A DNA stretch of 64,000 nucleotides from an uncultured delta proteobacterium (GTDB lineage Bacteria; Myxococcota_A; Polyangia; Palsa-1104): positions 76,314 to 140,313 of the forward strand of contig CAWAWS010000009.1 in NCBI GenBank assembly GCA_963785725.1, given 5' to 3'. A program made the translations under genes and the position numbers. This document shows, piece by piece, positions 1 to 64,000 of the stretch (positions are counted from its first letter, which is position 1; each line of letters begins with the position of its first letter). Under the pieces are notes generated by a model. It worked only from the letters and a program-made list of their open reading frames with translations, searched no databases and was not told the DNA's origin.

Positions 1-843
<843 letters not shown>

Positions 844-880
844 TCAGCCGCTCGGGGAGTCGGCGACGCGCCGCCGCGGA

Positions 881-1258
881 TCAAGGATTGAAGTCGTTGG
901 TGACGCGGACCTTCAAGTCGATCATGCCGCCTTTGTCGCTCGGGAAGCGGCCGACGACGACGGCGCGACCGCGCGACTGCTCGACGTCGCCGTCGTATTC
1001 GAACGAATGAACGCCCGAGCGCTTGATGGTGCAGTGCAAATTGGGGCCGGCGAAGCGCAGCTGCAGCGCGATCACGTCGCCGTTGTTGCGCATCCACAGC
1101 GTCGACGGCACGCCGTCGCGCGCCACGGCGACGATGAACTCGCCGGCGTCGCTGACGGCGACGTGGACGATCGCTTCGGACGTGCTGACGGGCTCGATGG
1201 CGTGCGCGGCGGGCGACGACAACGAAACGACGAGGGCGAGGGCGGCGAACAGGCGCAT
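881..1258 (-). CDS. Secreted hypothetical protein
   Basis: Signal peptide MRLFAALALVVSLSSPAAHA, AGGAGG RBS upstream, beta-rich mature region. Confidence 0.7.
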   Translation of the reverse strand: MRLFAALALVVSLSSPAAHAIEPVSTSEAIVHVAVSDAGEFIVAVARDGVPSTLWMRNNGDVIALQLRFAGPNLHCTIKRSGVHSFEYDGDVEQSRGRAVVVGRFPSDKGGMIDLKVRVTNDFNP

Positions 1259-1343
1259 GGTGAATCCTCCTGAACTGCCGACATAGCGAGCGCCGTGCCA
1301 CGCGGGAATCCGCGGCGTTGCGGCGCCTGGCGCGACAATTTGG

Positions 1344-2318
1344 CTACTGGCCGAGCGTCACTTGTGTCGAAACACCATTGATGGAGCAGGTGGCCGTCGT
1401 CTGCGTCACGCCGGCGGGCAAGCGGAACGTCGTGACCACGCCGGCGGGCAGCGTCAGCGACGGTTCCCACACCGCCTTGTCGTCGGCCGGGGCCATGATC
1501 GTGACGCGGGGGTCCGCGACCGTCCAGCCGCAGCCCAGGCCGTAGACGGGGCCGAGCGCATCGCTGGGCGTGGCGGTGACGTCGACGAGGTGGTCGTTGC
1601 CGTCGGTGGCGAGCGCCGGCGGCGCGGCGACGGCGGCGAGCGCGACAATCGCCGTCGGCTCCTCGATTCGCAACGTCAGCGCGAAGCTGGGACCGCCGAC
1701 GAGGCCGCCGCTGATGCTGCCGGCGCCGGCGCCGCTGGCGACGACATCGTAGACGCCGTCACCGCTGGGCACGACGCCGACGCCGGCGGAGCCGGCGAGC
1801 GTCGTCGTGCCGATGAGCGCGTTGTCGGCGGCATCGCGCGGCGTGACGGTGAGCGCGACCAGCTCCGAGCTGGCGATGGCGACGCTGCCGTCGGACGACG
1901 GCGAGCCGATCACCGACTCGAGCCGCGTGGCCTGCACGACCGTGACCGTGACCGCGCCGGCGATGCCATCGTGCAGGTCGATCAGCTGCAGCTGCGTGAT
2001 GCCCGGCTGACCGGCGGTGACGGCGACGGCGAGGATGCCCTGGTCGTCGACCGGGCTGCCGACGAACGTGGCGACGCTGGGATCGCTCGACGACACGTGC
2101 GCGATGGCGACCGCGTCCGCGCCCATCGCGATGTCGATTCTCGCGGTCGCGCCGGCGGCCATCGCGTCGTTGCCGACGGAGCAGTCGCTGCGCGTGCAGC
2201 CGTGGAACGTGTAGCTGAGCGCGTTGACGTGGCCGGCGCCGCAGCCGTCGTCGAGGCCGGGGCAGCCGGGCAACATGAAGAGGCCGAGGAGCGCGCTGAG
2301 AACGCCGAAGATTCGCAT
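1344..2318 (-). CDS. Putative lipoprotein with Ig-like beta-sandwich domains
   Basis: Likely start MRIFGVLSALLGLFMLPG-C (lipobox); Big_2-like 'SSSDPSVATF' and 'WTVADPRV' segments. Confidence 0.65.
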   Translation of the reverse strand: MRIFGVLSALLGLFMLPGCPGLDDGCGAGHVNALSYTFHGCTRSDCSVGNDAMAAGATARIDIAMGADAVAIAHVSSSDPSVATFVGSPVDDQGILAVAVTAGQPGITQLQLIDLHDGIAGAVTVTVVQATRLESVIGSPSSDGSVAIASSELVALTVTPRDAADNALIGTTTLAGSAGVGVVPSGDGVYDVVASGAGAGSISGGLVGGPSFALTLRIEEPTAIVALAAVAAPPALATDGNDHLVDVTATPSDALGPVYGLGCGWTVADPRVTIMAPADDKAVWEPSLTLPAGVVTTFRLPAGVTQTTATCSINGVSTQVTLGQ

Positions 2319-2444
2319 GCCGGCCGCCATTACCAGCGTCGTGCCAGCAGGGCGGTGACGCGAATTCACGTAGTTGCGCGCGGCAAACGCGTCACGATCG
2401 CGGCGTGACTGTCGCAGCCGCAGCCGGCGCAGCGGCCGCTTCGG

Positions 2445-3584
2445 CTACTGCGAGCGCTTGTATTCGTCGCCGGAGAACTGGTAGCGCGCGTGGCGGCCGT
2501 CGGGTGTCGTCGCCCACGGCAACAGGACGGGGATGATGTCGCCCGGCGGTGACTCGGGCCAGGTCGCCGCCGAGGCGCCCTCGGCGCGCGTGGCGTCGAT
2601 GACGATGTCGTTGGCGCGCCCGCGCTTGACGAACGCGACCTTGTTCTCGACGCGCCCTTTGTCGATCGACTTGCCGACCTCGGCCGCGAAGACGCGACGA
2701 ATGTCGGAGTCGCCGAGCATGCGGTAGACGGCGAGCACCTCGTGGCCGTAGCCGCCGCCCTTCTCGGAATAGCGCACGACGACCGCCTGCCGACCGTCGC
2801 CGGCGAGGTCCAACAAGCGCGCATCCTTGACGTCGCTGCGCCCTTTGACGGGCAGCTCGGTGAAGACGTAGCCGTCGCCGATGAAGCCCAAGAAGCGGCC
2901 GGCCAAGACGACGCGCGCGCCGGTCTTGCCGTCGAGCCGCGCGTTCTGATCGAACCAAATGTCGCTGTGGCCGAGCTTGCAATCGGTCAAGAACGCGTCG
3001 AGCTGCCCGCCGCCGCCGCCGGCGTCGTTGAAGACGATGTTGCCGGTGACGCCGACGGTGCGCTCGGTCTTCATCTGCACTTTGGAGTCGCTGTCGGCGA
3101 ACTGCGCGTCGAGCGCGATGGGCATGCCGGCGCGATAGCCGGGAATGGTCGCCATCGGAATCGCCAGCTCGACGGCCCAGCCGCGCTCCTGCAGCGCCGA
3201 CACCGCCTTGAGCTTCGCCGGCTTCGATCCCCAGCGCGCCACCGTCGGAATGTCGCGCGCGTTGCCGGGATAGACGAGCAGCGGATGGCCGTTGAACCCG
3301 AGCGACAGGTGATCTTCGCCCGGATGGCCCGGCCGCGTGCGCACCAGATAGTTGTCGCGCACGTCGACGAGCAGCAGCATCGTCTTGCCGTCCTCGACGT
3401 TGCATTTGATCGTGAACGACGCGTTCGAATCCCTCGCGTTGGCGTCGAGGCCTTCGACGTCGTTCCAGTCGTCGACGAGGCCGTCGAGCTGGACGGTCCC
3501 CTTCTCGGCCGGACCGCAAGGGAGATCGGCTGCCGACGCTGGCGTGGCGGCCAAGAGCGCGCAAAGCCCAATGGCGTGCTTCAT
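2445..3584 (-). CDS. Secreted protein with CBM9/DOMON-like sugar-binding N-terminal domain
   Basis: Signal peptide; 'LDGLVDDW' and 'WAVELAIP' motifs; FG-GAP-like 'DLAGDGRQ'. Confidence 0.6.
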   Translation of the reverse strand: MKHAIGLCALLAATPASAADLPCGPAEKGTVQLDGLVDDWNDVEGLDANARDSNASFTIKCNVEDGKTMLLLVDVRDNYLVRTRPGHPGEDHLSLGFNGHPLLVYPGNARDIPTVARWGSKPAKLKAVSALQERGWAVELAIPMATIPGYRAGMPIALDAQFADSDSKVQMKTERTVGVTGNIVFNDAGGGGGQLDAFLTDCKLGHSDIWFDQNARLDGKTGARVVLAGRFLGFIGDGYVFTELPVKGRSDVKDARLLDLAGDGRQAVVVRYSEKGGGYGHEVLAVYRMLGDSDIRRVFAAEVGKSIDKGRVENKVAFVKRGRANDIVIDATRAEGASAATWPESPPGDIIPVLLPWATTPDGRHARYQFSGDEYKRSQ

Positions 3585-3614
3585 TGGGCGCGCAGTATAT
3601 GCTAGACCACCCCA

Positions 3615-5215
<1,601 letters not shown>

Positions 5216-5583
5216 CGCCCGCGCGGGCGACGGTCGCGAGCGGGGCCGTCCCGCTCGGAGCCGCGCTCGCGGCGTCGTATTTCCGCGATCCACCCAGCCT
5301 CGCCAGTCGCTCTCGCAATCAAGATGCCGCGTCCGCGCTCGCGACGTGTTGGCGCGCCGCAGCGCGACGCGGTCGACGACTCGCGGCGGCCTCGCGCCTC
5401 GGCGCTGCGACAGCATCGCGCGGCGATCCGGGCGCGCGGAATTCGCGGGCGACCGCTTGCGTCCAGGCGGCGACCGTACGGTTCGCAGCATCCTGCCGCT
5501 GGGGAATTCGCCGGCGACGGCTCCGTCCGAGCAGCGACGGCATGGCTCGCGGCGATCGCGCGGCTCGGCGACGGGCTACGACG

Positions 5584-5940
5584 TCAATGCGGTGGCAGGA
5601 GTTGCGCGCGGCGCATGTCGTCGCCGCCTTGGCAGTAGACGACGATGCCCATCGTCAGCGTGATATCGAGGACGAAGTTGCCCGCGACGCCGCTCCATAA
5701 GAGCGCCTTGTCGGTCGAGTCCTTGGGCGTGAGGCTCCAGCCTGCGCGGCCGAGGCCGGTGAACGTCAGCGCCGTCGTCGCCGCGTCGAGCAGGCTGCCG
5801 ACGGCGATGAGCGACGCGCCCAGCACCTTCTTTTGATGACCGTCGCGGGCTAGTCGCGCGCGGTCGCCTTCGTCGGCGCGCGCACGTTGCGGAGGCGATG
5901 CCAGCAGCAGCAGACCGCACGCGAGCGACCGGAACCGCAT
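5584..5940 (-). CDS. Hypothetical membrane protein
   Basis: Signal-like N-terminus plus two hydrophobic segments; TGcTATCGT -10-like box 6 nt before ATG. Confidence 0.6.
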   Translation of the reverse strand: MRFRSLACGLLLLASPPQRARADEGDRARLARDGHQKKVLGASLIAVGSLLDAATTALTFTGLGRAGWSLTPKDSTDKALLWSGVAGNFVLDITLTMGIVVYCQGGDDMRRAQLLPPH

Positions 5941-6055
5941 GCGTCGACGATAGCAGATCGCGCCGATCGCGATCGGCTACGGCTCACGTCGCCCGCGGGG
6001 CTTCACGCTTCCGAGCGGTTTCGCACGAGCGCCACCTGGATTTGTCGGTGCAAGC

Positions 6056-6712
6056 TCATCGCGCGGCTGCTCGCGATGCGTTTGCCGCGGTGAACTCGGC
6101 CACGCGACGGCAAACCTCGTCGGAATCGGCGCCGGCGAAGAAGTGGCCGCGACCGGGCAGCACGTCGAGACGCACGGACGGTCGGTCGGCGGCCCAGCCG
6201 GCCAGGCGATCGATCTCGCTGAATTGATCGGCATCGCCGCTGACGAACAGCCATGGCAAGCGTCGATCGAGCGCGCGTAAGAGGTCGCCGACGCGCGCGG
6301 CATCTTGGCCGAGAATCGTCGTCGGGAAACCGACGGCCGCCAGCGATGTCACCGAGGTGCCGGCGGCGATCGCCCGCGCCGCCATGAGCGCGCCGAAGGA
6401 GTAGCCGACCAGCGCCACTTCCGCCGCGCCATGGCTGCGCGCCCAGTCGACGGCCGCCGCCACGTCTTCGTGCTCGGCCAAGCCGCCCGTCGGCGCGCCG
6501 CCCGAGCCGTCGAGGCCGCGGAAGTTGAACCGCAGCGTCGACCAGCCCGCGGCCGCGAGCGCGTCGGCGAGATCGAGGACGAGCGGCGTGTCCATGCGTC
6601 CGCCGAACGCCGGATGCGGGTGGCAGACGACGGCCATGGGCGCGTTCGGTCGCCAGTCGACTTCGGCCGCGAGCGTAAAGCCGGCAGCGACGGGGATCTT
6701 GGCCTCGGTCAT
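6056..6712 (-). CDS. Alpha/beta-fold hydrolase
   Basis: CHPHPAFGGRMD, RFNFRG, nucleophile elbow GYSFG, C-terminal GHFF. Confidence 0.9.
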   Translation of the reverse strand: MTEAKIPVAAGFTLAAEVDWRPNAPMAVVCHPHPAFGGRMDTPLVLDLADALAAAGWSTLRFNFRGLDGSGGAPTGGLAEHEDVAAAVDWARSHGAAEVALVGYSFGALMAARAIAAGTSVTSLAAVGFPTTILGQDAARVGDLLRALDRRLPWLFVSGDADQFSEIDRLAGWAADRPSVRLDVLPGRGHFFAGADSDEVCRRVAEFTAANASRAAAR

Positions 6713-6722
6713 CCTCGCCTCG

Positions 6723-7592
6723 TCATAAGAGCACGTACAAGAGGCCGCCCAACGCCACCAGCGCCGCCAGTACGCCGACGACGACGAGGAGCAGCTCGGG
6801 ACGTCGCGCGACCGCGATCGGCTGCGACACCGACGCCGGCGACTGCGACGACCCGGCCGCCTCCGCCTCCAGCTTGCGCAGATAGACCTCGGCCGGATCG
6901 TGATAGCGCATCGAGGTCGCGCCCAACGTCACCGTCGCGCCGTCGTGCAGCTGACGGGCGCCCGAGACCTGCTCGCCGTCGACGCTGAGGACATGCGCAT
7001 CGACGGCGCGAGCGCTCACGCCTAGCTCGTCGCGCACGAGCGCCGCGTGCTCGCGCCACATGTCGACGTCGTCGAGCCTCAAGTCGTTGCCGGCGGCGCG
7101 GCCGAGAATGTACGTGCGACCGACGTCGGCCAAGATCAAGACGACGCCCGTTTGCGGCCCATCGAGCACGCGCAGCGACGGCTGCGACTCGCCGGGCCCG
7201 AGCCGCTCGAGGAGATCGCGCACCATGCCGCGCGCCATCGACAGCGAGCTCTCCGGCCGCGCTTCCGTGCTCGACGGCGGCAGCGACACCTGCAACGCAT
7301 ACTCGCCGATGCTGATGCGATCGCCCTCCTGCAGCCGCTGTCGCAAGCCGTTCGCCACCGGCGTGCCGTTCAGCCGCGTGCCGTTGGTCGAGTTGTCGTC
7401 GACGAGCCAATATTCGCCTTTGCGCCGCTCGATGCGCGCATGCACCAACGAGACGCGGGCATCGGGCAGGAGCACGTCGACGCCACCGCGACGACCGAGC
7501 AGGATCTGCGCGCGATCGGCGTCGAATTCGTAGCGGAATACGCGACGCGATCCGCTGTCGTTGCTCGCGCTCACCTCCAGTCTCAACGGCAC
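6723..7592 (-). CDS. Tandem-FHA protein with C-terminal membrane anchor
   Basis: FHA1: LLGRR..VSLVHA..STNGTRLNG; degenerate FHA2: ILGRAAGNDL; hydrophobic C-terminus. Confidence 0.85.
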   Translation of the reverse strand: MPLRLEVSASNDSGSRRVFRYEFDADRAQILLGRRGGVDVLLPDARVSLVHARIERRKGEYWLVDDNSTNGTRLNGTPVANGLRQRLQEGDRISIGEYALQVSLPPSSTEARPESSLSMARGMVRDLLERLGPGESQPSLRVLDGPQTGVVLILADVGRTYILGRAAGNDLRLDDVDMWREHAALVRDELGVSARAVDAHVLSVDGEQVSGARQLHDGATVTLGATSMRYHDPAEVYLRKLEAEAAGSSQSPASVSQPIAVARRPELLLVVVGVLAALVALGGLLYVLL

Positions 7593-7604
7593 GCCCCCAT
7601 CATG

Positions 7605-9980
7605 CTAGCGCGACGGCACGGCGGCAATATGGCCGTTTCCGTCGAGCGTCACGCTCACGCCGCCGTCGCGATCGGTGCGCAAGAGGCGCGCGCCGACCTC
7701 GAGCCAACGCGCGACCACGCCCGGATTGGGAAAGCCCCAACGATTACGCTCGCCGACGGACACCACCGCCAACGACGGATGCGTCGCGGCGACGAACGGC
7801 GCCGTCGAGGACGTCTTCGATCCGTGGTGCGGCACTTTGACCACGTCGGCGGCGAGCGTCGGTCCGGCGCGGGCGAGCACGGCCGATTCGCCGTCGGCTT
7901 CGAGGTCGCCGGCGAACAGGATGCGGCGGCCGCGCCAGCGCACGTCGACGACGAGCGAGTTGTCGTTTTCACTGCGCGCGAGGTCCGTCGCCAGCGCGCC
8001 GGTCTCGTCGAACGGCGCCAGCGGCGCGATCAGCGCGCCACCGAGATCGAGCGGTCGCGGCCGCCCGATCGGCACGCCGTGTCGCGCCGCCGCGGCCAAG
8101 AGCGCGCGCGTGCCCGGCTGCTCGGTCGGCTGGCCGTTCGTCCACACTTCACCGACGGGAAACTGCTCGATGAGCGTCGCCAGGCCATTGGCGTGATCGG
8201 GATGCGGATGCGACAGAACGATGAGGTCGATGCGATCGATGCCGCGTCGCCACAAGAAGGGCACGATCACTTGCTTGCCGGGATCGAAGCCGGGATCGAA
8301 CGAGCCGCCGCCGTCGACGACGAGGACGCGACCGCGCGGCAGCTCGACGACACAGGCATCCCCTTGGCCGACGTCGAGGAAGGTGGCGGTGACCGTCCGC
8401 GAGGTCAGCCGCATGAGCTTGCGCGCGCCCATCGACGCCGTCACCAGCAGCGTACACACCGTCACGACGCGCCAGCTGCGCCGGCCGTGGAGGACGATCG
8501 CCGCCAGCCCGACGTACCACACGACGATCTCGGGCCAGATCGGCTGCGCCACCCGCCACGCCGGCGCTACGCTCGCGAACGCCAACGTAAAGCGCGCCAT
8601 CGCACGCGACAGCAGGCCCGCCAACGCCAGCAGCGTCGACGCGCCCGGCAAGTGCAGCAGCGCCAAGAGGCAGCCGACGAGACCGACCGGCACGATGCCC
8701 AGCTCCGACAGCGGCACGACCACGAGGTTGGAGAGGATGCCTGCCGGCGCCAGCTGCGAGAAATGCCAGGCCGCGATCGGCGCCGTCGCGACGATGGCGG
8801 CCGCCGAAGCCGCGACGAGCCGCAGCGCCCAGCGCGCCAGCCGACGCGGCCATCGGCCGCCGCGACCCGTCGGTGACCAGCGCCGCGCCAGCGAGCCGGT
8901 GCCGAGCGCAGCGGCAAAAGACAGCTGAAACGACGGATCGAACAGCTCCAACGGCGACGCGGACAGGATGACGAGCGCCGCGATCGCCAGCGCTTGCACG
9001 GCGGTCGTGCGCCGGCCGAGGGCGACGGCGCCGAGCCAGACCAGCGCCACGACGCACGAGCGCACCGTCGCCACCGCGGCGCCGGTCAAGAGCGTGTACA
9101 GGAGCACGGCCGGCATGGCGGCGGCGGCGGCATAAGGCTGCACCGGTCGCGCCGCGGCCAGCGACGGCAGACGAACCAAGAGGCGACGCAAACCGACGTA
9201 GAACAGGAACGCCGCCATCGCCAGATGCAGGCCGCTCACCGACAGGACGTGCGAGACGCCGGCGGTGCGAAAGGCGTCGTCGAGCGGCGGCCGAATGTCG
9301 CCCCGGTCGCCGAGCACCAGCGACGACACGAGCGCCTCGGCGTCGCCGTCGAGCCGGGCGCGCACGTCGGCCAGCATGCGAGCGCGCCAATCGGCCACCA
9401 GACGCGCGAGACTGCGTTCGGGAGGTCGCGCCAAGCGCGACAGCGCCGCCGCGTGTGCGCTGCCCGTCGCCGCGATGCCGTCGGCCGCGGCGCGCCGGCT
9501 GGTGTCGGGCGCGCCCGGGTTGATGAAGCCGCGCGGCGCCCGCAGCCGCGTCGTCGCCCGCACCCAATCGCCCGGCAAGAGCGGCTCGAGCGGCGGACCA
9601 TCGAGCATCATTAATACGCGCACATTCACGCGGCGCCGCTCGGACTGCCGCTCGACCGCGACGAGATCGATCGGCACACGTACGCCGCCCGTCGAACGCT
9701 CGGGCGCGGCCGCCACTTCGCCTTCGATCGTCCACGGCTCACCGTCGAGCAGCTCGAGCGGCGGCCGCGGTCGCGCGCCCGCTACCGCCAACGCGCCGAG
9801 CGCGAGCGACAGCGCGATCGCCGACACGCCGACGCGACTGCCGCGCCGCCGCGCCAGCAGGAGCGCCGCCGTCGCTGCCCCAGTCGCCGCCAGCGCCGCG
9901 CCGACGCCGGCCTGCGACCACTCGCCGGCGGCAACACCGACGACGAAGGCGAGCGAAACGAGCGAGAGCGCATCGAGCAT
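7605..9980 (-). CDS. comEC: DNA internalization competence protein ComEC/Rec2
   Basis: GVSHVLSVSGLH, SFQLSF, FLDVGQGDA, SHPHPDHANG, NDNS, KVPHHGS. Confidence 0.96.
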   Translation of the reverse strand: MLDALSLVSLAFVVGVAAGEWSQAGVGAALAATGAATAALLLARRRGSRVGVSAIALSLALGALAVAGARPRPPLELLDGEPWTIEGEVAAAPERSTGGVRVPIDLVAVERQSERRRVNVRVLMMLDGPPLEPLLPGDWVRATTRLRAPRGFINPGAPDTSRRAAADGIAATGSAHAAALSRLARPPERSLARLVADWRARMLADVRARLDGDAEALVSSLVLGDRGDIRPPLDDAFRTAGVSHVLSVSGLHLAMAAFLFYVGLRRLLVRLPSLAAARPVQPYAAAAAMPAVLLYTLLTGAAVATVRSCVVALVWLGAVALGRRTTAVQALAIAALVILSASPLELFDPSFQLSFAAALGTGSLARRWSPTGRGGRWPRRLARWALRLVAASAAAIVATAPIAAWHFSQLAPAGILSNLVVVPLSELGIVPVGLVGCLLALLHLPGASTLLALAGLLSRAMARFTLAFASVAPAWRVAQPIWPEIVVWYVGLAAIVLHGRRSWRVVTVCTLLVTASMGARKLMRLTSRTVTATFLDVGQGDACVVELPRGRVLVVDGGGSFDPGFDPGKQVIVPFLWRRGIDRIDLIVLSHPHPDHANGLATLIEQFPVGEVWTNGQPTEQPGTRALLAAAARHGVPIGRPRPLDLGGALIAPLAPFDETGALATDLARSENDNSLVVDVRWRGRRILFAGDLEADGESAVLARAGPTLAADVVKVPHHGSKTSSTAPFVAATHPSLAVVSVGERNRWGFPNPGVVARWLEVGARLLRTDRDGGVSVTLDGNGHIAAVPSR

Positions 9981-10343
9981 GCGAGACTTATCGGCGGGCG
10001 CAAAAAGAAGTTGCTAGGTGGCGACGAATTATTATTTTCGCGCGAGCAGGAAACTTTTTTTCGCAGCTCGCGATAATTCACCCGTCATGGCAAAGCGCTG
10101 CGTCAAACGGGCCGGCCCGACGGCACCGACTGTCTCCGGCAGGGTCGGTCGCGCGCCGCTCGCTTCGGCGGGTCGGCTCGGGTATGGTCGGCGCCGCACC
10201 CCATGCATGATGCTCGCCCGAAACAATCCTTCGCCGATGCCCACCGTCGACCAGCGAGCGCGTCCGACCGCGCAGGCCATTGACCGATGAAGGACCTCCG
10301 GTATCATCGTAAGACTCGGGGAAGGCTCGCCCCGGAGGGTGTG

Positions 10344-11006
10344 ATGGTCCGCGTGGGGCTCATCGCGATTCTCGTGGCTCTCGCAGCGACCGCGTCGGCG
10401 ACGCCGGTTCGCGGCACGATCGCGTTGCCGGCCGAGCCGCGCGCGCCCGATCATGACGCGCATTGGCGAGTGGAAAACGGCGTGATCGGCATCGGACCAC
10501 GCGTGCCCGATCCGCGGCTCGACGTCATCGTCGCCTTCGACGGCGCGGCGCCCAAGGATGCCAAGGTGCCGAACGCGACCGTCGAGCTGCACGGGCTACG
10601 GCTCGATCCGCGCGTCGTCGTCGTGCCGGTGGGCGGCTCGGTCGAATTCAAGAACAGCGATCGCGTGCCGCACACATTATATATCGAGCATGCGACGTCG
10701 CTGATGAAGCCGGAGCCGACACCCTCGCAGCAAGCGCGCACGCAAAAGTTCTATGCGGCGGGCGAATATCGCGTGCGCGACGAGGAATTTCCGCATATCG
10801 ATGGGGATGTCATCGTCTTGCAGACGCCGTGGTTCGCGCGGCTCGACGACAAAGGGCAGTTCAAGATCGAGCTGCCCGAAGGGAAATATACGCTGCGGGT
10901 CTTCTGGCACGACAAGTGGGTGGTGACGCAGCCGCTCGAAGTGGGGGCGAAGCAGGCGGAGGTCACCATCCAGGTGCCGGCGATAGCGACGGGGGCCAAG
11001 CCGTAG
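10344..11006 (+). CDS. Secreted protein with cupredoxin-like and carboxypeptidase-regulatory-like beta domains
   Basis: Signal peptide; 'PRVVVVPVGGSVEFKNSDRVPHTL' and 'DDKGQFKIELPEGKYTLRVFW'; its stop abuts the next ATG. Confidence 0.65.
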   Translation: MVRVGLIAILVALAATASATPVRGTIALPAEPRAPDHDAHWRVENGVIGIGPRVPDPRLDVIVAFDGAAPKDAKVPNATVELHGLRLDPRVVVVPVGGSVEFKNSDRVPHTLYIEHATSLMKPEPTPSQQARTQKFYAAGEYRVRDEEFPHIDGDVIVLQTPWFARLDDKGQFKIELPEGKYTLRVFWHDKWVVTQPLEVGAKQAEVTIQVPAIATGAKP

Positions 11007-13052
11007 ATGTTCTGGTCCAAGACGTGGTTCTTCCTGATTGCGCTCGTCGGTGCGTTGGCAGTGGCGGTGGCGTTGTTGGCGACGCGGCCGCTGCAGCGCG
11101 ATCTCGAGCGTGAGACGGGCGCGCGCCTCGAACGCGCCCAGCATTCGGCGTCGCTCCTCCTCAAGGTCAATGCGCGCAAGTGGATCGACACGGCGGCGCA
11201 GGTGGCGACGGACGCGGTGCTCGTCGAGGCGCTCGATCAGGCGACCAAAGGGCCGGCCGATCTGGGCCTCGTGCATCGGACGGTGCAAGAGCGGCTCAAG
11301 TATTTCAACGACAAGATGAAGGTGGATCTCGTCATGGCCACCGACGCGCACGGGCGGGTGATCGCGCGCGCCGGGCTCGACGACAGCGTGTACAAAGACG
11401 GCGTCGAGGGGTTTCCGCTCGTCGCCGATGCGCTGCGCGGCTATCGCGGCGACGACACGTGGTCGCAGGGCGGCAAGCTCTATCGCGTCGCGGCGTCGCC
11501 GGTCATCCGCGCCGATCGTTATGTCGGCGCGCTCGTCGTCGGACAAGAGGCGGCGGGCGAGCTGGCGCAGTCGATGAAGCGGGTGCTCGACGTCGACGTG
11601 GCGTTCCTCTTGCGCGGTCGCGTGCTGGCGGCGTCGGCGCAGATGCCGCTGCTCGGGCAGCTGCCGCTCTTGGTCGATCAACATTACGACGAGATGATGG
11701 CGAGCGGGCGGTCGATGCCGCTGGCGGTCGATCAGGGTGGCGAGTCGTATCTGGTGGTGATCGCGCCCTTCGTGGGCGAGGCGGCGGAGCACAAGGCGGC
11801 CTACGCGCTGGTCGTGCCGCGGACGCCGGCGGTGACGCTGCAGTATCTGCTGGAGCAGCTGCTGCAGACGGATCCGAAGACGCTGCCGTGGGTGCAGCTG
11901 GCACCGATCGGCGGCGCGCTGTTGTTGGCGCTCATTATCGGCTTTCTGATGATGCGGCTGGAGGCGCTGCGGCCGCTCAAGCGGCTGGCGCGCGATGCGC
12001 AGGCGTTGGCGCGTGGCGACATTGCGCGGCTCGACGACGACCGCCATCCGGGCAAGTTCGGGACGGTGGCGCGCGCGCTCAACACGACGCTCGATCGGCT
12101 GGGATCGGCGCCGCGGGCGCAGCGCGAGAGCAGCCGCAGCTTGGCGCCGGAGACGTCGTATTCGCGCGAGACGATCGCCGAGCCGTACGCAGCGGCGCGG
12201 CAGGAGCAGCTGGCGCAGCAGCCGCGGCAAGAGTACGCGCCGCCGCCGCGCCAGGAGTTTGCGCCACCGCCGCCGCCGCGGCAGGAGCTGGCGCCGCGGC
12301 AAGAGGCGTTCGCGCCGCCGCCGCCGCCGCCGATACCGCGGCATGATCCGTATGCCGTGACGCGCGCGGCGTCGCCGCAAGCGCAACCGATGAGCTTGCC
12401 GCGACAGACGGATCTGGAGGCGCCGTCGGTGCCGGAGTTCGACTCGCGGGCGACCATGGCGCGGCCGCGACCGCAGCTCGACGCCATACCGATGCAGCGC
12501 GACGACCGGCCCGACTCGGGTGAGCTCAGGCCGACGCAGGTGCGCATCGACTCGCGTAACTCGATGGCGGCGCCGCCACCGCCGCCGTCGCTGGTGCAGA
12601 GCCGCGATCAGACGGATCCGCACGACGCCGGGCCCGACTTCGTGGAGTCGACGATCTCGCCGCTCGGGCATCGCACGCCGCCGCCGAGCCCGTCGCCGCT
12701 GGGCAACGTGGGGCCGATCGGCGGCAAGGATTCGTTCGACGATCAGACGGCGGTCGCGAGCCCGTCGGAGGCGCTGTTGCGGGCGGCGGCGCGCGACATC
12801 TCGCAGGTGGGGCCGAACCCCGTCGAGGCGGCGGCCTTGGAGGCGGAGTTTCGCCAGGTCTATCGCGACTTCATCGAGACGAAGCAGGCGTGCGGCGAGG
12901 CCATCGAAGGCATCACGTACGATAAATTCTCGGGCAAGCTGCGCAACAATCGGCAGCAGCTCATCACGCGCTATTCGTGCAAGACGGTGAAGTTCCAGGT
13001 CTACATCAAGGACGGCAAGGCGGCGCTGAAGGCGACGCCGGTGACGGCCTAG
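11007..13052 (+). CDS. MXAN_5187-family membrane protein (periplasmic sensor-like region, HAMP, Pro-rich linker, conserved C-terminal domain)
   Basis: Two TM helices, HAMP 'RPLKRLARDA..LARGD', C-terminus 'VYRDFIETKQACGE..YDKF..VKFQVYIKDGKAALKATP'. Confidence 0.8.
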   Translation: MFWSKTWFFLIALVGALAVAVALLATRPLQRDLERETGARLERAQHSASLLLKVNARKWIDTAAQVATDAVLVEALDQATKGPADLGLVHRTVQERLKYFNDKMKVDLVMATDAHGRVIARAGLDDSVYKDGVEGFPLVADALRGYRGDDTWSQGGKLYRVAASPVIRADRYVGALVVGQEAAGELAQSMKRVLDVDVAFLLRGRVLAASAQMPLLGQLPLLVDQHYDEMMASGRSMPLAVDQGGESYLVVIAPFVGEAAEHKAAYALVVPRTPAVTLQYLLEQLLQTDPKTLPWVQLAPIGGALLLALIIGFLMMRLEALRPLKRLARDAQALARGDIARLDDDRHPGKFGTVARALNTTLDRLGSAPRAQRESSRSLAPETSYSRETIAEPYAAARQEQLAQQPRQEYAPPPRQEFAPPPPPRQELAPRQEAFAPPPPPPIPRHDPYAVTRAASPQAQPMSLPRQTDLEAPSVPEFDSRATMARPRPQLDAIPMQRDDRPDSGELRPTQVRIDSRNSMAAPPPPPSLVQSRDQTDPHDAGPDFVESTISPLGHRTPPPSPSPLGNVGPIGGKDSFDDQTAVASPSEALLRAAARDISQVGPNPVEAAALEAEFRQVYRDFIETKQACGEAIEGITYDKFSGKLRNNRQQLITRYSCKTVKFQVYIKDGKAALKATPVTA

Positions 13053-14857
13053 CCCGTCGCTGAATCGGTCGCGGTCGCCGGCGCGCACGGCAGCGCGACC
13101 GTGAAGACGGCGCCGGGCGGGCCGGCGACGCGGATGTCGCCGCCGTGGTCGCGCACGATGCGGTGGACGATGGCGAGGCCGAGGCCGGTGCCTTTGGTTT
13201 TCGTCGTGAAATAGGGTGTGAACAGCTTGGCGCGGGCTTCGTCGCTGAGGCCGGGGCCGTCGTCGGCGACCTCGAGCTCGATGCGACCGTCGACGGCGCG
13301 GGTGCGCACGCGGATGCGCCCGACGACCTCGGCACGACTGTCGGATTCGGCGCGACCGTCGCCGTCGCTGCGATTGTCGGACGGGGCGCGGTCGGCGGAC
13401 TGGGCGCGACTGTCGGCTTCGGCCCGAGCGGCAGCGAGCGCGTCGCGGGCGTTTTCCACGAGGTTGATGACGACCTGCGTGAGCTGCTCTTTGTCGGCGA
13501 GCGCGAGCGGCAAATCCGCCGCCAAGTCGAGATCGAGCGGTGTCTCGCCGCCCTTGTAGAGCGCCAGCGCGTTGTCGACAATCTCGCTGACGTCGACGGC
13601 CGCCAAGGTCGGCTGCGGCATGCGCGCGAACGACGAAAACTCCGCCACGATCCGCTTGAGCCGCCCCACTTCGTCGAGGATGGTCTGCGCCGACTCGCCG
13701 AACAGCGCGTCGAACTGCGGCGCCCCTTTGCGATGGGCGCGCTGCAGCGTCTCGATCGCCATCTGGATCGGCGTCAGCGGATTCTTGATTTCATGCGCGA
13801 TGCGCTGCGCGATGTCGCGCCACGCGGCCACGCGTTCGGCGCGCACCAGCTCCTCGCGCGCGCCGGCCAAATCGCGCGTCATGTCGTTGAAGGTGGCGGC
13901 GAGCTCGCCCACCTCGTCGCGCGTGCGCACCGGGACCGACGCGTCGAGGCGGCCGCGCGCGACGTCGCGCGCACCGGCCGACAGCTCGCGCAGCGGCTCG
14001 GCGATGCGCCGCGCCACGAAGGCGCCACCGAGCAGCGCCAAGAACGCGCCGGCGACGGCGAGCGCGGCCGCGGCCCAGCCGATGTCGGCGAGCGCGACGG
14101 CCAGCTCGTCGTTCGACACGGCGACCTCGACGCGCGCCACGGTCGTGCCGTCGGGGCCGGCGAGCTCGACCGTGCGCCGCGGCCAGCGTCGCGGCGGTGC
14201 CGGCGCGTGCGCGGCGACGAGCGTGCCGTCGGCCGCGTACAGCCGCGCGGCGGGCCGCAAGCGGTTGACGAAGTCCTCGCCCAAGATGCGCCCACCGACG
14301 ACGACGACGCTGGGCGTCTTGTCGCCGAAGCGGCCGTGCACCGAGCGCGTCGCTTCGAGCGCCAACACGGTGCGGGCGCGACCGCCTTCGAAGATTTCGT
14401 CGCGCACGAGCCGGGCTTGGCCGCGGGCGCGACGGGCCGCGGCGAGCGCGTCGGGGTCGCTGTCGCCGACGCGCCCTTCGAAGTGCCCAGCCGCCAAGAC
14501 TTCGCCGCGATCGTCGACAACTTCGAGCACATCGAGGCCGAGGCCGTGCATCGCCGCCGCGGCACGCGCCTTGACCGCGCGCGCCGCGTCGTCGTCGAGC
14601 GGACCGCGCGCCAGCTCGAGCAGCACGGGCTCGATGAGCCAATCGTCGGGACGGGCGAGCCGCTCGGTCGCGCGCTCGACGTCATCGGCCAGCCGCTGAT
14701 ACTCGGCGCGCACCTGCTCGGCGGCGTCGTCGAGCGAGGCGCGATATTCGCCGCGATAGCGGTCGGCCACGACGACGCGCGCCACCGCCGCCACCGATAC
14801 GATCGGCAACAGCGCCACGGCGGCAAACGCCACGGTCAGCTTGGTCTGAAGGCGCAC
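13049..14857 (-). CDS. NtrY-like HAMP sensor histidine kinase
   Basis: Likely GTG start at 14857 (RLQTKL); H-box AHEIKNPLTPI, N-box NLVENARDA, DDGPG, FTPYFTTK, GTGLGL. Confidence 0.92.
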   Translation of the reverse strand: MRLQTKLTVAFAAVALLPIVSVAAVARVVVADRYRGEYRASLDDAAEQVRAEYQRLADDVERATERLARPDDWLIEPVLLELARGPLDDDAARAVKARAAAAMHGLGLDVLEVVDDRGEVLAAGHFEGRVGDSDPDALAAARRARGQARLVRDEIFEGGRARTVLALEATRSVHGRFGDKTPSVVVVGGRILGEDFVNRLRPAARLYAADGTLVAAHAPAPPRRWPRRTVELAGPDGTTVARVEVAVSNDELAVALADIGWAAAALAVAGAFLALLGGAFVARRIAEPLRELSAGARDVARGRLDASVPVRTRDEVGELAATFNDMTRDLAGAREELVRAERVAAWRDIAQRIAHEIKNPLTPIQMAIETLQRAHRKGAPQFDALFGESAQTILDEVGRLKRIVAEFSSFARMPQPTLAAVDVSEIVDNALALYKGGETPLDLDLAADLPLALADKEQLTQVVINLVENARDALAAARAEADSRAQSADRAPSDNRSDGDGRAESDSRAEVVGRIRVRTRAVDGRIELEVADDGPGLSDEARAKLFTPYFTTKTKGTGLGLAIVHRIVRDHGGDIRVAGPPGAVFTVALPCAPATATDSATG

Positions 14858-14940
14858 GCCGCATCGTACTACGCGCGCGGGCGCCGCATCTTCCGCAAGG
14901 GAGCGGAGCGCAGGCAACTTTTCCGGCGCGTGGCCGATAA

Positions 14941-15714
14941 TCAGAAGCTGAACGACAACGTCGACTTCAGCTCCGAATCGACCGGCCGAATACCGACCGG
15001 CGGCTGCGTATCGAGCGTCAACGTCAAGCTGAAGCGCACCGCGACATGCTTCGTGACCGTCAGCGACAACGACGAATCCGACAGCATGCGCACGTCGTGA
15101 AAGTCGTCGAAGCGCGGCTGCGCATAAATCGTGTGCGCCACCATGATCTTGCCCTGCGACACCGCGATCACGGCATACGTCGACAGCCGATGCGCCAGCG
15201 ACTGCGCCCGCGAATCGGGAAACAGCCCAGCCGACAGCCGCTCGTAGTCGGGCATGTAGGCGCCCGCCACCGCCAGCGTCACGTGCTTGCCCTCGACCAG
15301 CCGCAGCCGCGCGCCGACTCCCGCCACCGCGCGCACCGCCAGGCGACGAAACGCGTCGGCGTCGTGCTGCACGAAGGCCTCGAAGTCGATGGCCCGCGAC
15401 AGCCGATAGCGATAGCGCGCGTGCTCCAGATCCTTCGAGACCAGCTCGTTCGTGCCCTGCAATCCGTATTCGCCGTGGACGTCGATGAACACGAGATGGC
15501 GCCGCTTGCGATACTGCACGATGCCGTTGCCGGTGAGCATGAGGATGTTGGTGTTGCCGCTGCGCCAATCGGCGGCCCCTTCGAGCGCGCCCGAGAAGCC
15601 GTCGCGGCTCTGCTTGTCGAGGAGCGGCTGCACGTTGAAGATCTGCGCCTCGGCGAGCGACGAGAAGACGAGCGGCCCAGCGACGACGATGAGGACGACG
15701 ACGGCGCGGCTCAC
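14941..15714 (-). CDS. DUF481-like outer-membrane beta-barrel protein
   Basis: GTG overlaps the upstream TGA; signal peptide; 'WRSGNTN'; alternating beta strands; terminal Phe (LSFSF). Confidence 0.7.
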   Translation of the reverse strand: MSRAVVVLIVVAGPLVFSSLAEAQIFNVQPLLDKQSRDGFSGALEGAADWRSGNTNILMLTGNGIVQYRKRRHLVFIDVHGEYGLQGTNELVSKDLEHARYRYRLSRAIDFEAFVQHDADAFRRLAVRAVAGVGARLRLVEGKHVTLAVAGAYMPDYERLSAGLFPDSRAQSLAHRLSTYAVIAVSQGKIMVAHTIYAQPRFDDFHDVRMLSDSSLSLTVTKHVAVRFSLTLTLDTQPPVGIRPVDSELKSTLSFSF

Positions 15715-17180
15715 CGCGCCAGCCAGTGCACGTCGGCCCAATCGACGCGACCGGCGCCATCGACGCGCAGGTCGCGCAATTCCGGCGCCGCTTGCACGCG
15801 GGCGGCGCGGTGGAACAGCGGCACGACGCGGGTCGCCTCGAGGTCGACGGCCGTGCCATGCGCCAACGCGGCGCGCGCCGCCGCCGGATCGACCGCAGCC
15901 ACGAGCGCCAACGCCGCCAGCGTGCCGTCGGGCGCCGGCGGCACGGCGGCGCCGAGGACCAGCTCGTAGCGGCCGCCGTCGACGCGCGCGCGATAGGTCG
16001 CGGCGTCGGAGGCGTCGATGCTGACGTCGATGCCGGCGCGCGCGAGGTCGGCCAAGATACGCTCGGCGACGTCGCGATCGTCGAAGCGCGAGGCGTCGAC
16101 GAGCAGGCTGAGCTTGGGGCGCGCGCCCGGCCAGCGGCGCTCGACTTCGCTGCGCGCGCGCGCCGGGTCGTACGCGGCCCGCTCGGTCGCGCCACCGAGC
16201 GCCGGCGGCACGGCGCCCGACGCCACCTGCGCCGGCTCGCGAACCGTCAGTCGCCGTAAGCGTTCGCGGTTGAGCGCCAGCGCCAAGATGCGCCGCACGA
16301 GCGCGAAGTCGGGGATGTGACCGACGGCGATGAAGCCGGTGATCGTCTGCGGCCCATCGACGGCGACCGCGGCGTGATGCGCGCTCGCCTGATCGATCGC
16401 CGCCGCGGCCAGGTGACGCATGGCCTGCGACGAGCCCACCTCGAAGCTGCCGGCTTCGTCGCCGCGCGTCGGCCAGGCGCGCAGCACGAGCGACGCGAGA
16501 TAAGGCCGGCCGCTGCTGCAGCTCGCGCTCGCGGCCAGTCGCACGCTTTGGCCATCGAACGCCTCGACCACGAACGGGCCCGAGCCGATGGGTCGCTTCG
16601 CCGAGACCATGCCATTGGGCGTAATCATGGCCGCGGGCGTCGACAAGAGGAGGGCCAGCTCGGGCGTCGGCCGCGTCAGCTCGAGCTCGATGGTCTCGTC
16701 CCCGGCGACGCGGGCGGCGCGGATGGGCCCGAGCGACCAGCCGGCCGGGTCGCGCAGCGCGCGCGTCAAGGAGGCGGCGACGTCGCGCGCGGTCAGGGCG
16801 CTGCCGTCGGAGAAGCGCAGCTCCGGCCGCACGGTGAGACGCGCGCGCAGGCTGCCGGCCGGGTTGTCGAGCGCCAGCGCCAGCGACGGTTTCGGCTTGC
16901 CGGCGGCATCGATCGTGAACGGCGTGTCGTAGACGAGCGCGGCCACCTCGGCGTCGCCGGGACCGCCGCGCAGCGGATCGAACGTCGTCGGCGCCGACGC
17001 CAGCGCCGCCTGCACGGTGCCGCCGTAGAGCGCACGCGTCTCGGCGACGGCCGGCACCGGCGACGCCAGCGCCGCGAGCAGCGCCAACGCCGCGCCGGGC
17101 GCCCACGCGCGCCACGGCCACGGCGCCGCGGCTGCCGACACCTTCCGTCGCGCGAGCGCCGGCGTCAGTTGACGATCCAT
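15711..17180 (-). CDS. Family-5 (peptide/nickel-type) solute-binding protein
   Basis: YGGTV, TFDP, PSLALA, RFSDGSALTARDV, PIGSGPF; true start may be slightly downstream. Confidence 0.8.
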   Translation of the reverse strand: MDRQLTPALARRKVSAAAAPWPWRAWAPGAALALLAALASPVPAVAETRALYGGTVQAALASAPTTFDPLRGGPGDAEVAALVYDTPFTIDAAGKPKPSLALALDNPAGSLRARLTVRPELRFSDGSALTARDVAASLTRALRDPAGWSLGPIRAARVAGDETIELELTRPTPELALLLSTPAAMITPNGMVSAKRPIGSGPFVVEAFDGQSVRLAASASCSSGRPYLASLVLRAWPTRGDEAGSFEVGSSQAMRHLAAAAIDQASAHHAAVAVDGPQTITGFIAVGHIPDFALVRRILALALNRERLRRLTVREPAQVASGAVPPALGGATERAAYDPARARSEVERRWPGARPKLSLLVDASRFDDRDVAERILADLARAGIDVSIDASDAATYRARVDGGRYELVLGAAVPPAPDGTLAALALVAAVDPAAARAALAHGTAVDLEATRVVPLFHRAARVQAAPELRDLRVDGAGRVDWADVHWLAR

Positions 17181-18484
17181 AGCTCCGTCTTACCCGCGGC
17201 GCGGTCGCGCACGGCGGCGATGAGCTCGGCGCGACCGTCGCCGTCGATGTCGCCGGCGGCGAGCGCGCGCACCCCGCCCGGCAGCCGATCGACGCGATGA
17301 ACGACCGGCAGCCCGGCCGTCAGCGCGCGAATGACGATGGCATCGGCCTCGCCCGGCTGCACCGGCTCCGTCGTCACCAACATTTCGCCGCGATCGAGCA
17401 GCGCCAGCGCCAGCTGCGCGCCGACGCCGTGCACGGTCAACGGCGCCACCGGCAACGACGCCGGCGACGGCGAGGCCACGGGCGCCGCCAGCTGCACCGA
17501 CAACGTGCCGGCGGCGTCGATGACGGCGCGCGCGGCGTGCCCGCTGCCGCGTGAGCCGGCGACGCTCCAGAAGCGCTCGGGCAGGCCGGCGGCGCCGGCG
17601 CCGGGCGCACACGCGGTCGCGGCGAACCAGTCGACGCCGGCCACCAGCTCGCAGCGCGCGCCGATGCCCGGGAAGGCGAAGCCATGCGCGACGGTCTGCT
17701 GCTCGCCGGCGCGGCGCACGCCGTCGGCGAACGGCGACGCGTGGGCGACGATGACGCCATCCTCGACGACGACGGTGGCGACGTCGGCGCGCGGGCGCTG
17801 CGCGGCCGGTCGCGCGCCGATGGCGAAGCGGCGCCGTTCGGCGAGCTTGGCGCCGTCCCACGCCCAGACGACGACTTCGGCGGCAGTGGCGCCGACGACC
17901 TCGGCGCGACCATCGCCGTCGACGTCGCCGACATCGAGCGCCAGCACGTCGACGTCGCCGACCGGGATGCCGCGGGCTTGCCAGCGGCCGGGCGGCGCGG
18001 CGATCGCCGGCAGATAGGCGCGCAACTCGGCATCGAGCGGCGTCTCGACGTACACGTGCGAGCGCGTCTCGGCCGGCGGCGTCCACGGCGAGCCCGACAA
18101 GGCGACGAGCGCGCCCGTGCCGCGCAGGCGGCCGCCGGCGACGTCGAGGTCGAGCCGCACCAGCCGCTCGAAGCCGGCGGCGCGCGCCCAGGCTTCGTCG
18201 CCGGCGCCACGCGCGACCGAGCGCACGCCGGCCGAGCGCAGCCGCGCGACCAGCAGCGCCGCCAAGTCGTCGCCGAGGCGCGGCCAGGCGCCGCCGATGA
18301 CGACCGCGACGTCGAGATCGGCCGCGCCGCCGAGCTGCGGACGCAAGAGGTCGACGATGGCGTCGGCGAAGGTGTCGAGCGAGCCGCGCGTCACCGAGGC
18401 CGGGCGCGGCGCCGCGCCTGACGTCGACGGCGGCGAGCCGACGGCGAGCGCGACCAGCGTCAGCGGCAGGAGTCGGCGTAGCAC
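17165..18484 (-). CDS. Secreted FG-GAP/VCBS-repeat protein
   Basis: Signal peptide; GDVDGDGRAE and GDIDGDGRAE repeats; TATGAT 6 nt before GTG. Confidence 0.75.
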   Translation of the reverse strand: MLRRLLPLTLVALAVGSPPSTSGAAPRPASVTRGSLDTFADAIVDLLRPQLGGAADLDVAVVIGGAWPRLGDDLAALLVARLRSAGVRSVARGAGDEAWARAAGFERLVRLDLDVAGGRLRGTGALVALSGSPWTPPAETRSHVYVETPLDAELRAYLPAIAAPPGRWQARGIPVGDVDVLALDVGDVDGDGRAEVVGATAAEVVVWAWDGAKLAERRRFAIGARPAAQRPRADVATVVVEDGVIVAHASPFADGVRRAGEQQTVAHGFAFPGIGARCELVAGVDWFAATACAPGAGAAGLPERFWSVAGSRGSGHAARAVIDAAGTLSVQLAAPVASPSPASLPVAPLTVHGVGAQLALALLDRGEMLVTTEPVQPGEADAIVIRALTAGLPVVHRVDRLPGGVRALAAGDIDGDGRAELIAAVRDRAAGKTELWIVN

Positions 18485-18686
18485 CGCCGCATCATACGCA
18501 GAATCGCCCGCCGATCACGCGCACCCGGCCGCAAAATTCTCACCCGCGCGCGCAAATTCATCAGCACCGCCGGCCACGCGACGTCGACTTGGCGTCACCG
18601 ATGCGCGTTCGCTCGCGGCCGTGACTGATGCGGGTGCGATCGCGGCTGGCGACGTCGGCTCATGCGGCCGCCGGGCGTCGCGGCGG

Positions 18687-19109
18687 TCAGGCGGTGACGT
18701 CGCGGCGGGGCAAGAGGCTGCGCATGACCGCGCGCGCCTGTCGCAGCGGCCAAAAAGCCATGTGAACCGCCATGCCGACGATCTTGCGCGCGTCGTCGAG
18801 CAGGTAGCGCGGCGGCTCCTCGTGCGACGTCGTCGACACCTGGCGCCGCGGCTCGTCGACCTCCGGCAAGGGCGCGCTCTTGGCCCGCGGCACGGCCTTG
18901 CGCAGCCCGCGCGGCGGCTCGGCGACATGCTGCTCGGGCGGCGCATGGCCCATCAGGTTGTCGCGCCCCGCTCGCTCTGCGAACCGCGCCGCCTGCCGAG
19001 CCAGCGCTTGCTTGCTGCGGGCCGCCTTGACGTCCTCGCCTCGATTGTCCTCGCGCTGACGAACCCTCGCTGGAACTTGATGACCATTGCCGCGCTTGCT
19101 CATGGTCAT
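18687..19109 (-). CDS. Hypothetical basic protein
   Basis: Only plausible ORF filling the gap; start inferred at MTMSKRGN. Confidence 0.45.
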   Translation of the reverse strand: MTMSKRGNGHQVPARVRQREDNRGEDVKAARSKQALARQAARFAERAGRDNLMGHAPPEQHVAEPPRGLRKAVPRAKSAPLPEVDEPRRQVSTTSHEEPPRYLLDDARKIVGMAVHMAFWPLRQARAVMRSLLPRRDVTA

Positions 19110-19155
19110 GATCGAAGCAAGCTTCGTACCGCAACGGTAAAGGTATACTCGTTCA

Positions 19156-19599
19156 GTGTCTCGCCGGCCGCTGCACCCGACGCTGGTGCATTTTCCCTTC
19201 CTGCTGTGGGGCATGAGCTTCGTGTTCGACGTCGTGTCGTTGTGGCGTGGGCCGACGATGGTGGAGGCGGCGCTGTTCAACCTCATCGCCGGCTTGGCCG
19301 CGGCCGTGGCGGCGGCTGTCACCGGCTTGTGGGACTACCTCAACCAGCTGCAGCCGCGATCGCCGGCCCGCCGCACCGCGCGCTGGCACGCGCTGACGAA
19401 CGGCTGCGCGACGGTGCTCTTCGTCGCCAGCTTGCTGACGCGCTGGTCGACGCGCGGCGCGACGACGGCGACGCCCGAAGTTCCGTTCGTGCTCTCGGGT
19501 CTGGGTTTAGCGCTCTTGGGTGTCGGGATGTATCTCGGCGGCGTCGTGGCCTATCAGCGCAACCTCACCAAGCCCCCGCAATCTCCAGACGCGCATTGA
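19156..19599 (+). CDS. DUF2231 membrane protein
   Basis: LHPTLVHFP, TGLWDY, WHALTN, YLGGVVAY; four TM segments. Confidence 0.85.
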   Translation: MSRRPLHPTLVHFPFLLWGMSFVFDVVSLWRGPTMVEAALFNLIAGLAAAVAAAVTGLWDYLNQLQPRSPARRTARWHALTNGCATVLFVASLLTRWSTRGATTATPEVPFVLSGLGLALLGVGMYLGGVVAYQRNLTKPPQSPDAH

Positions 19600-20122
19600 C
19601 GACGCTGTCGACGACGCGCGGCTGCGCGTGGCCGATGCGCGCGAGGAAGACGGCGCAGGCTTCGGCGACGATGACACCCAGCTCGCGCGGCGGATCGGCC
19701 CACTCCTCGACGGCGAGCTTGGCTCGATGCGGCGCGCGCTCGACGACGACCAGCTTGCCCGTGTCGAAGCTCAGCGTAAACAAATCGGCCGAGCGATCGA
19801 GCAGCTGCTCCGGCGTCGCCGCCTGCAGAAATGTCAGCCACACCGTCGAGATAGCGGCGGCCATCGTCGCGCGCGTCATCTCGCGCAAGAGCCGATAGGT
19901 CGGCGGATCGCCGAAGCGCCGCTCGAACGCCGCCAGCACCTCCAGCCACGCCGGCAGCGGAATCCAGCCGTCCTCGAGCTTGGGCTGCGTCAAAAACGAG
20001 TGCGCCGGCAGCTCGCGGGCCACTTGCGCGAACGCTGCCGGGCCTTCCCGCTCGCGCAGATAACGCAGCGACGAGCGCACGAGCCGCGCCGAGATCGACG
20101 GCGACTTGCCCACCGCCGTCAT
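19565..20122 (-). CDS. Myxobacterial TIGR02265/DUF2378-like hypothetical protein
   Basis: ATG at 20122 overlaps the aminopeptidase stop (ATGA); 'LRYLREREG..GWIPLPAW..ATPEQLLDRS..FDTGKL'. Confidence 0.55.
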   Translation of the reverse strand: MTAVGKSPSISARLVRSSLRYLREREGPAAFAQVARELPAHSFLTQPKLEDGWIPLPAWLEVLAAFERRFGDPPTYRLLREMTRATMAAAISTVWLTFLQAATPEQLLDRSADLFTLSFDTGKLVVVERAPHRAKLAVEEWADPPRELGVIVAEACAVFLARIGHAQPRVVDSVVNARLEIAGAW

Positions 20123-22659
20123 TGGCGCGCCTCCAGCTTGAGCAGCCGCTCCTTGAGCTCGCGGTTCTCGTCCTGCAGCTTCTCCACCGAGTCGCGCAGC
20201 GTGCGCACCTGCGAATCCTTGGTCGCGCCTTCGGACAAGAGGCGCGCCACCTCGCGCGCCCGTCGCCGCACGCGCCCATCGAGATCCTTGCCTTCGGCGC
20301 GTTTCAGCGCGCCCACGGCGCCGCTGTCGCCGAGCCCGTTGAGCGCCTCGACGGCGGCGATGCGCACGCGGAAGTCGGGATCGTCGAGCAGCTCGCTCAA
20401 CGTCTCGCGCGCCCGCCGCTGCTGCGCCGGAAACTCGGCGCCGAGCGCGCCCAAGAGGCTGATGGCCGCCCGCCGTCCGGTGACCGGCTCGCCGTATTTG
20501 CAGGCGGCGATGGCGATCTCGACGCCGCGCTCGTCGCGCAATTCGGCCATGCCCGCGAGGCACATCGAGCGAATGACGTCGAGATACGACGGCCGCGACA
20601 TCGCCTCTTGCAGCGCGTCGAACGCGCGCGGCGAGCGCGTCTTGGCCAGCGACATCGCGCCTTCGGCCTCGACGAAGTAGCTCGGATCGCCCTCCAGCGT
20701 CGAGGCCACGGCGTCCGCCGCCTTCTCGTCGTGACGAAAGCTGCCCAGCGCCTTGACCAAGTGGCGCCGCGCCTTGGGATGCTTCTCGTGCGGCAGCGCG
20801 TTCAGGATGAGATCGCGCGCCGCCGCCGTCTTGATCGCGCCCAGCGCCACCGCCGCCTCGCCGCGCACGATCCAGCTCTGCTCGTCGAGCGCCAGCGTCA
20901 AGGCCGCGATCGCCGTCGGCGCGCCCGCCTTGCCGAGCGCTCGCGCCGCGCGCACGCGATCGACCGCGCGCAGCGCGTTCGCCAGCTGCGCCGTCCACAG
21001 CTCCTCGCCCTTCTTCTCGTCGATCGACTTCAAGATATTGTTGCCGGGATCGACGACCACGAACGTCGGCTTGTGTTTCAGCGGCAGCACGAACGTCTCC
21101 TGCGCCGCCGAGATCCGCAGCGTCACCCGCTGCGTCTCGCCGGCCTCGCCGCCGAAGTCGATGGGCAGCGGAAAGTCGAAGAGCGGCGTCTCGCCTTCCA
21201 CTTTTTGCGTCTGCGCGATCGCCAGCCGCGCCTGTTTATGCTCGTCGTCCCACGAATATTCGACCTTCAGCTCGGGAAAGCCGGCCTTGAAGACCCACTG
21301 CTCGAAGAAGCGGTCGGCGTTCCAGCCGGTGGCTTCGTCGACGGCGCGCGCCAGATCGCGCGTCTCGACCGACTTGCCGGCGTGCTTGGCGACGTAGTGA
21401 CGAATCGCCTTCCAGAACCGCTCTTCGCCCAACTCCGTGCGCAGCATGTGCAAGACGCACGCGCCCTTCTCGTACAGGTGGCGATCGAAGACGTCGATGG
21501 GCTCGTGATAGACGTTGGTGACGATCGGACGGCGATAGCGATGCGCGTCCTCGTCTTGATAGGCCTCGATGTCGGCCAGACGATCGTAGTCGGCCTCGTC
21601 GCGACCGGCGTCGTGCTCTTTCCACACCAGCTCCAAATATGTGGCGAAGCCTTCGTTGAGCCAGCCCTGCGACCAATCGCGACAGGTCAAGAGATCGCCG
21701 AACCATTGATGCGCCAGCTCGTGCGAGATCAGCGGCTCCGACGAGAAATCGAGGTGCGCGCGGGCGTCGTGCAGCGTGCGATCGGTGAGCGTGGTGGCGC
21801 TCGTGTTCTCCATGCCGCCGAAGATGAACTCCGCCACCGTGATCTGCGAATAGCGCGGCCACGGATATTTGCGGCCGGTCTTCTCCTCGAAGAGCGCGAT
21901 CATGCGGGCCGTGTTGCCGAAGCTGCGCGGCGCGTCCTCTTCCGAGCCCGGCGTCACGAAATAGTGCAGCTCGGTCGCGTTGGCCTGCTCGCGAATGTGC
22001 GTGTATTCGCCGGCCACGAGCGTCACCAGATAGGACGAATGCGGCTCCGCTTGGCGATAGTGAAACGTCCGCAGCTCGCCTTTGGTCTCGTCGCTGAGCA
22101 AGTTGCCGTTCGACAGCACCGTCATCTTGGCCGGCACCGTCGCGATCACTTCCGAGGTCGCCTTCATCGTCGGATGATCGAAGCAGGGGAACCAGGCGCG
22201 ATTGTCCTCGTCCTGGCCTTGCGACCACGCTTGCACGGGCCGCGTCGGATAGCCGGCGTCGGGGCGAATGAAGTAGAGGCCGCGCCGCGGCGTGCAGCGA
22301 TAGCGAATGGTGACGTCGACGGTCTCGCCCGCCGTGCGCGCGCCGAGCTCGAAGCGGAGCTGCTGACCGTCGTAGACGTACGGCAGCGCCGCGCCCGGCA
22401 GCTCGACAGCGGAGAGCTCCATCTCGACGGCGTCGAGCGTGACGCGCGCCGGGCCGTCGTTGATGGCGGCCAGCGTCAGCGTGCACACGCCGTCGACGCT
22501 GCCGGCGGCGAAGTCGAGCGCGACCTGGATGCGCAAGTGGCGCACGTCGACGTCGCGCGCGGGCGTGAACGTGGCGCGCGAGCCGGGCAGCGCGAACGGC
22601 AGCGCGTCGCCGCGCGAGACTCCTTGGGCACAGCGACACTGGTGCGATCGGGATGTCAT
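20119..22659 (-). CDS. M1-family aminopeptidase with HEAT repeats and C-terminal coiled coil
   Basis: WFPCFDHP, GGMEN, HELAHQWFG...WLNEGFA, YEKG. Confidence 0.95.
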   Translation of the reverse strand: MTSRSHQCRCAQGVSRGDALPFALPGSRATFTPARDVDVRHLRIQVALDFAAGSVDGVCTLTLAAINDGPARVTLDAVEMELSAVELPGAALPYVYDGQQLRFELGARTAGETVDVTIRYRCTPRRGLYFIRPDAGYPTRPVQAWSQGQDEDNRAWFPCFDHPTMKATSEVIATVPAKMTVLSNGNLLSDETKGELRTFHYRQAEPHSSYLVTLVAGEYTHIREQANATELHYFVTPGSEEDAPRSFGNTARMIALFEEKTGRKYPWPRYSQITVAEFIFGGMENTSATTLTDRTLHDARAHLDFSSEPLISHELAHQWFGDLLTCRDWSQGWLNEGFATYLELVWKEHDAGRDEADYDRLADIEAYQDEDAHRYRRPIVTNVYHEPIDVFDRHLYEKGACVLHMLRTELGEERFWKAIRHYVAKHAGKSVETRDLARAVDEATGWNADRFFEQWVFKAGFPELKVEYSWDDEHKQARLAIAQTQKVEGETPLFDFPLPIDFGGEAGETQRVTLRISAAQETFVLPLKHKPTFVVVDPGNNILKSIDEKKGEELWTAQLANALRAVDRVRAARALGKAGAPTAIAALTLALDEQSWIVRGEAAVALGAIKTAAARDLILNALPHEKHPKARRHLVKALGSFRHDEKAADAVASTLEGDPSYFVEAEGAMSLAKTRSPRAFDALQEAMSRPSYLDVIRSMCLAGMAELRDERGVEIAIAACKYGEPVTGRRAAISLLGALGAEFPAQQRRARETLSELLDDPDFRVRIAAVEALNGLGDSGAVGALKRAEGKDLDGRVRRRAREVARLLSEGATKDSQVRTLRDSVEKLQDENRELKERLLKLEARQ

Positions 22660-22738
22660 CCGGCGACGATATCAGGAAATCGACGGCCTGAGCGCGACAA
22701 GCCGCCCCCGTTCATGCCGCTAGCGTCAGTCGACCGCC

Positions 22739-23239
22739 TTAGTCGATTTGCGGCGACGGCACGAGCGAATGCGGCGACAGCGCCCACACGACCGTCGCCG
22801 GCTCGGCCGCCACGTCGATGCTCGTCAGCTGCAGCCGCACGACCGCCGCCTTCGACATCGTCAGCCCGCGTTGGTGCAAGAGCTTCGACAGCGAGTGGCC
22901 GATCGACGGCTCGTGCCCGACCAGCGCCAGCGCGATGTTGCGCTTGAACGCCGGCTCGATCACGTCGCGCACGAGCGCCTTGAAGCTGCCGGCCGGGCGC
23001 AGCGGATCGACGATGTCCAAGCCGCCGGCGTAACCCGTGCCGACGGCGACCAGCGACGCCGTCTCGACCGCGCGCACGAGCGGGCTGGCGACGATGAGCT
23101 GAAACTGCGCGCCCGCCTTGGCGAGCGCGGCGCCGACGTCGAGCGCCTGCCGCCGGCCGTGCGCGGACAGCGGCCGATCCTCGTCACGCAAGGCCGCGCC
23201 GTCGACGGCGTGGGCGTGGCGCATCAAGTAGAGGTCCAT
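22739..23239 (-). CDS. sixA: Phosphohistidine phosphatase SixA
   Basis: MDLYLMRHAHA, DRPLS..G, SPLVRAVETA, LVGHEP. Confidence 0.88.
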   Translation of the reverse strand: MDLYLMRHAHAVDGAALRDEDRPLSAHGRRQALDVGAALAKAGAQFQLIVASPLVRAVETASLVAVGTGYAGGLDIVDPLRPAGSFKALVRDVIEPAFKRNIALALVGHEPSIGHSLSKLLHQRGLTMSKAAVVRLQLTSIDVAAEPATVVWALSPHSLVPSPQID

Positions 23240-23244
23240 CCGGC

Positions 23245-23535
23245 TCAGCCGCGACGAGGCGGACGCAACGTCACCAACGTCGCGCCCCAGCCGCCTTCGT
23301 GCTCGTCGCCGAGCCGAAAGGAGACGACGAGCTCGTGCCGCTGCAACACGGTGTGCACGAGCCGGCGCATCGCGCCCGTGCCTTTGCCATGCACGATGCG
23401 CAGATCGTGGATGGAGCGGCCGGCGCACTCGTCGACGTAGTCGGCGACCAGCTCCTTCACTTCGTGCGGCGCGAACGTGTGCAGATCGAGCACGCCATCA
23501 ATCGGCAGCTCGACCACCTCGTCGGCATGGTTCAT
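23245..23535 (-). CDS. Standalone Smr/MutS2 domain protein
   Basis: LDLHTF, RIVHGKGTG, GGWGATLV. Confidence 0.92.
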   Translation of the reverse strand: MNHADEVVELPIDGVLDLHTFAPHEVKELVADYVDECAGRSIHDLRIVHGKGTGAMRRLVHTVLQRHELVVSFRLGDEHEGGWGATLVTLRPPRRG

Positions 23536-23551
23536 ACGACAAGCGTAGCAC

Positions 23552-24772
23552 CTACGCCGGCGCCGCGCGATATTGCAGCACGGGATTGGCCTTCTGCGTC
23601 AACTCCTCGAGGTTGGCGATCTCCAAAATCCCGCGCCGCGACAGATATTCCACGTGCGCCGCCGCTTCTTCCAGCGCCAGCAGCCGCGAATAGCCGTGCT
23701 GCGGGCCGAAGAGCCCATCGCAGATCGCCGTCGTCGTCTTGGGCTCGACGCACAAGTGGCGCACTTTTTCGAGGCGCGCCTGATGAAACGCGACGATCTC
23801 GCCGATGCGCTCGTTCAGCTGCGCAATCGGCTCTTCGTGACCGGGCAGCGCCAACTCGATGCCTTGGATGTGGCGAAACTTCTCCAGCGACGCCAAGTAG
23901 TGATCGAGCCCGGTCCACGGCGTGATGCTCTCGGGCGACTGATGCGGCGTGATGCGCGGCAGCACGTGATCGGCCGTCAGCAAGACGTTGTCGACCTGCA
24001 TGCAGATCTGCCCCGGACAATGGCCCGGCGCGTGATGCATGACGTAGCCGTTGACGCGATCGCCGTCGACGAGCGCGCGATCGATCGGCACCGACTGAAA
24101 CAGCCGCTTCGTAAAGACGTACATCTCCTCCAGCTCGCTGCGGCTCTTTTCGTCGAGGCCGGCGCGCTCCAAGAACACGCGCACGCCCATCGCCGCGACG
24201 ACGATGCGCTCTTCGAAGCGCGTCAAGACGCGCGCGTCGAGCTCGTGCGCGTGGATGCGCACGCCGCGCGCTTTCCAGTGGCCGACGCCGCCGAAATGAT
24301 CGATGTGGCCGTGACTGACGACCAGATCGTCGACGGCGTCGAGGTCGATCGACTCGTCGAAGACGTCGCGCAGGACCGACTGCGCGCGCACGAAATCGTC
24401 CCGCGACGACGCCGTCTGCGAGCCGCAGTCGTACAGTGTACGAAACCGGCCATCGCGCACGAGATAGACGTTGTTGACGTGATCGGGGAAGGTCTCGACG
24501 GCGAGCTGATAGATGACGACGCCGGCCGCCGACGCGAAGCGGCGCACGCCGGCCACGCCGAACGCGTCGCGATAGGCGGCGCGGTCGCCCTGCCCTTCGG
24601 CCAACAGCGCCAGCTCGTCGACGCGATGCGCGGCTTCGGCGCCGACTTCGACGGCGAGGACCTCGAGCGCGCGGCGAACGTCGTCGCCGCCCGGTTGCGC
24701 GGCCCCGCGCCTGAACAGCGCCAGCTCGAGAGCGTCACGCTTGCGTCGCAGCTCGTGTCGCAGCTTGGCCAT
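23552..24772 (-). CDS. MBL-fold metallo-hydrolase
   Basis: SHGHIDHFGG, PGHCPG, ADHVLP, LPGH. Confidence 0.9.
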   Translation of the reverse strand: MAKLRHELRRKRDALELALFRRGAAQPGGDDVRRALEVLAVEVGAEAAHRVDELALLAEGQGDRAAYRDAFGVAGVRRFASAAGVVIYQLAVETFPDHVNNVYLVRDGRFRTLYDCGSQTASSRDDFVRAQSVLRDVFDESIDLDAVDDLVVSHGHIDHFGGVGHWKARGVRIHAHELDARVLTRFEERIVVAAMGVRVFLERAGLDEKSRSELEEMYVFTKRLFQSVPIDRALVDGDRVNGYVMHHAPGHCPGQICMQVDNVLLTADHVLPRITPHQSPESITPWTGLDHYLASLEKFRHIQGIELALPGHEEPIAQLNERIGEIVAFHQARLEKVRHLCVEPKTTTAICDGLFGPQHGYSRLLALEEAAAHVEYLSRRGILEIANLEELTQKANPVLQYRAAPA

Positions 24773-24887
24773 GCGTCATCGTAGAGGCGCACGCGTCACA
24801 AGACAACGACGTCCCGCCGATTGCCGCGACCAGGGCTGCGCAAGCTTTGCCGGCAACAGCCCGACCACGAGTGTTATCTTTGCCGTC

Positions 24888-25906
24888 ATGGCCGAGAATT
24901 CGCTCGTCATCGGGTTCGATCTGGGCGGCACGAAGATGCACGCGGCCGTCGTCGATGCCCAAGGTCACGTGCTGCACGAGGAGCGACAAAAGACGCAGCC
25001 GCAAGACGGTCCGGTCGCGGTCGTCGACCGCATGATCGGGCTGTGCGTGCGGCTGCGAAAGGAGCTCGGCGACCGCTCGGGCGAGCTCGGCGCGGTCTGC
25101 GTCGGCGTGCCCGGCGCCGTCGACGAGTACAACGGCATCGTCGAGCGCGCGCCCAACCTCGGCTGGCAGAACTTGGCGTTGGCGCAGCGACTATCGAGCG
25201 CGCTCGGCGTGCCCGTCTTCCTCGACAACGACGTGCGCGTGGCCGTGCTCGGCGAGTTGGCGTACGGCGTCGGCCGCGGCGCCAAGACGATCGTCGGCAT
25301 CTTCGTCGGCACCGGCATCGGCGGCGGCGTCGTCGTCGACGGGCACATCCACCAAGGCGGCCGCGGCGTCGCCGGCGAGGTCGGCCACATGACGCTCCTG
25401 CCGCACGGTCCGCGCTGCGGCTGCGGCAAGCGCGGCTGCGCCGAGGCGTTGGCCAGCCGCACGGCGATGGAGCGCGAGGTGCACCGCTTGATCGATCGCG
25501 GCTGGGATTCGGTGGTGCCCAAGATCATGAAGAAGCTGGGCCACGATCGGCTGACCTCGAGCGTCATCGACAAGGCGCTGGCGAAGAACGACAAGGTCAT
25601 GCACAAGGTCATGGAGGAGGCGCAGTATTATTTGGGCCTGCTCGCCGGCAGCGTCGCCAACCTGCTCGATCCCGAGGTCATCGTCATCGGCGGCGGCGTG
25701 GCCGAGCGGCTGGGCGAAGCGTTCGTGGCCCCGATTCGCGCGCACGCCTACAAGCATTTTTTGGCGCAGCGGGATCGCGAGAAGGTGCGCATCGTGGCGA
25801 CCGAGCTCAAAGATCTGGCGGCGCCGCTGGGCGCGGCGTTGAGCGCGCGCGATCGGCTCGCGGCTCGTCTTGACAGCGCGCCGGCCGCACGCCACGGTAC
25901 GCCACC

Positions 25907-25928
<22 letters not shown>
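24888..25928 (+). CDS. ROK-family sugar kinase (glucokinase-like)
   Basis: GFDLGGTK, LDNDV, GTGIGGG, GEVGH, CGCGKRGCAE, IGGGV. Confidence 0.93.
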
Positions 25929-26717
<789 letters not shown>

Positions 26718-26718
26718 C

Positions 26719-27379
26719 ATGGCGATCATCGTCGATCCCGAGGTCGAATCCTATTTGGTGGGCCTGCACAAAGGCCGCGATCCGCTGCTGCTGGAGATGG
26801 AGAGCCGCGCCGCCGAGACGAACTTTCCCATCATCGGGCCGCTCGTCGGCCGCTTGTGTCAGCAGGTGGCGCAGTCGATCAACGCGCGCGACATCTTCGA
26901 GATGGGCTCGGGCTTCGGCTACTCGACCTGGTGGTTCGCGCACGCCGTCGGCGAAGGCGGCCGCGTCGTGCACACCGACAACGACGGCAAGCGCTCGGCC
27001 GAGGCCAAGCAGTGGCTCGACAACGAGCGGCATGGGCGCGCGCGTGCATTACGAAGTCGGCGACGCCATCGAGGTCATCAAGAAGTATCCGGGCCCCTTC
27101 GACATCGTCTTCATCGACATCGACAAGCACGGCTACCCCGAAGCGCTGGAGCTGGCGCGATCGCGCGTGCGCGTCGGCGGCTACATCATCTGCGACAACG
27201 CCTTGTGGTCGGGCAAGGTGACGCAGCCGATGGCCAAGCAGGACGCGGATACGCGCGGCGTCTTGCGGTTCAACAAAGAGGCGTTCGCGGCGCCCGATCT
27301 GTTGACGACGATCTTGCCGCTGCGCGACGGCGTCGCGTTGGCGCTCAAGGTGTCGACCGACTCCAAGCGGCGGCGGTAG
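26719..27379 (+). CDS. O-methyltransferase (family 3), one apparent frameshift near 27025
   Basis: FPIIGP, FEMGSGFGYS, FDIVFIDIDK, DNALWSG, LPLRDGV. Confidence 0.88.
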
Positions 27380-27382
27380 CGC

Positions 27383-27858
27383 GTGCGGCGGAGCTATCCG
27401 GAGCGGCCGGTGGTCGCCGTGGGCGTGATGGTGCTCGACGGCGATCGCGTGCTGCTCGTGCAGCGGGCGCGGCCGCCGCAAGTGGGCACGTGGACGGTGC
27501 CGGGCGGCAAGGTCGAGCTGGGCGAGACGTTGGAAGAGGCGGCGTTGCGCGAGCTCGCGGAGGAGACGGGCTTGTCGTGCGCGCTTGGGGCCGATCGTGG
27601 AAGTGCTCGATCGGGTCGTGCGCGACGATGCGGGTACGCGTCGAGTACCACTTCGTCATTTTGGACTTCCTCGGGACCGCGCCGACGGGCGTAGCTGACG
27701 GCGGCGTCCGATGTCGCCGACTGCGCGCTGGGTGGCGATCGGCAGACCTCGGCGACTACGAGACGAGCGATGGGCTGCTGCCGGTCATCGAGCGGGCGCG
27801 AGAGCTGCGCGACGGCGGCGGGCGCGGCGGGCCGGCGCGGCTGACGGACCGAGCGTAG
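27383..27858 (+). CDS. NUDIX hydrolase (apparent frameshifts)
   Basis: Nudix box PGGKVELGETLEEAALRELAEETGL; YHFVILDF in a shifted frame. Confidence 0.85.
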
Positions 27859-27905
27859 GCCGCGCGCGGCGGTCGCGCCGCATCACGCCGCGCCGCGGAT
27901 CGTCG

Positions 27906-29073
27906 TCAGCGTGACGACTCGTAGCTGCAGCGGCAATCGCGCTCGGCCGGCTCCACGTACGTCACCACTTTGTTCTCGTAGTTGCGCAGCGTCAGCTGTT
28001 GCGGCCCCCACGTCAGCAAATAATTGGGCCCGATCGGAATCTTCCCGCCGCCGCCCGGCGCATCGATGACGAGCTGCGGAATGCCCATCCCCGTGATGCG
28101 CCCGCGCAGCCGCTCCATGATCTCCATGCCCGCGCCCACCGGCGTGCGCAGATGATCGGTGCCCTTGCACCGGATCGCCCTGAAACAAGTAATAGGGCTT
28201 TACGCGCATCTTCAACAATAAGCGATTCAGTCGCTCGATAATCGGCGCCTCCGAGTTGATTCCGCGCAGCAACACCGTCTGATTACCCAGCGGAATTCCG
28301 GCATCTGCGAGCTTATTGCAAGCCGCGATGGCCTCTTCCGTCACCTCTTTCGGGTGATTGAAATGGGTATTGATATAGAGCGGGTGATAACGCTTCAGCA
28401 TATTGCACCAGCTCGTCGTCGATGCGCATCGGCAGCGCCACCGGCACGCGCGTGCCGATGCGCACGATGTCGACGTGCTCGACGGCGCGCACCGACGAGA
28501 CGATCCACTCCAGCTTCTCCGTCGACAGCGTCAGCGGATCGCCGCCCGAGATCAGCACGTCGCGGATCTGCGGCGTCGCGCGGATATAGTCGATCGCCGC
28601 TCGAGCTGCTGCGTCGAGATGACGCCGTCGTCCTGGCCGACCAGGCGGCGGCGGTTGCAATGCCGGCAATAGACGGCGCAGCGATCGAGCGCCAGCAAGA
28701 GCACGCGATCGGGATAGCGGTGCACGATCGACGGCGCCGGCGACAGCCCGTCCTCGCCCAGCGGATCGACGTATTCCCCGCGCGCGACATGCTCCTCTTC
28801 CGGCCGCGGCACGACCTGCATGCGCACCGGACAATCCTCGCGCTCGGGATCCATCAACGCGGCGTAATACGGCGTGATTCCGACGCGAAAGAGGCTGGGC
28901 GCGAGCGCGACTCCCTGCCGCTCGGCGTCGGTGAGCTGGACGAACGCCTCCAGATCTTCGACGCGGGTGAGGCGGTGACGCAGCTGCCATTGCCAGTCGT
29001 TCCACTCGGTCGGGCTCGACTGATCGCGGCGGCGCGCCTTGGGCGCCGCGCGCCCGAGCGACATCAACATCAC
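27906..29073 (-). CDS. KamA-family radical SAM (lysine 2,3-aminomutase-like), apparent frameshifts
   Basis: [64 protein letters not shown]. Confidence 0.92.
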
Positions 29074-29140
29074 GCGGGGATAGCCGACGGCGGCCCGGGA
29101 GTCAACCGCCCGGGCCGCCGATCGTCAAACTAGCGAAGGC

Positions 29141-29721
29141 TTACTTGTCGGCGAGGCAGGCGGTGTATTCGGTGCTGCAGGTGCCGCAGATGATGGAATC
29201 GGCGCTGGTGCAGCTGCTCTTGTTGCTGGTGATGGAGTCGGCGATGCAGGCCGTGCACTCCGGGCTGCCGGCCGCCGACGCCATGTCGGTGCTGCCGCCG
29301 CCCGGCGGTCCGCCGCCGCCGAAGCCGCTGCCGCAGGGCTCGGTGCCGCTGTCGGGATGCGTGTAGCAGGCTTCGCGCTCGCAGGTCGTGACCGCCTTGT
29401 AGAGCGTGCGGCCGGCCTTCGTCACCATCGCGCGCGCAGCTGGCCAGGCAGGTCTGCTGCGTTGCCGGTCGTACACGCGGCGATGCAGGCGACGTATTCC
29501 GAGCAGCCGAGCGTCGCGCCGCCGTCGCCGACCGTGGCTCCGCCGCCGCCGGCTGTTCCGCCGCCGCCGGCGCCACCGCCGCCGGCCGTTCCACCGCCGC
29601 CGGCCGTTCCACCGCCGCCGGCCGCGCCGGACATATCGGCGCCGCCGTTGCCGTTGCCGTTACCACTGCCGCCGCAACCCATGATTGCGGCCATTCCGAG
29701 AATCGTGATCAGCTTCTTCAT
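29141..29721 (-). CDS. Gly/Cys-rich lipoprotein (apparent frameshift near 29450)
   Basis: MKKLITILGMAAIMG-C lipobox, GGGGTA repeats, multiple CxxC clusters. Confidence 0.7.
29540..29625 (-). repeat. Coding 18-bp tandem repeat (GGGGTA)n
   Basis: ccgccgccggccgttcca units. Confidence 0.7.
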
Positions 29722-29826
29722 CTTCGAGGTCCCCTCCGTCGGGCAGCCGTCGAAGCAAGCCACGCGCCGTTACGACGATCCTCGACCAAACGACGCAATT
29801 CACCTGACTGACACTGTTTAATCGGG

Positions 29827-31143
29827 TTGCACACCAGATGGGGCGCCGACTGGGAATGCAGTTACCAGCGCGTTGTGCGACGGACACGAGGCGCTACACC
29901 CCGCGCCGCATGTGTTATTGCAGGTGCGTGCCGTCGGATCTGCACGCTCGATCCCGTCGCTGCCGCCGCGCTCGTTCGCGACGAGGCGCGCGCGCTCGGC
30001 TTTGCGCGCATCGGCTTTTCGCCGGTGGCGCCGGTCGCGCGGCACGAGGTTTACCGCGACTGGATCGCGCGCGGTTACGCCGGCGACATGGGCTACCTCG
30101 ACGAGCGCTCGGACGCGCGGCGTGACGCGACGGCGCTGTTGCCGGGCGCGCGCACCATCGTCTCCGTCGCGCTCTCGTATGCGCACGCGGGTGATGTTCC
30201 CGTCGAGCGGCTGACGCGCGGCGCGCACGGCACCATCGCTCGCTACGCGCGCGGCGACGATTACCACGTCATCCTGAAGGACAAGCTGCGCGCGCTCGGC
30301 GCCGCCATCGTCGCGCGCGCCGGCCGGCCGATCGCGTGCATGCCCTGCGTCGACACGGCACCGCTGCTCGAGCGCGAGCTGGCGTCGGCGAGCGGGCTCG
30401 GCTTTCAGGCCAAGAACACGATGCTGATCGTGCCCGGCGCCGGCAGCTTCCTCGTGCTCGGCGAGCTCTTGACCGATCTCGCGTGCGCGCCGGGCGAGGA
30501 TGACCTGAGCGCGCCGCGCTGCGGCCAATGCCGGCGCTGCTTGGACGCCTGCCCGACGGGCGCCTTCGTCGACGCCTACACGCTCGACGCCCGCCGCTGC
30601 ATCGCCTATTTGACGATCGAGAATCCGGGGCCGATTCCGCGCGAGCTGCGTCCGCTCATCGGCGATCGCATCTTCGGCTGCGATATTTGTCAGGATGTCT
30701 GCCCCTTCAACGCCGGGACGCCAGCGCCGGGCGCGCCCGAGCTCGCGCCGCGGCCGGAGCATGAGCGGCCGTCGCTGACGCGGCTGATGGCGCTCGGTGC
30801 CGCGCAGTTTCGCAAGTGGCAGCGCGGGAGCGCGCTGCGGCGCATTCATCGGCCGCAGCTCCTGCGCAATGTCGCGGTGGCGCTCGGCAACGTCGGAGGC
30901 GTGGACGAGCTGCCGGCGCTCATGCAGGCGCTGGGCGAGCCGTGGCCGCTCGTGCGCGCCCATGTCGCCTGGGCGATCGCCCGCATCGTCGGCCGCGACG
31001 GCGCGCGGCTGACGCGCGTCGGCCACGCCGCGCTGGCCGCGCTGCTCGCCGCGGCAGTCGCGCGCGAAGCCGACGCCGACGTCCGCGCCGAGCTCGACGC
31101 AGCGGTCACGGCCGTCGCCAGCGTCATCGTCACCCCCGCGTAA
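29827..31143 (+). CDS. queG: Epoxyqueuosine reductase
   Basis: ARYARGDDYH, VDTAPLLERE, CGQCRRCLDACPTGA, DARRCIAYLTIE, FGCDICQDVCP; true start probably near 29928-29950. Confidence 0.95.
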   Translation: MHTRWGADWECSYQRVVRRTRGATPRAACVIAGACRRICTLDPVAAAALVRDEARALGFARIGFSPVAPVARHEVYRDWIARGYAGDMGYLDERSDARRDATALLPGARTIVSVALSYAHAGDVPVERLTRGAHGTIARYARGDDYHVILKDKLRALGAAIVARAGRPIACMPCVDTAPLLERELASASGLGFQAKNTMLIVPGAGSFLVLGELLTDLACAPGEDDLSAPRCGQCRRCLDACPTGAFVDAYTLDARRCIAYLTIENPGPIPRELRPLIGDRIFGCDICQDVCPFNAGTPAPGAPELAPRPEHERPSLTRLMALGAAQFRKWQRGSALRRIHRPQLLRNVAVALGNVGGVDELPALMQALGEPWPLVRAHVAWAIARIVGRDGARLTRVGHAALAALLAAAVAREADADVRAELDAAVTAVASVIVTPA

Positions 31144-31389
31144 AGCAGCGGGCAGTCGTCATGCTCGCCGAAGCGTGCCTGATCATGCGTTGCTGAGCTT
31201 GGGGGCGTGCGTGGCTGCCGAGCGCGCGCGCCCGCGATAAACCAACCACCGGCGTGCCTGACTGTGAAGATGGCCGATTCCGGCGGAGCGGCCGCGCACG
31301 CGGGCACAGCCCGCCCGCGCGCAGCCGCCATTCCGGCGGCCACTGAATTCCCGACCGCCCAACCGCCCGCCGGCGACCGCCCGCCGCCG

Positions 31390-33057
<1,668 letters not shown>

Positions 33058-33095
33058 TCACCTGCGAGCGTCTCAATCAGCGAGGAGATGAGGTC

Positions 33096-33257
33096 ATGAA
33101 AAAGCTGATGCTCGCCGCTCTCGCGCTGCTTCCGTTGGCTGCTGGTTGCTACGTTCAACCTTATCCGCGCGCCTATTATCCGCGTCGCGGTTACGTCCGC
33201 GTCTACGCGCCGCGCCCGGTCGTCGTCGCGCCGCCGCCTGCTCGCGTCTACTGGTAG
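33096..33257 (+). CDS. 53-aa Tyr/Pro/Arg-rich small lipoprotein (absent from ORF track)
   Basis: GAGG RBS; MKKLMLAALALLPLAAG-C lipobox then YVQPYPRAYYPRRGYVRVYAPRPVVVAPPPARVYW. Confidence 0.8.
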   Translation: MKKLMLAALALLPLAAGCYVQPYPRAYYPRRGYVRVYAPRPVVVAPPPARVYW

Positions 33258-33354
33258 TCGTCGCTTTTAACGAAAGCGCGCGCTGCCGCGTCCTTCAATC
33301 CACGTCCGGAATCGTGATATCGTAACGCGACCCTAATTTCGCGAAGGAGATCCT

Positions 33355-33939
33355 ATGCGTCGTTATGTACTAGCATTCGTAGCTGCTCTATTCCTGTTCG
33401 CGCCCGCGTTGGCTCGAGCGCAGGTTCCCGGCATCCGAGTCGAGATCGCGCCGCCGGCGCCGCGCGTCGAAGTGCGCCCGATGGCGCCGTCGCCGCGTCA
33501 CGTCTGGATCGGCGGTCACTGGGGCTGGCGCGGTGGCGCCCACGTCTGGCTGCCCGGCCACTACGCGTTGCCGCCCGGCGAGGGTTACCACTGGGTCGAC
33601 GCGCGCTGGGTGCCCGAAGGTGGCCGCTACCAGTACTTCGAAGGTCACTGGGCGATGAATCAGCCGCAGCAGCCGACCTACGTCTACGATCCGGGTCCGC
33701 CGCCGGCGCAGGAGACGATCGTGCAGACGGCGCCGCCGCCGGACATCGTCGAAGTGCGCCCGGCCGCTCCGTTCGGTGGCGCGGTCTGGATCGGCGGCTT
33801 CTGGCATTGGAACGGCACGCGCCACACGTGGGTCGGCGGGCACTGGTCGGCGCCGCGCGCGGGTTACCGCTGGGAAAGCGCGCGCTGGGAGCGTACGCCG
33901 CGCGGCTGGGTCCATCGCCCCGGCGGCTGGCGCCGCTAA
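33355..33939 (+). CDS. Secreted YXWGXW/WxxGxW-repeat protein
   Basis: AAGGAG RBS, signal peptide, repeats VWIGGHW, VWLPGHY, VWIGGFW, TWVGGHW. Confidence 0.88.
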   Translation: MRRYVLAFVAALFLFAPALARAQVPGIRVEIAPPAPRVEVRPMAPSPRHVWIGGHWGWRGGAHVWLPGHYALPPGEGYHWVDARWVPEGGRYQYFEGHWAMNQPQQPTYVYDPGPPPAQETIVQTAPPPDIVEVRPAAPFGGAVWIGGFWHWNGTRHTWVGGHWSAPRAGYRWESARWERTPRGWVHRPGGWRR

Positions 33940-34049
33940 GCAGTCGTTCGTCTCGGTAGCACTCGCGTCCGCGTTCGCCTGAGCGCGCTCGAATCCCCGC
34001 AAATCCGACCAGCCGCGAAATCAGAAGCGCCGATGGCGCCGACGAAGGC

Positions 34050-34565
34050 TTACGCCAAGTAGCGTTTGCGGGCGGCCATCGCTTGGCGGAACTTGTCGGC
34101 GTGCGAGCCGGCGGCCGCGCGCGGCTCGGCCGTCTTCGGAAGCGGCGGCGGCGACGGTGACGACTGACGCTGCGGCAGCACCGGCGCCAACACCGGCTTC
34201 AGCGCCGACGGCGTCGCGACGATGGCCGGCGCCACCTGCGTCGCCGGCGCCGCAGCCTGGGGCGACGCCGACCGCGCCTCGCTCTCCGCCAAGATCGCCA
34301 CCAGCGACCGCTCGATCCGCTGCATCTCGTCGGCCGACCGGCGCGCGCCCAGCTCGGCATCGCGAATCTTGGCCAGCTCGAGCCGGAGCTTCCACTCGAG
34401 CTCCTCGCGCCGCTCATCGGCGCGCGCGACGCGCTCTTCGTATTGCTCGCGGATCGCCTGCATTTCCTCGGCGTTGAACGACTCGCCTTGCGTCTGCGCC
34501 TGTTTGCGCAGCGCCTCGTACTCGGCTCGCGTGAGCGTGATGAGCTCGTCCGCCCGCATCCGCAT
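34050..34565 (-). CDS. Coiled-coil hypothetical protein
   Basis: Start inferred at MRMRADE after GGAAGGGG; E/R-rich heptads then Pro-rich tail. Confidence 0.6.
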   Translation of the reverse strand: MRMRADELITLTRAEYEALRKQAQTQGESFNAEEMQAIREQYEERVARADERREELEWKLRLELAKIRDAELGARRSADEMQRIERSLVAILAESEARSASPQAAAPATQVAPAIVATPSALKPVLAPVLPQRQSSPSPPPLPKTAEPRAAAGSHADKFRQAMAARKRYLA

Positions 34566-34745
34566 GTGTGTTGCCCCTTCCTGAACCGTCACGCGATGCA
34601 CCGCCCATGCCGCAGTGCTGCCATACAAAGATCAACTAGTTACGCTAGCGCGGTGGTTCCCGTGGACCCCAGCGGCGACGAGAGTAGTCTCCGATTTTCG
34701 GACAGCCGTTGCGCGCGCGGTGAAGAGGCGTTAAGCCTCGCGTAC

Positions 34746-35669
34746 ATGCCCACGCCCGCCGTCGAGACCGTAGCGCTGGCCAAGCGTTACCCCAAAGTGG
34801 AGGCGCTCGCCGGCGTCAACTTGTCCATCGAGCCCGGCGAAATCTTCGCGCTGCTCGGCCCCAACGGCGCCGGCAAGACGACGTGGATCTCGATCGTCTG
34901 CGGCATCGCGCGGGCCACGTCGGGTCAAGCGCGCGTGCTCGGCCACGACGTCGTCACCGATGCCATGGCGGCGCGTCGCGTCGTCGGGTTGGTGCCGCAA
35001 GAGATCAACTTCGATCCCTTCTTCTCGCCGCGCGAAGTCCTCCGCTTTCAGATGGGCTACTTCGGGGTGCCGCCGTCGGACGATCGCATCGACGAGCTGC
35101 TCGCGGCGCTGGCGCTGTCGGACAAGGCGGACGTGACGTCGCGCGAGCTGTCGGGCGGCATGAAGCGTCGCCTGCTCATCGCCAAGGCGCTCGTGCATCG
35201 CCCGCGCGTCGCCTTTCTCGACGAGCCGACCGCGGGCGTGGACATCGCGCTGCGTAAGGATTTGTGGGCCTACGTTCGTAAGCTGCGCGCCGAAGGGACG
35301 ACGATCGTGTTGACGACGCACTACCTCGAAGAGGCGGAGGAGCTGGCCGATCGCGTCGCGGTGATCGATCACGGCAAGCTCATCACCGTCGACAAACCGG
35401 AGGCGCTCATGCGTCGGCACGGGAACAAGCGGGTGCGCTTCACGCTCGCCGAGCCGCTGGCGGTGCCGCTGTCGGCGCCGCTGCTGGCGTTCGGCGCCAC
35501 GCTCGACGACGCGCGCACGGCCATCAGCTGTCCGCTCGAAGGCGACGCCAGCGCCGTCATGGCCGCCGTCGCCGCGATGCCCGGTCGCGTCGTCGACATG
35601 CGCACCGAGCAGCCGTCGTTGGAGCAGGTCTTCCTGGCGCTCACCGGCAGCGCGCACGGTGCGGCATGA
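34746..35669 (+). CDS. ABC transporter ATP-binding protein (YadG-like)
   Basis: GPNGAGKT, LSGGMKRR, LDEPTAGVD, TTHYLEEAE. Confidence 0.95.
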   Translation: MPTPAVETVALAKRYPKVEALAGVNLSIEPGEIFALLGPNGAGKTTWISIVCGIARATSGQARVLGHDVVTDAMAARRVVGLVPQEINFDPFFSPREVLRFQMGYFGVPPSDDRIDELLAALALSDKADVTSRELSGGMKRRLLIAKALVHRPRVAFLDEPTAGVDIALRKDLWAYVRKLRAEGTTIVLTTHYLEEAEELADRVAVIDHGKLITVDKPEALMRRHGNKRVRFTLAEPLAVPLSAPLLAFGATLDDARTAISCPLEGDASAVMAAVAAMPGRVVDMRTEQPSLEQVFLALTGSAHGAA

Positions 35670-36427
35670 ACACCATCGGATTCAAGACGCTGATCGTCAA
35701 AGAGACGCGGCGCTTCCTCAAAGTGCCGGGACAGACGGTGGCGCAGCCGGTCATCACGACGGCGCTCTACTTTCTCGTGTTCGGCTTCGCGCTCGGTGGG
35801 CAGGTCAAGCAGCTCGACGGCATCCGCTACGTGCGCTTCATCGTGCCGGGCCTGGTCATGTTGTCGCTGATTCAGAACGCGTTCCTGAACACGGCGTCGT
35901 CGATGTTCATCCACAAGATGCAAGGCACGATCGTCGACCTGCTGGTGGCGCCGCTGTCGCCGATGGAGCTGCTCGGCGCGTTCACGCTGGCGGCGACGAT
36001 ACGCGGCATTCTCGTCGGCGGCATCGTCTGGCTCGTCGCGGCGGTGTTCACCGGCTTCGGCGTCGTGCATCCGCTGTGGACGATCGCGTTCGCCGTCTTG
36101 GTGGCGATCGAGTTCTCGCTGTTCGGGCTCGTGGTGGCGATCTGGAGCGACAAGTTCGAGCAGCTCAACCTCGTGCCGACGTTCATCATCACGCCGCTGA
36201 CGTTCTTGGGCGGCGTCTTCTATTCGGCGCGCATGCTGCCGGAGCCGTGGCGATTCGTCACCAAGCTGAACCCGATCTTGTACATGGTCGAAGGGCTGCG
36301 CTTCGGCATTCTCGGGCAGGCGAACGCGTCGCCGTGGCTCGGCATCTCGCTGACGATGACGTTGACGCTCGTGTCGGGCGCGATCGTGTGGGGAATGCTG
36401 AAGACGGGCTACAAGCTGCGGAATTAG
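35666..36427 (+). CDS. ABC-2 permease (YadH-like)
   Basis: ATGA overlap; FIVPGL, PLTFLGGVFYS, LNPILYMV. Confidence 0.93.
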   Translation: MNTIGFKTLIVKETRRFLKVPGQTVAQPVITTALYFLVFGFALGGQVKQLDGIRYVRFIVPGLVMLSLIQNAFLNTASSMFIHKMQGTIVDLLVAPLSPMELLGAFTLAATIRGILVGGIVWLVAAVFTGFGVVHPLWTIAFAVLVAIEFSLFGLVVAIWSDKFEQLNLVPTFIITPLTFLGGVFYSARMLPEPWRFVTKLNPILYMVEGLRFGILGQANASPWLGISLTMTLTLVSGAIVWGMLKTGYKLRN

Positions 36428-36430
36428 TAG

Positions 36431-37300
36431 CTACTTGTCCCAGTCGCGATGAATGTCCTGCGTCTCGCCCGGCTTCAGCGTCACTTCGATCTTCTCGCGC
36501 CGGTTCTTGCCTTCGTTCACCAGCTCGATGACGTGCTTGCCCGACGGTAGCGAGTAGTCGTTGATCGGCGTCTGCCGCAGGCGCTGCTTGTCGACGAACA
36601 CGATCGCCCACGGGCGCACGGCGATCGAAATCGTCGCCGTTCCGGCCGGCTCTTTCGGCTTCGTCGCGCTCGAGTGATGCTCGTGATGCGCCGCGACCGG
36701 CGGCGCGGCTTCCGGCGCCGGCGTCGGATCGGCGACCGGCGGCGCGGCCGGCGTCGGCGCGACCGGCGTCGCCGGCTGCAGCTTGACGTTGAACGGATGC
36801 TCGCCCTCGGCGACGTAGACTTCCTCTTCCTTCGTCGTAAAGCCGTCGGCCATGAACGTCAGCTTGAGCGTGGCGCCAATCTCGCCTTCGACCACCGTCG
36901 GCGTGAAGCGCGGATGGCGCCGCCCGTCTACGAGGATGCTGGCGCCCGTCGGATCGGAGTTGACGCGCAGCTTGCCCGTCGGCTTGACCACGACCACCGG
37001 CTTCTTGTTGCGCGGCATCACGACGTTGGCGCCGAACACCGTGCCCGTCGCCACGACGGCGGCGATGATCGGGCCCAGCACCCAACGTCCCCACGGAAAC
37101 GCGCGGCCGACGGGCGGCTGCGTCGTGGCCGCGCTGCGACCGGGCGCCGCGACCGGCGCCGGATGTGACACCGGCACTTGTGCGGCGTCGAGCATCATCG
37201 TCGACTGTCCCGACAATGGCGCAGCAGACGGAGCGCGTGGCGGATCGGCGACGGTGGAATCGTCGAGAAAGAGCGTCTTCTGCTTCTTGTCGTCAGCCAT
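36431..37300 (-). CDS. Membrane-anchored PEGA-domain protein
   Basis: Disordered N-terminus, TM helix, PEGA 'VNSDPTGASILVDG..FTP' and 'PWAIVFVD..QTP..LPSGKH'. Confidence 0.82.
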   Translation of the reverse strand: MADDKKQKTLFLDDSTVADPPRAPSAAPLSGQSTMMLDAAQVPVSHPAPVAAPGRSAATTQPPVGRAFPWGRWVLGPIIAAVVATGTVFGANVVMPRNKKPVVVVKPTGKLRVNSDPTGASILVDGRRHPRFTPTVVEGEIGATLKLTFMADGFTTKEEEVYVAEGEHPFNVKLQPATPVAPTPAAPPVADPTPAPEAAPPVAAHHEHHSSATKPKEPAGTATISIAVRPWAIVFVDKQRLRQTPINDYSLPSGKHVIELVNEGKNRREKIEVTLKPGETQDIHRDWDK

Positions 37301-37365
37301 GTTGGATGGGCCCGTTTGCGACAGCGAGCCGCTCAGTGCCGGCATCGTATCGCGTTCGCGGACGC

Positions 37366-37395
37366 TTGACGAGAGGTTCAGCCAGGCGGTACGTT
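37366..37395 (+). promoter_or_regulatory. Sigma70-type promoter of lipoprotein-lipoprotein-kinase operon
   Basis: TTGACG-18 bp-TACGTT. Confidence 0.55.
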
Positions 37396-37434
37396 TTGGC
37401 GTCCAAGACCGTTCCAGAGCCGCGAGGGGTGGGA

Positions 37435-38372
37435 GTGAAAAGCGTAATCGTCATCTTCGGTCTCATGTTCGTCATGAGCGGCTGCGCCGCTCTGACTTCG
37501 GCCAAAACCACCGCCGACTCGGCCAAAGGCACCGCCGACGACGCGAAGTCGCAGAAGGACTCGGCCACCGCCACGGTCAAGGACGAGAAGGGCAAAGCCA
37601 AAGGCGGCGACGGCGCCAGCGGCGAAGCGCCGGCGGGCGCGACGCGCCTCGAAGCGTCGGACGCGCCGACCAACACGCCCATCAGCGACAAGATCGACTT
37701 CAAGAAGGGCAAGATCAACGACTGGCGCAAGTTCTCGCTCGCCGGCAAGCCCGGCTTCGCCAAGTTCATCCTCGACTGGGACGAGGAGACGGCGAACCTC
37801 GACATCGACATCTTCGATCAGTTCGGCAAGAAGATCGGCAAGTCGCCGCCGCGGCTCGAGGGCAAGTCGGAGCGCACGATCCTGCATCCGCGTCAACGAG
37901 CCTCGGCGTTTACTACGTCAAGATCTCGGGGCCGACGAAGGCCGACAACTCGATCTATACGATGGAGGTGAAGTGGGACGGGCCGCCGGTCGTGAAGGCG
38001 GACCCGAATCAGGGTCAGCAGGCGCAAAATTCGGGTCAAGGCGGCATCGTTCCGCCGCCGCCGCCACCGCCGCCGCCGCCGGCGTGCGCGCCCGGTGCGG
38101 TCTGCCTCGATCCCAACAAAGTGTACGGATCGATCGTGCAGATGGTGCGTGAGAATGGCGGCGTGACGCTCTATCTCGACAAGGGATCGTCGGACAAGCT
38201 GCACGCCGGCATGTCGGGCACGATTCTCGATGGGCCCGACGGCGACAAGCCGTTCGAAGGCGGCAGCTTCGCCATCACGCAGGTCGTCGACTCGGGCAAA
38301 TCGATCGCGCGCTCGACGACGCTGCAAAAGTCGCTCGGCAAGAACCGGCGCATCTCCGTCAACCTGAAGTAG
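37435..38372 (+). CDS. Lipoprotein: PPC-like domain, poly-Pro, FlgT_C-like domain (apparent frameshift near 37890)
   Basis: MKSVIVIFGLMFVMSG-C lipobox; 'NDWRKF..LDIDIFDQFG..VYYVKIS..YTMEVKW'; paralogous to the next gene. Confidence 0.72.
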
Positions 38373-38383
38373 GATACGAGGCC

Positions 38384-39205
38384 ATGCAACGATTCCTACT
38401 TCTAGCGCTTATCTTCGCCGTCGCGGGCTGCCCGCCGAAGAACCCGAAGACGCCCAAAGACAACTTCGACGCCGACGCCAAGAGCGGACCCGATCAGAAG
38501 CGGTCGGGCGCGCAGATCCTCGACGTCAACAAGCCGCACACCGACGAGATCAGCTATCAGGGTCAGGACAAGACCGACTGGTATCGCGTCGAGTTGCACG
38601 GCAAGCCCAACGTGTTGACGACCAAGATCAACTGGGACAACGACGCCAGCGACGTGCGCATCGACGTCTATGACGAGTTCGGCCAGGAGATCGCCGCGTC
38701 GCCGGTGCGCGACAAGGGCACGAAGGCCAAGAAGCTGCTGACGCAGATCGATAAGCCGGGGATCTACTTCATCCGCGTCACGGCGCCGACGAAGACCGAC
38801 GGCACGGTCTACACGATGGAAGCGGAGTGGGAAGAGCCGCCGCCGGTCGTGATCGCGCCGCCGCCGCCACCGCCGCCGCCGCAGGAAGTCGTCGAGGAGA
38901 AGCCGCACAAGCATCGCGAGCCGCGTGAGCCGCGCGAGAAGCCGACCGGCGAGACGGTGCAGGCGCGCGTCGTCAACGCCTATCGCGAGGGCAACGCGCT
39001 CCTCTTGAACATCGACAAGGGCTCGGGCGCCGGCATTCACGTCGGCTGCACCGGCGCCGTCTTGCAGGGCGCGGCCGGTGAAGACGCGCTCGACGGCGGC
39101 GAGTTCAAGATCATCAAAGTTCTCGATGCCAACAAGAGCGTCGGCAGCGCCACCTTGCGCTCGCTCGGCAAGAACAATCGCGTGGCCATCACGCTGAGCA
39201 AGTAG
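38384..39205 (+). CDS. Lipoprotein: PPC-like domain, poly-Pro, FlgT_C-like domain
   Basis: MQRFLLLALIFAVAG-C lipobox; 'TDWYRV..IDVYDEFG..PGIYFIRV..YTMEAEW'; 'LNIDKGSGAGIHVG'. Confidence 0.78.
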   Translation: MQRFLLLALIFAVAGCPPKNPKTPKDNFDADAKSGPDQKRSGAQILDVNKPHTDEISYQGQDKTDWYRVELHGKPNVLTTKINWDNDASDVRIDVYDEFGQEIAASPVRDKGTKAKKLLTQIDKPGIYFIRVTAPTKTDGTVYTMEAEWEEPPPVVIAPPPPPPPPQEVVEEKPHKHREPREPREKPTGETVQARVVNAYREGNALLLNIDKGSGAGIHVGCTGAVLQGAAGEDALDGGEFKIIKVLDANKSVGSATLRSLGKNNRVAITLSK

Positions 39206-39225
39206 CAACGCACTTCGGGGGCACG

Positions 39226-40756
39226 ATGTCGGGACCAGATCCGCTCGTAGGCAAGACGCTCGCCGACCGCTTCGAGATCATCGAGCGCATCGGCGAGGGC
39301 GGCACCGGCGTCGTTTACCGGGCCAAGCAGCTCTCGGTCGATCGCACCATCGCCATCAAGGTGTTGGGCGCGCACGTGTCGACCGATCCGTCGTGGGTCA
39401 AGCGCTTCCACAACGAAGCGCGCGCGGCGTCGCGACTCGACCATCCGAACACGGTGCGGCTCATCGACTTCGGGCAGACCAAAGAGGGGCTGCTCTTCAT
39501 CGCGATGGAGTATCTGCACGGCAAGTCGCTGCGCGCGGAGATCGACCGCGTGACGCGGCTGCCGCCCAATCGCGTCTTGCGGATCATGTCGCAGATGTGC
39601 GCGTCGCTGTCGGAGGCGCACAACCAGGGCATCATTCACCGCGACATCAAGCCCGACAACGTCTACCTCGTCGACATGAAGGGCGCGCGGCGACTTCGTC
39701 AAAGTGCTCGACTTCTCGGTGGCGAAGCTGGACGCGCCCGATGCGCAGGTGACGCGCGCCGGCGTCGTCTTCGGCACGCCGCAATATATGTCGCCCGAGC
39801 AGGGCCGCGGCATTCCGCTCGACGCGCGCAGCGACATTTACGCCGTCGGCATCGTCGCCTACGAGATGTTGACGGGCAAGCCGCCGTTCGACGCCAAGGT
39901 GCCGACCGAAGTCGTCATGATGCATCTGCGCGACAAGCCGGCGCCGCTGATCGGTCTGCCGCCGCAGCTCATGGACATCGTGATGCGCGCGCTCGAGAAG
40001 GATCCGAACAAGCGTCAGCAGTCGGCGGATGCGCTCGATCAGGAGTGCCAGCAGTGCCTGGCGGAGCTGTTTCCGCGGCAGACGCCGGGGCTCGGGCATC
40101 AGGTGACGCCGCCCGCGATGGCGCCGCCGCCGGCGATGCACGCGCCGCCGCCGGCCGCGATGGCGCCGCCGCTGGCTGCGATGGCGCCGCCACCGACCGC
40201 GAACGTGGCGCATGGCGCGCCGCCGCTCGCCGAGCAGAAGACGATGATGGCGATGGAGGCGCCGCGCGTCGCCGCCGCGCCGCACTCGGCGCCGCCGCCG
40301 GCCGCGCACGAAGCGAAGACGATGATGGCGATGGAAGCGCCGCGCATCGGCGCCGCGCCACAAGAAGTGAAGACGATGATGGCGATGGAGGCGCCGCGCA
40401 TCGCCGGCGGCCTCGCGCCACCGCCGGCCGCGCCGCCGCCGCCGTCCGCGCCGCCGCTGGCGACGGGCGGCGCCAACATGAAAACGATGATGGCGCAAGA
40501 GGCGCCGGCGCTGTCGGCGCAAAAGACGATGATGGCGCAGGCGGGCGGCGGCATCGCCGACGGCAGCACGAAGGTGCTGCCCGATTCGGCGGGCGTCGTC
40601 GCCTACGCGCAGGAGCGCGCGCATTTGGCGCGCGCGTCGGCGTCGCACAAGCAGCTGAAGACACCGCCGGCGGGCGCGCTCTTTTGGCTCGCGTGGGTGC
40701 TCGTCGGCGTCGGCGCCGGCTTGGGCGTCCACTTCTACCTGCTGCAGCGCGGATGA
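39226..40756 (+). CDS. Hanks-type Ser/Thr protein kinase with C-terminal TM (apparent frameshift near 39690)
   Basis: IGEGGTGVVY, AIKVL, HRDIKPDN, KVLDFS (DFG variant), GTPQYMSPEQ, SDIYAVG. Confidence 0.93.
40235..40540 (+). repeat. Five coding KTMMA(M/Q) repeats in the kinase linker
   Basis: aagacgatgatggcgatgga x3 plus two KTMMAQ variants. Confidence 0.85.
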
Positions 40757-41262
40757 GCGACGACGTGCCGCGCGACTGGGCGAGCGTCATCGACGCGCGG
40801 CTGATCGCGCGCTGCGAGCAGCATCAGCGCGACGGCGAGCGGCAGCGCGTGCCCAAGCTGGCGACGTGGGTGCAGCCGATGCAGCTGCACCTCGAGCCCG
40901 AAGCCTGGAATACCGGCTTTTTGCGGGTGCGCGAGGCCGATATTCCGGCGCAGCTGCATGTCGACTTGCAGGAGCGCATGCCGCAAGCGCTGCTGCGCGA
41001 TCTGCACCGACTGGTGCGCGAGGAGCGCTGGGTCGAGCGCGAGATCGTCGCCGGCACCGAAGATCGGCACGGTCGCGGCTCGCTGGCCGAGGCGCGCAAG
41101 GCGCGGCAGCTGCCGGCGCGCACGCCGGTGGAGCCGTCGACGCGGGTGATGCGCGCGCTGCAGACGTGGCGCCGGAGCCTGCTCGCCGAGCGTTGGCAGC
41201 CGGCGCTGGCCGACGACGAGCCGCGCCGCGCGGTCATGACGGGCGGCGGAATTCCGACCTAG
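40753..41262 (+). CDS. Hypothetical protein
   Basis: ATG overlaps the kinase stop (ATGA); MSDDVPRDWASVIDARL... Confidence 0.6.
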   Translation: MSDDVPRDWASVIDARLIARCEQHQRDGERQRVPKLATWVQPMQLHLEPEAWNTGFLRVREADIPAQLHVDLQERMPQALLRDLHRLVREERWVEREIVAGTEDRHGRGSLAEARKARQLPARTPVEPSTRVMRALQTWRRSLLAERWQPALADDEPRRAVMTGGGIPT

Positions 41263-41302
41263 CCGTCGCTCGCCGCGGTTACTTCCGCCTGCGCGCCGAA
41301 GG

Positions 41303-42166
41303 TCAACGAATGGGAAATGGGCAGACGGCGGGCGGCGTGAACCCGGCGAGGCGCGCGGCCAAGGTCACGGCGTCGGCGGCGACGAAATCGGGCGCGGCCG
41401 CGTAAACGCAGCCGCGAAAGGCGACGCCGCCCGTCGCCGGCGACAGATCGGCGCGCGCCGGGCAGCCGCCGAGCTGCAGCAGCCGCGCCGCGACGTAGCA
41501 GTCGAGAAAGAGGCGCACATCGAGGGCGCGCGCCAACAGTGGCTGCAGCCGGCCGAGCGTGCGCATCCAGAACGCGCGATCGCACCAGTCGGGCGGCGGC
41601 TTCAAGGCGTTGAGCGCCACTTTGTCGACGGCCGGCACGTCGACGAGCGCCGCCAGCAGGCCGTCGTCGACGAGCTCCGCCGCGAACTCGGGCGTGGCCA
41701 GGGACGCGATGAGCACGATCTCGAGCGACGGATGCAGCGCCTTCAACGCCGCGGCCGTGGCTGCGATGCGCGCGCGGTCGACGGCGCCTTTGGCGGGATC
41801 GACCGACAAATTGGCGCGCGCTACGCCGGCAAACAGCGCCGGCGACTGGCGCGCCAGCTGCAGCGTCGTCGTGACCGCGACCGGCGCGCGCGCCGCGGCC
41901 ACGATCGCCGTCAAGCGCGGCAGCGCCGGCGCCAGCGGCTCCGACACGGCCACGGCCACTTCGTCGTAGCGCAAGCGCGCCAACGCGTCGGTCAGGAGGG
42001 CCAAGTCGGGCGCGGCCGGCCCGTCATTGCGCGCCCCGAGGTAACAAAATGCACAGCCCACGCGACAAGGCACGCCGTCGAGATGTAGCGACAGCGTGCC
42101 CAAAGATCGACCGGGCAGACGTTTGTCGTCGGAAGGACGCGTTGACAGCGTGACGAGCGACGTCAT
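41303..42166 (-). CDS. Divergent radical-SAM-like protein
   Basis: CRVGCAFC (CxxxCxxC) near the N-terminus plus four C-terminal Cys; real start may be TTG at 42103. Confidence 0.6.
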   Translation of the reverse strand: MTSLVTLSTRPSDDKRLPGRSLGTLSLHLDGVPCRVGCAFCYLGARNDGPAAPDLALLTDALARLRYDEVAVAVSEPLAPALPRLTAIVAAARAPVAVTTTLQLARQSPALFAGVARANLSVDPAKGAVDRARIAATAAALKALHPSLEIVLIASLATPEFAAELVDDGLLAALVDVPAVDKVALNALKPPPDWCDRAFWMRTLGRLQPLLARALDVRLFLDCYVAARLLQLGGCPARADLSPATGGVAFRGCVYAAAPDFVAADAVTLAARLAGFTPPAVCPFPIR

Positions 42167-42171
42167 AGGAT
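42142..42171 (+). promoter_or_regulatory. Sigma70-type promoter of the PP2C phosphatase
   Basis: TTGACA-18 bp-TAGGAT, 9 nt before ATG. Confidence 0.6.
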
Positions 42172-42180
42172 CAATTTCTC

Positions 42181-42906
42181 ATGCGCATCGAGAGCGCGGG
42201 CAAGACCGACGTCGGGCTGGTTCGCGAGAAGAACGAAGACTCGATGCTCATCGACCCAGCCGTGGGCCTCTTCGTCGTGTGCGACGGAATGGGCGGTCAC
42301 GTCGGCGGTCAGGTGGCGTCGCAGCTGGCGGTGGCTACGATCTCGGAGGTCATCCGCGCGGCCGCTCCGCCGCCGCCGGACGTGCCCGACGCGCTCGTCA
42401 GCTCCATCAAAGCGGCCAACGGCGCGGTGTTCGCCAAGGCCAAGGCCGATCCGTCGCTGCACAACATGGGCACGACGGTGGTCGCGGTGCGCGCGGAGGG
42501 CGATCTCTTGCACCTCTGTCACGTCGGCGATTCGCGCATCTACCGGCTGCGGCAAGGCGCGTTCGAGCAGGTGACGCGCGATCATTCGCTCATCAACTTG
42601 TACGAAGAGAACCCGGAGTTGGCCGCGCGCTTCGGGCCGCCGAACTCGAACGTCATCGTGCGCGCGGTCGGCTTGCGCGATCAGGTCGACGTCGATCATC
42701 GCGTCATCGCCATGGAGCCGGGCGACATGTACCTGCTCTGCTGCGACGGCCTGACCGACATGGTCGACGACTGGATGCTGAAGGAGATGCTCGCCGACGC
42801 CGTCAACGGCACGCTCGACGAAGCCTGCGAGGCGCTCGTGCGCGCGGCGTTGACCAACGGCGGCGTCGATAACACGACCGTCATCCTGCTCCGCATCCAC
42901 GAATAG
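42181..42906 (+). CDS. PP2C-family Ser/Thr phosphatase (Stp1/PppA-like)
   Basis: REKNEDS, VCDGMGGH, MGTT, HVGDSR, TRDHS, LCCDGL, GGVDNTT. Confidence 0.95.
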   Translation: MRIESAGKTDVGLVREKNEDSMLIDPAVGLFVVCDGMGGHVGGQVASQLAVATISEVIRAAAPPPPDVPDALVSSIKAANGAVFAKAKADPSLHNMGTTVVAVRAEGDLLHLCHVGDSRIYRLRQGAFEQVTRDHSLINLYEENPELAARFGPPNSNVIVRAVGLRDQVDVDHRVIAMEPGDMYLLCCDGLTDMVDDWMLKEMLADAVNGTLDEACEALVRAALTNGGVDNTTVILLRIHE

Positions 42907-42945
42907 CGCTGGAGCGGCCTTCGTAGTCGCTACTACCACTAGCAA

Positions 42946-43371
42946 TTACTCGCGCGTCGGCGTGACGGCGGCGGCGAGCGCGGCGAAGCTCTCGTCGTAG
43001 CGCCCGGTCTTGGCGTGCAAGCGAGCGAGGCGCGCGGCGAGCGGATGACGGCCGGGAATGCGCGCCGCTTCGGCGTACGCTTGGTCGGCGCCGGGAAAGT
43101 CGCCGCCCGCGGTCAAGACGTCGCCGAGCGCCACCAGCATGAGCCGACGCGCCGACGGGCGCAGCGCGGCGCGTAGGCCGCTGCGCAAAAGCTGCGCGGC
43201 GCGCGGCGGATCGGCACGCCCGACGGTGAGCGCGGCGCCGACGCGGGCCTCGGCGAACTCCGGCGCCAGCTCGACGGCGGCGGCGAACGACTGCGCCGCG
43301 GCCTCGACTTCGCCGGCGCGCAGCTGCTCGCGGCCGCGCGCGAAATAGCGCCGCGCCACCGTCGCCGACAT
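42946..43371 (-). CDS. TPR-repeat protein
   Basis: YFARGR..G..EAA..F..AVELAPEFAEA; LGDVL..GDF..A; LARLHAKTGRYDES. Confidence 0.78.
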   Translation of the reverse strand: MSATVARRYFARGREQLRAGEVEAAAQSFAAAVELAPEFAEARVGAALTVGRADPPRAAQLLRSGLRAALRPSARRLMLVALGDVLTAGGDFPGADQAYAEAARIPGRHPLAARLARLHAKTGRYDESFAALAAAVTPTRE

Positions 43372-43406
43372 CAGTCGACCTCGCGCCGCGACATCAGTCG
43401 ACCTCG
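43366..43406. repeat. 18-bp direct repeat (period 23) creating a 7-codon ORF MSRREVD
   Basis: cgacatcagtcgacctcg at 43366-43383 and 43389-43406. Confidence 0.9.
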
Positions 43407-44017
43407 AGCCAGGAGAAGCGATTGGCGGGCGACGCGGCTTCGTCCTTCTTGTCGCTGCTCGTCGTCGGCGGCGCGGGGGCTTGGTTCGGCGGCGTGGCCG
43501 GCGGCGCCTGATGCGACGGCGACGGCGCGACCGGCGGCGGCATCGGCTGCGGCGACGAAGCCGGCGTCGGGCTCGAGCGCGGCTCGGGCGGCATCGGTCG
43601 TGGCGCCGGCGTCGTCGCGGCCTGCGGCGCCGCTGTCGTCGGCAGCGCCGGCGCAGTCGTCACGACCGGCGGCGTCGGCGTCACCGGCATCGCTTGCGGC
43701 TCCGGCGCGCGCGCAGCTTCGATCGGAATCGAACGGCCGCCGGCGCGCACGTGCACGCGTCCGCCGGCCACTTCGAACAGCGCCAGCTCGGGCAGATCCA
43801 CATGCAGCTGCAGCCACGTCATCAGCTCGGCGAACGACAGGCCTTCGAGCTCGGTGCGCGCGTCGAGCATCGCCAGCGCGCCCGTCGCCGACGCCGGCGA
43901 GCCTTCGACGACGTACTCCTTGAACACGTAGGCCAGGATCTCTTGCAGCTGCTCGCGCGGATACTTGTCGAGCGCGCCGCGGATCTCGCCCACCATCTTC
44001 TTGACGTCTTTGCTCAC
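43394..44017 (-). CDS. Hypothetical protein with Pro-rich linker ending RFSWLEVD
   Basis: GTG at 44017 overlaps the upstream stop (GTGA) after GAGGGAG RBS. Confidence 0.72.
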   Translation of the reverse strand: MSKDVKKMVGEIRGALDKYPREQLQEILAYVFKEYVVEGSPASATGALAMLDARTELEGLSFAELMTWLQLHVDLPELALFEVAGGRVHVRAGGRSIPIEAARAPEPQAMPVTPTPPVVTTAPALPTTAAPQAATTPAPRPMPPEPRSSPTPASSPQPMPPPVAPSPSHQAPPATPPNQAPAPPTTSSDKKDEAASPANRFSWLEVD

Positions 44018-44703
44018 GACTCCCTCGTAGGCGCGCGCAAGCCGTCGGGCAAGTCGGCGCCGCCCAGCTCGCAGTCGACGAAGCGCGCTCCGTCGACGAT
44101 GGCGCCGGTCAGCGTGGCGCCGCCGAAGTGGCAGCGCACGACGAGCGCGCCCGAAAAGTCGGCGCGAAAGAGGTTGGCGCCGCGCAGATCGCACTCGATG
44201 AGGACGGCGCCGTCGAAGCGCGCGCGGGTCAGCTCGGCGGCGCCGTTGGGCGTCGGATCGGTGAAGCGGCACTTGACGAGCACCGCGCGCGCGGCGCGCA
44301 GGCCGTACAAGTTGCAGCCGACGAAGCGGGCGTTCGAGAGCTTGGCGCCTTCGATGTCGAGGTTGGCCGCTTGCACGCGCTCCCACGCCAACTGCTCGAC
44401 CAGCGCGCCACCGAGGCCTAGCTCGGTCAGGTCGCAGTCGACGGCGCTCGCGCGCAACATCGTGGCCTCGGCCAGCTGGGCGCGACGGAGGGTGACGCGG
44501 CTCAACGTCGTGCGCGAGAAGTCGACCGACTCCAGCGCGGCGCCGTCGAGCGTGCAGCGTTCGAAGGTCGCGCCCGAGAAGTCGCCGCCGCTGACGCGCA
44601 AGCCCGGCGCCTGCAAGTCGCGATAGGTGTGCCCGCGCAAGGCGCCGTCGCGCGCCAGATGCTGCAGCTGCTCGCGGCTCTCGACGGTGACGACGTCACT
44701 CAT
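44014..44703 (-). CDS. Pentapeptide-repeat protein
   Basis: Continuous A(D/N)LxxAxF-type repeats (GDFSGATFERCTLDGAAL, DLRGANLFRADFSGA); alternative start 44772. Confidence 0.9.
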   Translation of the reverse strand: MSDVVTVESREQLQHLARDGALRGHTYRDLQAPGLRVSGGDFSGATFERCTLDGAALESVDFSRTTLSRVTLRRAQLAEATMLRASAVDCDLTELGLGGALVEQLAWERVQAANLDIEGAKLSNARFVGCNLYGLRAARAVLVKCRFTDPTPNGAAELTRARFDGAVLIECDLRGANLFRADFSGALVVRCHFGGATLTGAIVDGARFVDCELGGADLPDGLRAPTRES

Positions 44704-44805
44704 CGCGCGGTCGCTCGCGGCTGCCGTCGCCGGCGCAGCTGCCGCGACGGCGTCGGGCGCGACCCTCGCCACGCGCCGAACGTCACGGCCGGCGCGCGCT
44801 TCATG

Positions 44806-45432
44806 CTACCGCCCGACGCGCTGCTGCTGCAGCCGCGTCTCTTCTTCGACGAGCTCGAGGATGCGCGCGACCACAGCGTGCTTGTCGACCTTGCCGCCGC
44901 CTTTGGCCGCCTTCGCCGCGGCGCCTTTGCCGGTCGCTTCGGCGTGCACGTCGGCTTCGACCTTCTCGGCCTGCTGCTCGTGCGCCGCGCCTTGCGACTC
45001 GCCGCCTTCGAGCGCGAAATGCAAGCCGCGCTGCGCCTGGCTGACGTGCGTGAGCTCGTGCGCCAGCAAGGCTTTGCCGAGCGCCGTCTTCGGATCCGAG
45101 CGCGGACCTTCACGCACGAGGATCATGCCGGTGTTGGCGATGGTCACGGCGTCGGCGCGGTGCGCCTTCGTCACCGCTTCGGCGAAGGGACCGCGGAACA
45201 GCCGCACGTCCGAGAAGCGGCCGCCGATGCGCTTCTCCATCTCCGACTGGGTGCCCAGGTCGAGCCGCTCGCCCGAGCCGGCATCGCCCACGACGATCTT
45301 GGAAAGCCGCGACGCGTCATACTTGTGCGCGATCTCCTGGCTCAGCTTGAGCGCACGCTGTTTGCGTTCGGCCTCGGTCAAGCGGGCGATTTCCGCCGCG
45401 TCGAGCCCTAGCCTATCGTCGTCACTCGCCAT
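44806..45432 (-). CDS. DUF4157 (eCIS-core) domain protein
   Basis: GSGERLD..MEKRIGGRFSDVRL..ADAVT..LLAHELTHVSQ (HExxH)..EQQAEKVE. Confidence 0.88.
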   Translation of the reverse strand: MASDDDRLGLDAAEIARLTEAERKQRALKLSQEIAHKYDASRLSKIVVGDAGSGERLDLGTQSEMEKRIGGRFSDVRLFRGPFAEAVTKAHRADAVTIANTGMILVREGPRSDPKTALGKALLAHELTHVSQAQRGLHFALEGGESQGAAHEQQAEKVEADVHAEATGKGAAAKAAKGGGKVDKHAVVARILELVEEETRLQQQRVGR

Positions 45433-45564
45433 GAGAATGCTGCTCCAAAGTAGTCTACTCCAACAGAGGTTATCGGCAAAGGCGCGCCAAAGTTGCGTGC
45501 TCTGCGCAAAAAGCGACGACGACAAAGGACGCAACTTTTGCGGTGAAGCTGCGATAATCGAAGC

Positions 45565-46269
45565 ATGGCCGAAGACGAAAAGAAGCCCGAAGGGTCGGAG
45601 GACGAGGCGCCATCGGAGACGATGCTGGCCGAGCAGCGCGATCCCGACGAGGCGGTGCTCGCCGAAGAGGCCATTCACAGCTACGCCAATGAAGTGCTGG
45701 AGCAGTTTGGCCAAGAGGTCGAGACGGCGATGGGCAACGTGACGGCGTGGTGCGACGGTCATGCGGCCGAGCTCGAAGCCGGCGGCGTCGGCCCGCAGCT
45801 GAGCAAGGCGTTCACGAGCCAGCTAGTGTCGGCGTGCGGCGGTCGGCATGCGCCGATCGGCCACGCGCTGCACGAGCATCTCGAGAACGAGATCGATGCG
45901 CTGGTGCGCGACGAGCAAGAGGCCGGCCGCGTCGCCGAGGGCTTGAGCATGGCGGCGCGCGATTTCAGCTGGTATTTGCGCGACAACTTGCAGTCGGTGC
46001 TGGCGCATCACTGGGATCAGCTGCGCGACTTGGCCTACGAGGGCTCGACCGACTTCGTCGCGGCGCTGCATGCGTTCGGGCTGCCGGAGCTGAGCTTCAG
46101 CGGCGCCGGGCTCGAGAGCGGGATGATCGCCGTCGGCGAGACGGTGTTGACGCAGAAGCCGAAGACGCAGGATGAGGCGATCGAGCGCGATCCCGAGCAG
46201 GAAGAAGAGGAACAGCAGCAGGCGCTGACGCAGGCGCACGACCACCACAAAAAACAGGCGACGGTCTGA
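45565..46269 (+). CDS. Acidic helical hypothetical protein
   Basis: E/D-rich ORF with high GC3; TGcGATAAT 6 nt before ATG. Confidence 0.7.
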   Translation: MAEDEKKPEGSEDEAPSETMLAEQRDPDEAVLAEEAIHSYANEVLEQFGQEVETAMGNVTAWCDGHAAELEAGGVGPQLSKAFTSQLVSACGGRHAPIGHALHEHLENEIDALVRDEQEAGRVAEGLSMAARDFSWYLRDNLQSVLAHHWDQLRDLAYEGSTDFVAALHAFGLPELSFSGAGLESGMIAVGETVLTQKPKTQDEAIERDPEQEEEEQQQALTQAHDHHKKQATV

Positions 46270-46275
46270 GGGACG

Positions 46276-47112
46276 ATGCCGCTTTTTTCGCGCCCTGACG
46301 GGCAGCTGGTCACCAACGAGGCGCCGGTACGGCGCATCATGCCGTATCTCATGAAGGGGCGTAACGAGAGCGTCGTCTTGCACGAGGCGCGCTACGACCT
46401 GACGCGGACGCTGCCGTGGCTGAAGCAGCAGCAGGCGGAGGGGCACAAGATCACGCTCTTCCACTTACTGCTGCATGCGGTTGCGCGGACGCTGCACGAG
46501 CGGCCGGGGCTCAACCGCTTCGTGTCCGGTGGGCGCTGCTATCAGCGCAAGGGCGTGTGGATGTCGTTCGCGGCCAAGAAGGCGTTCGCCGACGACGCGC
46601 CCATCGTGACGGTCAAGGCGGAGTTTCCCGAGAGCGACAAGTTCGCCGACGTGCACGGGCGCATCGCCGGCGCCGTCGACGGGGCGCGGCGCAGCGACGG
46701 CAAGAAGAGCGCGGTCGACAAAGAGCTGGCGCTGGCGTTGATGCTGCCGGGGCCGCTGCTCAGCCTGGTCATGGGCTTCTTGCGCTGGCTCGATCGCGTG
46801 AATTTGATGCCGGCGGCGATGATCAAGGGCGACCCGATGTACGCCAGCGCGTTCGTCGCCAACTTGGGGTCGATCGGAATCAGCGACGTCTATCATCACC
46901 TGTTCGAGTACGGCACGGTCAGCTTGTTCGCGGCGGTGGGCAAGGTCGACAAGATGGTGTTCGTCGACGAGCAGACGCTGCAGCCGGTGGTGCGCGACGC
47001 GGTCAAGGTGTGCTGGACGTTCGACGAGCGCATCCACGACGGGTTCTACTGCGCCAGCTCGCTGAAGATCGCGCAGAACATCGTCGAGGATCCCGAGAAG
47101 TACGTCCGGTAG
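46276..47112 (+). CDS. 2-oxoacid dehydrogenase E2-like catalytic-domain-only protein
   Basis: PGLNRFV, ANLGSIG, FDERIHDG (DHRxxDG variant); no lipoyl domain. Confidence 0.82.
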   Translation: MPLFSRPDGQLVTNEAPVRRIMPYLMKGRNESVVLHEARYDLTRTLPWLKQQQAEGHKITLFHLLLHAVARTLHERPGLNRFVSGGRCYQRKGVWMSFAAKKAFADDAPIVTVKAEFPESDKFADVHGRIAGAVDGARRSDGKKSAVDKELALALMLPGPLLSLVMGFLRWLDRVNLMPAAMIKGDPMYASAFVANLGSIGISDVYHHLFEYGTVSLFAAVGKVDKMVFVDEQTLQPVVRDAVKVCWTFDERIHDGFYCASSLKIAQNIVEDPEKYVR

Positions 47113-47143
47113 GTACCGTCGCGCCGCCTGGCCGCGCGCGCGT

Positions 47144-49334
47144 TCAGCGCCGCTTGTCGTGTCCTTTACTGCCGTGTTTGTCGTGCGCCTTCTCGGCCGT
47201 CACCACCACCGGCTTATCCGCGACGTGCTGAAACAGCTTGCCCGCCGCCGCGCACTCCTTCTCCGCCGCCTCCGCCAACAGCGCGTAATCGATCGACTGC
47301 TCCCGCTGCGCCGCGATATAGGCCGCCCGCAAGATCGCGTTCTTGATGTGTCCGCCCGACAGCTCGAACGTCTTGCCCAGCTTCGCGTAGTCGACTTCCC
47401 CGACCGGCGCGCGCGACGGAATCAGCGTCCGCCAAATCCGCGCCCGATCGACCGCCGTCGGAAACGGCACGACGATGTGATAGGCGATGCGCCGCTTGAA
47501 CGCCTGATCGATCGACGCTTCCAAGTTCGTCGCCAAGATCACGATTCCCTCGTAGCGCTCGAGCTGCTGCAGGAGAAAATTGGTCTCCATGTTGACGAAA
47601 CGATCGTTCGCCGTCTCCACCTTCGCCACGCGCGACGAGAACAGCGCGTCGGCCTCGTCGAAGAACAAGATCGAATGCGTCGACTTCGCCTGCACCAAGA
47701 TCTCGTTCAGGTTCTTCTCGGTCTCGCCCACGAACTTCGAGACCACTTTCGCCGGGTTGACGCGATAGAGCGACAGGCTCAGCTCGGACGCGATGACCTC
47801 GGCGGCCAGCGTCTTGCCCGTTCCCGGCTCGCCCGACAGGAGCACGACGAGCCCTTTTCCCGTCGGCAGCTTCTCGTTGAAGCCCCAGGTGTGCAGCACT
47901 TTGGCGCGATTGCGGCCGGCGGCGATGATCTCCTCGACTTGCGAGCGCTCGTCGGGCGGCAGGACGAGCACGTCGAGCGTCAGCGCGCCGTGGCGCGTGC
48001 GCTCGGCGTAGCCGGCCAAGTCGCCGCGCAGCTGCGCCTGCGCCGCCGTGTCCAAGTCCGCCATCGTCAACAGCGACGACGGGCCGCGCGCGACCGCCTT
48101 CGACACCGCGTACAAGACGGCGCTGCGAATCGAGCCGCCCGACAGCTCGTAGCGCTTGGCCAGATGGTTGATGTCGACGTCGTCGGCCAGCGGCACCGTC
48201 GGCAGGAGCAGCTGGCGCCAGATCGGCTCGCGCAGCGCGCCCGTCGGCACCTCCAGCAGCAGCCGCAACAGGACGCGGCGATCGAGCGTCGGATCGAGGC
48301 GTTCGGGCGCGGCCGTCGTCAGGATGACGAGCCCGTCGAAGCGATCGAGCGCGCGCAACAGCGCCTGCAGTCGCGGCGTGCCGGCGCCGCGGCCGCCGAA
48401 GAGCAGCTCGGCGCCGTCGAAGAGCACGACGGCATCGGCCAGCCGCGCCTCGAGGAACAGCTCGTCGAGCTCGCTCTCGAGCACGCGTCCGGCGTCGGCC
48501 AGGCGCGCGCCGTCGATAGTCGAACAGCTGTTTACTTAGCCGCTTGGCGAGCGCCGCGGCCAGCGTCGTCTTGCCCGTGCCCGGCCCGCCGACGAAGAGC
48601 GTGACCACGGCGCGCCCCGACGGCAGCAGGCGATCGTAACCCCAGGCTTGCAGCCGCGCGCTCAGCCCCGGCTGCGCGGCCAACAGCTGCTCGAGCTCGG
48701 CGCGCGCTTCGGCCGGCAAGACGACGTCGGCGAGCGCGACGTCGGGCCGGCTCAGCTTGGCGTACGTCGACGTCAGGCCCGTCGGATCCTGGCCGAGCAC
48801 GACGCGCGCCACGCGCGGCGGCAGCTTGAGCTCGCAGGCGAGCAGGTTGTCCCGGGCGTCCGGCCGCGCGCGGTCGAGCGTCAGGAGCCGATGCGCCAGC
48901 AGCGGCGCGTCGGCTCGGAAGCGCGCCCGCGCCCGCAGCCGCGCGGCGACGCCGTCATGATGCACCTGCACGACGAGCCCGACGTCGAGCCAAGGATGAA
49001 ACGCCGTGCCCGACAGGCGCGTGTGCAGCTTGCCCAGCGTCGGATCGAGCTGCGCCGCCGCCACATGCGTAAGGACGTGCACGTCTTCGTCGTCGAGCCC
49101 GAAGCGCTGCTGCAGCTGGACGATTCCCGGCGGCGCCGCCGTTGCCGACAGCCGCGCCGCCAGCGTGACGTCGAGCGCCGCGCCGCGCTCGGCCAGCGTG
49201 CGCGCCACATCCGCCTTGTCCTCGGCGACGGCGAGCGCGCGCTCGAGCCGCAGCCGCACCCGCGCGCAGACGGCCTCCAAATACTCGGCGTCGTCGGCGA
49301 ACGGCGCCGCGTCCGTCCGCACGCGGTTCACCAC
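47144..49334 (-). CDS. Afp15/Pvc15-like eCIS AAA+ ATPase with two ATPase modules (apparent frameshift near 48515)
   Basis: N-terminal 'LQQRFGLDDED..DPTLG..APLLAHRLL'; Walker A GGPGTGKT and GEPGTGKT; VSKFVGETEKNL, FFDEADALF, LLQQLE, IDQAFKRR, ELSGGHIKN. Confidence 0.85.
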
Positions 49335-49540
49335 TACGAAGTCTTGTTGGTCTGCGTCACGCCCTGCGGCTGCTCGTAGTATTCGTCGGTGAGCTCGCGC
49401 GACTCGATGGTGTCGCCGAGCGCCTCCTCCAAAAACTTCGTCTCGGCGACGCAGCTTTGGCCCTTGATGCACTTGACGAGCACTTTGACCTCGCCGTCGG
49501 GCCCGATGGTGATCTCGAGCTCTTTGCGTTCACTCGACAT
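49334..49540 (-). CDS. DUF2997 small protein
   Basis: ITIGPDGEVKV..GQSC..TKFLEEALG..RELTDEYY. Confidence 0.85.
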   Translation of the reverse strand: MSSERKELEITIGPDGEVKVLVKCIKGQSCVAETKFLEEALGDTIESRELTDEYYEQPQGVTQTNKTS

Positions 49541-49543
49541 GGC

Positions 49544-49941
49544 TCAACCCCACTTGCTGACGGTGAGCTTGACCGAGCCGTCGGCCTGCACCGCGTTGGT
49601 ATCGATGGTGTAGCCCTGCTCTTCGACGGCCGCCACGACGCGCTGGTAGGCGTACTTCGCGTTCAGCTCCTTGACGACCTCTTCTTCCTTCAGCCCTTTG
49701 GTGGTCTCGACGCCCCACCAATCGGCGTCCAGCGAATAGTTGCCGTCCTGCTTGCTGCACGACGCCGACGTCGTATTTGCCCATGTCGATGGACGATCGC
49801 CGCCTTCATCGTCTGCCCGCGATAGCCGCGCACGACGACGCCCGCTTCGTCGTGCTGATACTTCCAGCCCAGCTGATCGAGCGCCTTCTTGAGCGCCGTC
49901 AGATCGTTGATCTTCGTCGCGACTTTGGTGAAATGCGACAC
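49544..49941 (-). CDS. DUF1257 / Ycf35-family protein (apparent frameshifts near 49755-49795)
   Basis: MSHFTKVATKINDLTALKKAL..VRGYRGQT..YDVG..DGNYSLDADWW..YAYQRV..QGY..DGSVKL. Confidence 0.85.
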
Positions 49942-49944
49942 GAC

Positions 49945-51509
<1,565 letters not shown>

Positions 51510-51517
51510 TGGATTCC

Positions 51518-53515
51518 TCAGCTCTCTACGACTTCGCGCAGCTTGCGGAGGAGACCTTTGGCATCTTCGGTGCGATCGACCGAGACGTTGATGGCGTCTT
51601 CCAGCGTGCGGACGGCGGCGTGATCGGGCACCGAGCTACCATGCTCGGCGACCAGATCCTTCGCCAGGAGAATATTGGTGCGCAGCTCGCTCAACATGTC
51701 GTTGATGCCGCTGTAGGCCTCTTCGGCGCGATGCTTGATCTCGACGATGATGGCGCTCGATCCGTTGGTCGCCGGCGCCGCGGCCGCACCGCTGTGCGCC
51801 GTTTGCGCCGCCGCCAGCTCGCGCTCGAGTCGCGTCACCTCGTCCTCGAGATGCTGCAGCCGCGCTTCGGCCGGCACGACCACCTCCGACGTCGAGTCCA
51901 TCAGCTGCGGATGCGCCGCTTGCCGCGCCTGCTCCGCCGTCGCGTTGGCCATCGCCGAGCGCGTCCGCTCGAGCTCGAGCTGCAATTCCGCCGCGCGTTT
52001 TTTCTCGCGATCGGCTTCGACCATCAAGCGATCGGCCGTCTGCGACGACGCGTCGCGCGCCTTCAACGCCTCGGCCAGCGCCTCTTCCGCTTTGACGCGC
52101 GCCGCTTCCGCCTTCGCCAGCTTCTCTTCGGTGCGCGAGCGGGCCGCGTCGATCGTGCCCTTCGACTGCAGCGCCGACGCGCGCTCGACGTCGAGCTTGG
52201 CCAGCTGATCTTCCAGCTGCGAGCGCTCGCGCTCGACCGTCTCCAGCCGCTCTTGCGCGCGACCCCGCTCGGTCTCGGCGCGACGCAGCTCGACCTTCAC
52301 TTCGCGCAGCTCCGTCGCCAGCCGCATGTGCTCGTCGCTGCTGCCGGCCGCGCCGCCGCCGCCTTCGCTCATCATGCGCGCCAGGCGCCGCTGCTCCTCT
52401 TCGAGGCTCTCCACTTGATGCTGCTGGCGGATGACCTTGTCGCGCAGCTCGTCGCGCTCGTTCTTCATGGCCGCGGTCTCGCGCTGCGTCTTCTCGCGCT
52501 CGCCGCGCAGATCCTTGACCGCCGTCTCCAGCGCCGTCAGACCGACCTTGCGCTCTTCGAGCATGCGCTCCTGCTCGCTGATGACCTCGCGCAGCTGATC
52601 GAGCTCGGCCACGCGCGAGTTCAGCTCTTTCCAGCCTTCATCCTTGGTCTTCTGGATGTCGGCCATCTTGGCGCGCATCTCGTCGGTCATGGCCTTGGTG
52701 CGCTGGACGTCTTCGTGCGACCGCTCGAGCTGCCGATCGCGCGCTTGCACTTCGTCGCTGAGCTCGTCGACGCGCCCCTTCGCCGTCAAAAACTCCTGGC
52801 GCAGCTGCTCCGACTCTTCGCGCAGCTCGTTGCCGACCTTGGTGAGCGCGTGGATCTCGTCGTCGGCGAGCGACTTCTCGCGCTGCGCCTGCGCCAGCCG
52901 CTCGCGAAACGCGGCGCTCTCGGCGCGCATACGCTGCAGCTCGGCCGTGCTCGTCTCGGCGCGCGTGTTGGCGGCTTCGAGCTCCTGCATCGCCTCGCGC
53001 AGCCGCGCCGCCAGCATGTCGCGCTCTTGCGCCGTCTGCTGCAGCTCTTGGTTCGTCTGCTGCATCAGCGCCGCCGGATTCAGCCCGCCGCCGCCGCCGT
53101 ATGCATTCTGCAGCGACGGATCGACCTGCACGCTGTCGCCGGGCAGGCTCTGCGCTTCCATCGCCGCCGTGCGCGGCTTCTGCGACTGCGACACGGCCGG
53201 CGACTGCTGCTGCGCCACCGGATCGGCCGTCTCGACGAAGCGCACCTGCAGCGTCCCGCAGCGCACGACGTCGGCGTGGTTGAGCGCCTGCTTCTGGATG
53301 CGCACTTCGTTGACGAACGTGCCGTTGGACGAGCCGAGGTCCTCGACCATCCAGCGACCGGTCGTATACGAAATCTTGCAGTTCTTGCGCGACACCATGG
53401 CGTCGTCGGTGCGCACGGCGCAGTCGGCGCCGCGGCCCAAGAAGACGCCTTCGGCGAGCACGTCGATCGAAGAATCCCGCCCGGTTCCGTCGCGATACAA
53501 GAGCTTGGCGCCCAA
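51518..53515 (-). CDS. FHA domain plus long coiled-coil protein
   Basis: FLGRG..VSRKN..DLGSSNGTFVNE followed by about 450 aa of heptad-rich E/R/Q sequence. Confidence 0.88.
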   Translation of the reverse strand: MGAKLLYRDGTGRDSSIDVLAEGVFLGRGADCAVRTDDAMVSRKNCKISYTTGRWMVEDLGSSNGTFVNEVRIQKQALNHADVVRCGTLQVRFVETADPVAQQQSPAVSQSQKPRTAAMEAQSLPGDSVQVDPSLQNAYGGGGGLNPAALMQQTNQELQQTAQERDMLAARLREAMQELEAANTRAETSTAELQRMRAESAAFRERLAQAQREKSLADDEIHALTKVGNELREESEQLRQEFLTAKGRVDELSDEVQARDRQLERSHEDVQRTKAMTDEMRAKMADIQKTKDEGWKELNSRVAELDQLREVISEQERMLEERKVGLTALETAVKDLRGEREKTQRETAAMKNERDELRDKVIRQQHQVESLEEEQRRLARMMSEGGGGAAGSSDEHMRLATELREVKVELRRAETERGRAQERLETVERERSQLEDQLAKLDVERASALQSKGTIDAARSRTEEKLAKAEAARVKAEEALAEALKARDASSQTADRLMVEADREKKRAAELQLELERTRSAMANATAEQARQAAHPQLMDSTSEVVVPAEARLQHLEDEVTRLERELAAAQTAHSGAAAAPATNGSSAIIVEIKHRAEEAYSGINDMLSELRTNILLAKDLVAEHGSSVPDHAAVRTLEDAINVSVDRTEDAKGLLRKLREVVES

Positions 53516-53529
53516 AGGCTCCCTCCCGT

Positions 53530-54030
53530 TCAGATGCGGTAGACCATCTCGGTGGTGCCGACGCGAATGACGTCACCGACGGCGAGCTTGCGGCGCGCCA
53601 CCTTCTCGCCGTTGACGTAGACGCCGTTGGTCGAGCCGAGGTCGGCGAGCTCGTAGCCGTCGTCGACCTTTTTGATGCCGATGTGTTTGCGCGAGACGCC
53701 GGTGTCGGTCAAGAGCACCGTGTTGCCGGCGGTCGATCCGATGGTGGTGACGTCACGATCGAGCCCGACCGTCTTGCCCGACAGCGGACCGGACACGAAC
53801 TCGAGCTCGGCGCGCAGCTCGCGCAGCGGCGTGCCGCAGAACTTGCAGACCGTCCAGCTCGGCAGCATGACGCGGCCGCAGTTGCGGCACGGCGCCTCCG
53901 CCGGCTGTTTGCGCCGCAAAACCGCCACGAGCAGCAGCACCAGCCCGAGCGCCACGACGCCGCCGATGATCGCAGGCAGCGCCCACGTCGGAAGCTGTGC
54001 GAGCGAGGCCGGTTGCGGCTGCCATGGCAT
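53530..54030 (-). CDS. TM - zinc ribbon - FHA protein
   Basis: TM helix, CRNC..CKFC, IGS..VSRKH..DLGSTNGVYVNG; TGATG-coupled to the upstream gene. Confidence 0.88.
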   Translation of the reverse strand: MPWQPQPASLAQLPTWALPAIIGGVVALGLVLLLVAVLRRKQPAEAPCRNCGRVMLPSWTVCKFCGTPLRELRAELEFVSGPLSGKTVGLDRDVTTIGSTAGNTVLLTDTGVSRKHIGIKKVDDGYELADLGSTNGVYVNGEKVARRKLAVGDVIRVGTTEMVYRI

Positions 54031-55472
54031 CAGGTGATCGACTTGAACTTGAACTCGGTGCGGCCGAGGCGGAACTGATCGTTGTCGACGAGCTCGTGCT
54101 CACTGACCTTCTTGTCGTTGACGACGATGCCGTTGGTCGAGCCGAGGTCGAACAGCTTGTAGTTGCCGCCCTGGAAGCGCACTTCGCAGTGGTGTGACGA
54201 CATGAACTGATCCTCGACTTTGACGTCGCAGTCGGCGCCGGTGCCGATGAGCGTGCGCGCCGGCTTGAGCTTGAACGTCTGGTCGGCGTATTTGCCGCTC
54301 GTGGCCACGATCCAGCCGACGGCGACCGTGCCCGAGCCGGCGGACATGTCGAGCGCCATCGTCTTCATCGGCTGCTGCGGCTGCGGCGCGACCGGCTTCG
54401 GCGCTTCGGGCGCGGCGACCGCCATCGGCTCCGGCTTCTCGCGGAAGACGAGCCAGGCGATGAGCCCGATGAGGCCGACGACGCCGAGCACGATGATGAG
54501 CCACAGCCACCAGCGCGTCTTGGTTCCGCCCGGCGGCACGTACTCTTTGACGCGCGGCGGGAACGGCATCGTCAGCGTGTTCGAGTAAGCGCCGCCGTTG
54601 TCGCCGCCGACGATGATCTGCAGGTCGTGCTTCTTGTTGTCGCCGCCGACCAGCGCGATCTCGAACGAGGCGACATACTGCTTCTTGATCTCGTCGATGA
54701 CGTTGTTGAAGTGGTTGCCGATGTCGCTCGCCGTCTTGCACATGCGCTCGGTGCCGTTCGACTGCTTGGCGAGGATGCCGAGGTTGCGCGTCTTCGACGG
54801 GTCGAACTCGTTGTAGCCGATGGTGTCGATGACGATGTTGCCCTCGGCGGCGCGCTTGCCCTTCGACGTGAAGATGCGCGGATCCATGTCGGCGTTGATG
54901 CCGTCGGAGAAGACGACGATCAGTTTGCGCTCGTTCTTGGGCACGGCCGCGAGCTGATCGATGGCGATGGCGAGCGCGTCGAGCATGTGCATCTCGGCGC
55001 CCGAGTCGGAGTCGATGGCCATCAGCTTGGCCGCCGATTCGACGTCGGCCGCGACCGTCAGCTGCTCGGTCAGCCGCTTGGTGTCGCCGGCGTAGCCGAT
55101 GAGGCCGACCTTCGACTTCGGCGGCAGCGCGTCGGCGAGCGCGGAAATGGCGCGCTTTTCGTCCTCGATGACGCCCGACATGGCCGAGCCGACCTCGGCG
55201 ACGATGACGACGTTGACCGGCTCCTTGGTCTCGTCGAAGCCGATGAGCGACGTCGAGCCGCCCTGTTCGGCCGAGTCGATGCTGAGCCGGAAGTCTTCCT
55301 TGACCTTGCCGCTCGGCACGTGGCCGTCGCGGTCGACCAGCGACAGGTAGAAGCGCACCGTCGGCATGAGGTGGGCGTCGACGCGCTCGAGGTGCAGCTT
55401 GTCGGCGGCGCGCGCGCTGCCGGTTGCGAGCGCGACCAGAGTGAAAGCGAGGGCGAGTACGGACTTGCGCAT
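54030..55472 (-). CDS. Signal peptide - VWA - TM - FHA protein
   Basis: Signal peptide; degenerate MIDAS (AEVGSAMS), VVFSDG, IDTIG; TM WWLWLIIV; FHA IGT..MSSHH..DLGSTNG. Confidence 0.85.
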   Translation of the reverse strand: MRKSVLALAFTLVALATGSARAADKLHLERVDAHLMPTVRFYLSLVDRDGHVPSGKVKEDFRLSIDSAEQGGSTSLIGFDETKEPVNVVIVAEVGSAMSGVIEDEKRAISALADALPPKSKVGLIGYAGDTKRLTEQLTVAADVESAAKLMAIDSDSGAEMHMLDALAIAIDQLAAVPKNERKLIVVFSDGINADMDPRIFTSKGKRAAEGNIVIDTIGYNEFDPSKTRNLGILAKQSNGTERMCKTASDIGNHFNNVIDEIKKQYVASFEIALVGGDNKKHDLQIIVGGDNGGAYSNTLTMPFPPRVKEYVPPGGTKTRWWLWLIIVLGVVGLIGLIAWLVFREKPEPMAVAAPEAPKPVAPQPQQPMKTMALDMSAGSGTVAVGWIVATSGKYADQTFKLKPARTLIGTGADCDVKVEDQFMSSHHCEVRFQGGNYKLFDLGSTNGIVVNDKKVSEHELVDNDQFRLGRTEFKFKSIT

Positions 55473-55475
55473 GAT

Positions 55476-56201
55476 TTAGCTCATCGACTTGAACTTGAAG
55501 TTGACGCGACCGAGGCGAACGCTGTCATTGTCGATCAAATCGGTGGTGGTGACCTTCTTGTCGTTGACGAAGGTGCCGTTCGTCGAGCCCAAGTCGGCGA
55601 TGCGGAAGCCGCTCGACGTCGACGTGAACTCGGCGTGCCGACCGCTGATCGACGGCTCGCGCAGGACGACGTCGCAATCGGCGGCGGTGCCCACGACCGA
55701 GCGCCCCTTGAGCTGGAACAGCTCGCCCGACTGCGGACCGTCGAGCGGCACCAGCCAGCCGACGCCGTTGCCGGTGGCGACGCCGCCCGACGGCGCGTCC
55801 ATCGCCATCGTGCGCATCTTTTGTTGTGGCTGACCGCTGCTCGCGACCGGCGCTTGCGGAGCCGCCGCCGCCGGCGCCGCCGCGTCCGACCAGCCGCAAT
55901 ACGGGCACTGATCCCAGCTCGCATGCAGCTTCTCGCCGCAGCTGGGGCATTGCTTCTTCTTGGAGAAGAGTCCCATTTTCGCTGCCTTCTGCTTTCCGTC
56001 CGCGCCCGCCGCCGAGCCCGCTTTGGCCTTCTTGGCGACCTCTCCGGCTTTACCCGCGGCGTTGGCGTATTGCCCTTTGACCTGCTTCAGCCGATTGATG
56101 TCGCCCTTGATTCCGCCCTTGATCGTCTCGACACGAAAGACCTTCGTGCGAACGAATTCGAACGGGGATTTGAGCGTCTTGATGAGGCCGTCGAGGAACA
56201 T
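55476..56201 (-). CDS. Zinc ribbon - FHA protein with amphipathic Lys-rich N-terminus
   Basis: CPSC..CPYC; GWLVPLDG; VGT..ISGRHA..DLGSTNGTFVND. Confidence 0.88.
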   Translation of the reverse strand: MFLDGLIKTLKSPFEFVRTKVFRVETIKGGIKGDINRLKQVKGQYANAAGKAGEVAKKAKAGSAAGADGKQKAAKMGLFSKKKQCPSCGEKLHASWDQCPYCGWSDAAAPAAAAPQAPVASSGQPQQKMRTMAMDAPSGGVATGNGVGWLVPLDGPQSGELFQLKGRSVVGTAADCDVVLREPSISGRHAEFTSTSSGFRIADLGSTNGTFVNDKKVTTTDLIDNDSVRLGRVNFKFKSMS

Positions 56202-56219
56202 TAATCGACATTCATCCTA

Positions 56220-57783
<1,564 letters not shown>

Positions 57784-59236
57784 TTACTTTTTCTCCGGGT
57801 CCTTCTTCTCATCGGTAGCGGGACCAGCTGCGGGCTTGTCCGAGACCGGCGTGCCGATTCGCGTCTTGCGCTCATCCGATAGAGACGGCTTGGGCGCTTC
57901 AGTCGCAGGTGTAGCCGCTTTTTTCGGGTCCGGCTTCTTTTCGTCGGCCTTCTTGGCCTCGGCCGGCGCCGCTTTGGGCGCGTCGGGCGCCTTCGGCGCG
58001 TCGGGCGCTTTGGGCGCGTCGGCCGGCAGCTTCTGCGCTTCGACCATCATCGTGCGCTGCGGCTTCAGCGTTTGCGTCGACAGGCGCAGCATCTCTTCTG
58101 TCTTCATGACCTCGAACGCCTGCGTATTGGAGACTGCGCCCATTTCGCGCGCGCCGCCATCGAAGCCGCCGGCCTTGGCCGAGCGCGGTCCTTCGCGGCC
58201 TTCGACCGGCGCCGTGTCGGCGCGCGGCGCCTTCGGCAACGGCGGCTTGACCCGCGGCATCGGCTGGAACCCGTCGTCGAGCTCGAGCGCCATCGTCTTG
58301 CGCTTCTGCTGCTCGCCCGCCGGCGCCGTCTCCGCCTGCTTCTGCTGCTCGAGCGCGCGCTTCAAGTCCTCTTCGGACGTGATCGCCTCGTCGGCTTCCG
58401 ACGCGAGACCGATGCCGCCGATGACGCCCGCCGCCGATGGCCATGAACTCGTTCAGGTCGTCGCGCGGCCCTTCGGCGGCGAAGCGCAGGTAATACTGCA
58501 CGTTCGCCGGCTTCTCCATCTGCAGGATCTCGTGGATGCGAATGACCGCTTCCGGCGAAATATCCTGATACGAGACCGGCATCTCGACGACGCAGGTGTG
58601 CGCCAGATTGACCGGCGGCAGGACGACCGTGTCGATGCCGATGTCGGAGGTGACGCCGATGCGCCAGCCGCGGAACGGCCAGACGTTCTCTTTCACCTCC
58701 GGCTCGTGGCCGGTGAACATCGAGATGAACAGCTTGAGGCCCTTGACGGTGCCGCGGATGCGATAGAGCTCGATGGCGCGACGAATCAGCCGCCGCTTCT
58801 TCTCGATCGGCCAGTCTTCCTCGAGCACCATCGCCGACCACGAGGCCAGCCAGGGCAGGAACTTCTCGGGCGCCTCGTACGGATCGAAGAAGGTGTGGAT
58901 GACGTCGAGCTGCTCCTCGATCGTCGAGAACAGGTGCTGCAGAATCCACAGGAAGTCGCGGAAGAAGTTGCGCCCGTTGACGTCGGCGCGCTGATAGATC
59001 GACGGCAGCCACTTGACGTAGCTCTCGCGCGACACCGTCAGCGTGACCTTGTCGCCCGCATAGATCATCTGACCGCGCGCCGGCTTTTGCGCCAGCACCG
59101 TGTCGCGCGTCTCGTACGACTCCGAGAAGCGAATGTCGTCGACGACGAGGCCGGCGTTCTCGACGAGCAGCCGCGCTTTGCGCAGCGGCATGCCGACGAC
59201 TTCGGGCATGCGAACGAGCGCTCGCTGCTGCGTCAA
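57784..59236 (-). CDS. PASTA domain fused to phage-tail (P2 gpI-like) baseplate protein with disordered tail (apparent frameshift near 58428)
   Basis: PASTA 'MPEVVGMPLRKARLLVENAGL..VLAQKP..G..VTLTVS'; tail domain 'WLPSIYQ..FDPYEAPEKFLPWLASW..RRLIRRAIELYRIRGT..EKPA'. Confidence 0.85.
57965..58025 (-). repeat. Coding 18-bp tandem repeat (DAPKAP)x3
   Basis: Direct reading of the minus strand. Confidence 0.75.
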
Positions 59237-59289
59237 CAGCGAGTCCTGCTACGCGGGCCGATCGCCGCGTTGTCGCTGCGCTCCGCTGC

Positions 59290-62200
59290 TCACGCACCAG
59301 CGTGCGCTCCGCTGCGGTGCTCGCTCGGCCTTGCGCTCGGCCCGCTTGCGACGGACTCGCAGTGCACGACGGGGCGCGGTGAACTAAAGTCGTCACTGAC
59401 GATCTCCTCGCGGACGCGCTCGACCACGGCGATGTTGACCAGGTAGATGAGCTCGTGCGGCTCGAGGCGCACGTTCTCGACGGCGACGCGCTTGTCCTCG
59501 TCGAAGATGGTGATGGCGTCGATCACTTCGACGCCGGGCACGTCTTCGACGAGGTGCGCCAGGTCGGTCTTGTAGACGGCGCGGCCGAATGCCCAGCCCT
59601 TGCCGTCGCGACCACCGACGAGCGGATGCAGATAGCGGCGCAGGCGATCCTCGATCTCGCGCTTGACGCGATCCGACTGCCCGACGGTGCGGCGCACCAG
59701 CGTCACCTTGATCGAGAACTCGACGTAGCCGGCTTTGATGACGTCGACGACGGTGCCGACCAAGCGGCGCTCGTCGAGGTAGTTCTTCACGAAGCGCAAC
59801 AGCTCGGGCGCCGGCACGAGGCGCTTGGTCAGGTCGAGGTTCTTCTCGTCGCCGCGCGGCACGACGACGACTTGCACCTGCCCGTCATGCTTCTGCGACG
59901 GCAAGCACTTGGCGCGCGCGACGCCCGTCGACGAACGCAGCGCCAGCGTCTCGAAGTCCTCGGCGGTGACGGCGCGGTCGCGCGACTTGAGCAGCATCGG
60001 CGCGCGCGACTTCGCTTCGTCGATCGTCTCGGCGTCGGAGCCACCGGCGGCGGGGATGACGTTGTAGCACTTGTCGATGTAAGCGATGGCGCGGGTCAGC
60101 TGCGTCAGCGTGCCGCCGTTGACGTTGCCGCGCACGCCGCCGCCGATCTGGTAGCGCCGCGCGACGACGTTGTTGCGCCCGCTGGCCGGCATCATGCCTT
60201 TGATGCCGTCGCCGAACTGGATCTTGCCCGTGATCGGGTTGCGCACGTAATGGCGCGAGCGCGGCCCCGAGTCGAAGAAGCTCTCGACCGAGCGCCAGCG
60301 CACCCAATAGCCGACCTCTTGGCCTTCGCCTTCGGCGCGCACCGGATCGTCGCCCAGGTCGAGCAGGTCTTCGGGCGCCGGCTGATCTTGCTCTTTGACT
60401 TCGATCGCTTCGCCTTCGAGCAGCGGGCCGTGCGACACGCCGAACGTCTGAATCGGCGAGCCGTCCGACGAGCCCATGATCTCGTCGCGAATGGTGACGA
60501 CGTTGGCCGACTCGACCGTGTTGGTGAGGATGCGCTGAATGCGCGGCGGCTTGACGTAGCCGCCCATCTCCAAGCGCGCGCGAATCCAGTAGCGATCTTC
60601 GGTGAACTTCATCGTCTTCTGATGATCGTCGGGGCCGACGAAGTCGACGAAGCCGGAGACGGTGAAGTTCTTGGTGCCGTCCATGACCACGAGCGGCGAC
60701 CAGTTGCTGCCGTCGAAGTATTCCCACACGACGCGCTGCTCGGCTTCCCACACGGCGTCGCGATCGGCGTAGTAGTTGCGCAGGAACTCGGCGTCGGCGC
60801 GATCGTCTTTGTGCTGCGCGACGACGTCGGACAAGAGCACGTAGAGCGAGATCGGATCGTTCGGCAGTTTGCCGTTCCAGCCGAGATAGAGCGCGGCGCC
60901 TTCGTCGGGCACGGCGCTGAACGGCTGGAACGGACGATAGTCGACCTTCGCTTCGTCCGAGTGATCGCGATAACGGAAGTCGTTGTACGAGAGCACGTGC
61001 TTCACGTGCTGCAGGTCGGCGCGGTACTTGAAGCCGATCGACTTGAACGACGGCGGCTTGAGCGGGCGATCGTCGCGCCAGACCCACTTGTCGCCGTCGA
61101 GCATGTAGCAGCCGGGCAGGCCGAAGTCGCCGTTCTCGACGCGCGCGCGCACCCAAAAGTTGTCTTCGCCGTTCACTTCGCCGGCGTGCATGTCGGCGGG
61201 CACGCGGAAGGTGACGACGCCGGTCTTCGTGAACGCGTAGGTCGTGTCGACGAAGCCCCACGTGTTCTCGGGCATGCGCAGCGTGCCTTTGGCGGTCGAC
61301 TTGCCGAGCACGCGCCACTTCTTGCCGTCGAAATATTCCCACGACAGGACCAGCTCTTCGGACGCCTTCGGCTCCGGCGCCACCGTCGCGTCGGAGATGA
61401 CGATCTCGACGCGCACTTCCGCTTCCGGCTGCGACAGCATCTCGCGCGACGCCAAGTACAGACACTGATCGATCTTCGGCTGCTGCCCGAGCGGGAAGAC
61501 GTTCTTGCCGAGATCGAGCGCCAGGAACACGCCGCCGTCGAGGTTGGCGAACGCCACATCGGGCACGACACCTTCGCCCGACGTCTCGATGATCGCCTTG
61601 GCCGTGTCGATCTCGGTCTCCCACGGATTCTGCGGCACTTCGGCGAGCCGCCCGCGCACCCAATAGTCCTCGACGCCGTGCACCTGCGTCGACGCCATGT
61701 CTTGCGGACCGAAGAACACGACCTCGCCGCGCTCGACCTCGACCTGCATCATGCGCAGCTCGCGCCAGCGACGGCCGTTCCAATATTCCCACTCGAGCAG
61801 GCGCGCCAAATCGCGGCCGCCATGATCGGGCGCCGTGACCATGAGCTTGAGCAGCGACGAATCCGACACCGCCTTCAAGCGCTGATCGCCCAAATACAAG
61901 AAGCGATCGATGCGGTCGGCGCCGGCGAACGCTTCGAAGCCTTCGGTGCGCGCGCCTTGCAGGAACGGCGAGTTGTCGGCGTAGGTCTCGTTGAAGTACG
62001 AGAAGCAGCGGTCGAGCGGCGCGCCGACGACCACCAGCTCCTTCTGCGTCTCGAAGATGATCGTGTCTTCGTCGGCCGCCTGCGCCGTCGCGATCTGCGT
62101 GCCTTCTTTGACGATCTGCTTCTCGGCGCCCTCGACGAGGTCGAACGTGATGAGCGCGCGCGCCGGCTGCGGCGAACGCAGCCGAATGCCGATCATGTTC

Positions 62201-62406
62201 AAGAACGCGAGGTAGTTCTTCTCCGGGACGCGATTGAGCCGATACAGGATCAGCTCCGTCATCCACGCCGTCAGCTCGACGATCGTGATGCCCGGATCGG
62301 ACGGATTATGGTTCGTCCAGTCGGGGCAATAGCGCGGAATGAGGCGCATCGCCTCGGCGACGATATCGGCGTAGGTGCGGTCGTCGAGCTTCGGCGCTGG
62401 AATCAC
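59290..62406 (-). CDS. Baseplate J-like wedge protein (Afp11-like)
   Basis: PKLDDRTY..YCPDWTNHNPSDPGIT..YRLNRVPEKN..IQFGDG..GGGVRGNV..RAVTAEDFE..LHPLVGG..GWAFGR. Confidence 0.93.
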   Translation of the reverse strand: MIPAPKLDDRTYADIVAEAMRLIPRYCPDWTNHNPSDPGITIVELTAWMTELILYRLNRVPEKNYLAFLNMIGIRLRSPQPARALITFDLVEGAEKQIVKEGTQIATAQAADEDTIIFETQKELVVVGAPLDRCFSYFNETYADNSPFLQGARTEGFEAFAGADRIDRFLYLGDQRLKAVSDSSLLKLMVTAPDHGGRDLARLLEWEYWNGRRWRELRMMQVEVERGEVVFFGPQDMASTQVHGVEDYWVRGRLAEVPQNPWETEIDTAKAIIETSGEGVVPDVAFANLDGGVFLALDLGKNVFPLGQQPKIDQCLYLASREMLSQPEAEVRVEIVISDATVAPEPKASEELVLSWEYFDGKKWRVLGKSTAKGTLRMPENTWGFVDTTYAFTKTGVVTFRVPADMHAGEVNGEDNFWVRARVENGDFGLPGCYMLDGDKWVWRDDRPLKPPSFKSIGFKYRADLQHVKHVLSYNDFRYRDHSDEAKVDYRPFQPFSAVPDEGAALYLGWNGKLPNDPISLYVLLSDVVAQHKDDRADAEFLRNYYADRDAVWEAEQRVVWEYFDGSNWSPLVVMDGTKNFTVSGFVDFVGPDDHQKTMKFTEDRYWIRARLEMGGYVKPPRIQRILTNTVESANVVTIRDEIMGSSDGSPIQTFGVSHGPLLEGEAIEVKEQDQPAPEDLLDLGDDPVRAEGEGQEVGYWVRWRSVESFFDSGPRSRHYVRNPITGKIQFGDGIKGMMPASGRNNVVARRYQIGGGVRGNVNGGTLTQLTRAIAYIDKCYNVIPAAGGSDAETIDEAKSRAPMLLKSRDRAVTAEDFETLALRSSTGVARAKCLPSQKHDGQVQVVVVPRGDEKNLDLTKRLVPAPELLRFVKNYLDERRLVGTVVDVIKAGYVEFSIKVTLVRRTVGQSDRVKREIEDRLRRYLHPLVGGRDGKGWAFGRAVYKTDLAHLVEDVPGVEVIDAITIFDEDKRVAVENVRLEPHELIYLVNIAVVERVREEIVSDDFSSPRPVVHCESVASGPSARPSEHRSGAHAGA

Positions 62407-62431
62407 GCGAATACCTCAGCGAAGGAGCGCA

Positions 62432-62833
62432 TCACGATTCATCGCTCCGACGGATGTAGAAGGGATAGACGAGATTGCGCGAGCTGTTGGTGGCCCGCAC
62501 TTTGTAACGAATGTTGATGTCGAGGCGGTTGGCGTCGTCGCGGTTGGGATCGGCCGAGGCCTCGACGTCCTCGATGCGCGGCTCCCACTTCGTCAGCGCC
62601 TCGATGGCAAAATGGGCCGCCAAGCTCGCCGTGTTCAAGTTGTTCGGCGCGTAGACGAGATCGTGGATGCTGCAGCCGAACGTCGGGCGCATGACGCGTT
62701 CACCCGGCGCCGTGCCGAGGATGATGTGGATCGACTGGCGGATCGATTCGTCCTGCTCCGACAGCGCAATGCCGCCGGCGCGATCCACTTCGACGGGGTA
62801 CTTCCACCCCTTGCCGAGAAAATTACGCGCCAC
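62432..62833 (-). CDS. gp25/GPW baseplate protein (Afp9-like)
   Basis: GTG start after GAGGGG; FLGKGW, ILGTAPGERVMRPTFGC, WEPRI, NLVYPFY. Confidence 0.95.
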   Translation of the reverse strand: MARNFLGKGWKYPVEVDRAGGIALSEQDESIRQSIHIILGTAPGERVMRPTFGCSIHDLVYAPNNLNTASLAAHFAIEALTKWEPRIEDVEASADPNRDDANRLDINIRYKVRATNSSRNLVYPFYIRRSDES

Positions 62834-62844
62834 GTCCCCTCGCT

Positions 62845-63039
62845 TTAGATCGCCGTCGCGTTCAAGCGCCCCTCGATGAAGCGCTTGCACGCGCGACATT
62901 CGAGGCGGAGACGCTGATCGTTCCGGTCGACCAAGATCTCGCCTTTGCTACAGAACGGGCAGCGCAGATTGCGATCGCGGCCGGCGGCGACTTCGTCGAG
63001 CACGTCCTGCCAGACCATCGCCGCTTCTTCGTCCACCAC
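62845..63039 (-). CDS. Small zinc-ribbon protein
   Basis: CPFC and CRAC pairs; GGGGGAGAG RBS; first gene after the promoter. Confidence 0.7.
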   Translation of the reverse strand: MVDEEAAMVWQDVLDEVAAGRDRNLRCPFCSKGEILVDRNDQRLRLECRACKRFIEGRLNATAI

Positions 63040-63076
63040 GCTCTCCCCCGCTCGCTCCCGCCTTCAAGAGCGGGAA

Positions 63077-63141
63077 ATTATAGTCAGCGTTGCGTTTTTT
63101 GGTCAATGAGAAGCGGCCGAAAACCTGTGACAACTTGTGAC
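63077..63141 (-). promoter_or_regulatory. Sigma70 promoter of the baseplate/FHA/AAA operon with upstream direct repeat
   Basis: Minus strand TTGACC (63106-63101)-18 bp-TATAAT (63082-63077); GTCACA-N4-GTCACA at 63141-63126. Confidence 0.75.
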
Positions 63142-63194
63142 TTTCGTAGCCGTTTGGGCTTCGGGCGGCGCGCGGTCGCCGACGCCTCGCGGCG

Positions 63195-64000
63195 TCAGCT
63201 CGACGACTTGGCGTCGCGACGAAACTTGAACTCGGTGCGATAGCCGCCGGACGTGCCGGCGTGGACGTAACGATGTTTGACGGCGGTCACATAATATTTG
63301 CCGTTGAAGCGCTTGTCCTGGACGTTGACGCTGACGATGATGCCCGGCTTCATCGACGGATTGCCTTTGCAGGTGCCGTCGCCGGTGATGAAGCTCATGA
63401 GGCGCTCCTGCAAGATCGACTTGGCGATGTTGTCGGCCTCTTCCTTCGACGACACCGGCGACTCGACCTGGATCTGCAAGACGCCCGAGTGCGTCGCGTC
63501 GGCGACTTGCGAGCCGGTCTTGTCGCCGAGCTTCGACGACGACGGCTTGGCGCTGCCGACGATCTCCTTCTTCTTGTCGTGATCCCAGCCGTAGACGCGC
63601 ACTTCGGAGACCTGATTGGCCGTCGACAAGCGCGGCATGAACTTCTCGAGCACGTTGGCGCCCGACAGTCCGAACTCGAGCGTGATGCCGGAGTCGGCAT
63701 CGATGCGCTTGCGGAAGTTGAGCTCCTTGTCGCTGACGAAGATCTCGAAGCCGAGCCGCGCGGCGCGCAGCCGCAAGAACTCCAGATCGCTCATGTTGTG
63801 CTGGTAGACGTGCTCGTACTTCGTCGTCGGCGGCGTGTCGCCGAACTTGGCCGTCAGGCCGTACGCCTGGCAGACCTTGTCGACGATGTCCTTGTCGGTC
63901 ACCTGCTTGTGCGCCACCGACTTCTTGCCGCGCGTCAGCCGATGCAGCTGGTTGAGCGCGCGAATGACCGACGCGAGCCGGCCCGCGCGAGTCGTAGATC
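63195..64000 (-). CDS. Phage late-control D / VgrG gp27-like hub protein (5'-truncated by window edge)
   Basis: LHRLTRGKKS..TDKDIV..QHNMSDLEFL..AARLGF..VRVYGWD..GKYYVTAVKH..YRTEF. Confidence 0.88.
   Translation of the reverse strand, partial: STTRAGRLASVIRALNQLHRLTRGKKSVAHKQVTDKDIVDKVCQAYGLTAKFGDTPPTTKYEHVYQHNMSDLEFLRLRAARLGFEIFVSDKELNFRKRIDADSGITLEFGLSGANVLEKFMPRLSTANQVSEVRVYGWDHDKKKEIVGSAKPSSSKLGDKTGSQVADATHSGVLQIQVESPVSSKEEADNIAKSILQERLMSFITGDGTCKGNPSMKPGIIVSVNVQDKRFNGKYYVTAVKHRYVHAGTSGGYRTEFKFRRDAKSSS

Follow-up and report, generated by a model that had tools for sequence, protein, structure and literature searches.

The window analyzed here is a 64,000-nt stretch of contig C9, the right edge of which is the end of that contig. 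Thirteen minus-strand genes running from position 63039 to 47144 encode, in this order, a Zn-ribbon protein, gp25, baseplate J, a protein combining PASTA and Tail_P2_I domains, a 520-amino-acid (aa) "fibre," four FHA proteins, an AAA ATPase, DUF1257, DUF2997, and a WHD-AAA-AAA ATPase. Pfam searches and the mapping of intact orthologues confirmed this order, which had been proposed in an earlier interpretation of the DNA (the sequence-only reading), as well as the identity of a contractile injection system (CIS), the 13 genes representing the baseplate half of a complete CIS. Gaps of at most about 50 nt were found at 11 of the 12 junctions (-1 to 25 nt), the exception being the 80 nt between the baseplate J and PASTA genes as assembled.

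A conserved sigma-70-type site (63077..63106, minus strand; TTGACC-18-TATAAT, 11/12 match) is located upstream of the Zn-ribbon gene, where at least 9/12 positions match in 46 of 67 relatives, compared with 1 of 67 control stretches. The single promoter assumed for the operon thus exists as a conserved site, but it is internal, because the GPD hub gene and nine more same-strand CIS genes precede it; since the window stops where C9 stops, these genes continue on contig C13. The PASTA-tail, "fibre," Ycf46, DUF1257, and Afp15-like genes are split over frames in the window, and the frame of baseplate J runs past its stop. The orthologues are intact in the relative G003, and 8 of the 12 indel rows among those listed for soil-metagenome contigs (125 further ones exist) represent extra bases of the window, so that the frame errors of these six genes are more likely assembly errors than signs of pseudogenes. 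These extra bases fall in the Ycf46 and DUF1257 genes.

The baseplate unit starts with a conserved 64-aa protein with weak Zn-ribbon matches (62845..63039), whose gene was found in 36 of the 37 loci having 8 kb upstream, followed by the gp25/Afp9 wedge (62432..62833; PF04965). Baseplate J (Afp11/Cis11; 59290..62406; PF04865, and TIGR02243 on the G003 orthologue) probably ends near 59393, judging from the sequences of relatives, which stop after about 1003 aa. Its closest solved structure is that of the Streptomyces CIS (9gtp, E 1.6e-83), with Afp11 reaching only E 2.5e-4, and the earlier assignment to an Afp/PVC/MAC-type baseplate is therefore corrected to a Streptomyces-type (lineage II) one. 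The adjoining PASTA and Tail_P2_I wedge (TssG/Cis12-like; 57784..59209; PF03793, PF09684; split over two frames) has an orthologue that matches TIGR02242, and the CIS12 and CIS13 matches were weak and below the cut-off. PASTA domains bind cell-wall fragments. The protein ends in a variable low-complexity tail; Thr motifs in this C terminus were considered as docking sites and rejected, the tail being variable and missing from distant lineages.

Hub, sheath, tube, and spike genes

The sheath, tube, LysM, and spike genes missing from the window are present in the genome. The GPD/gp27 hub gene, which corresponds to the N-terminal half of Afp8, has its 3' part at the edge of the window (63195..64000, minus strand; PF05954), where the contig overlaps with C13 and the gene continues. 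The whole gene encodes 350 aa without a fused gp5 spike, gp5 being a separate protein of 271 aa. Sheath and tube genes are located on C13 and the spike (gp5 half) on C7, and the complete structural gene set is distributed over up to six modules. The two sheath genes are of the Phage_sheath_1 type, and Pfam matches of orthologues identify eCIS-type Pvc16, CIS_tube, and DUF4157 genes. A "spike-less CIS" was rejected, as 37 of 41 relatives have a gp5 gene, in most of them at a locus of its own and in 16 loci between the GPD and Zn-ribbon genes; Kofleriaceae-titled loci contain two separately encoded spikes in tandem. Of 19 spike loci, 5 have a PAAR gene beside the spike and one further locus has a PAAR-cluster gene; in G000 the PAAR gene is located away from the spike. 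For the Pro-rich partner of the spike, neither a Pfam-named Atlas cluster nor a solved relative nor an NCBIfam match was found, and the Atlas matches of a long low-complexity protein are all below 0.9.

TssK-like protein, FHA proteins, and ATPases

The supposedly fibre-like gene ("Fib," 56220..57783, split over two frames) encodes instead a protein with a predicted TssK/IglD fold and a conserved CBM-like head. As modeled with AF2 (pLDDT 77), the G003 orthologue comprises a TssK/IglD shoulder, a helical neck, and a CBM6/35-like head. Its top Foldseek match is TssK (5y0e, E 4.7e-7); IglD aligns over residues 20-320 (Z 11.1, rmsd 10.4, 229 aligned) and CBM35 with the head (Z 11.7, rmsd 2.8, 125 aligned). 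Across distant lineages the head is conserved to 47%, i.e., like baseplate J (46%), with the shoulder at 62%, unlike the fibre tips of eCIS, which are diverse according to PMC12923769. Complex prediction of "Fib" residues 196-520 with FHA1 and FHA3 (score 0.03, mark 0.32) speaks neither for nor against binding.

The four FHA genes encode a soluble Zn-ribbon-FHA protein (FHA1, 55476..56201), a bitopic membrane protein composed of signal peptide, vWA, transmembrane (TM) helix, and FHA (vWA-FHA, 54030..55472), a TM-Zn-ribbon-FHA protein (FHA3, 53530..54030), and an FHA-coiled-coil protein (51518..53515). Canonical phosphothreonine-binding FHA motifs are GR, SxxH, and NG (PMC3162421). The Arg following Gly is absent from FHA1 (0/65), vWA-FHA (0/53), and FHA3 (0/61; GS in place of GR, with S-R/K-x-H kept), none of which shows the full canonical motif, with SxxH retained throughout. 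The FHA-coiled-coil protein has the canonical residues, namely GR and SR in 60/60 sequences, followed by His in 39 and Asn in 21. By its residues, this protein is accordingly the only one to fit the phospho-regulation initially proposed for the FHA cluster, unlike the other three, whose missing phosphate-binding Arg fits a structural better than a signalling role. A TM helix precedes the FHA domain in vWA-FHA (55/55), FHA3 (55/61), and distant fusions (7/7), not in FHA1 (0/65); two of the three Arg-less domains hence belong to single-pass membrane proteins, and in distant lineages FHA3 is fused to vWA-TM. A K/R-T-x-x-hydrophobic motif is located ahead of the domain in FHA1 (50/51) and vWA-FHA (52/53).

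The FHA-coiled-coil gene leads a four-gene cassette that is also present in distant lineages. It continues with an AAA+ ATPase with a p97/CDC48-like domain (49945..51509; PF00004; several frame errors), which we take to be Ycf46, the Pfam match being AAA only, and with DUF1257 (49544..49941; PF06868; frame error) and DUF2997 (49334..49540; PF11211). The closest solved structure of the ATPase is p97, its Walker A/B motifs are intact in G003, and the indels of the window are absent from related contigs. The DUF1257 model (pLDDT 89) lacks a clear fold match; no Foldseek hit reached E 0.001, and the best Z of 6.7, to KA1-like domains, was within background. The cassette spacing of 3-14 nt is kept in 39 of 41 loci. 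A second arrangement occurs in G084, where the Ycf46/DUF1257/DUF2997 triad and Pvc16-sheath share a strand and are about 3 kb apart. The triad is also found in cyanobacteria and, in another gene order, in G136, and the DUF1257 family occurs without the present system in Synechococcus (the search control), G136, G041, and G064. The terminal Afp15-like WHD-AAA-AAA ATPase (47144..49330; PF22977 and PF00004; split over two frames) is lineage specific: its orthologue was found in 11 of 41 relatives (paralogues in 38/41) and adjoins the operon in 7 of 47 loci, and two different AAA+ modules are thus no defining trait of the system.

DUF4157 and Afp15 are eCIS markers. The DUF4157 (eCIS_core), pentapeptide-repeat, unknown, and TPR genes (42946..45432, minus strand; Pfam of orthologues) come straight after DUF2997 in many relatives. 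Convergent with the TPR gene is a PP2C phosphatase gene (42181..42906, plus strand; PF13672); in distant lineages, PP2C is also a neighbor of the FHA-coiled-coil cassette. Likewise on the plus strand, at 37435..41262, are two genes for PPC-like lipoproteins, one at 37435-38372 and frame-split, the other at 38384-39205, and a gene for a Ser/Thr kinase that starts at 39226 and is also frame-split. This lipoprotein-kinase-PP2C block is located outside the 13-gene operon and belongs to the same gene set as the CIS. Lipoprotein homologues are present in 46 of 51 carriers. In other families they directly adjoin Pvc16 in at least four genomes and PP2C in at least four; the profile also matches 21 noncarriers, all weakly except G138. 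The nearby kinase is weak evidence, because the source genome contains about 58 kinase-like loci (and 8 PP2C-like ones), and it has no close orthologue among the relatives' loci examined.

Distribution and relation to known injection systems

Of the 233 relatives, the best 80 yielded 41 informative loci, namely those with sufficient flanking sequence on either side. In 39 of these loci, baseplate J, vWA-FHA, FHA-coiled-coil, and Ycf46 genes occur together, and the predicted baseplate-FHA-Ycf46 synteny is upheld. Their union in one operon is local to a few families: of the 47 genomes in the phylum sample that carry both, 44 have the cassette apart from the TssK-like gene. The modules of more distant lineages are unlinked yet co-occur in 47 of 51 genomes. 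FHA1-type genes were detected in 47/51 carriers versus 0/150 others with a profile that was built from carriers and favors them, DUF1257 in 47/51 versus 4/150, and the two are on different contigs in 43/47. All tested modules are jointly absent from G018 (97% complete) and G189 (100%). G138 (93%) keeps the FHA-coiled-coil/Ycf46 cassette, lipoprotein, and PP2C genes and has no sheath or TssK-like gene; G173 (92%) has a sheath and a divergent TssK-like gene and no FHA1 or DUF1257. Co-occurrence partly reflects clade history, because the carriers are kin. The baseplate and Ycf46 trees are congruent (rho 0.85, 24 genomes), as expected for any two vertically inherited genes, and the sheath is 78-94% identical across the order. 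The CIS is a vertically inherited single-copy system in several uncultured lineages of myxobacteria and relatives.

The dbeCIS core genes for tube, sheath, LysM/Afp7, Afp8, gp25, Afp11, and Afp16 are all present on C13, in the window, and on C7. The fused Afp8 and Afp11/Afp12-type baseplate of lineage I eCIS (Afp/PVC/MAC) is missing, as is the single contiguous afp8 of subtype IId (Streptomyces), which is split here and in relatives. By composition, the nearest lineage II subtype is IIb (PMC6899500), with which the system shares a single afp11, separate gp27 and gp5 halves of afp8, and afp12- and afp13-like genes that are divergent. Subtype IIb has afp6 and lacks afp10 (PAAR); here, PAAR is missing from the window's locus and present in spike loci of several relatives, and the gene maps showed no afp6/TetR gene. 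The Afp15 orthologue is patchy, and the main text of PMC6899500 does not mention FHA.

T6SS phospho-control is exerted by the Fha-PpkA-PppA(-TagQR) pathway. The current system resembles T6SS in its TssK-fold baseplate connector (by predicted structure), FHA, Ser/Thr kinase, PP2C, lipoproteins, and vWA domain, but has phage-type single-gene sheaths, gp19 tubes, LysM, and Pvc16 instead of the TssJLM complex and TssB/TssC sheath of T6SS (i-iii). In line with the lack of TssJLM noted earlier, TssM was found in just 7 of 51 carriers (44/51 lack it), and the source genome's own T6SS, with TssC and TssM, is a separate locus on C22.

In Streptomyces coelicolor, cisA is presumably located directly behind the baseplate genes. 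Its product is a bitopic membrane adaptor required for CIS firing (PMC12237407). The S. coelicolor CIS (9gtp) and ours have in common baseplate J, the Tail_P2_I wedge, and genes for bitopic membrane proteins behind the baseplate; ours differs in that the host is diderm, a TssK-like protein bears a CBM head, GPD and gp5 are split, there are two genes for the sheath, the membrane proteins are of the vWA/FHA type, and a Ycf46 cassette, lipoproteins, and PP2C are present in addition. A fibre gene behind Tail_P2_I is shared with eBAP3 eCIS, for which eBAP3 was reported to be TssK-like and Tail_P2_I TssG-like, with eBAP3 + Tail_P2_I fibres regarded as eCIS fibres (PMC12923769); by that description, the C-terminal binding modules are diverse, whereas the head is conserved here like a core part. 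FHA and PASTA are unmentioned in the main text of PMC12923769. Uncultured marine Myxococcota also carry a gp19 and sheath cluster (PLTS/eCIS), whose top-expressed tube gene belongs to an Afp/PVC-like system interpreted as a released predation weapon; FHA, Ycf46, and anchoring are unmentioned in the part of PMC11937823 covered here. Possibly both represent the same family, in which case the CIS would be strongly transcribed in situ. A description of the present architecture was not found in the literature covered, outside of which are most subscription papers, the eCIS survey supplements, and Table S16 of PMC11937823; that table and the supplements could list such loci.

Proposed attachment to the envelope and alternative explanations

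The main difference among known CIS lies in what holds them at firing, namely a T6SS membrane complex, a thylakoid anchor, or CisA, others being free. Since a single inherited copy is kept together with membrane, signalling, and ATPase genes, the current CIS may be tethered to the cell's own envelope rather than released. We regard the chances as about even that it is a complete lineage-II (Tail_P2_I/eBAP3-type) CIS, vertically inherited as a single copy, that works attached to the envelope of its producer. The anchoring proposed in the sequence-only reading has gained the TssK fold, the bitopic FHA proteins, and the linked lipoproteins in its favor; the anchoring itself we infer. Further support comes from the bitopic FHA genes right behind the baseplate genes as for cisA, the IglD alignment, the conserved head, the TM helices, the joint presence and absence of modules, the rarity of TssM, the Thr motif, and the congruent trees. 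The carbohydrate-binding fold of the head, PASTA, DUF4157, and Afp15 would all fit a released particle, and G138 and G173 break the co-occurrence of modules.

A tethered CIS might operate as follows. A baseplate bearing TssK-like trimers would be assembled in the cytoplasm; soluble FHA1 and the two membrane proteins, vWA-TM-FHA and TM-FHA, would form an inner-membrane dock. The Arg-less FHA domains may serve as structural rings like the FHA-fold domain of MxiG in T3SS, and the periplasmic vWA domain and PPC-like lipoproteins would extend into the envelope. The Ser/Thr kinase and PP2C could switch the threonine of the K/R-T-x-x-hydrophobic motif of FHA1 and vWA-FHA. As the sole canonical reader, the FHA-coiled-coil protein might then recruit the Ycf46-DUF1257-DUF2997 ATPase to the dock for remodeling or recycling of the machine, a task performed by ClpV in T6SS. 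Outward firing (contact killing in predation) is more likely than inward firing.

More tentatively, the system may represent a further cell-anchored injection machine, in which an eCIS-type tail is docked by the TssK-like protein on a vWA/FHA and PPC-like lipoprotein envelope complex replacing TssJLM, is gated by Thr phosphorylation, and is recycled by Ycf46-DUF1257-DUF2997 in place of ClpV; many uncultured Myxococcota families would then possess it as a core organelle of ancient origin. If so, it would provide a first substrate class for the cyanobacterial/plastid Ycf46/DUF1257/DUF2997 module. The locus offers concrete candidate genes for another way to anchor, regulate, and recycle an eCIS-type tail; it also connects the uncharacterized triad with a defined machine, so that the triad's function can be tested. 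The hosts are abundant uncultured soil and aquatic bacteria, in which the CIS resembles a core gene set more than a mobile weapon.

It appears rather improbable that the FHA-coiled-coil/Ycf46/DUF1257/DUF2997 genes constitute a stress or protein-quality module of the clade in its own right, adjacent to the CIS genes in a few families, with only FHA1 and vWA-FHA3 belonging to the CIS. The separation from the TssK-like gene in most co-carriers, the cassette without CIS in G138 and the reverse in G173, and the triads of cyanobacteria and G136 would agree with such independence, but the tight conserved spacing, the neighborhood of triad and Pvc16-sheath in G084, the same lipoprotein family flanking both blocks, and the joint absence in G018 and G189 argue against it.

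An ordinary released eCIS is an unlikely explanation. "Fib" would then be a short fibre whose CBM head, together with PASTA, binds conserved wall glycans of prey, and the FHA, vWA, kinase, PP2C, and lipoprotein genes would form a sensing circuit timing production or release instead of a dock. The CBM6/35 fold, the DUF4157, Pvc16, and Afp15-like genes, and the published interpretations of eBAP3/Tail_P2_I fibres (PMC12923769) and marine Myxococcota eCIS (PMC11937823) are compatible with this explanation, but the head is not diversifying, the system is single copy, vertically inherited, and split over loci, and the missing Arg in three of four FHA domains fits structure better than signalling. 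Even if it is released and surrounded by many regulatory genes, the eCIS would represent a split-locus subtype with vertical inheritance, as yet undescribed and moderately interesting.

Also unlikely is a Streptomyces-like cytoplasmic CIS that is recruited to the producer's own membrane under stress and fires inward to bring about regulated cell death or development, the bitopic FHA proteins taking the role of CisA; the closest baseplate structure (9gtp), the position of the bitopic proteins, and the housekeeping-like conservation are as expected, but the TssK-like protein with its head domain, the separately encoded spikes, and the linked lipoproteins, which point to outer envelope contact, are not. 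A prophage remnant or decayed locus, suggested by several frame errors in the window, is excluded in practice because of the conservation in 39 of 41 relatives; the relatives are intact, the extra bases are missing from related contigs, the gene set includes eCIS-type Pvc16, CIS_tube, and DUF4157, and the TssK-like gene has no relative in viral contigs or phage records, in agreement with a CIS and not a prophage.

The operon and its conservation within the order

All thirteen minus-strand genes proposed between 63039 and 47144 were borne out in order and domains: Zn-ribbon, gp25, baseplate J, PASTA-tail, a 520-aa "fibre" (below, the TssK-like protein), the four FHA genes (FHA1, vWA-FHA, FHA3 and FHA-coiled coil), Ycf46, DUF1257, DUF2997 and an Afp15-like gene. 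Gaps of at most about 50 nt had been claimed, and 11 of the 12 indeed measure -1 to 25 nt, but one is 80 nt long. The supposed single promoter has a counterpart in a promoter-like site at 63106-63077, of which at least 9 of 12 positions match in 46/67 relatives versus 1/67 control stretches; the site is, however, internal to a longer same-strand gene run. That run is broken between the Afp15-like and DUF4157 genes by two plus-strand genes (45565-47112), the first encoding a 234-aa acidic protein without an assigned family, whose gene is found together with the Afp15-like one in a number of relatives, and the other resembling a 2-oxoacid dehydrogenase acyltransferase.

The window ends where its contig ends, and the genome (8.9 Mb) is 88% complete. 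Five operon genes are broken across frames, and baseplate J passes its stop codon. Every operon gene is intact in a genome of the same genus (G003), and, among the 12 of 137 indels listed, eight are surplus bases of the window in Ycf46 and DUF1257 that are absent from contigs of related soil strains. We read the frame breaks as probable assembly errors, and G003 orthologues were therefore used for structure and family tests.

Within the order, 39 of 41 genomes gave a match to baseplate J, with 64-90% identity for the best ones of full length, and the first sheath protein is 78-94% identical across the order. The locus comparison used the 80 best of 233 loci from species genomes, whose titles name Polyangia, Myxococcales, Kofleriaceae, Haliangiales and other groups. 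In this set, gp25, baseplate J and PASTA-tail occur together in all 65 loci with sufficient upstream DNA; the 47 downstream-complete loci contain each FHA gene in 45-46 cases, Ycf46 in 45, and DUF1257 and DUF2997 in 43; and the whole baseplate-FHA-Ycf46 order is kept in 39/41 loci with both flanks, so that the synteny holds in relatives. On metagenome contigs, Ycf46 was reached in 14 of the 16 of sufficient length. The sequence-only reading had counted two AAA+ modules as part of the architecture. Since the Afp15-like gene is patchy (beside the operon in just 7 of those 47 loci; orthologues of at least 60% identity in 11/41 genomes and 0/22 in family f3), and since DUF2997 directly precedes DUF4157 and a pentapeptide gene in many loci, the second AAA is not a defining part.

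Co-occurrence in distant lineages

The TssK-like gene is present in 38/151 genomes of a class sample, limited to five families, and in 51 (one weakly) of 201 genomes of a phylum sample. In the latter, DUF1257 was found in 47/51 carriers versus 4/150 others, an FHA1-type gene in 47/51 versus 0/150 (with a profile built from carriers), and TssM in 7/51 carriers. Only 4 of 47 genomes have the TssK-like gene and DUF1257 on one contig, and in one of these 160 kb separate the two. In distant lineages the TssK-like gene is often followed by FHA1 and a fused vWA-TM-FHA3 gene, and FHA-coiled coil-Ycf46-DUF1257-DUF2997 forms a fixed cassette at a separate site, often divergent from a pentapeptide gene and near PP2C. 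In one genome (G084), Ycf46-DUF1257-DUF2997 lies about 3 kb from Pvc16-sheath.

Two genomes, G018 (97% complete) and G189 (100%), are devoid of every module tested. Counter-examples to co-occurrence are G138 (93%), which retains the cassette without a sheath or TssK-like gene, and G173 (92%), where FHA1 and DUF1257 are missing although a sheath gene and a divergent TssK-like gene are present; G016 lacks FHA1 and Ycf46, and its gene stops at a contig edge. A cassette unrelated to the contractile injection system (CIS), a reading compatible with any other, is considered unlikely. When trees were built for baseplate J and for Ycf46 from 24 genomes, labelled members of families f1, f2 and f3 grouped together and distances correlated (rho 0.85), a congruence that shows vertical descent and not common function; related genomes are, besides, not independent of one another.

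Outside the operon, the plus strand at 37435-42906 encodes two PPC-like lipoproteins, a Ser/Thr kinase and a PP2C, whose genes converge on the TPR-pentapeptide-DUF4157 genes. Lipoprotein homologues occur in 46/51 carriers and in 21 other genomes, all weak except G138; they directly precede Pvc16 in G168, G202, G150 and G155, and PP2C in G202, G138, G150 and G100. The kinase's tie to the CIS is weak, because kinase-like loci number about 58 in the genome and the relative loci compared yielded no close orthologue.

The TssK-like and FHA proteins

The TssK-like model (pLDDT 77, pTM 0.38) has three parts: a shoulder of beta structure, a neck of helices and a head formed by a beta sandwich. Foldseek ranked TssK first (5y0e, E 4.7e-7); in VIA-align, IglD matched residues 20-320 (229 aligned, Z 11.1, rmsd 10.4), and the head was matched by CBM35/CBM6 modules (Z ~11-12, rmsd ~3). 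Across 12 distant genomes the head is 47% identical versus 46% for baseplate J, and the shoulder 62%. The eBAP3 fibres after Tail_P2_I are likewise TssK-like, but their C-terminal modules are diverse according to PMC12923769, whereas the head is conserved here. Conservation of this degree points to a constant partner, which would be one of the cell's own proteins or else a glycan of universal occurrence. A stand-alone 335-aa paralogue (contig C16, 149784-150791; 45% identical) has shoulder and neck but no head; headless paralogues also occur in G001, G003, G004 and G006.

In PMC3162421, pThr binding by FHA is assigned to the motifs GR, SxxH and NG, and an FHA-fold domain without pThr binding is described in the T3SS ring protein MxiG. 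By its residues, FHA-coiled coil fits the phospho-regulation claimed for the operon, with GR and SR in 60/60 sequences, but the other three proteins do not: the GR arginine is absent (FHA1, 65/65; vWA-FHA, 53/53; FHA3, 61/61) and SxxH is kept, FHA3 also retaining a basic residue after Ser. A K/R-T-x-x-hydrophobic motif lies N-terminal to the FHA domain in 50/51 FHA1 and 52/53 vWA-FHA sequences that could be anchored, its Thr being invariant in 39 aligned FHA1 sequences; the motif resembles an FHA ligand site. A transmembrane helix precedes the FHA domain in 55/55 vWA-FHA, 55/61 FHA3 and 0/65 FHA1 proteins.

Attachment of the machine to the producer's own envelope is the most likely reading, at about even odds. 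The data themselves show the folds and topology of the proteins, the gene content and the co-occurrence; every physical contact in this model, and the firing direction, is one that we infer: the TssK-like protein would dock onto the FHA/vWA bitopic proteins, lipoproteins would carry the dock complex outward, threonine phosphorylation would gate the machine, and FHA-coiled coil would bring in the p97-like Ycf46 ATPase, whose nearest solved relative is p97, for remodelling. The full model of anchoring plus recycling is rather doubtful. A reading as an eCIS that is released, with the signalling genes as a sensing circuit, is considered unlikely. Myxococcota eCIS clusters with strongly expressed tube genes are reported in PMC11937823.

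Class and completeness of the injection system

An Afp/PVC/MAC type had been proposed, but the nearest solved baseplate is that of the Streptomyces CIS (9gtp, E 1.6e-83), Afp11 reaching only E 2.5e-4. An inward-firing CIS of the Streptomyces kind, whose CisA is described in PMC12237407, is an unlikely reading. Set against dbeCIS lineage II subtype IIb, by the criteria in PMC6899500, the window system has a single afp11, a split afp8 and divergent afp12/afp13; in gene content it resembles this subtype and not Afp/PVC/MAC. No relative of the TssK-like gene was found among the viral contigs or phage records searched. The structural core is of a known kind, and the CIS with baseplate-FHA-Ycf46 architecture is a variant that we did not find described in the literature covered: searches, with subscription papers and several supplements outside their coverage, returned no paper on it, and the term FHA is absent from the main text of PMC8213781, PMC6899500, PMC12923769 and PMC12998442.

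Beyond position 64000, sheath, tube and LysM genes were located on contig C13, whose sequence overlaps with the end of the window. Its genes include Pvc16, two for sheath proteins, two for gp19 tubes (one double, one single), a conserved one of 127 aa, a long one of low complexity, CIS_tube-LysM and GPD. With the gp5 spike on its own on C7, the CIS is complete in the genome, its structural genes being split over contigs. The gp5 domain was detected in 37/41 related genomes, and the spike gene occupies the usual GPD/Zn-ribbon interval in 16 of the best 80 of 233 loci.

The orphan spike module (C7, 894919-897327; L072 and L075) encodes a 271-aa gp5, a Pro-rich protein of 290 aa that matched no known family, and a divergent membrane protein of 199 aa. 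The gene for the Pro-rich protein occurs in 40/201 phylum-sample genomes, 37 of them among the 51 carriers. Kofleriaceae-titled loci (L123, L126, L131, L142, L153, L157, L161 and others) have two tandem gp5 spikes between GPD and Zn-ribbon, the second sometimes long (up to ~1000 aa). An orphan PAAR gene (C30, 58909-59193) is of the type that adjoins the spike gene of several relatives; another PAAR match lies on C33. Between tube and LysM, a ~1160-aa Ala/Pro-rich protein (C13, 1973-5455), strongly variable among relatives, occupies what by position may be a tape-measure-like or cargo gene slot. The double-domain gp19 tube gene (C13, ~8450-9350), single-domain in distant lineages, has a second copy at C7, 796553-797455. 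A lysine-2,3-aminomutase-like radical SAM gene (C13, 11537-12931) adjoins Pvc16 in 8 of the mapped genomes. The same genome also carries a separate canonical T6SS locus with TssC and TssM (C22, 53900-61963; L225 and L226).
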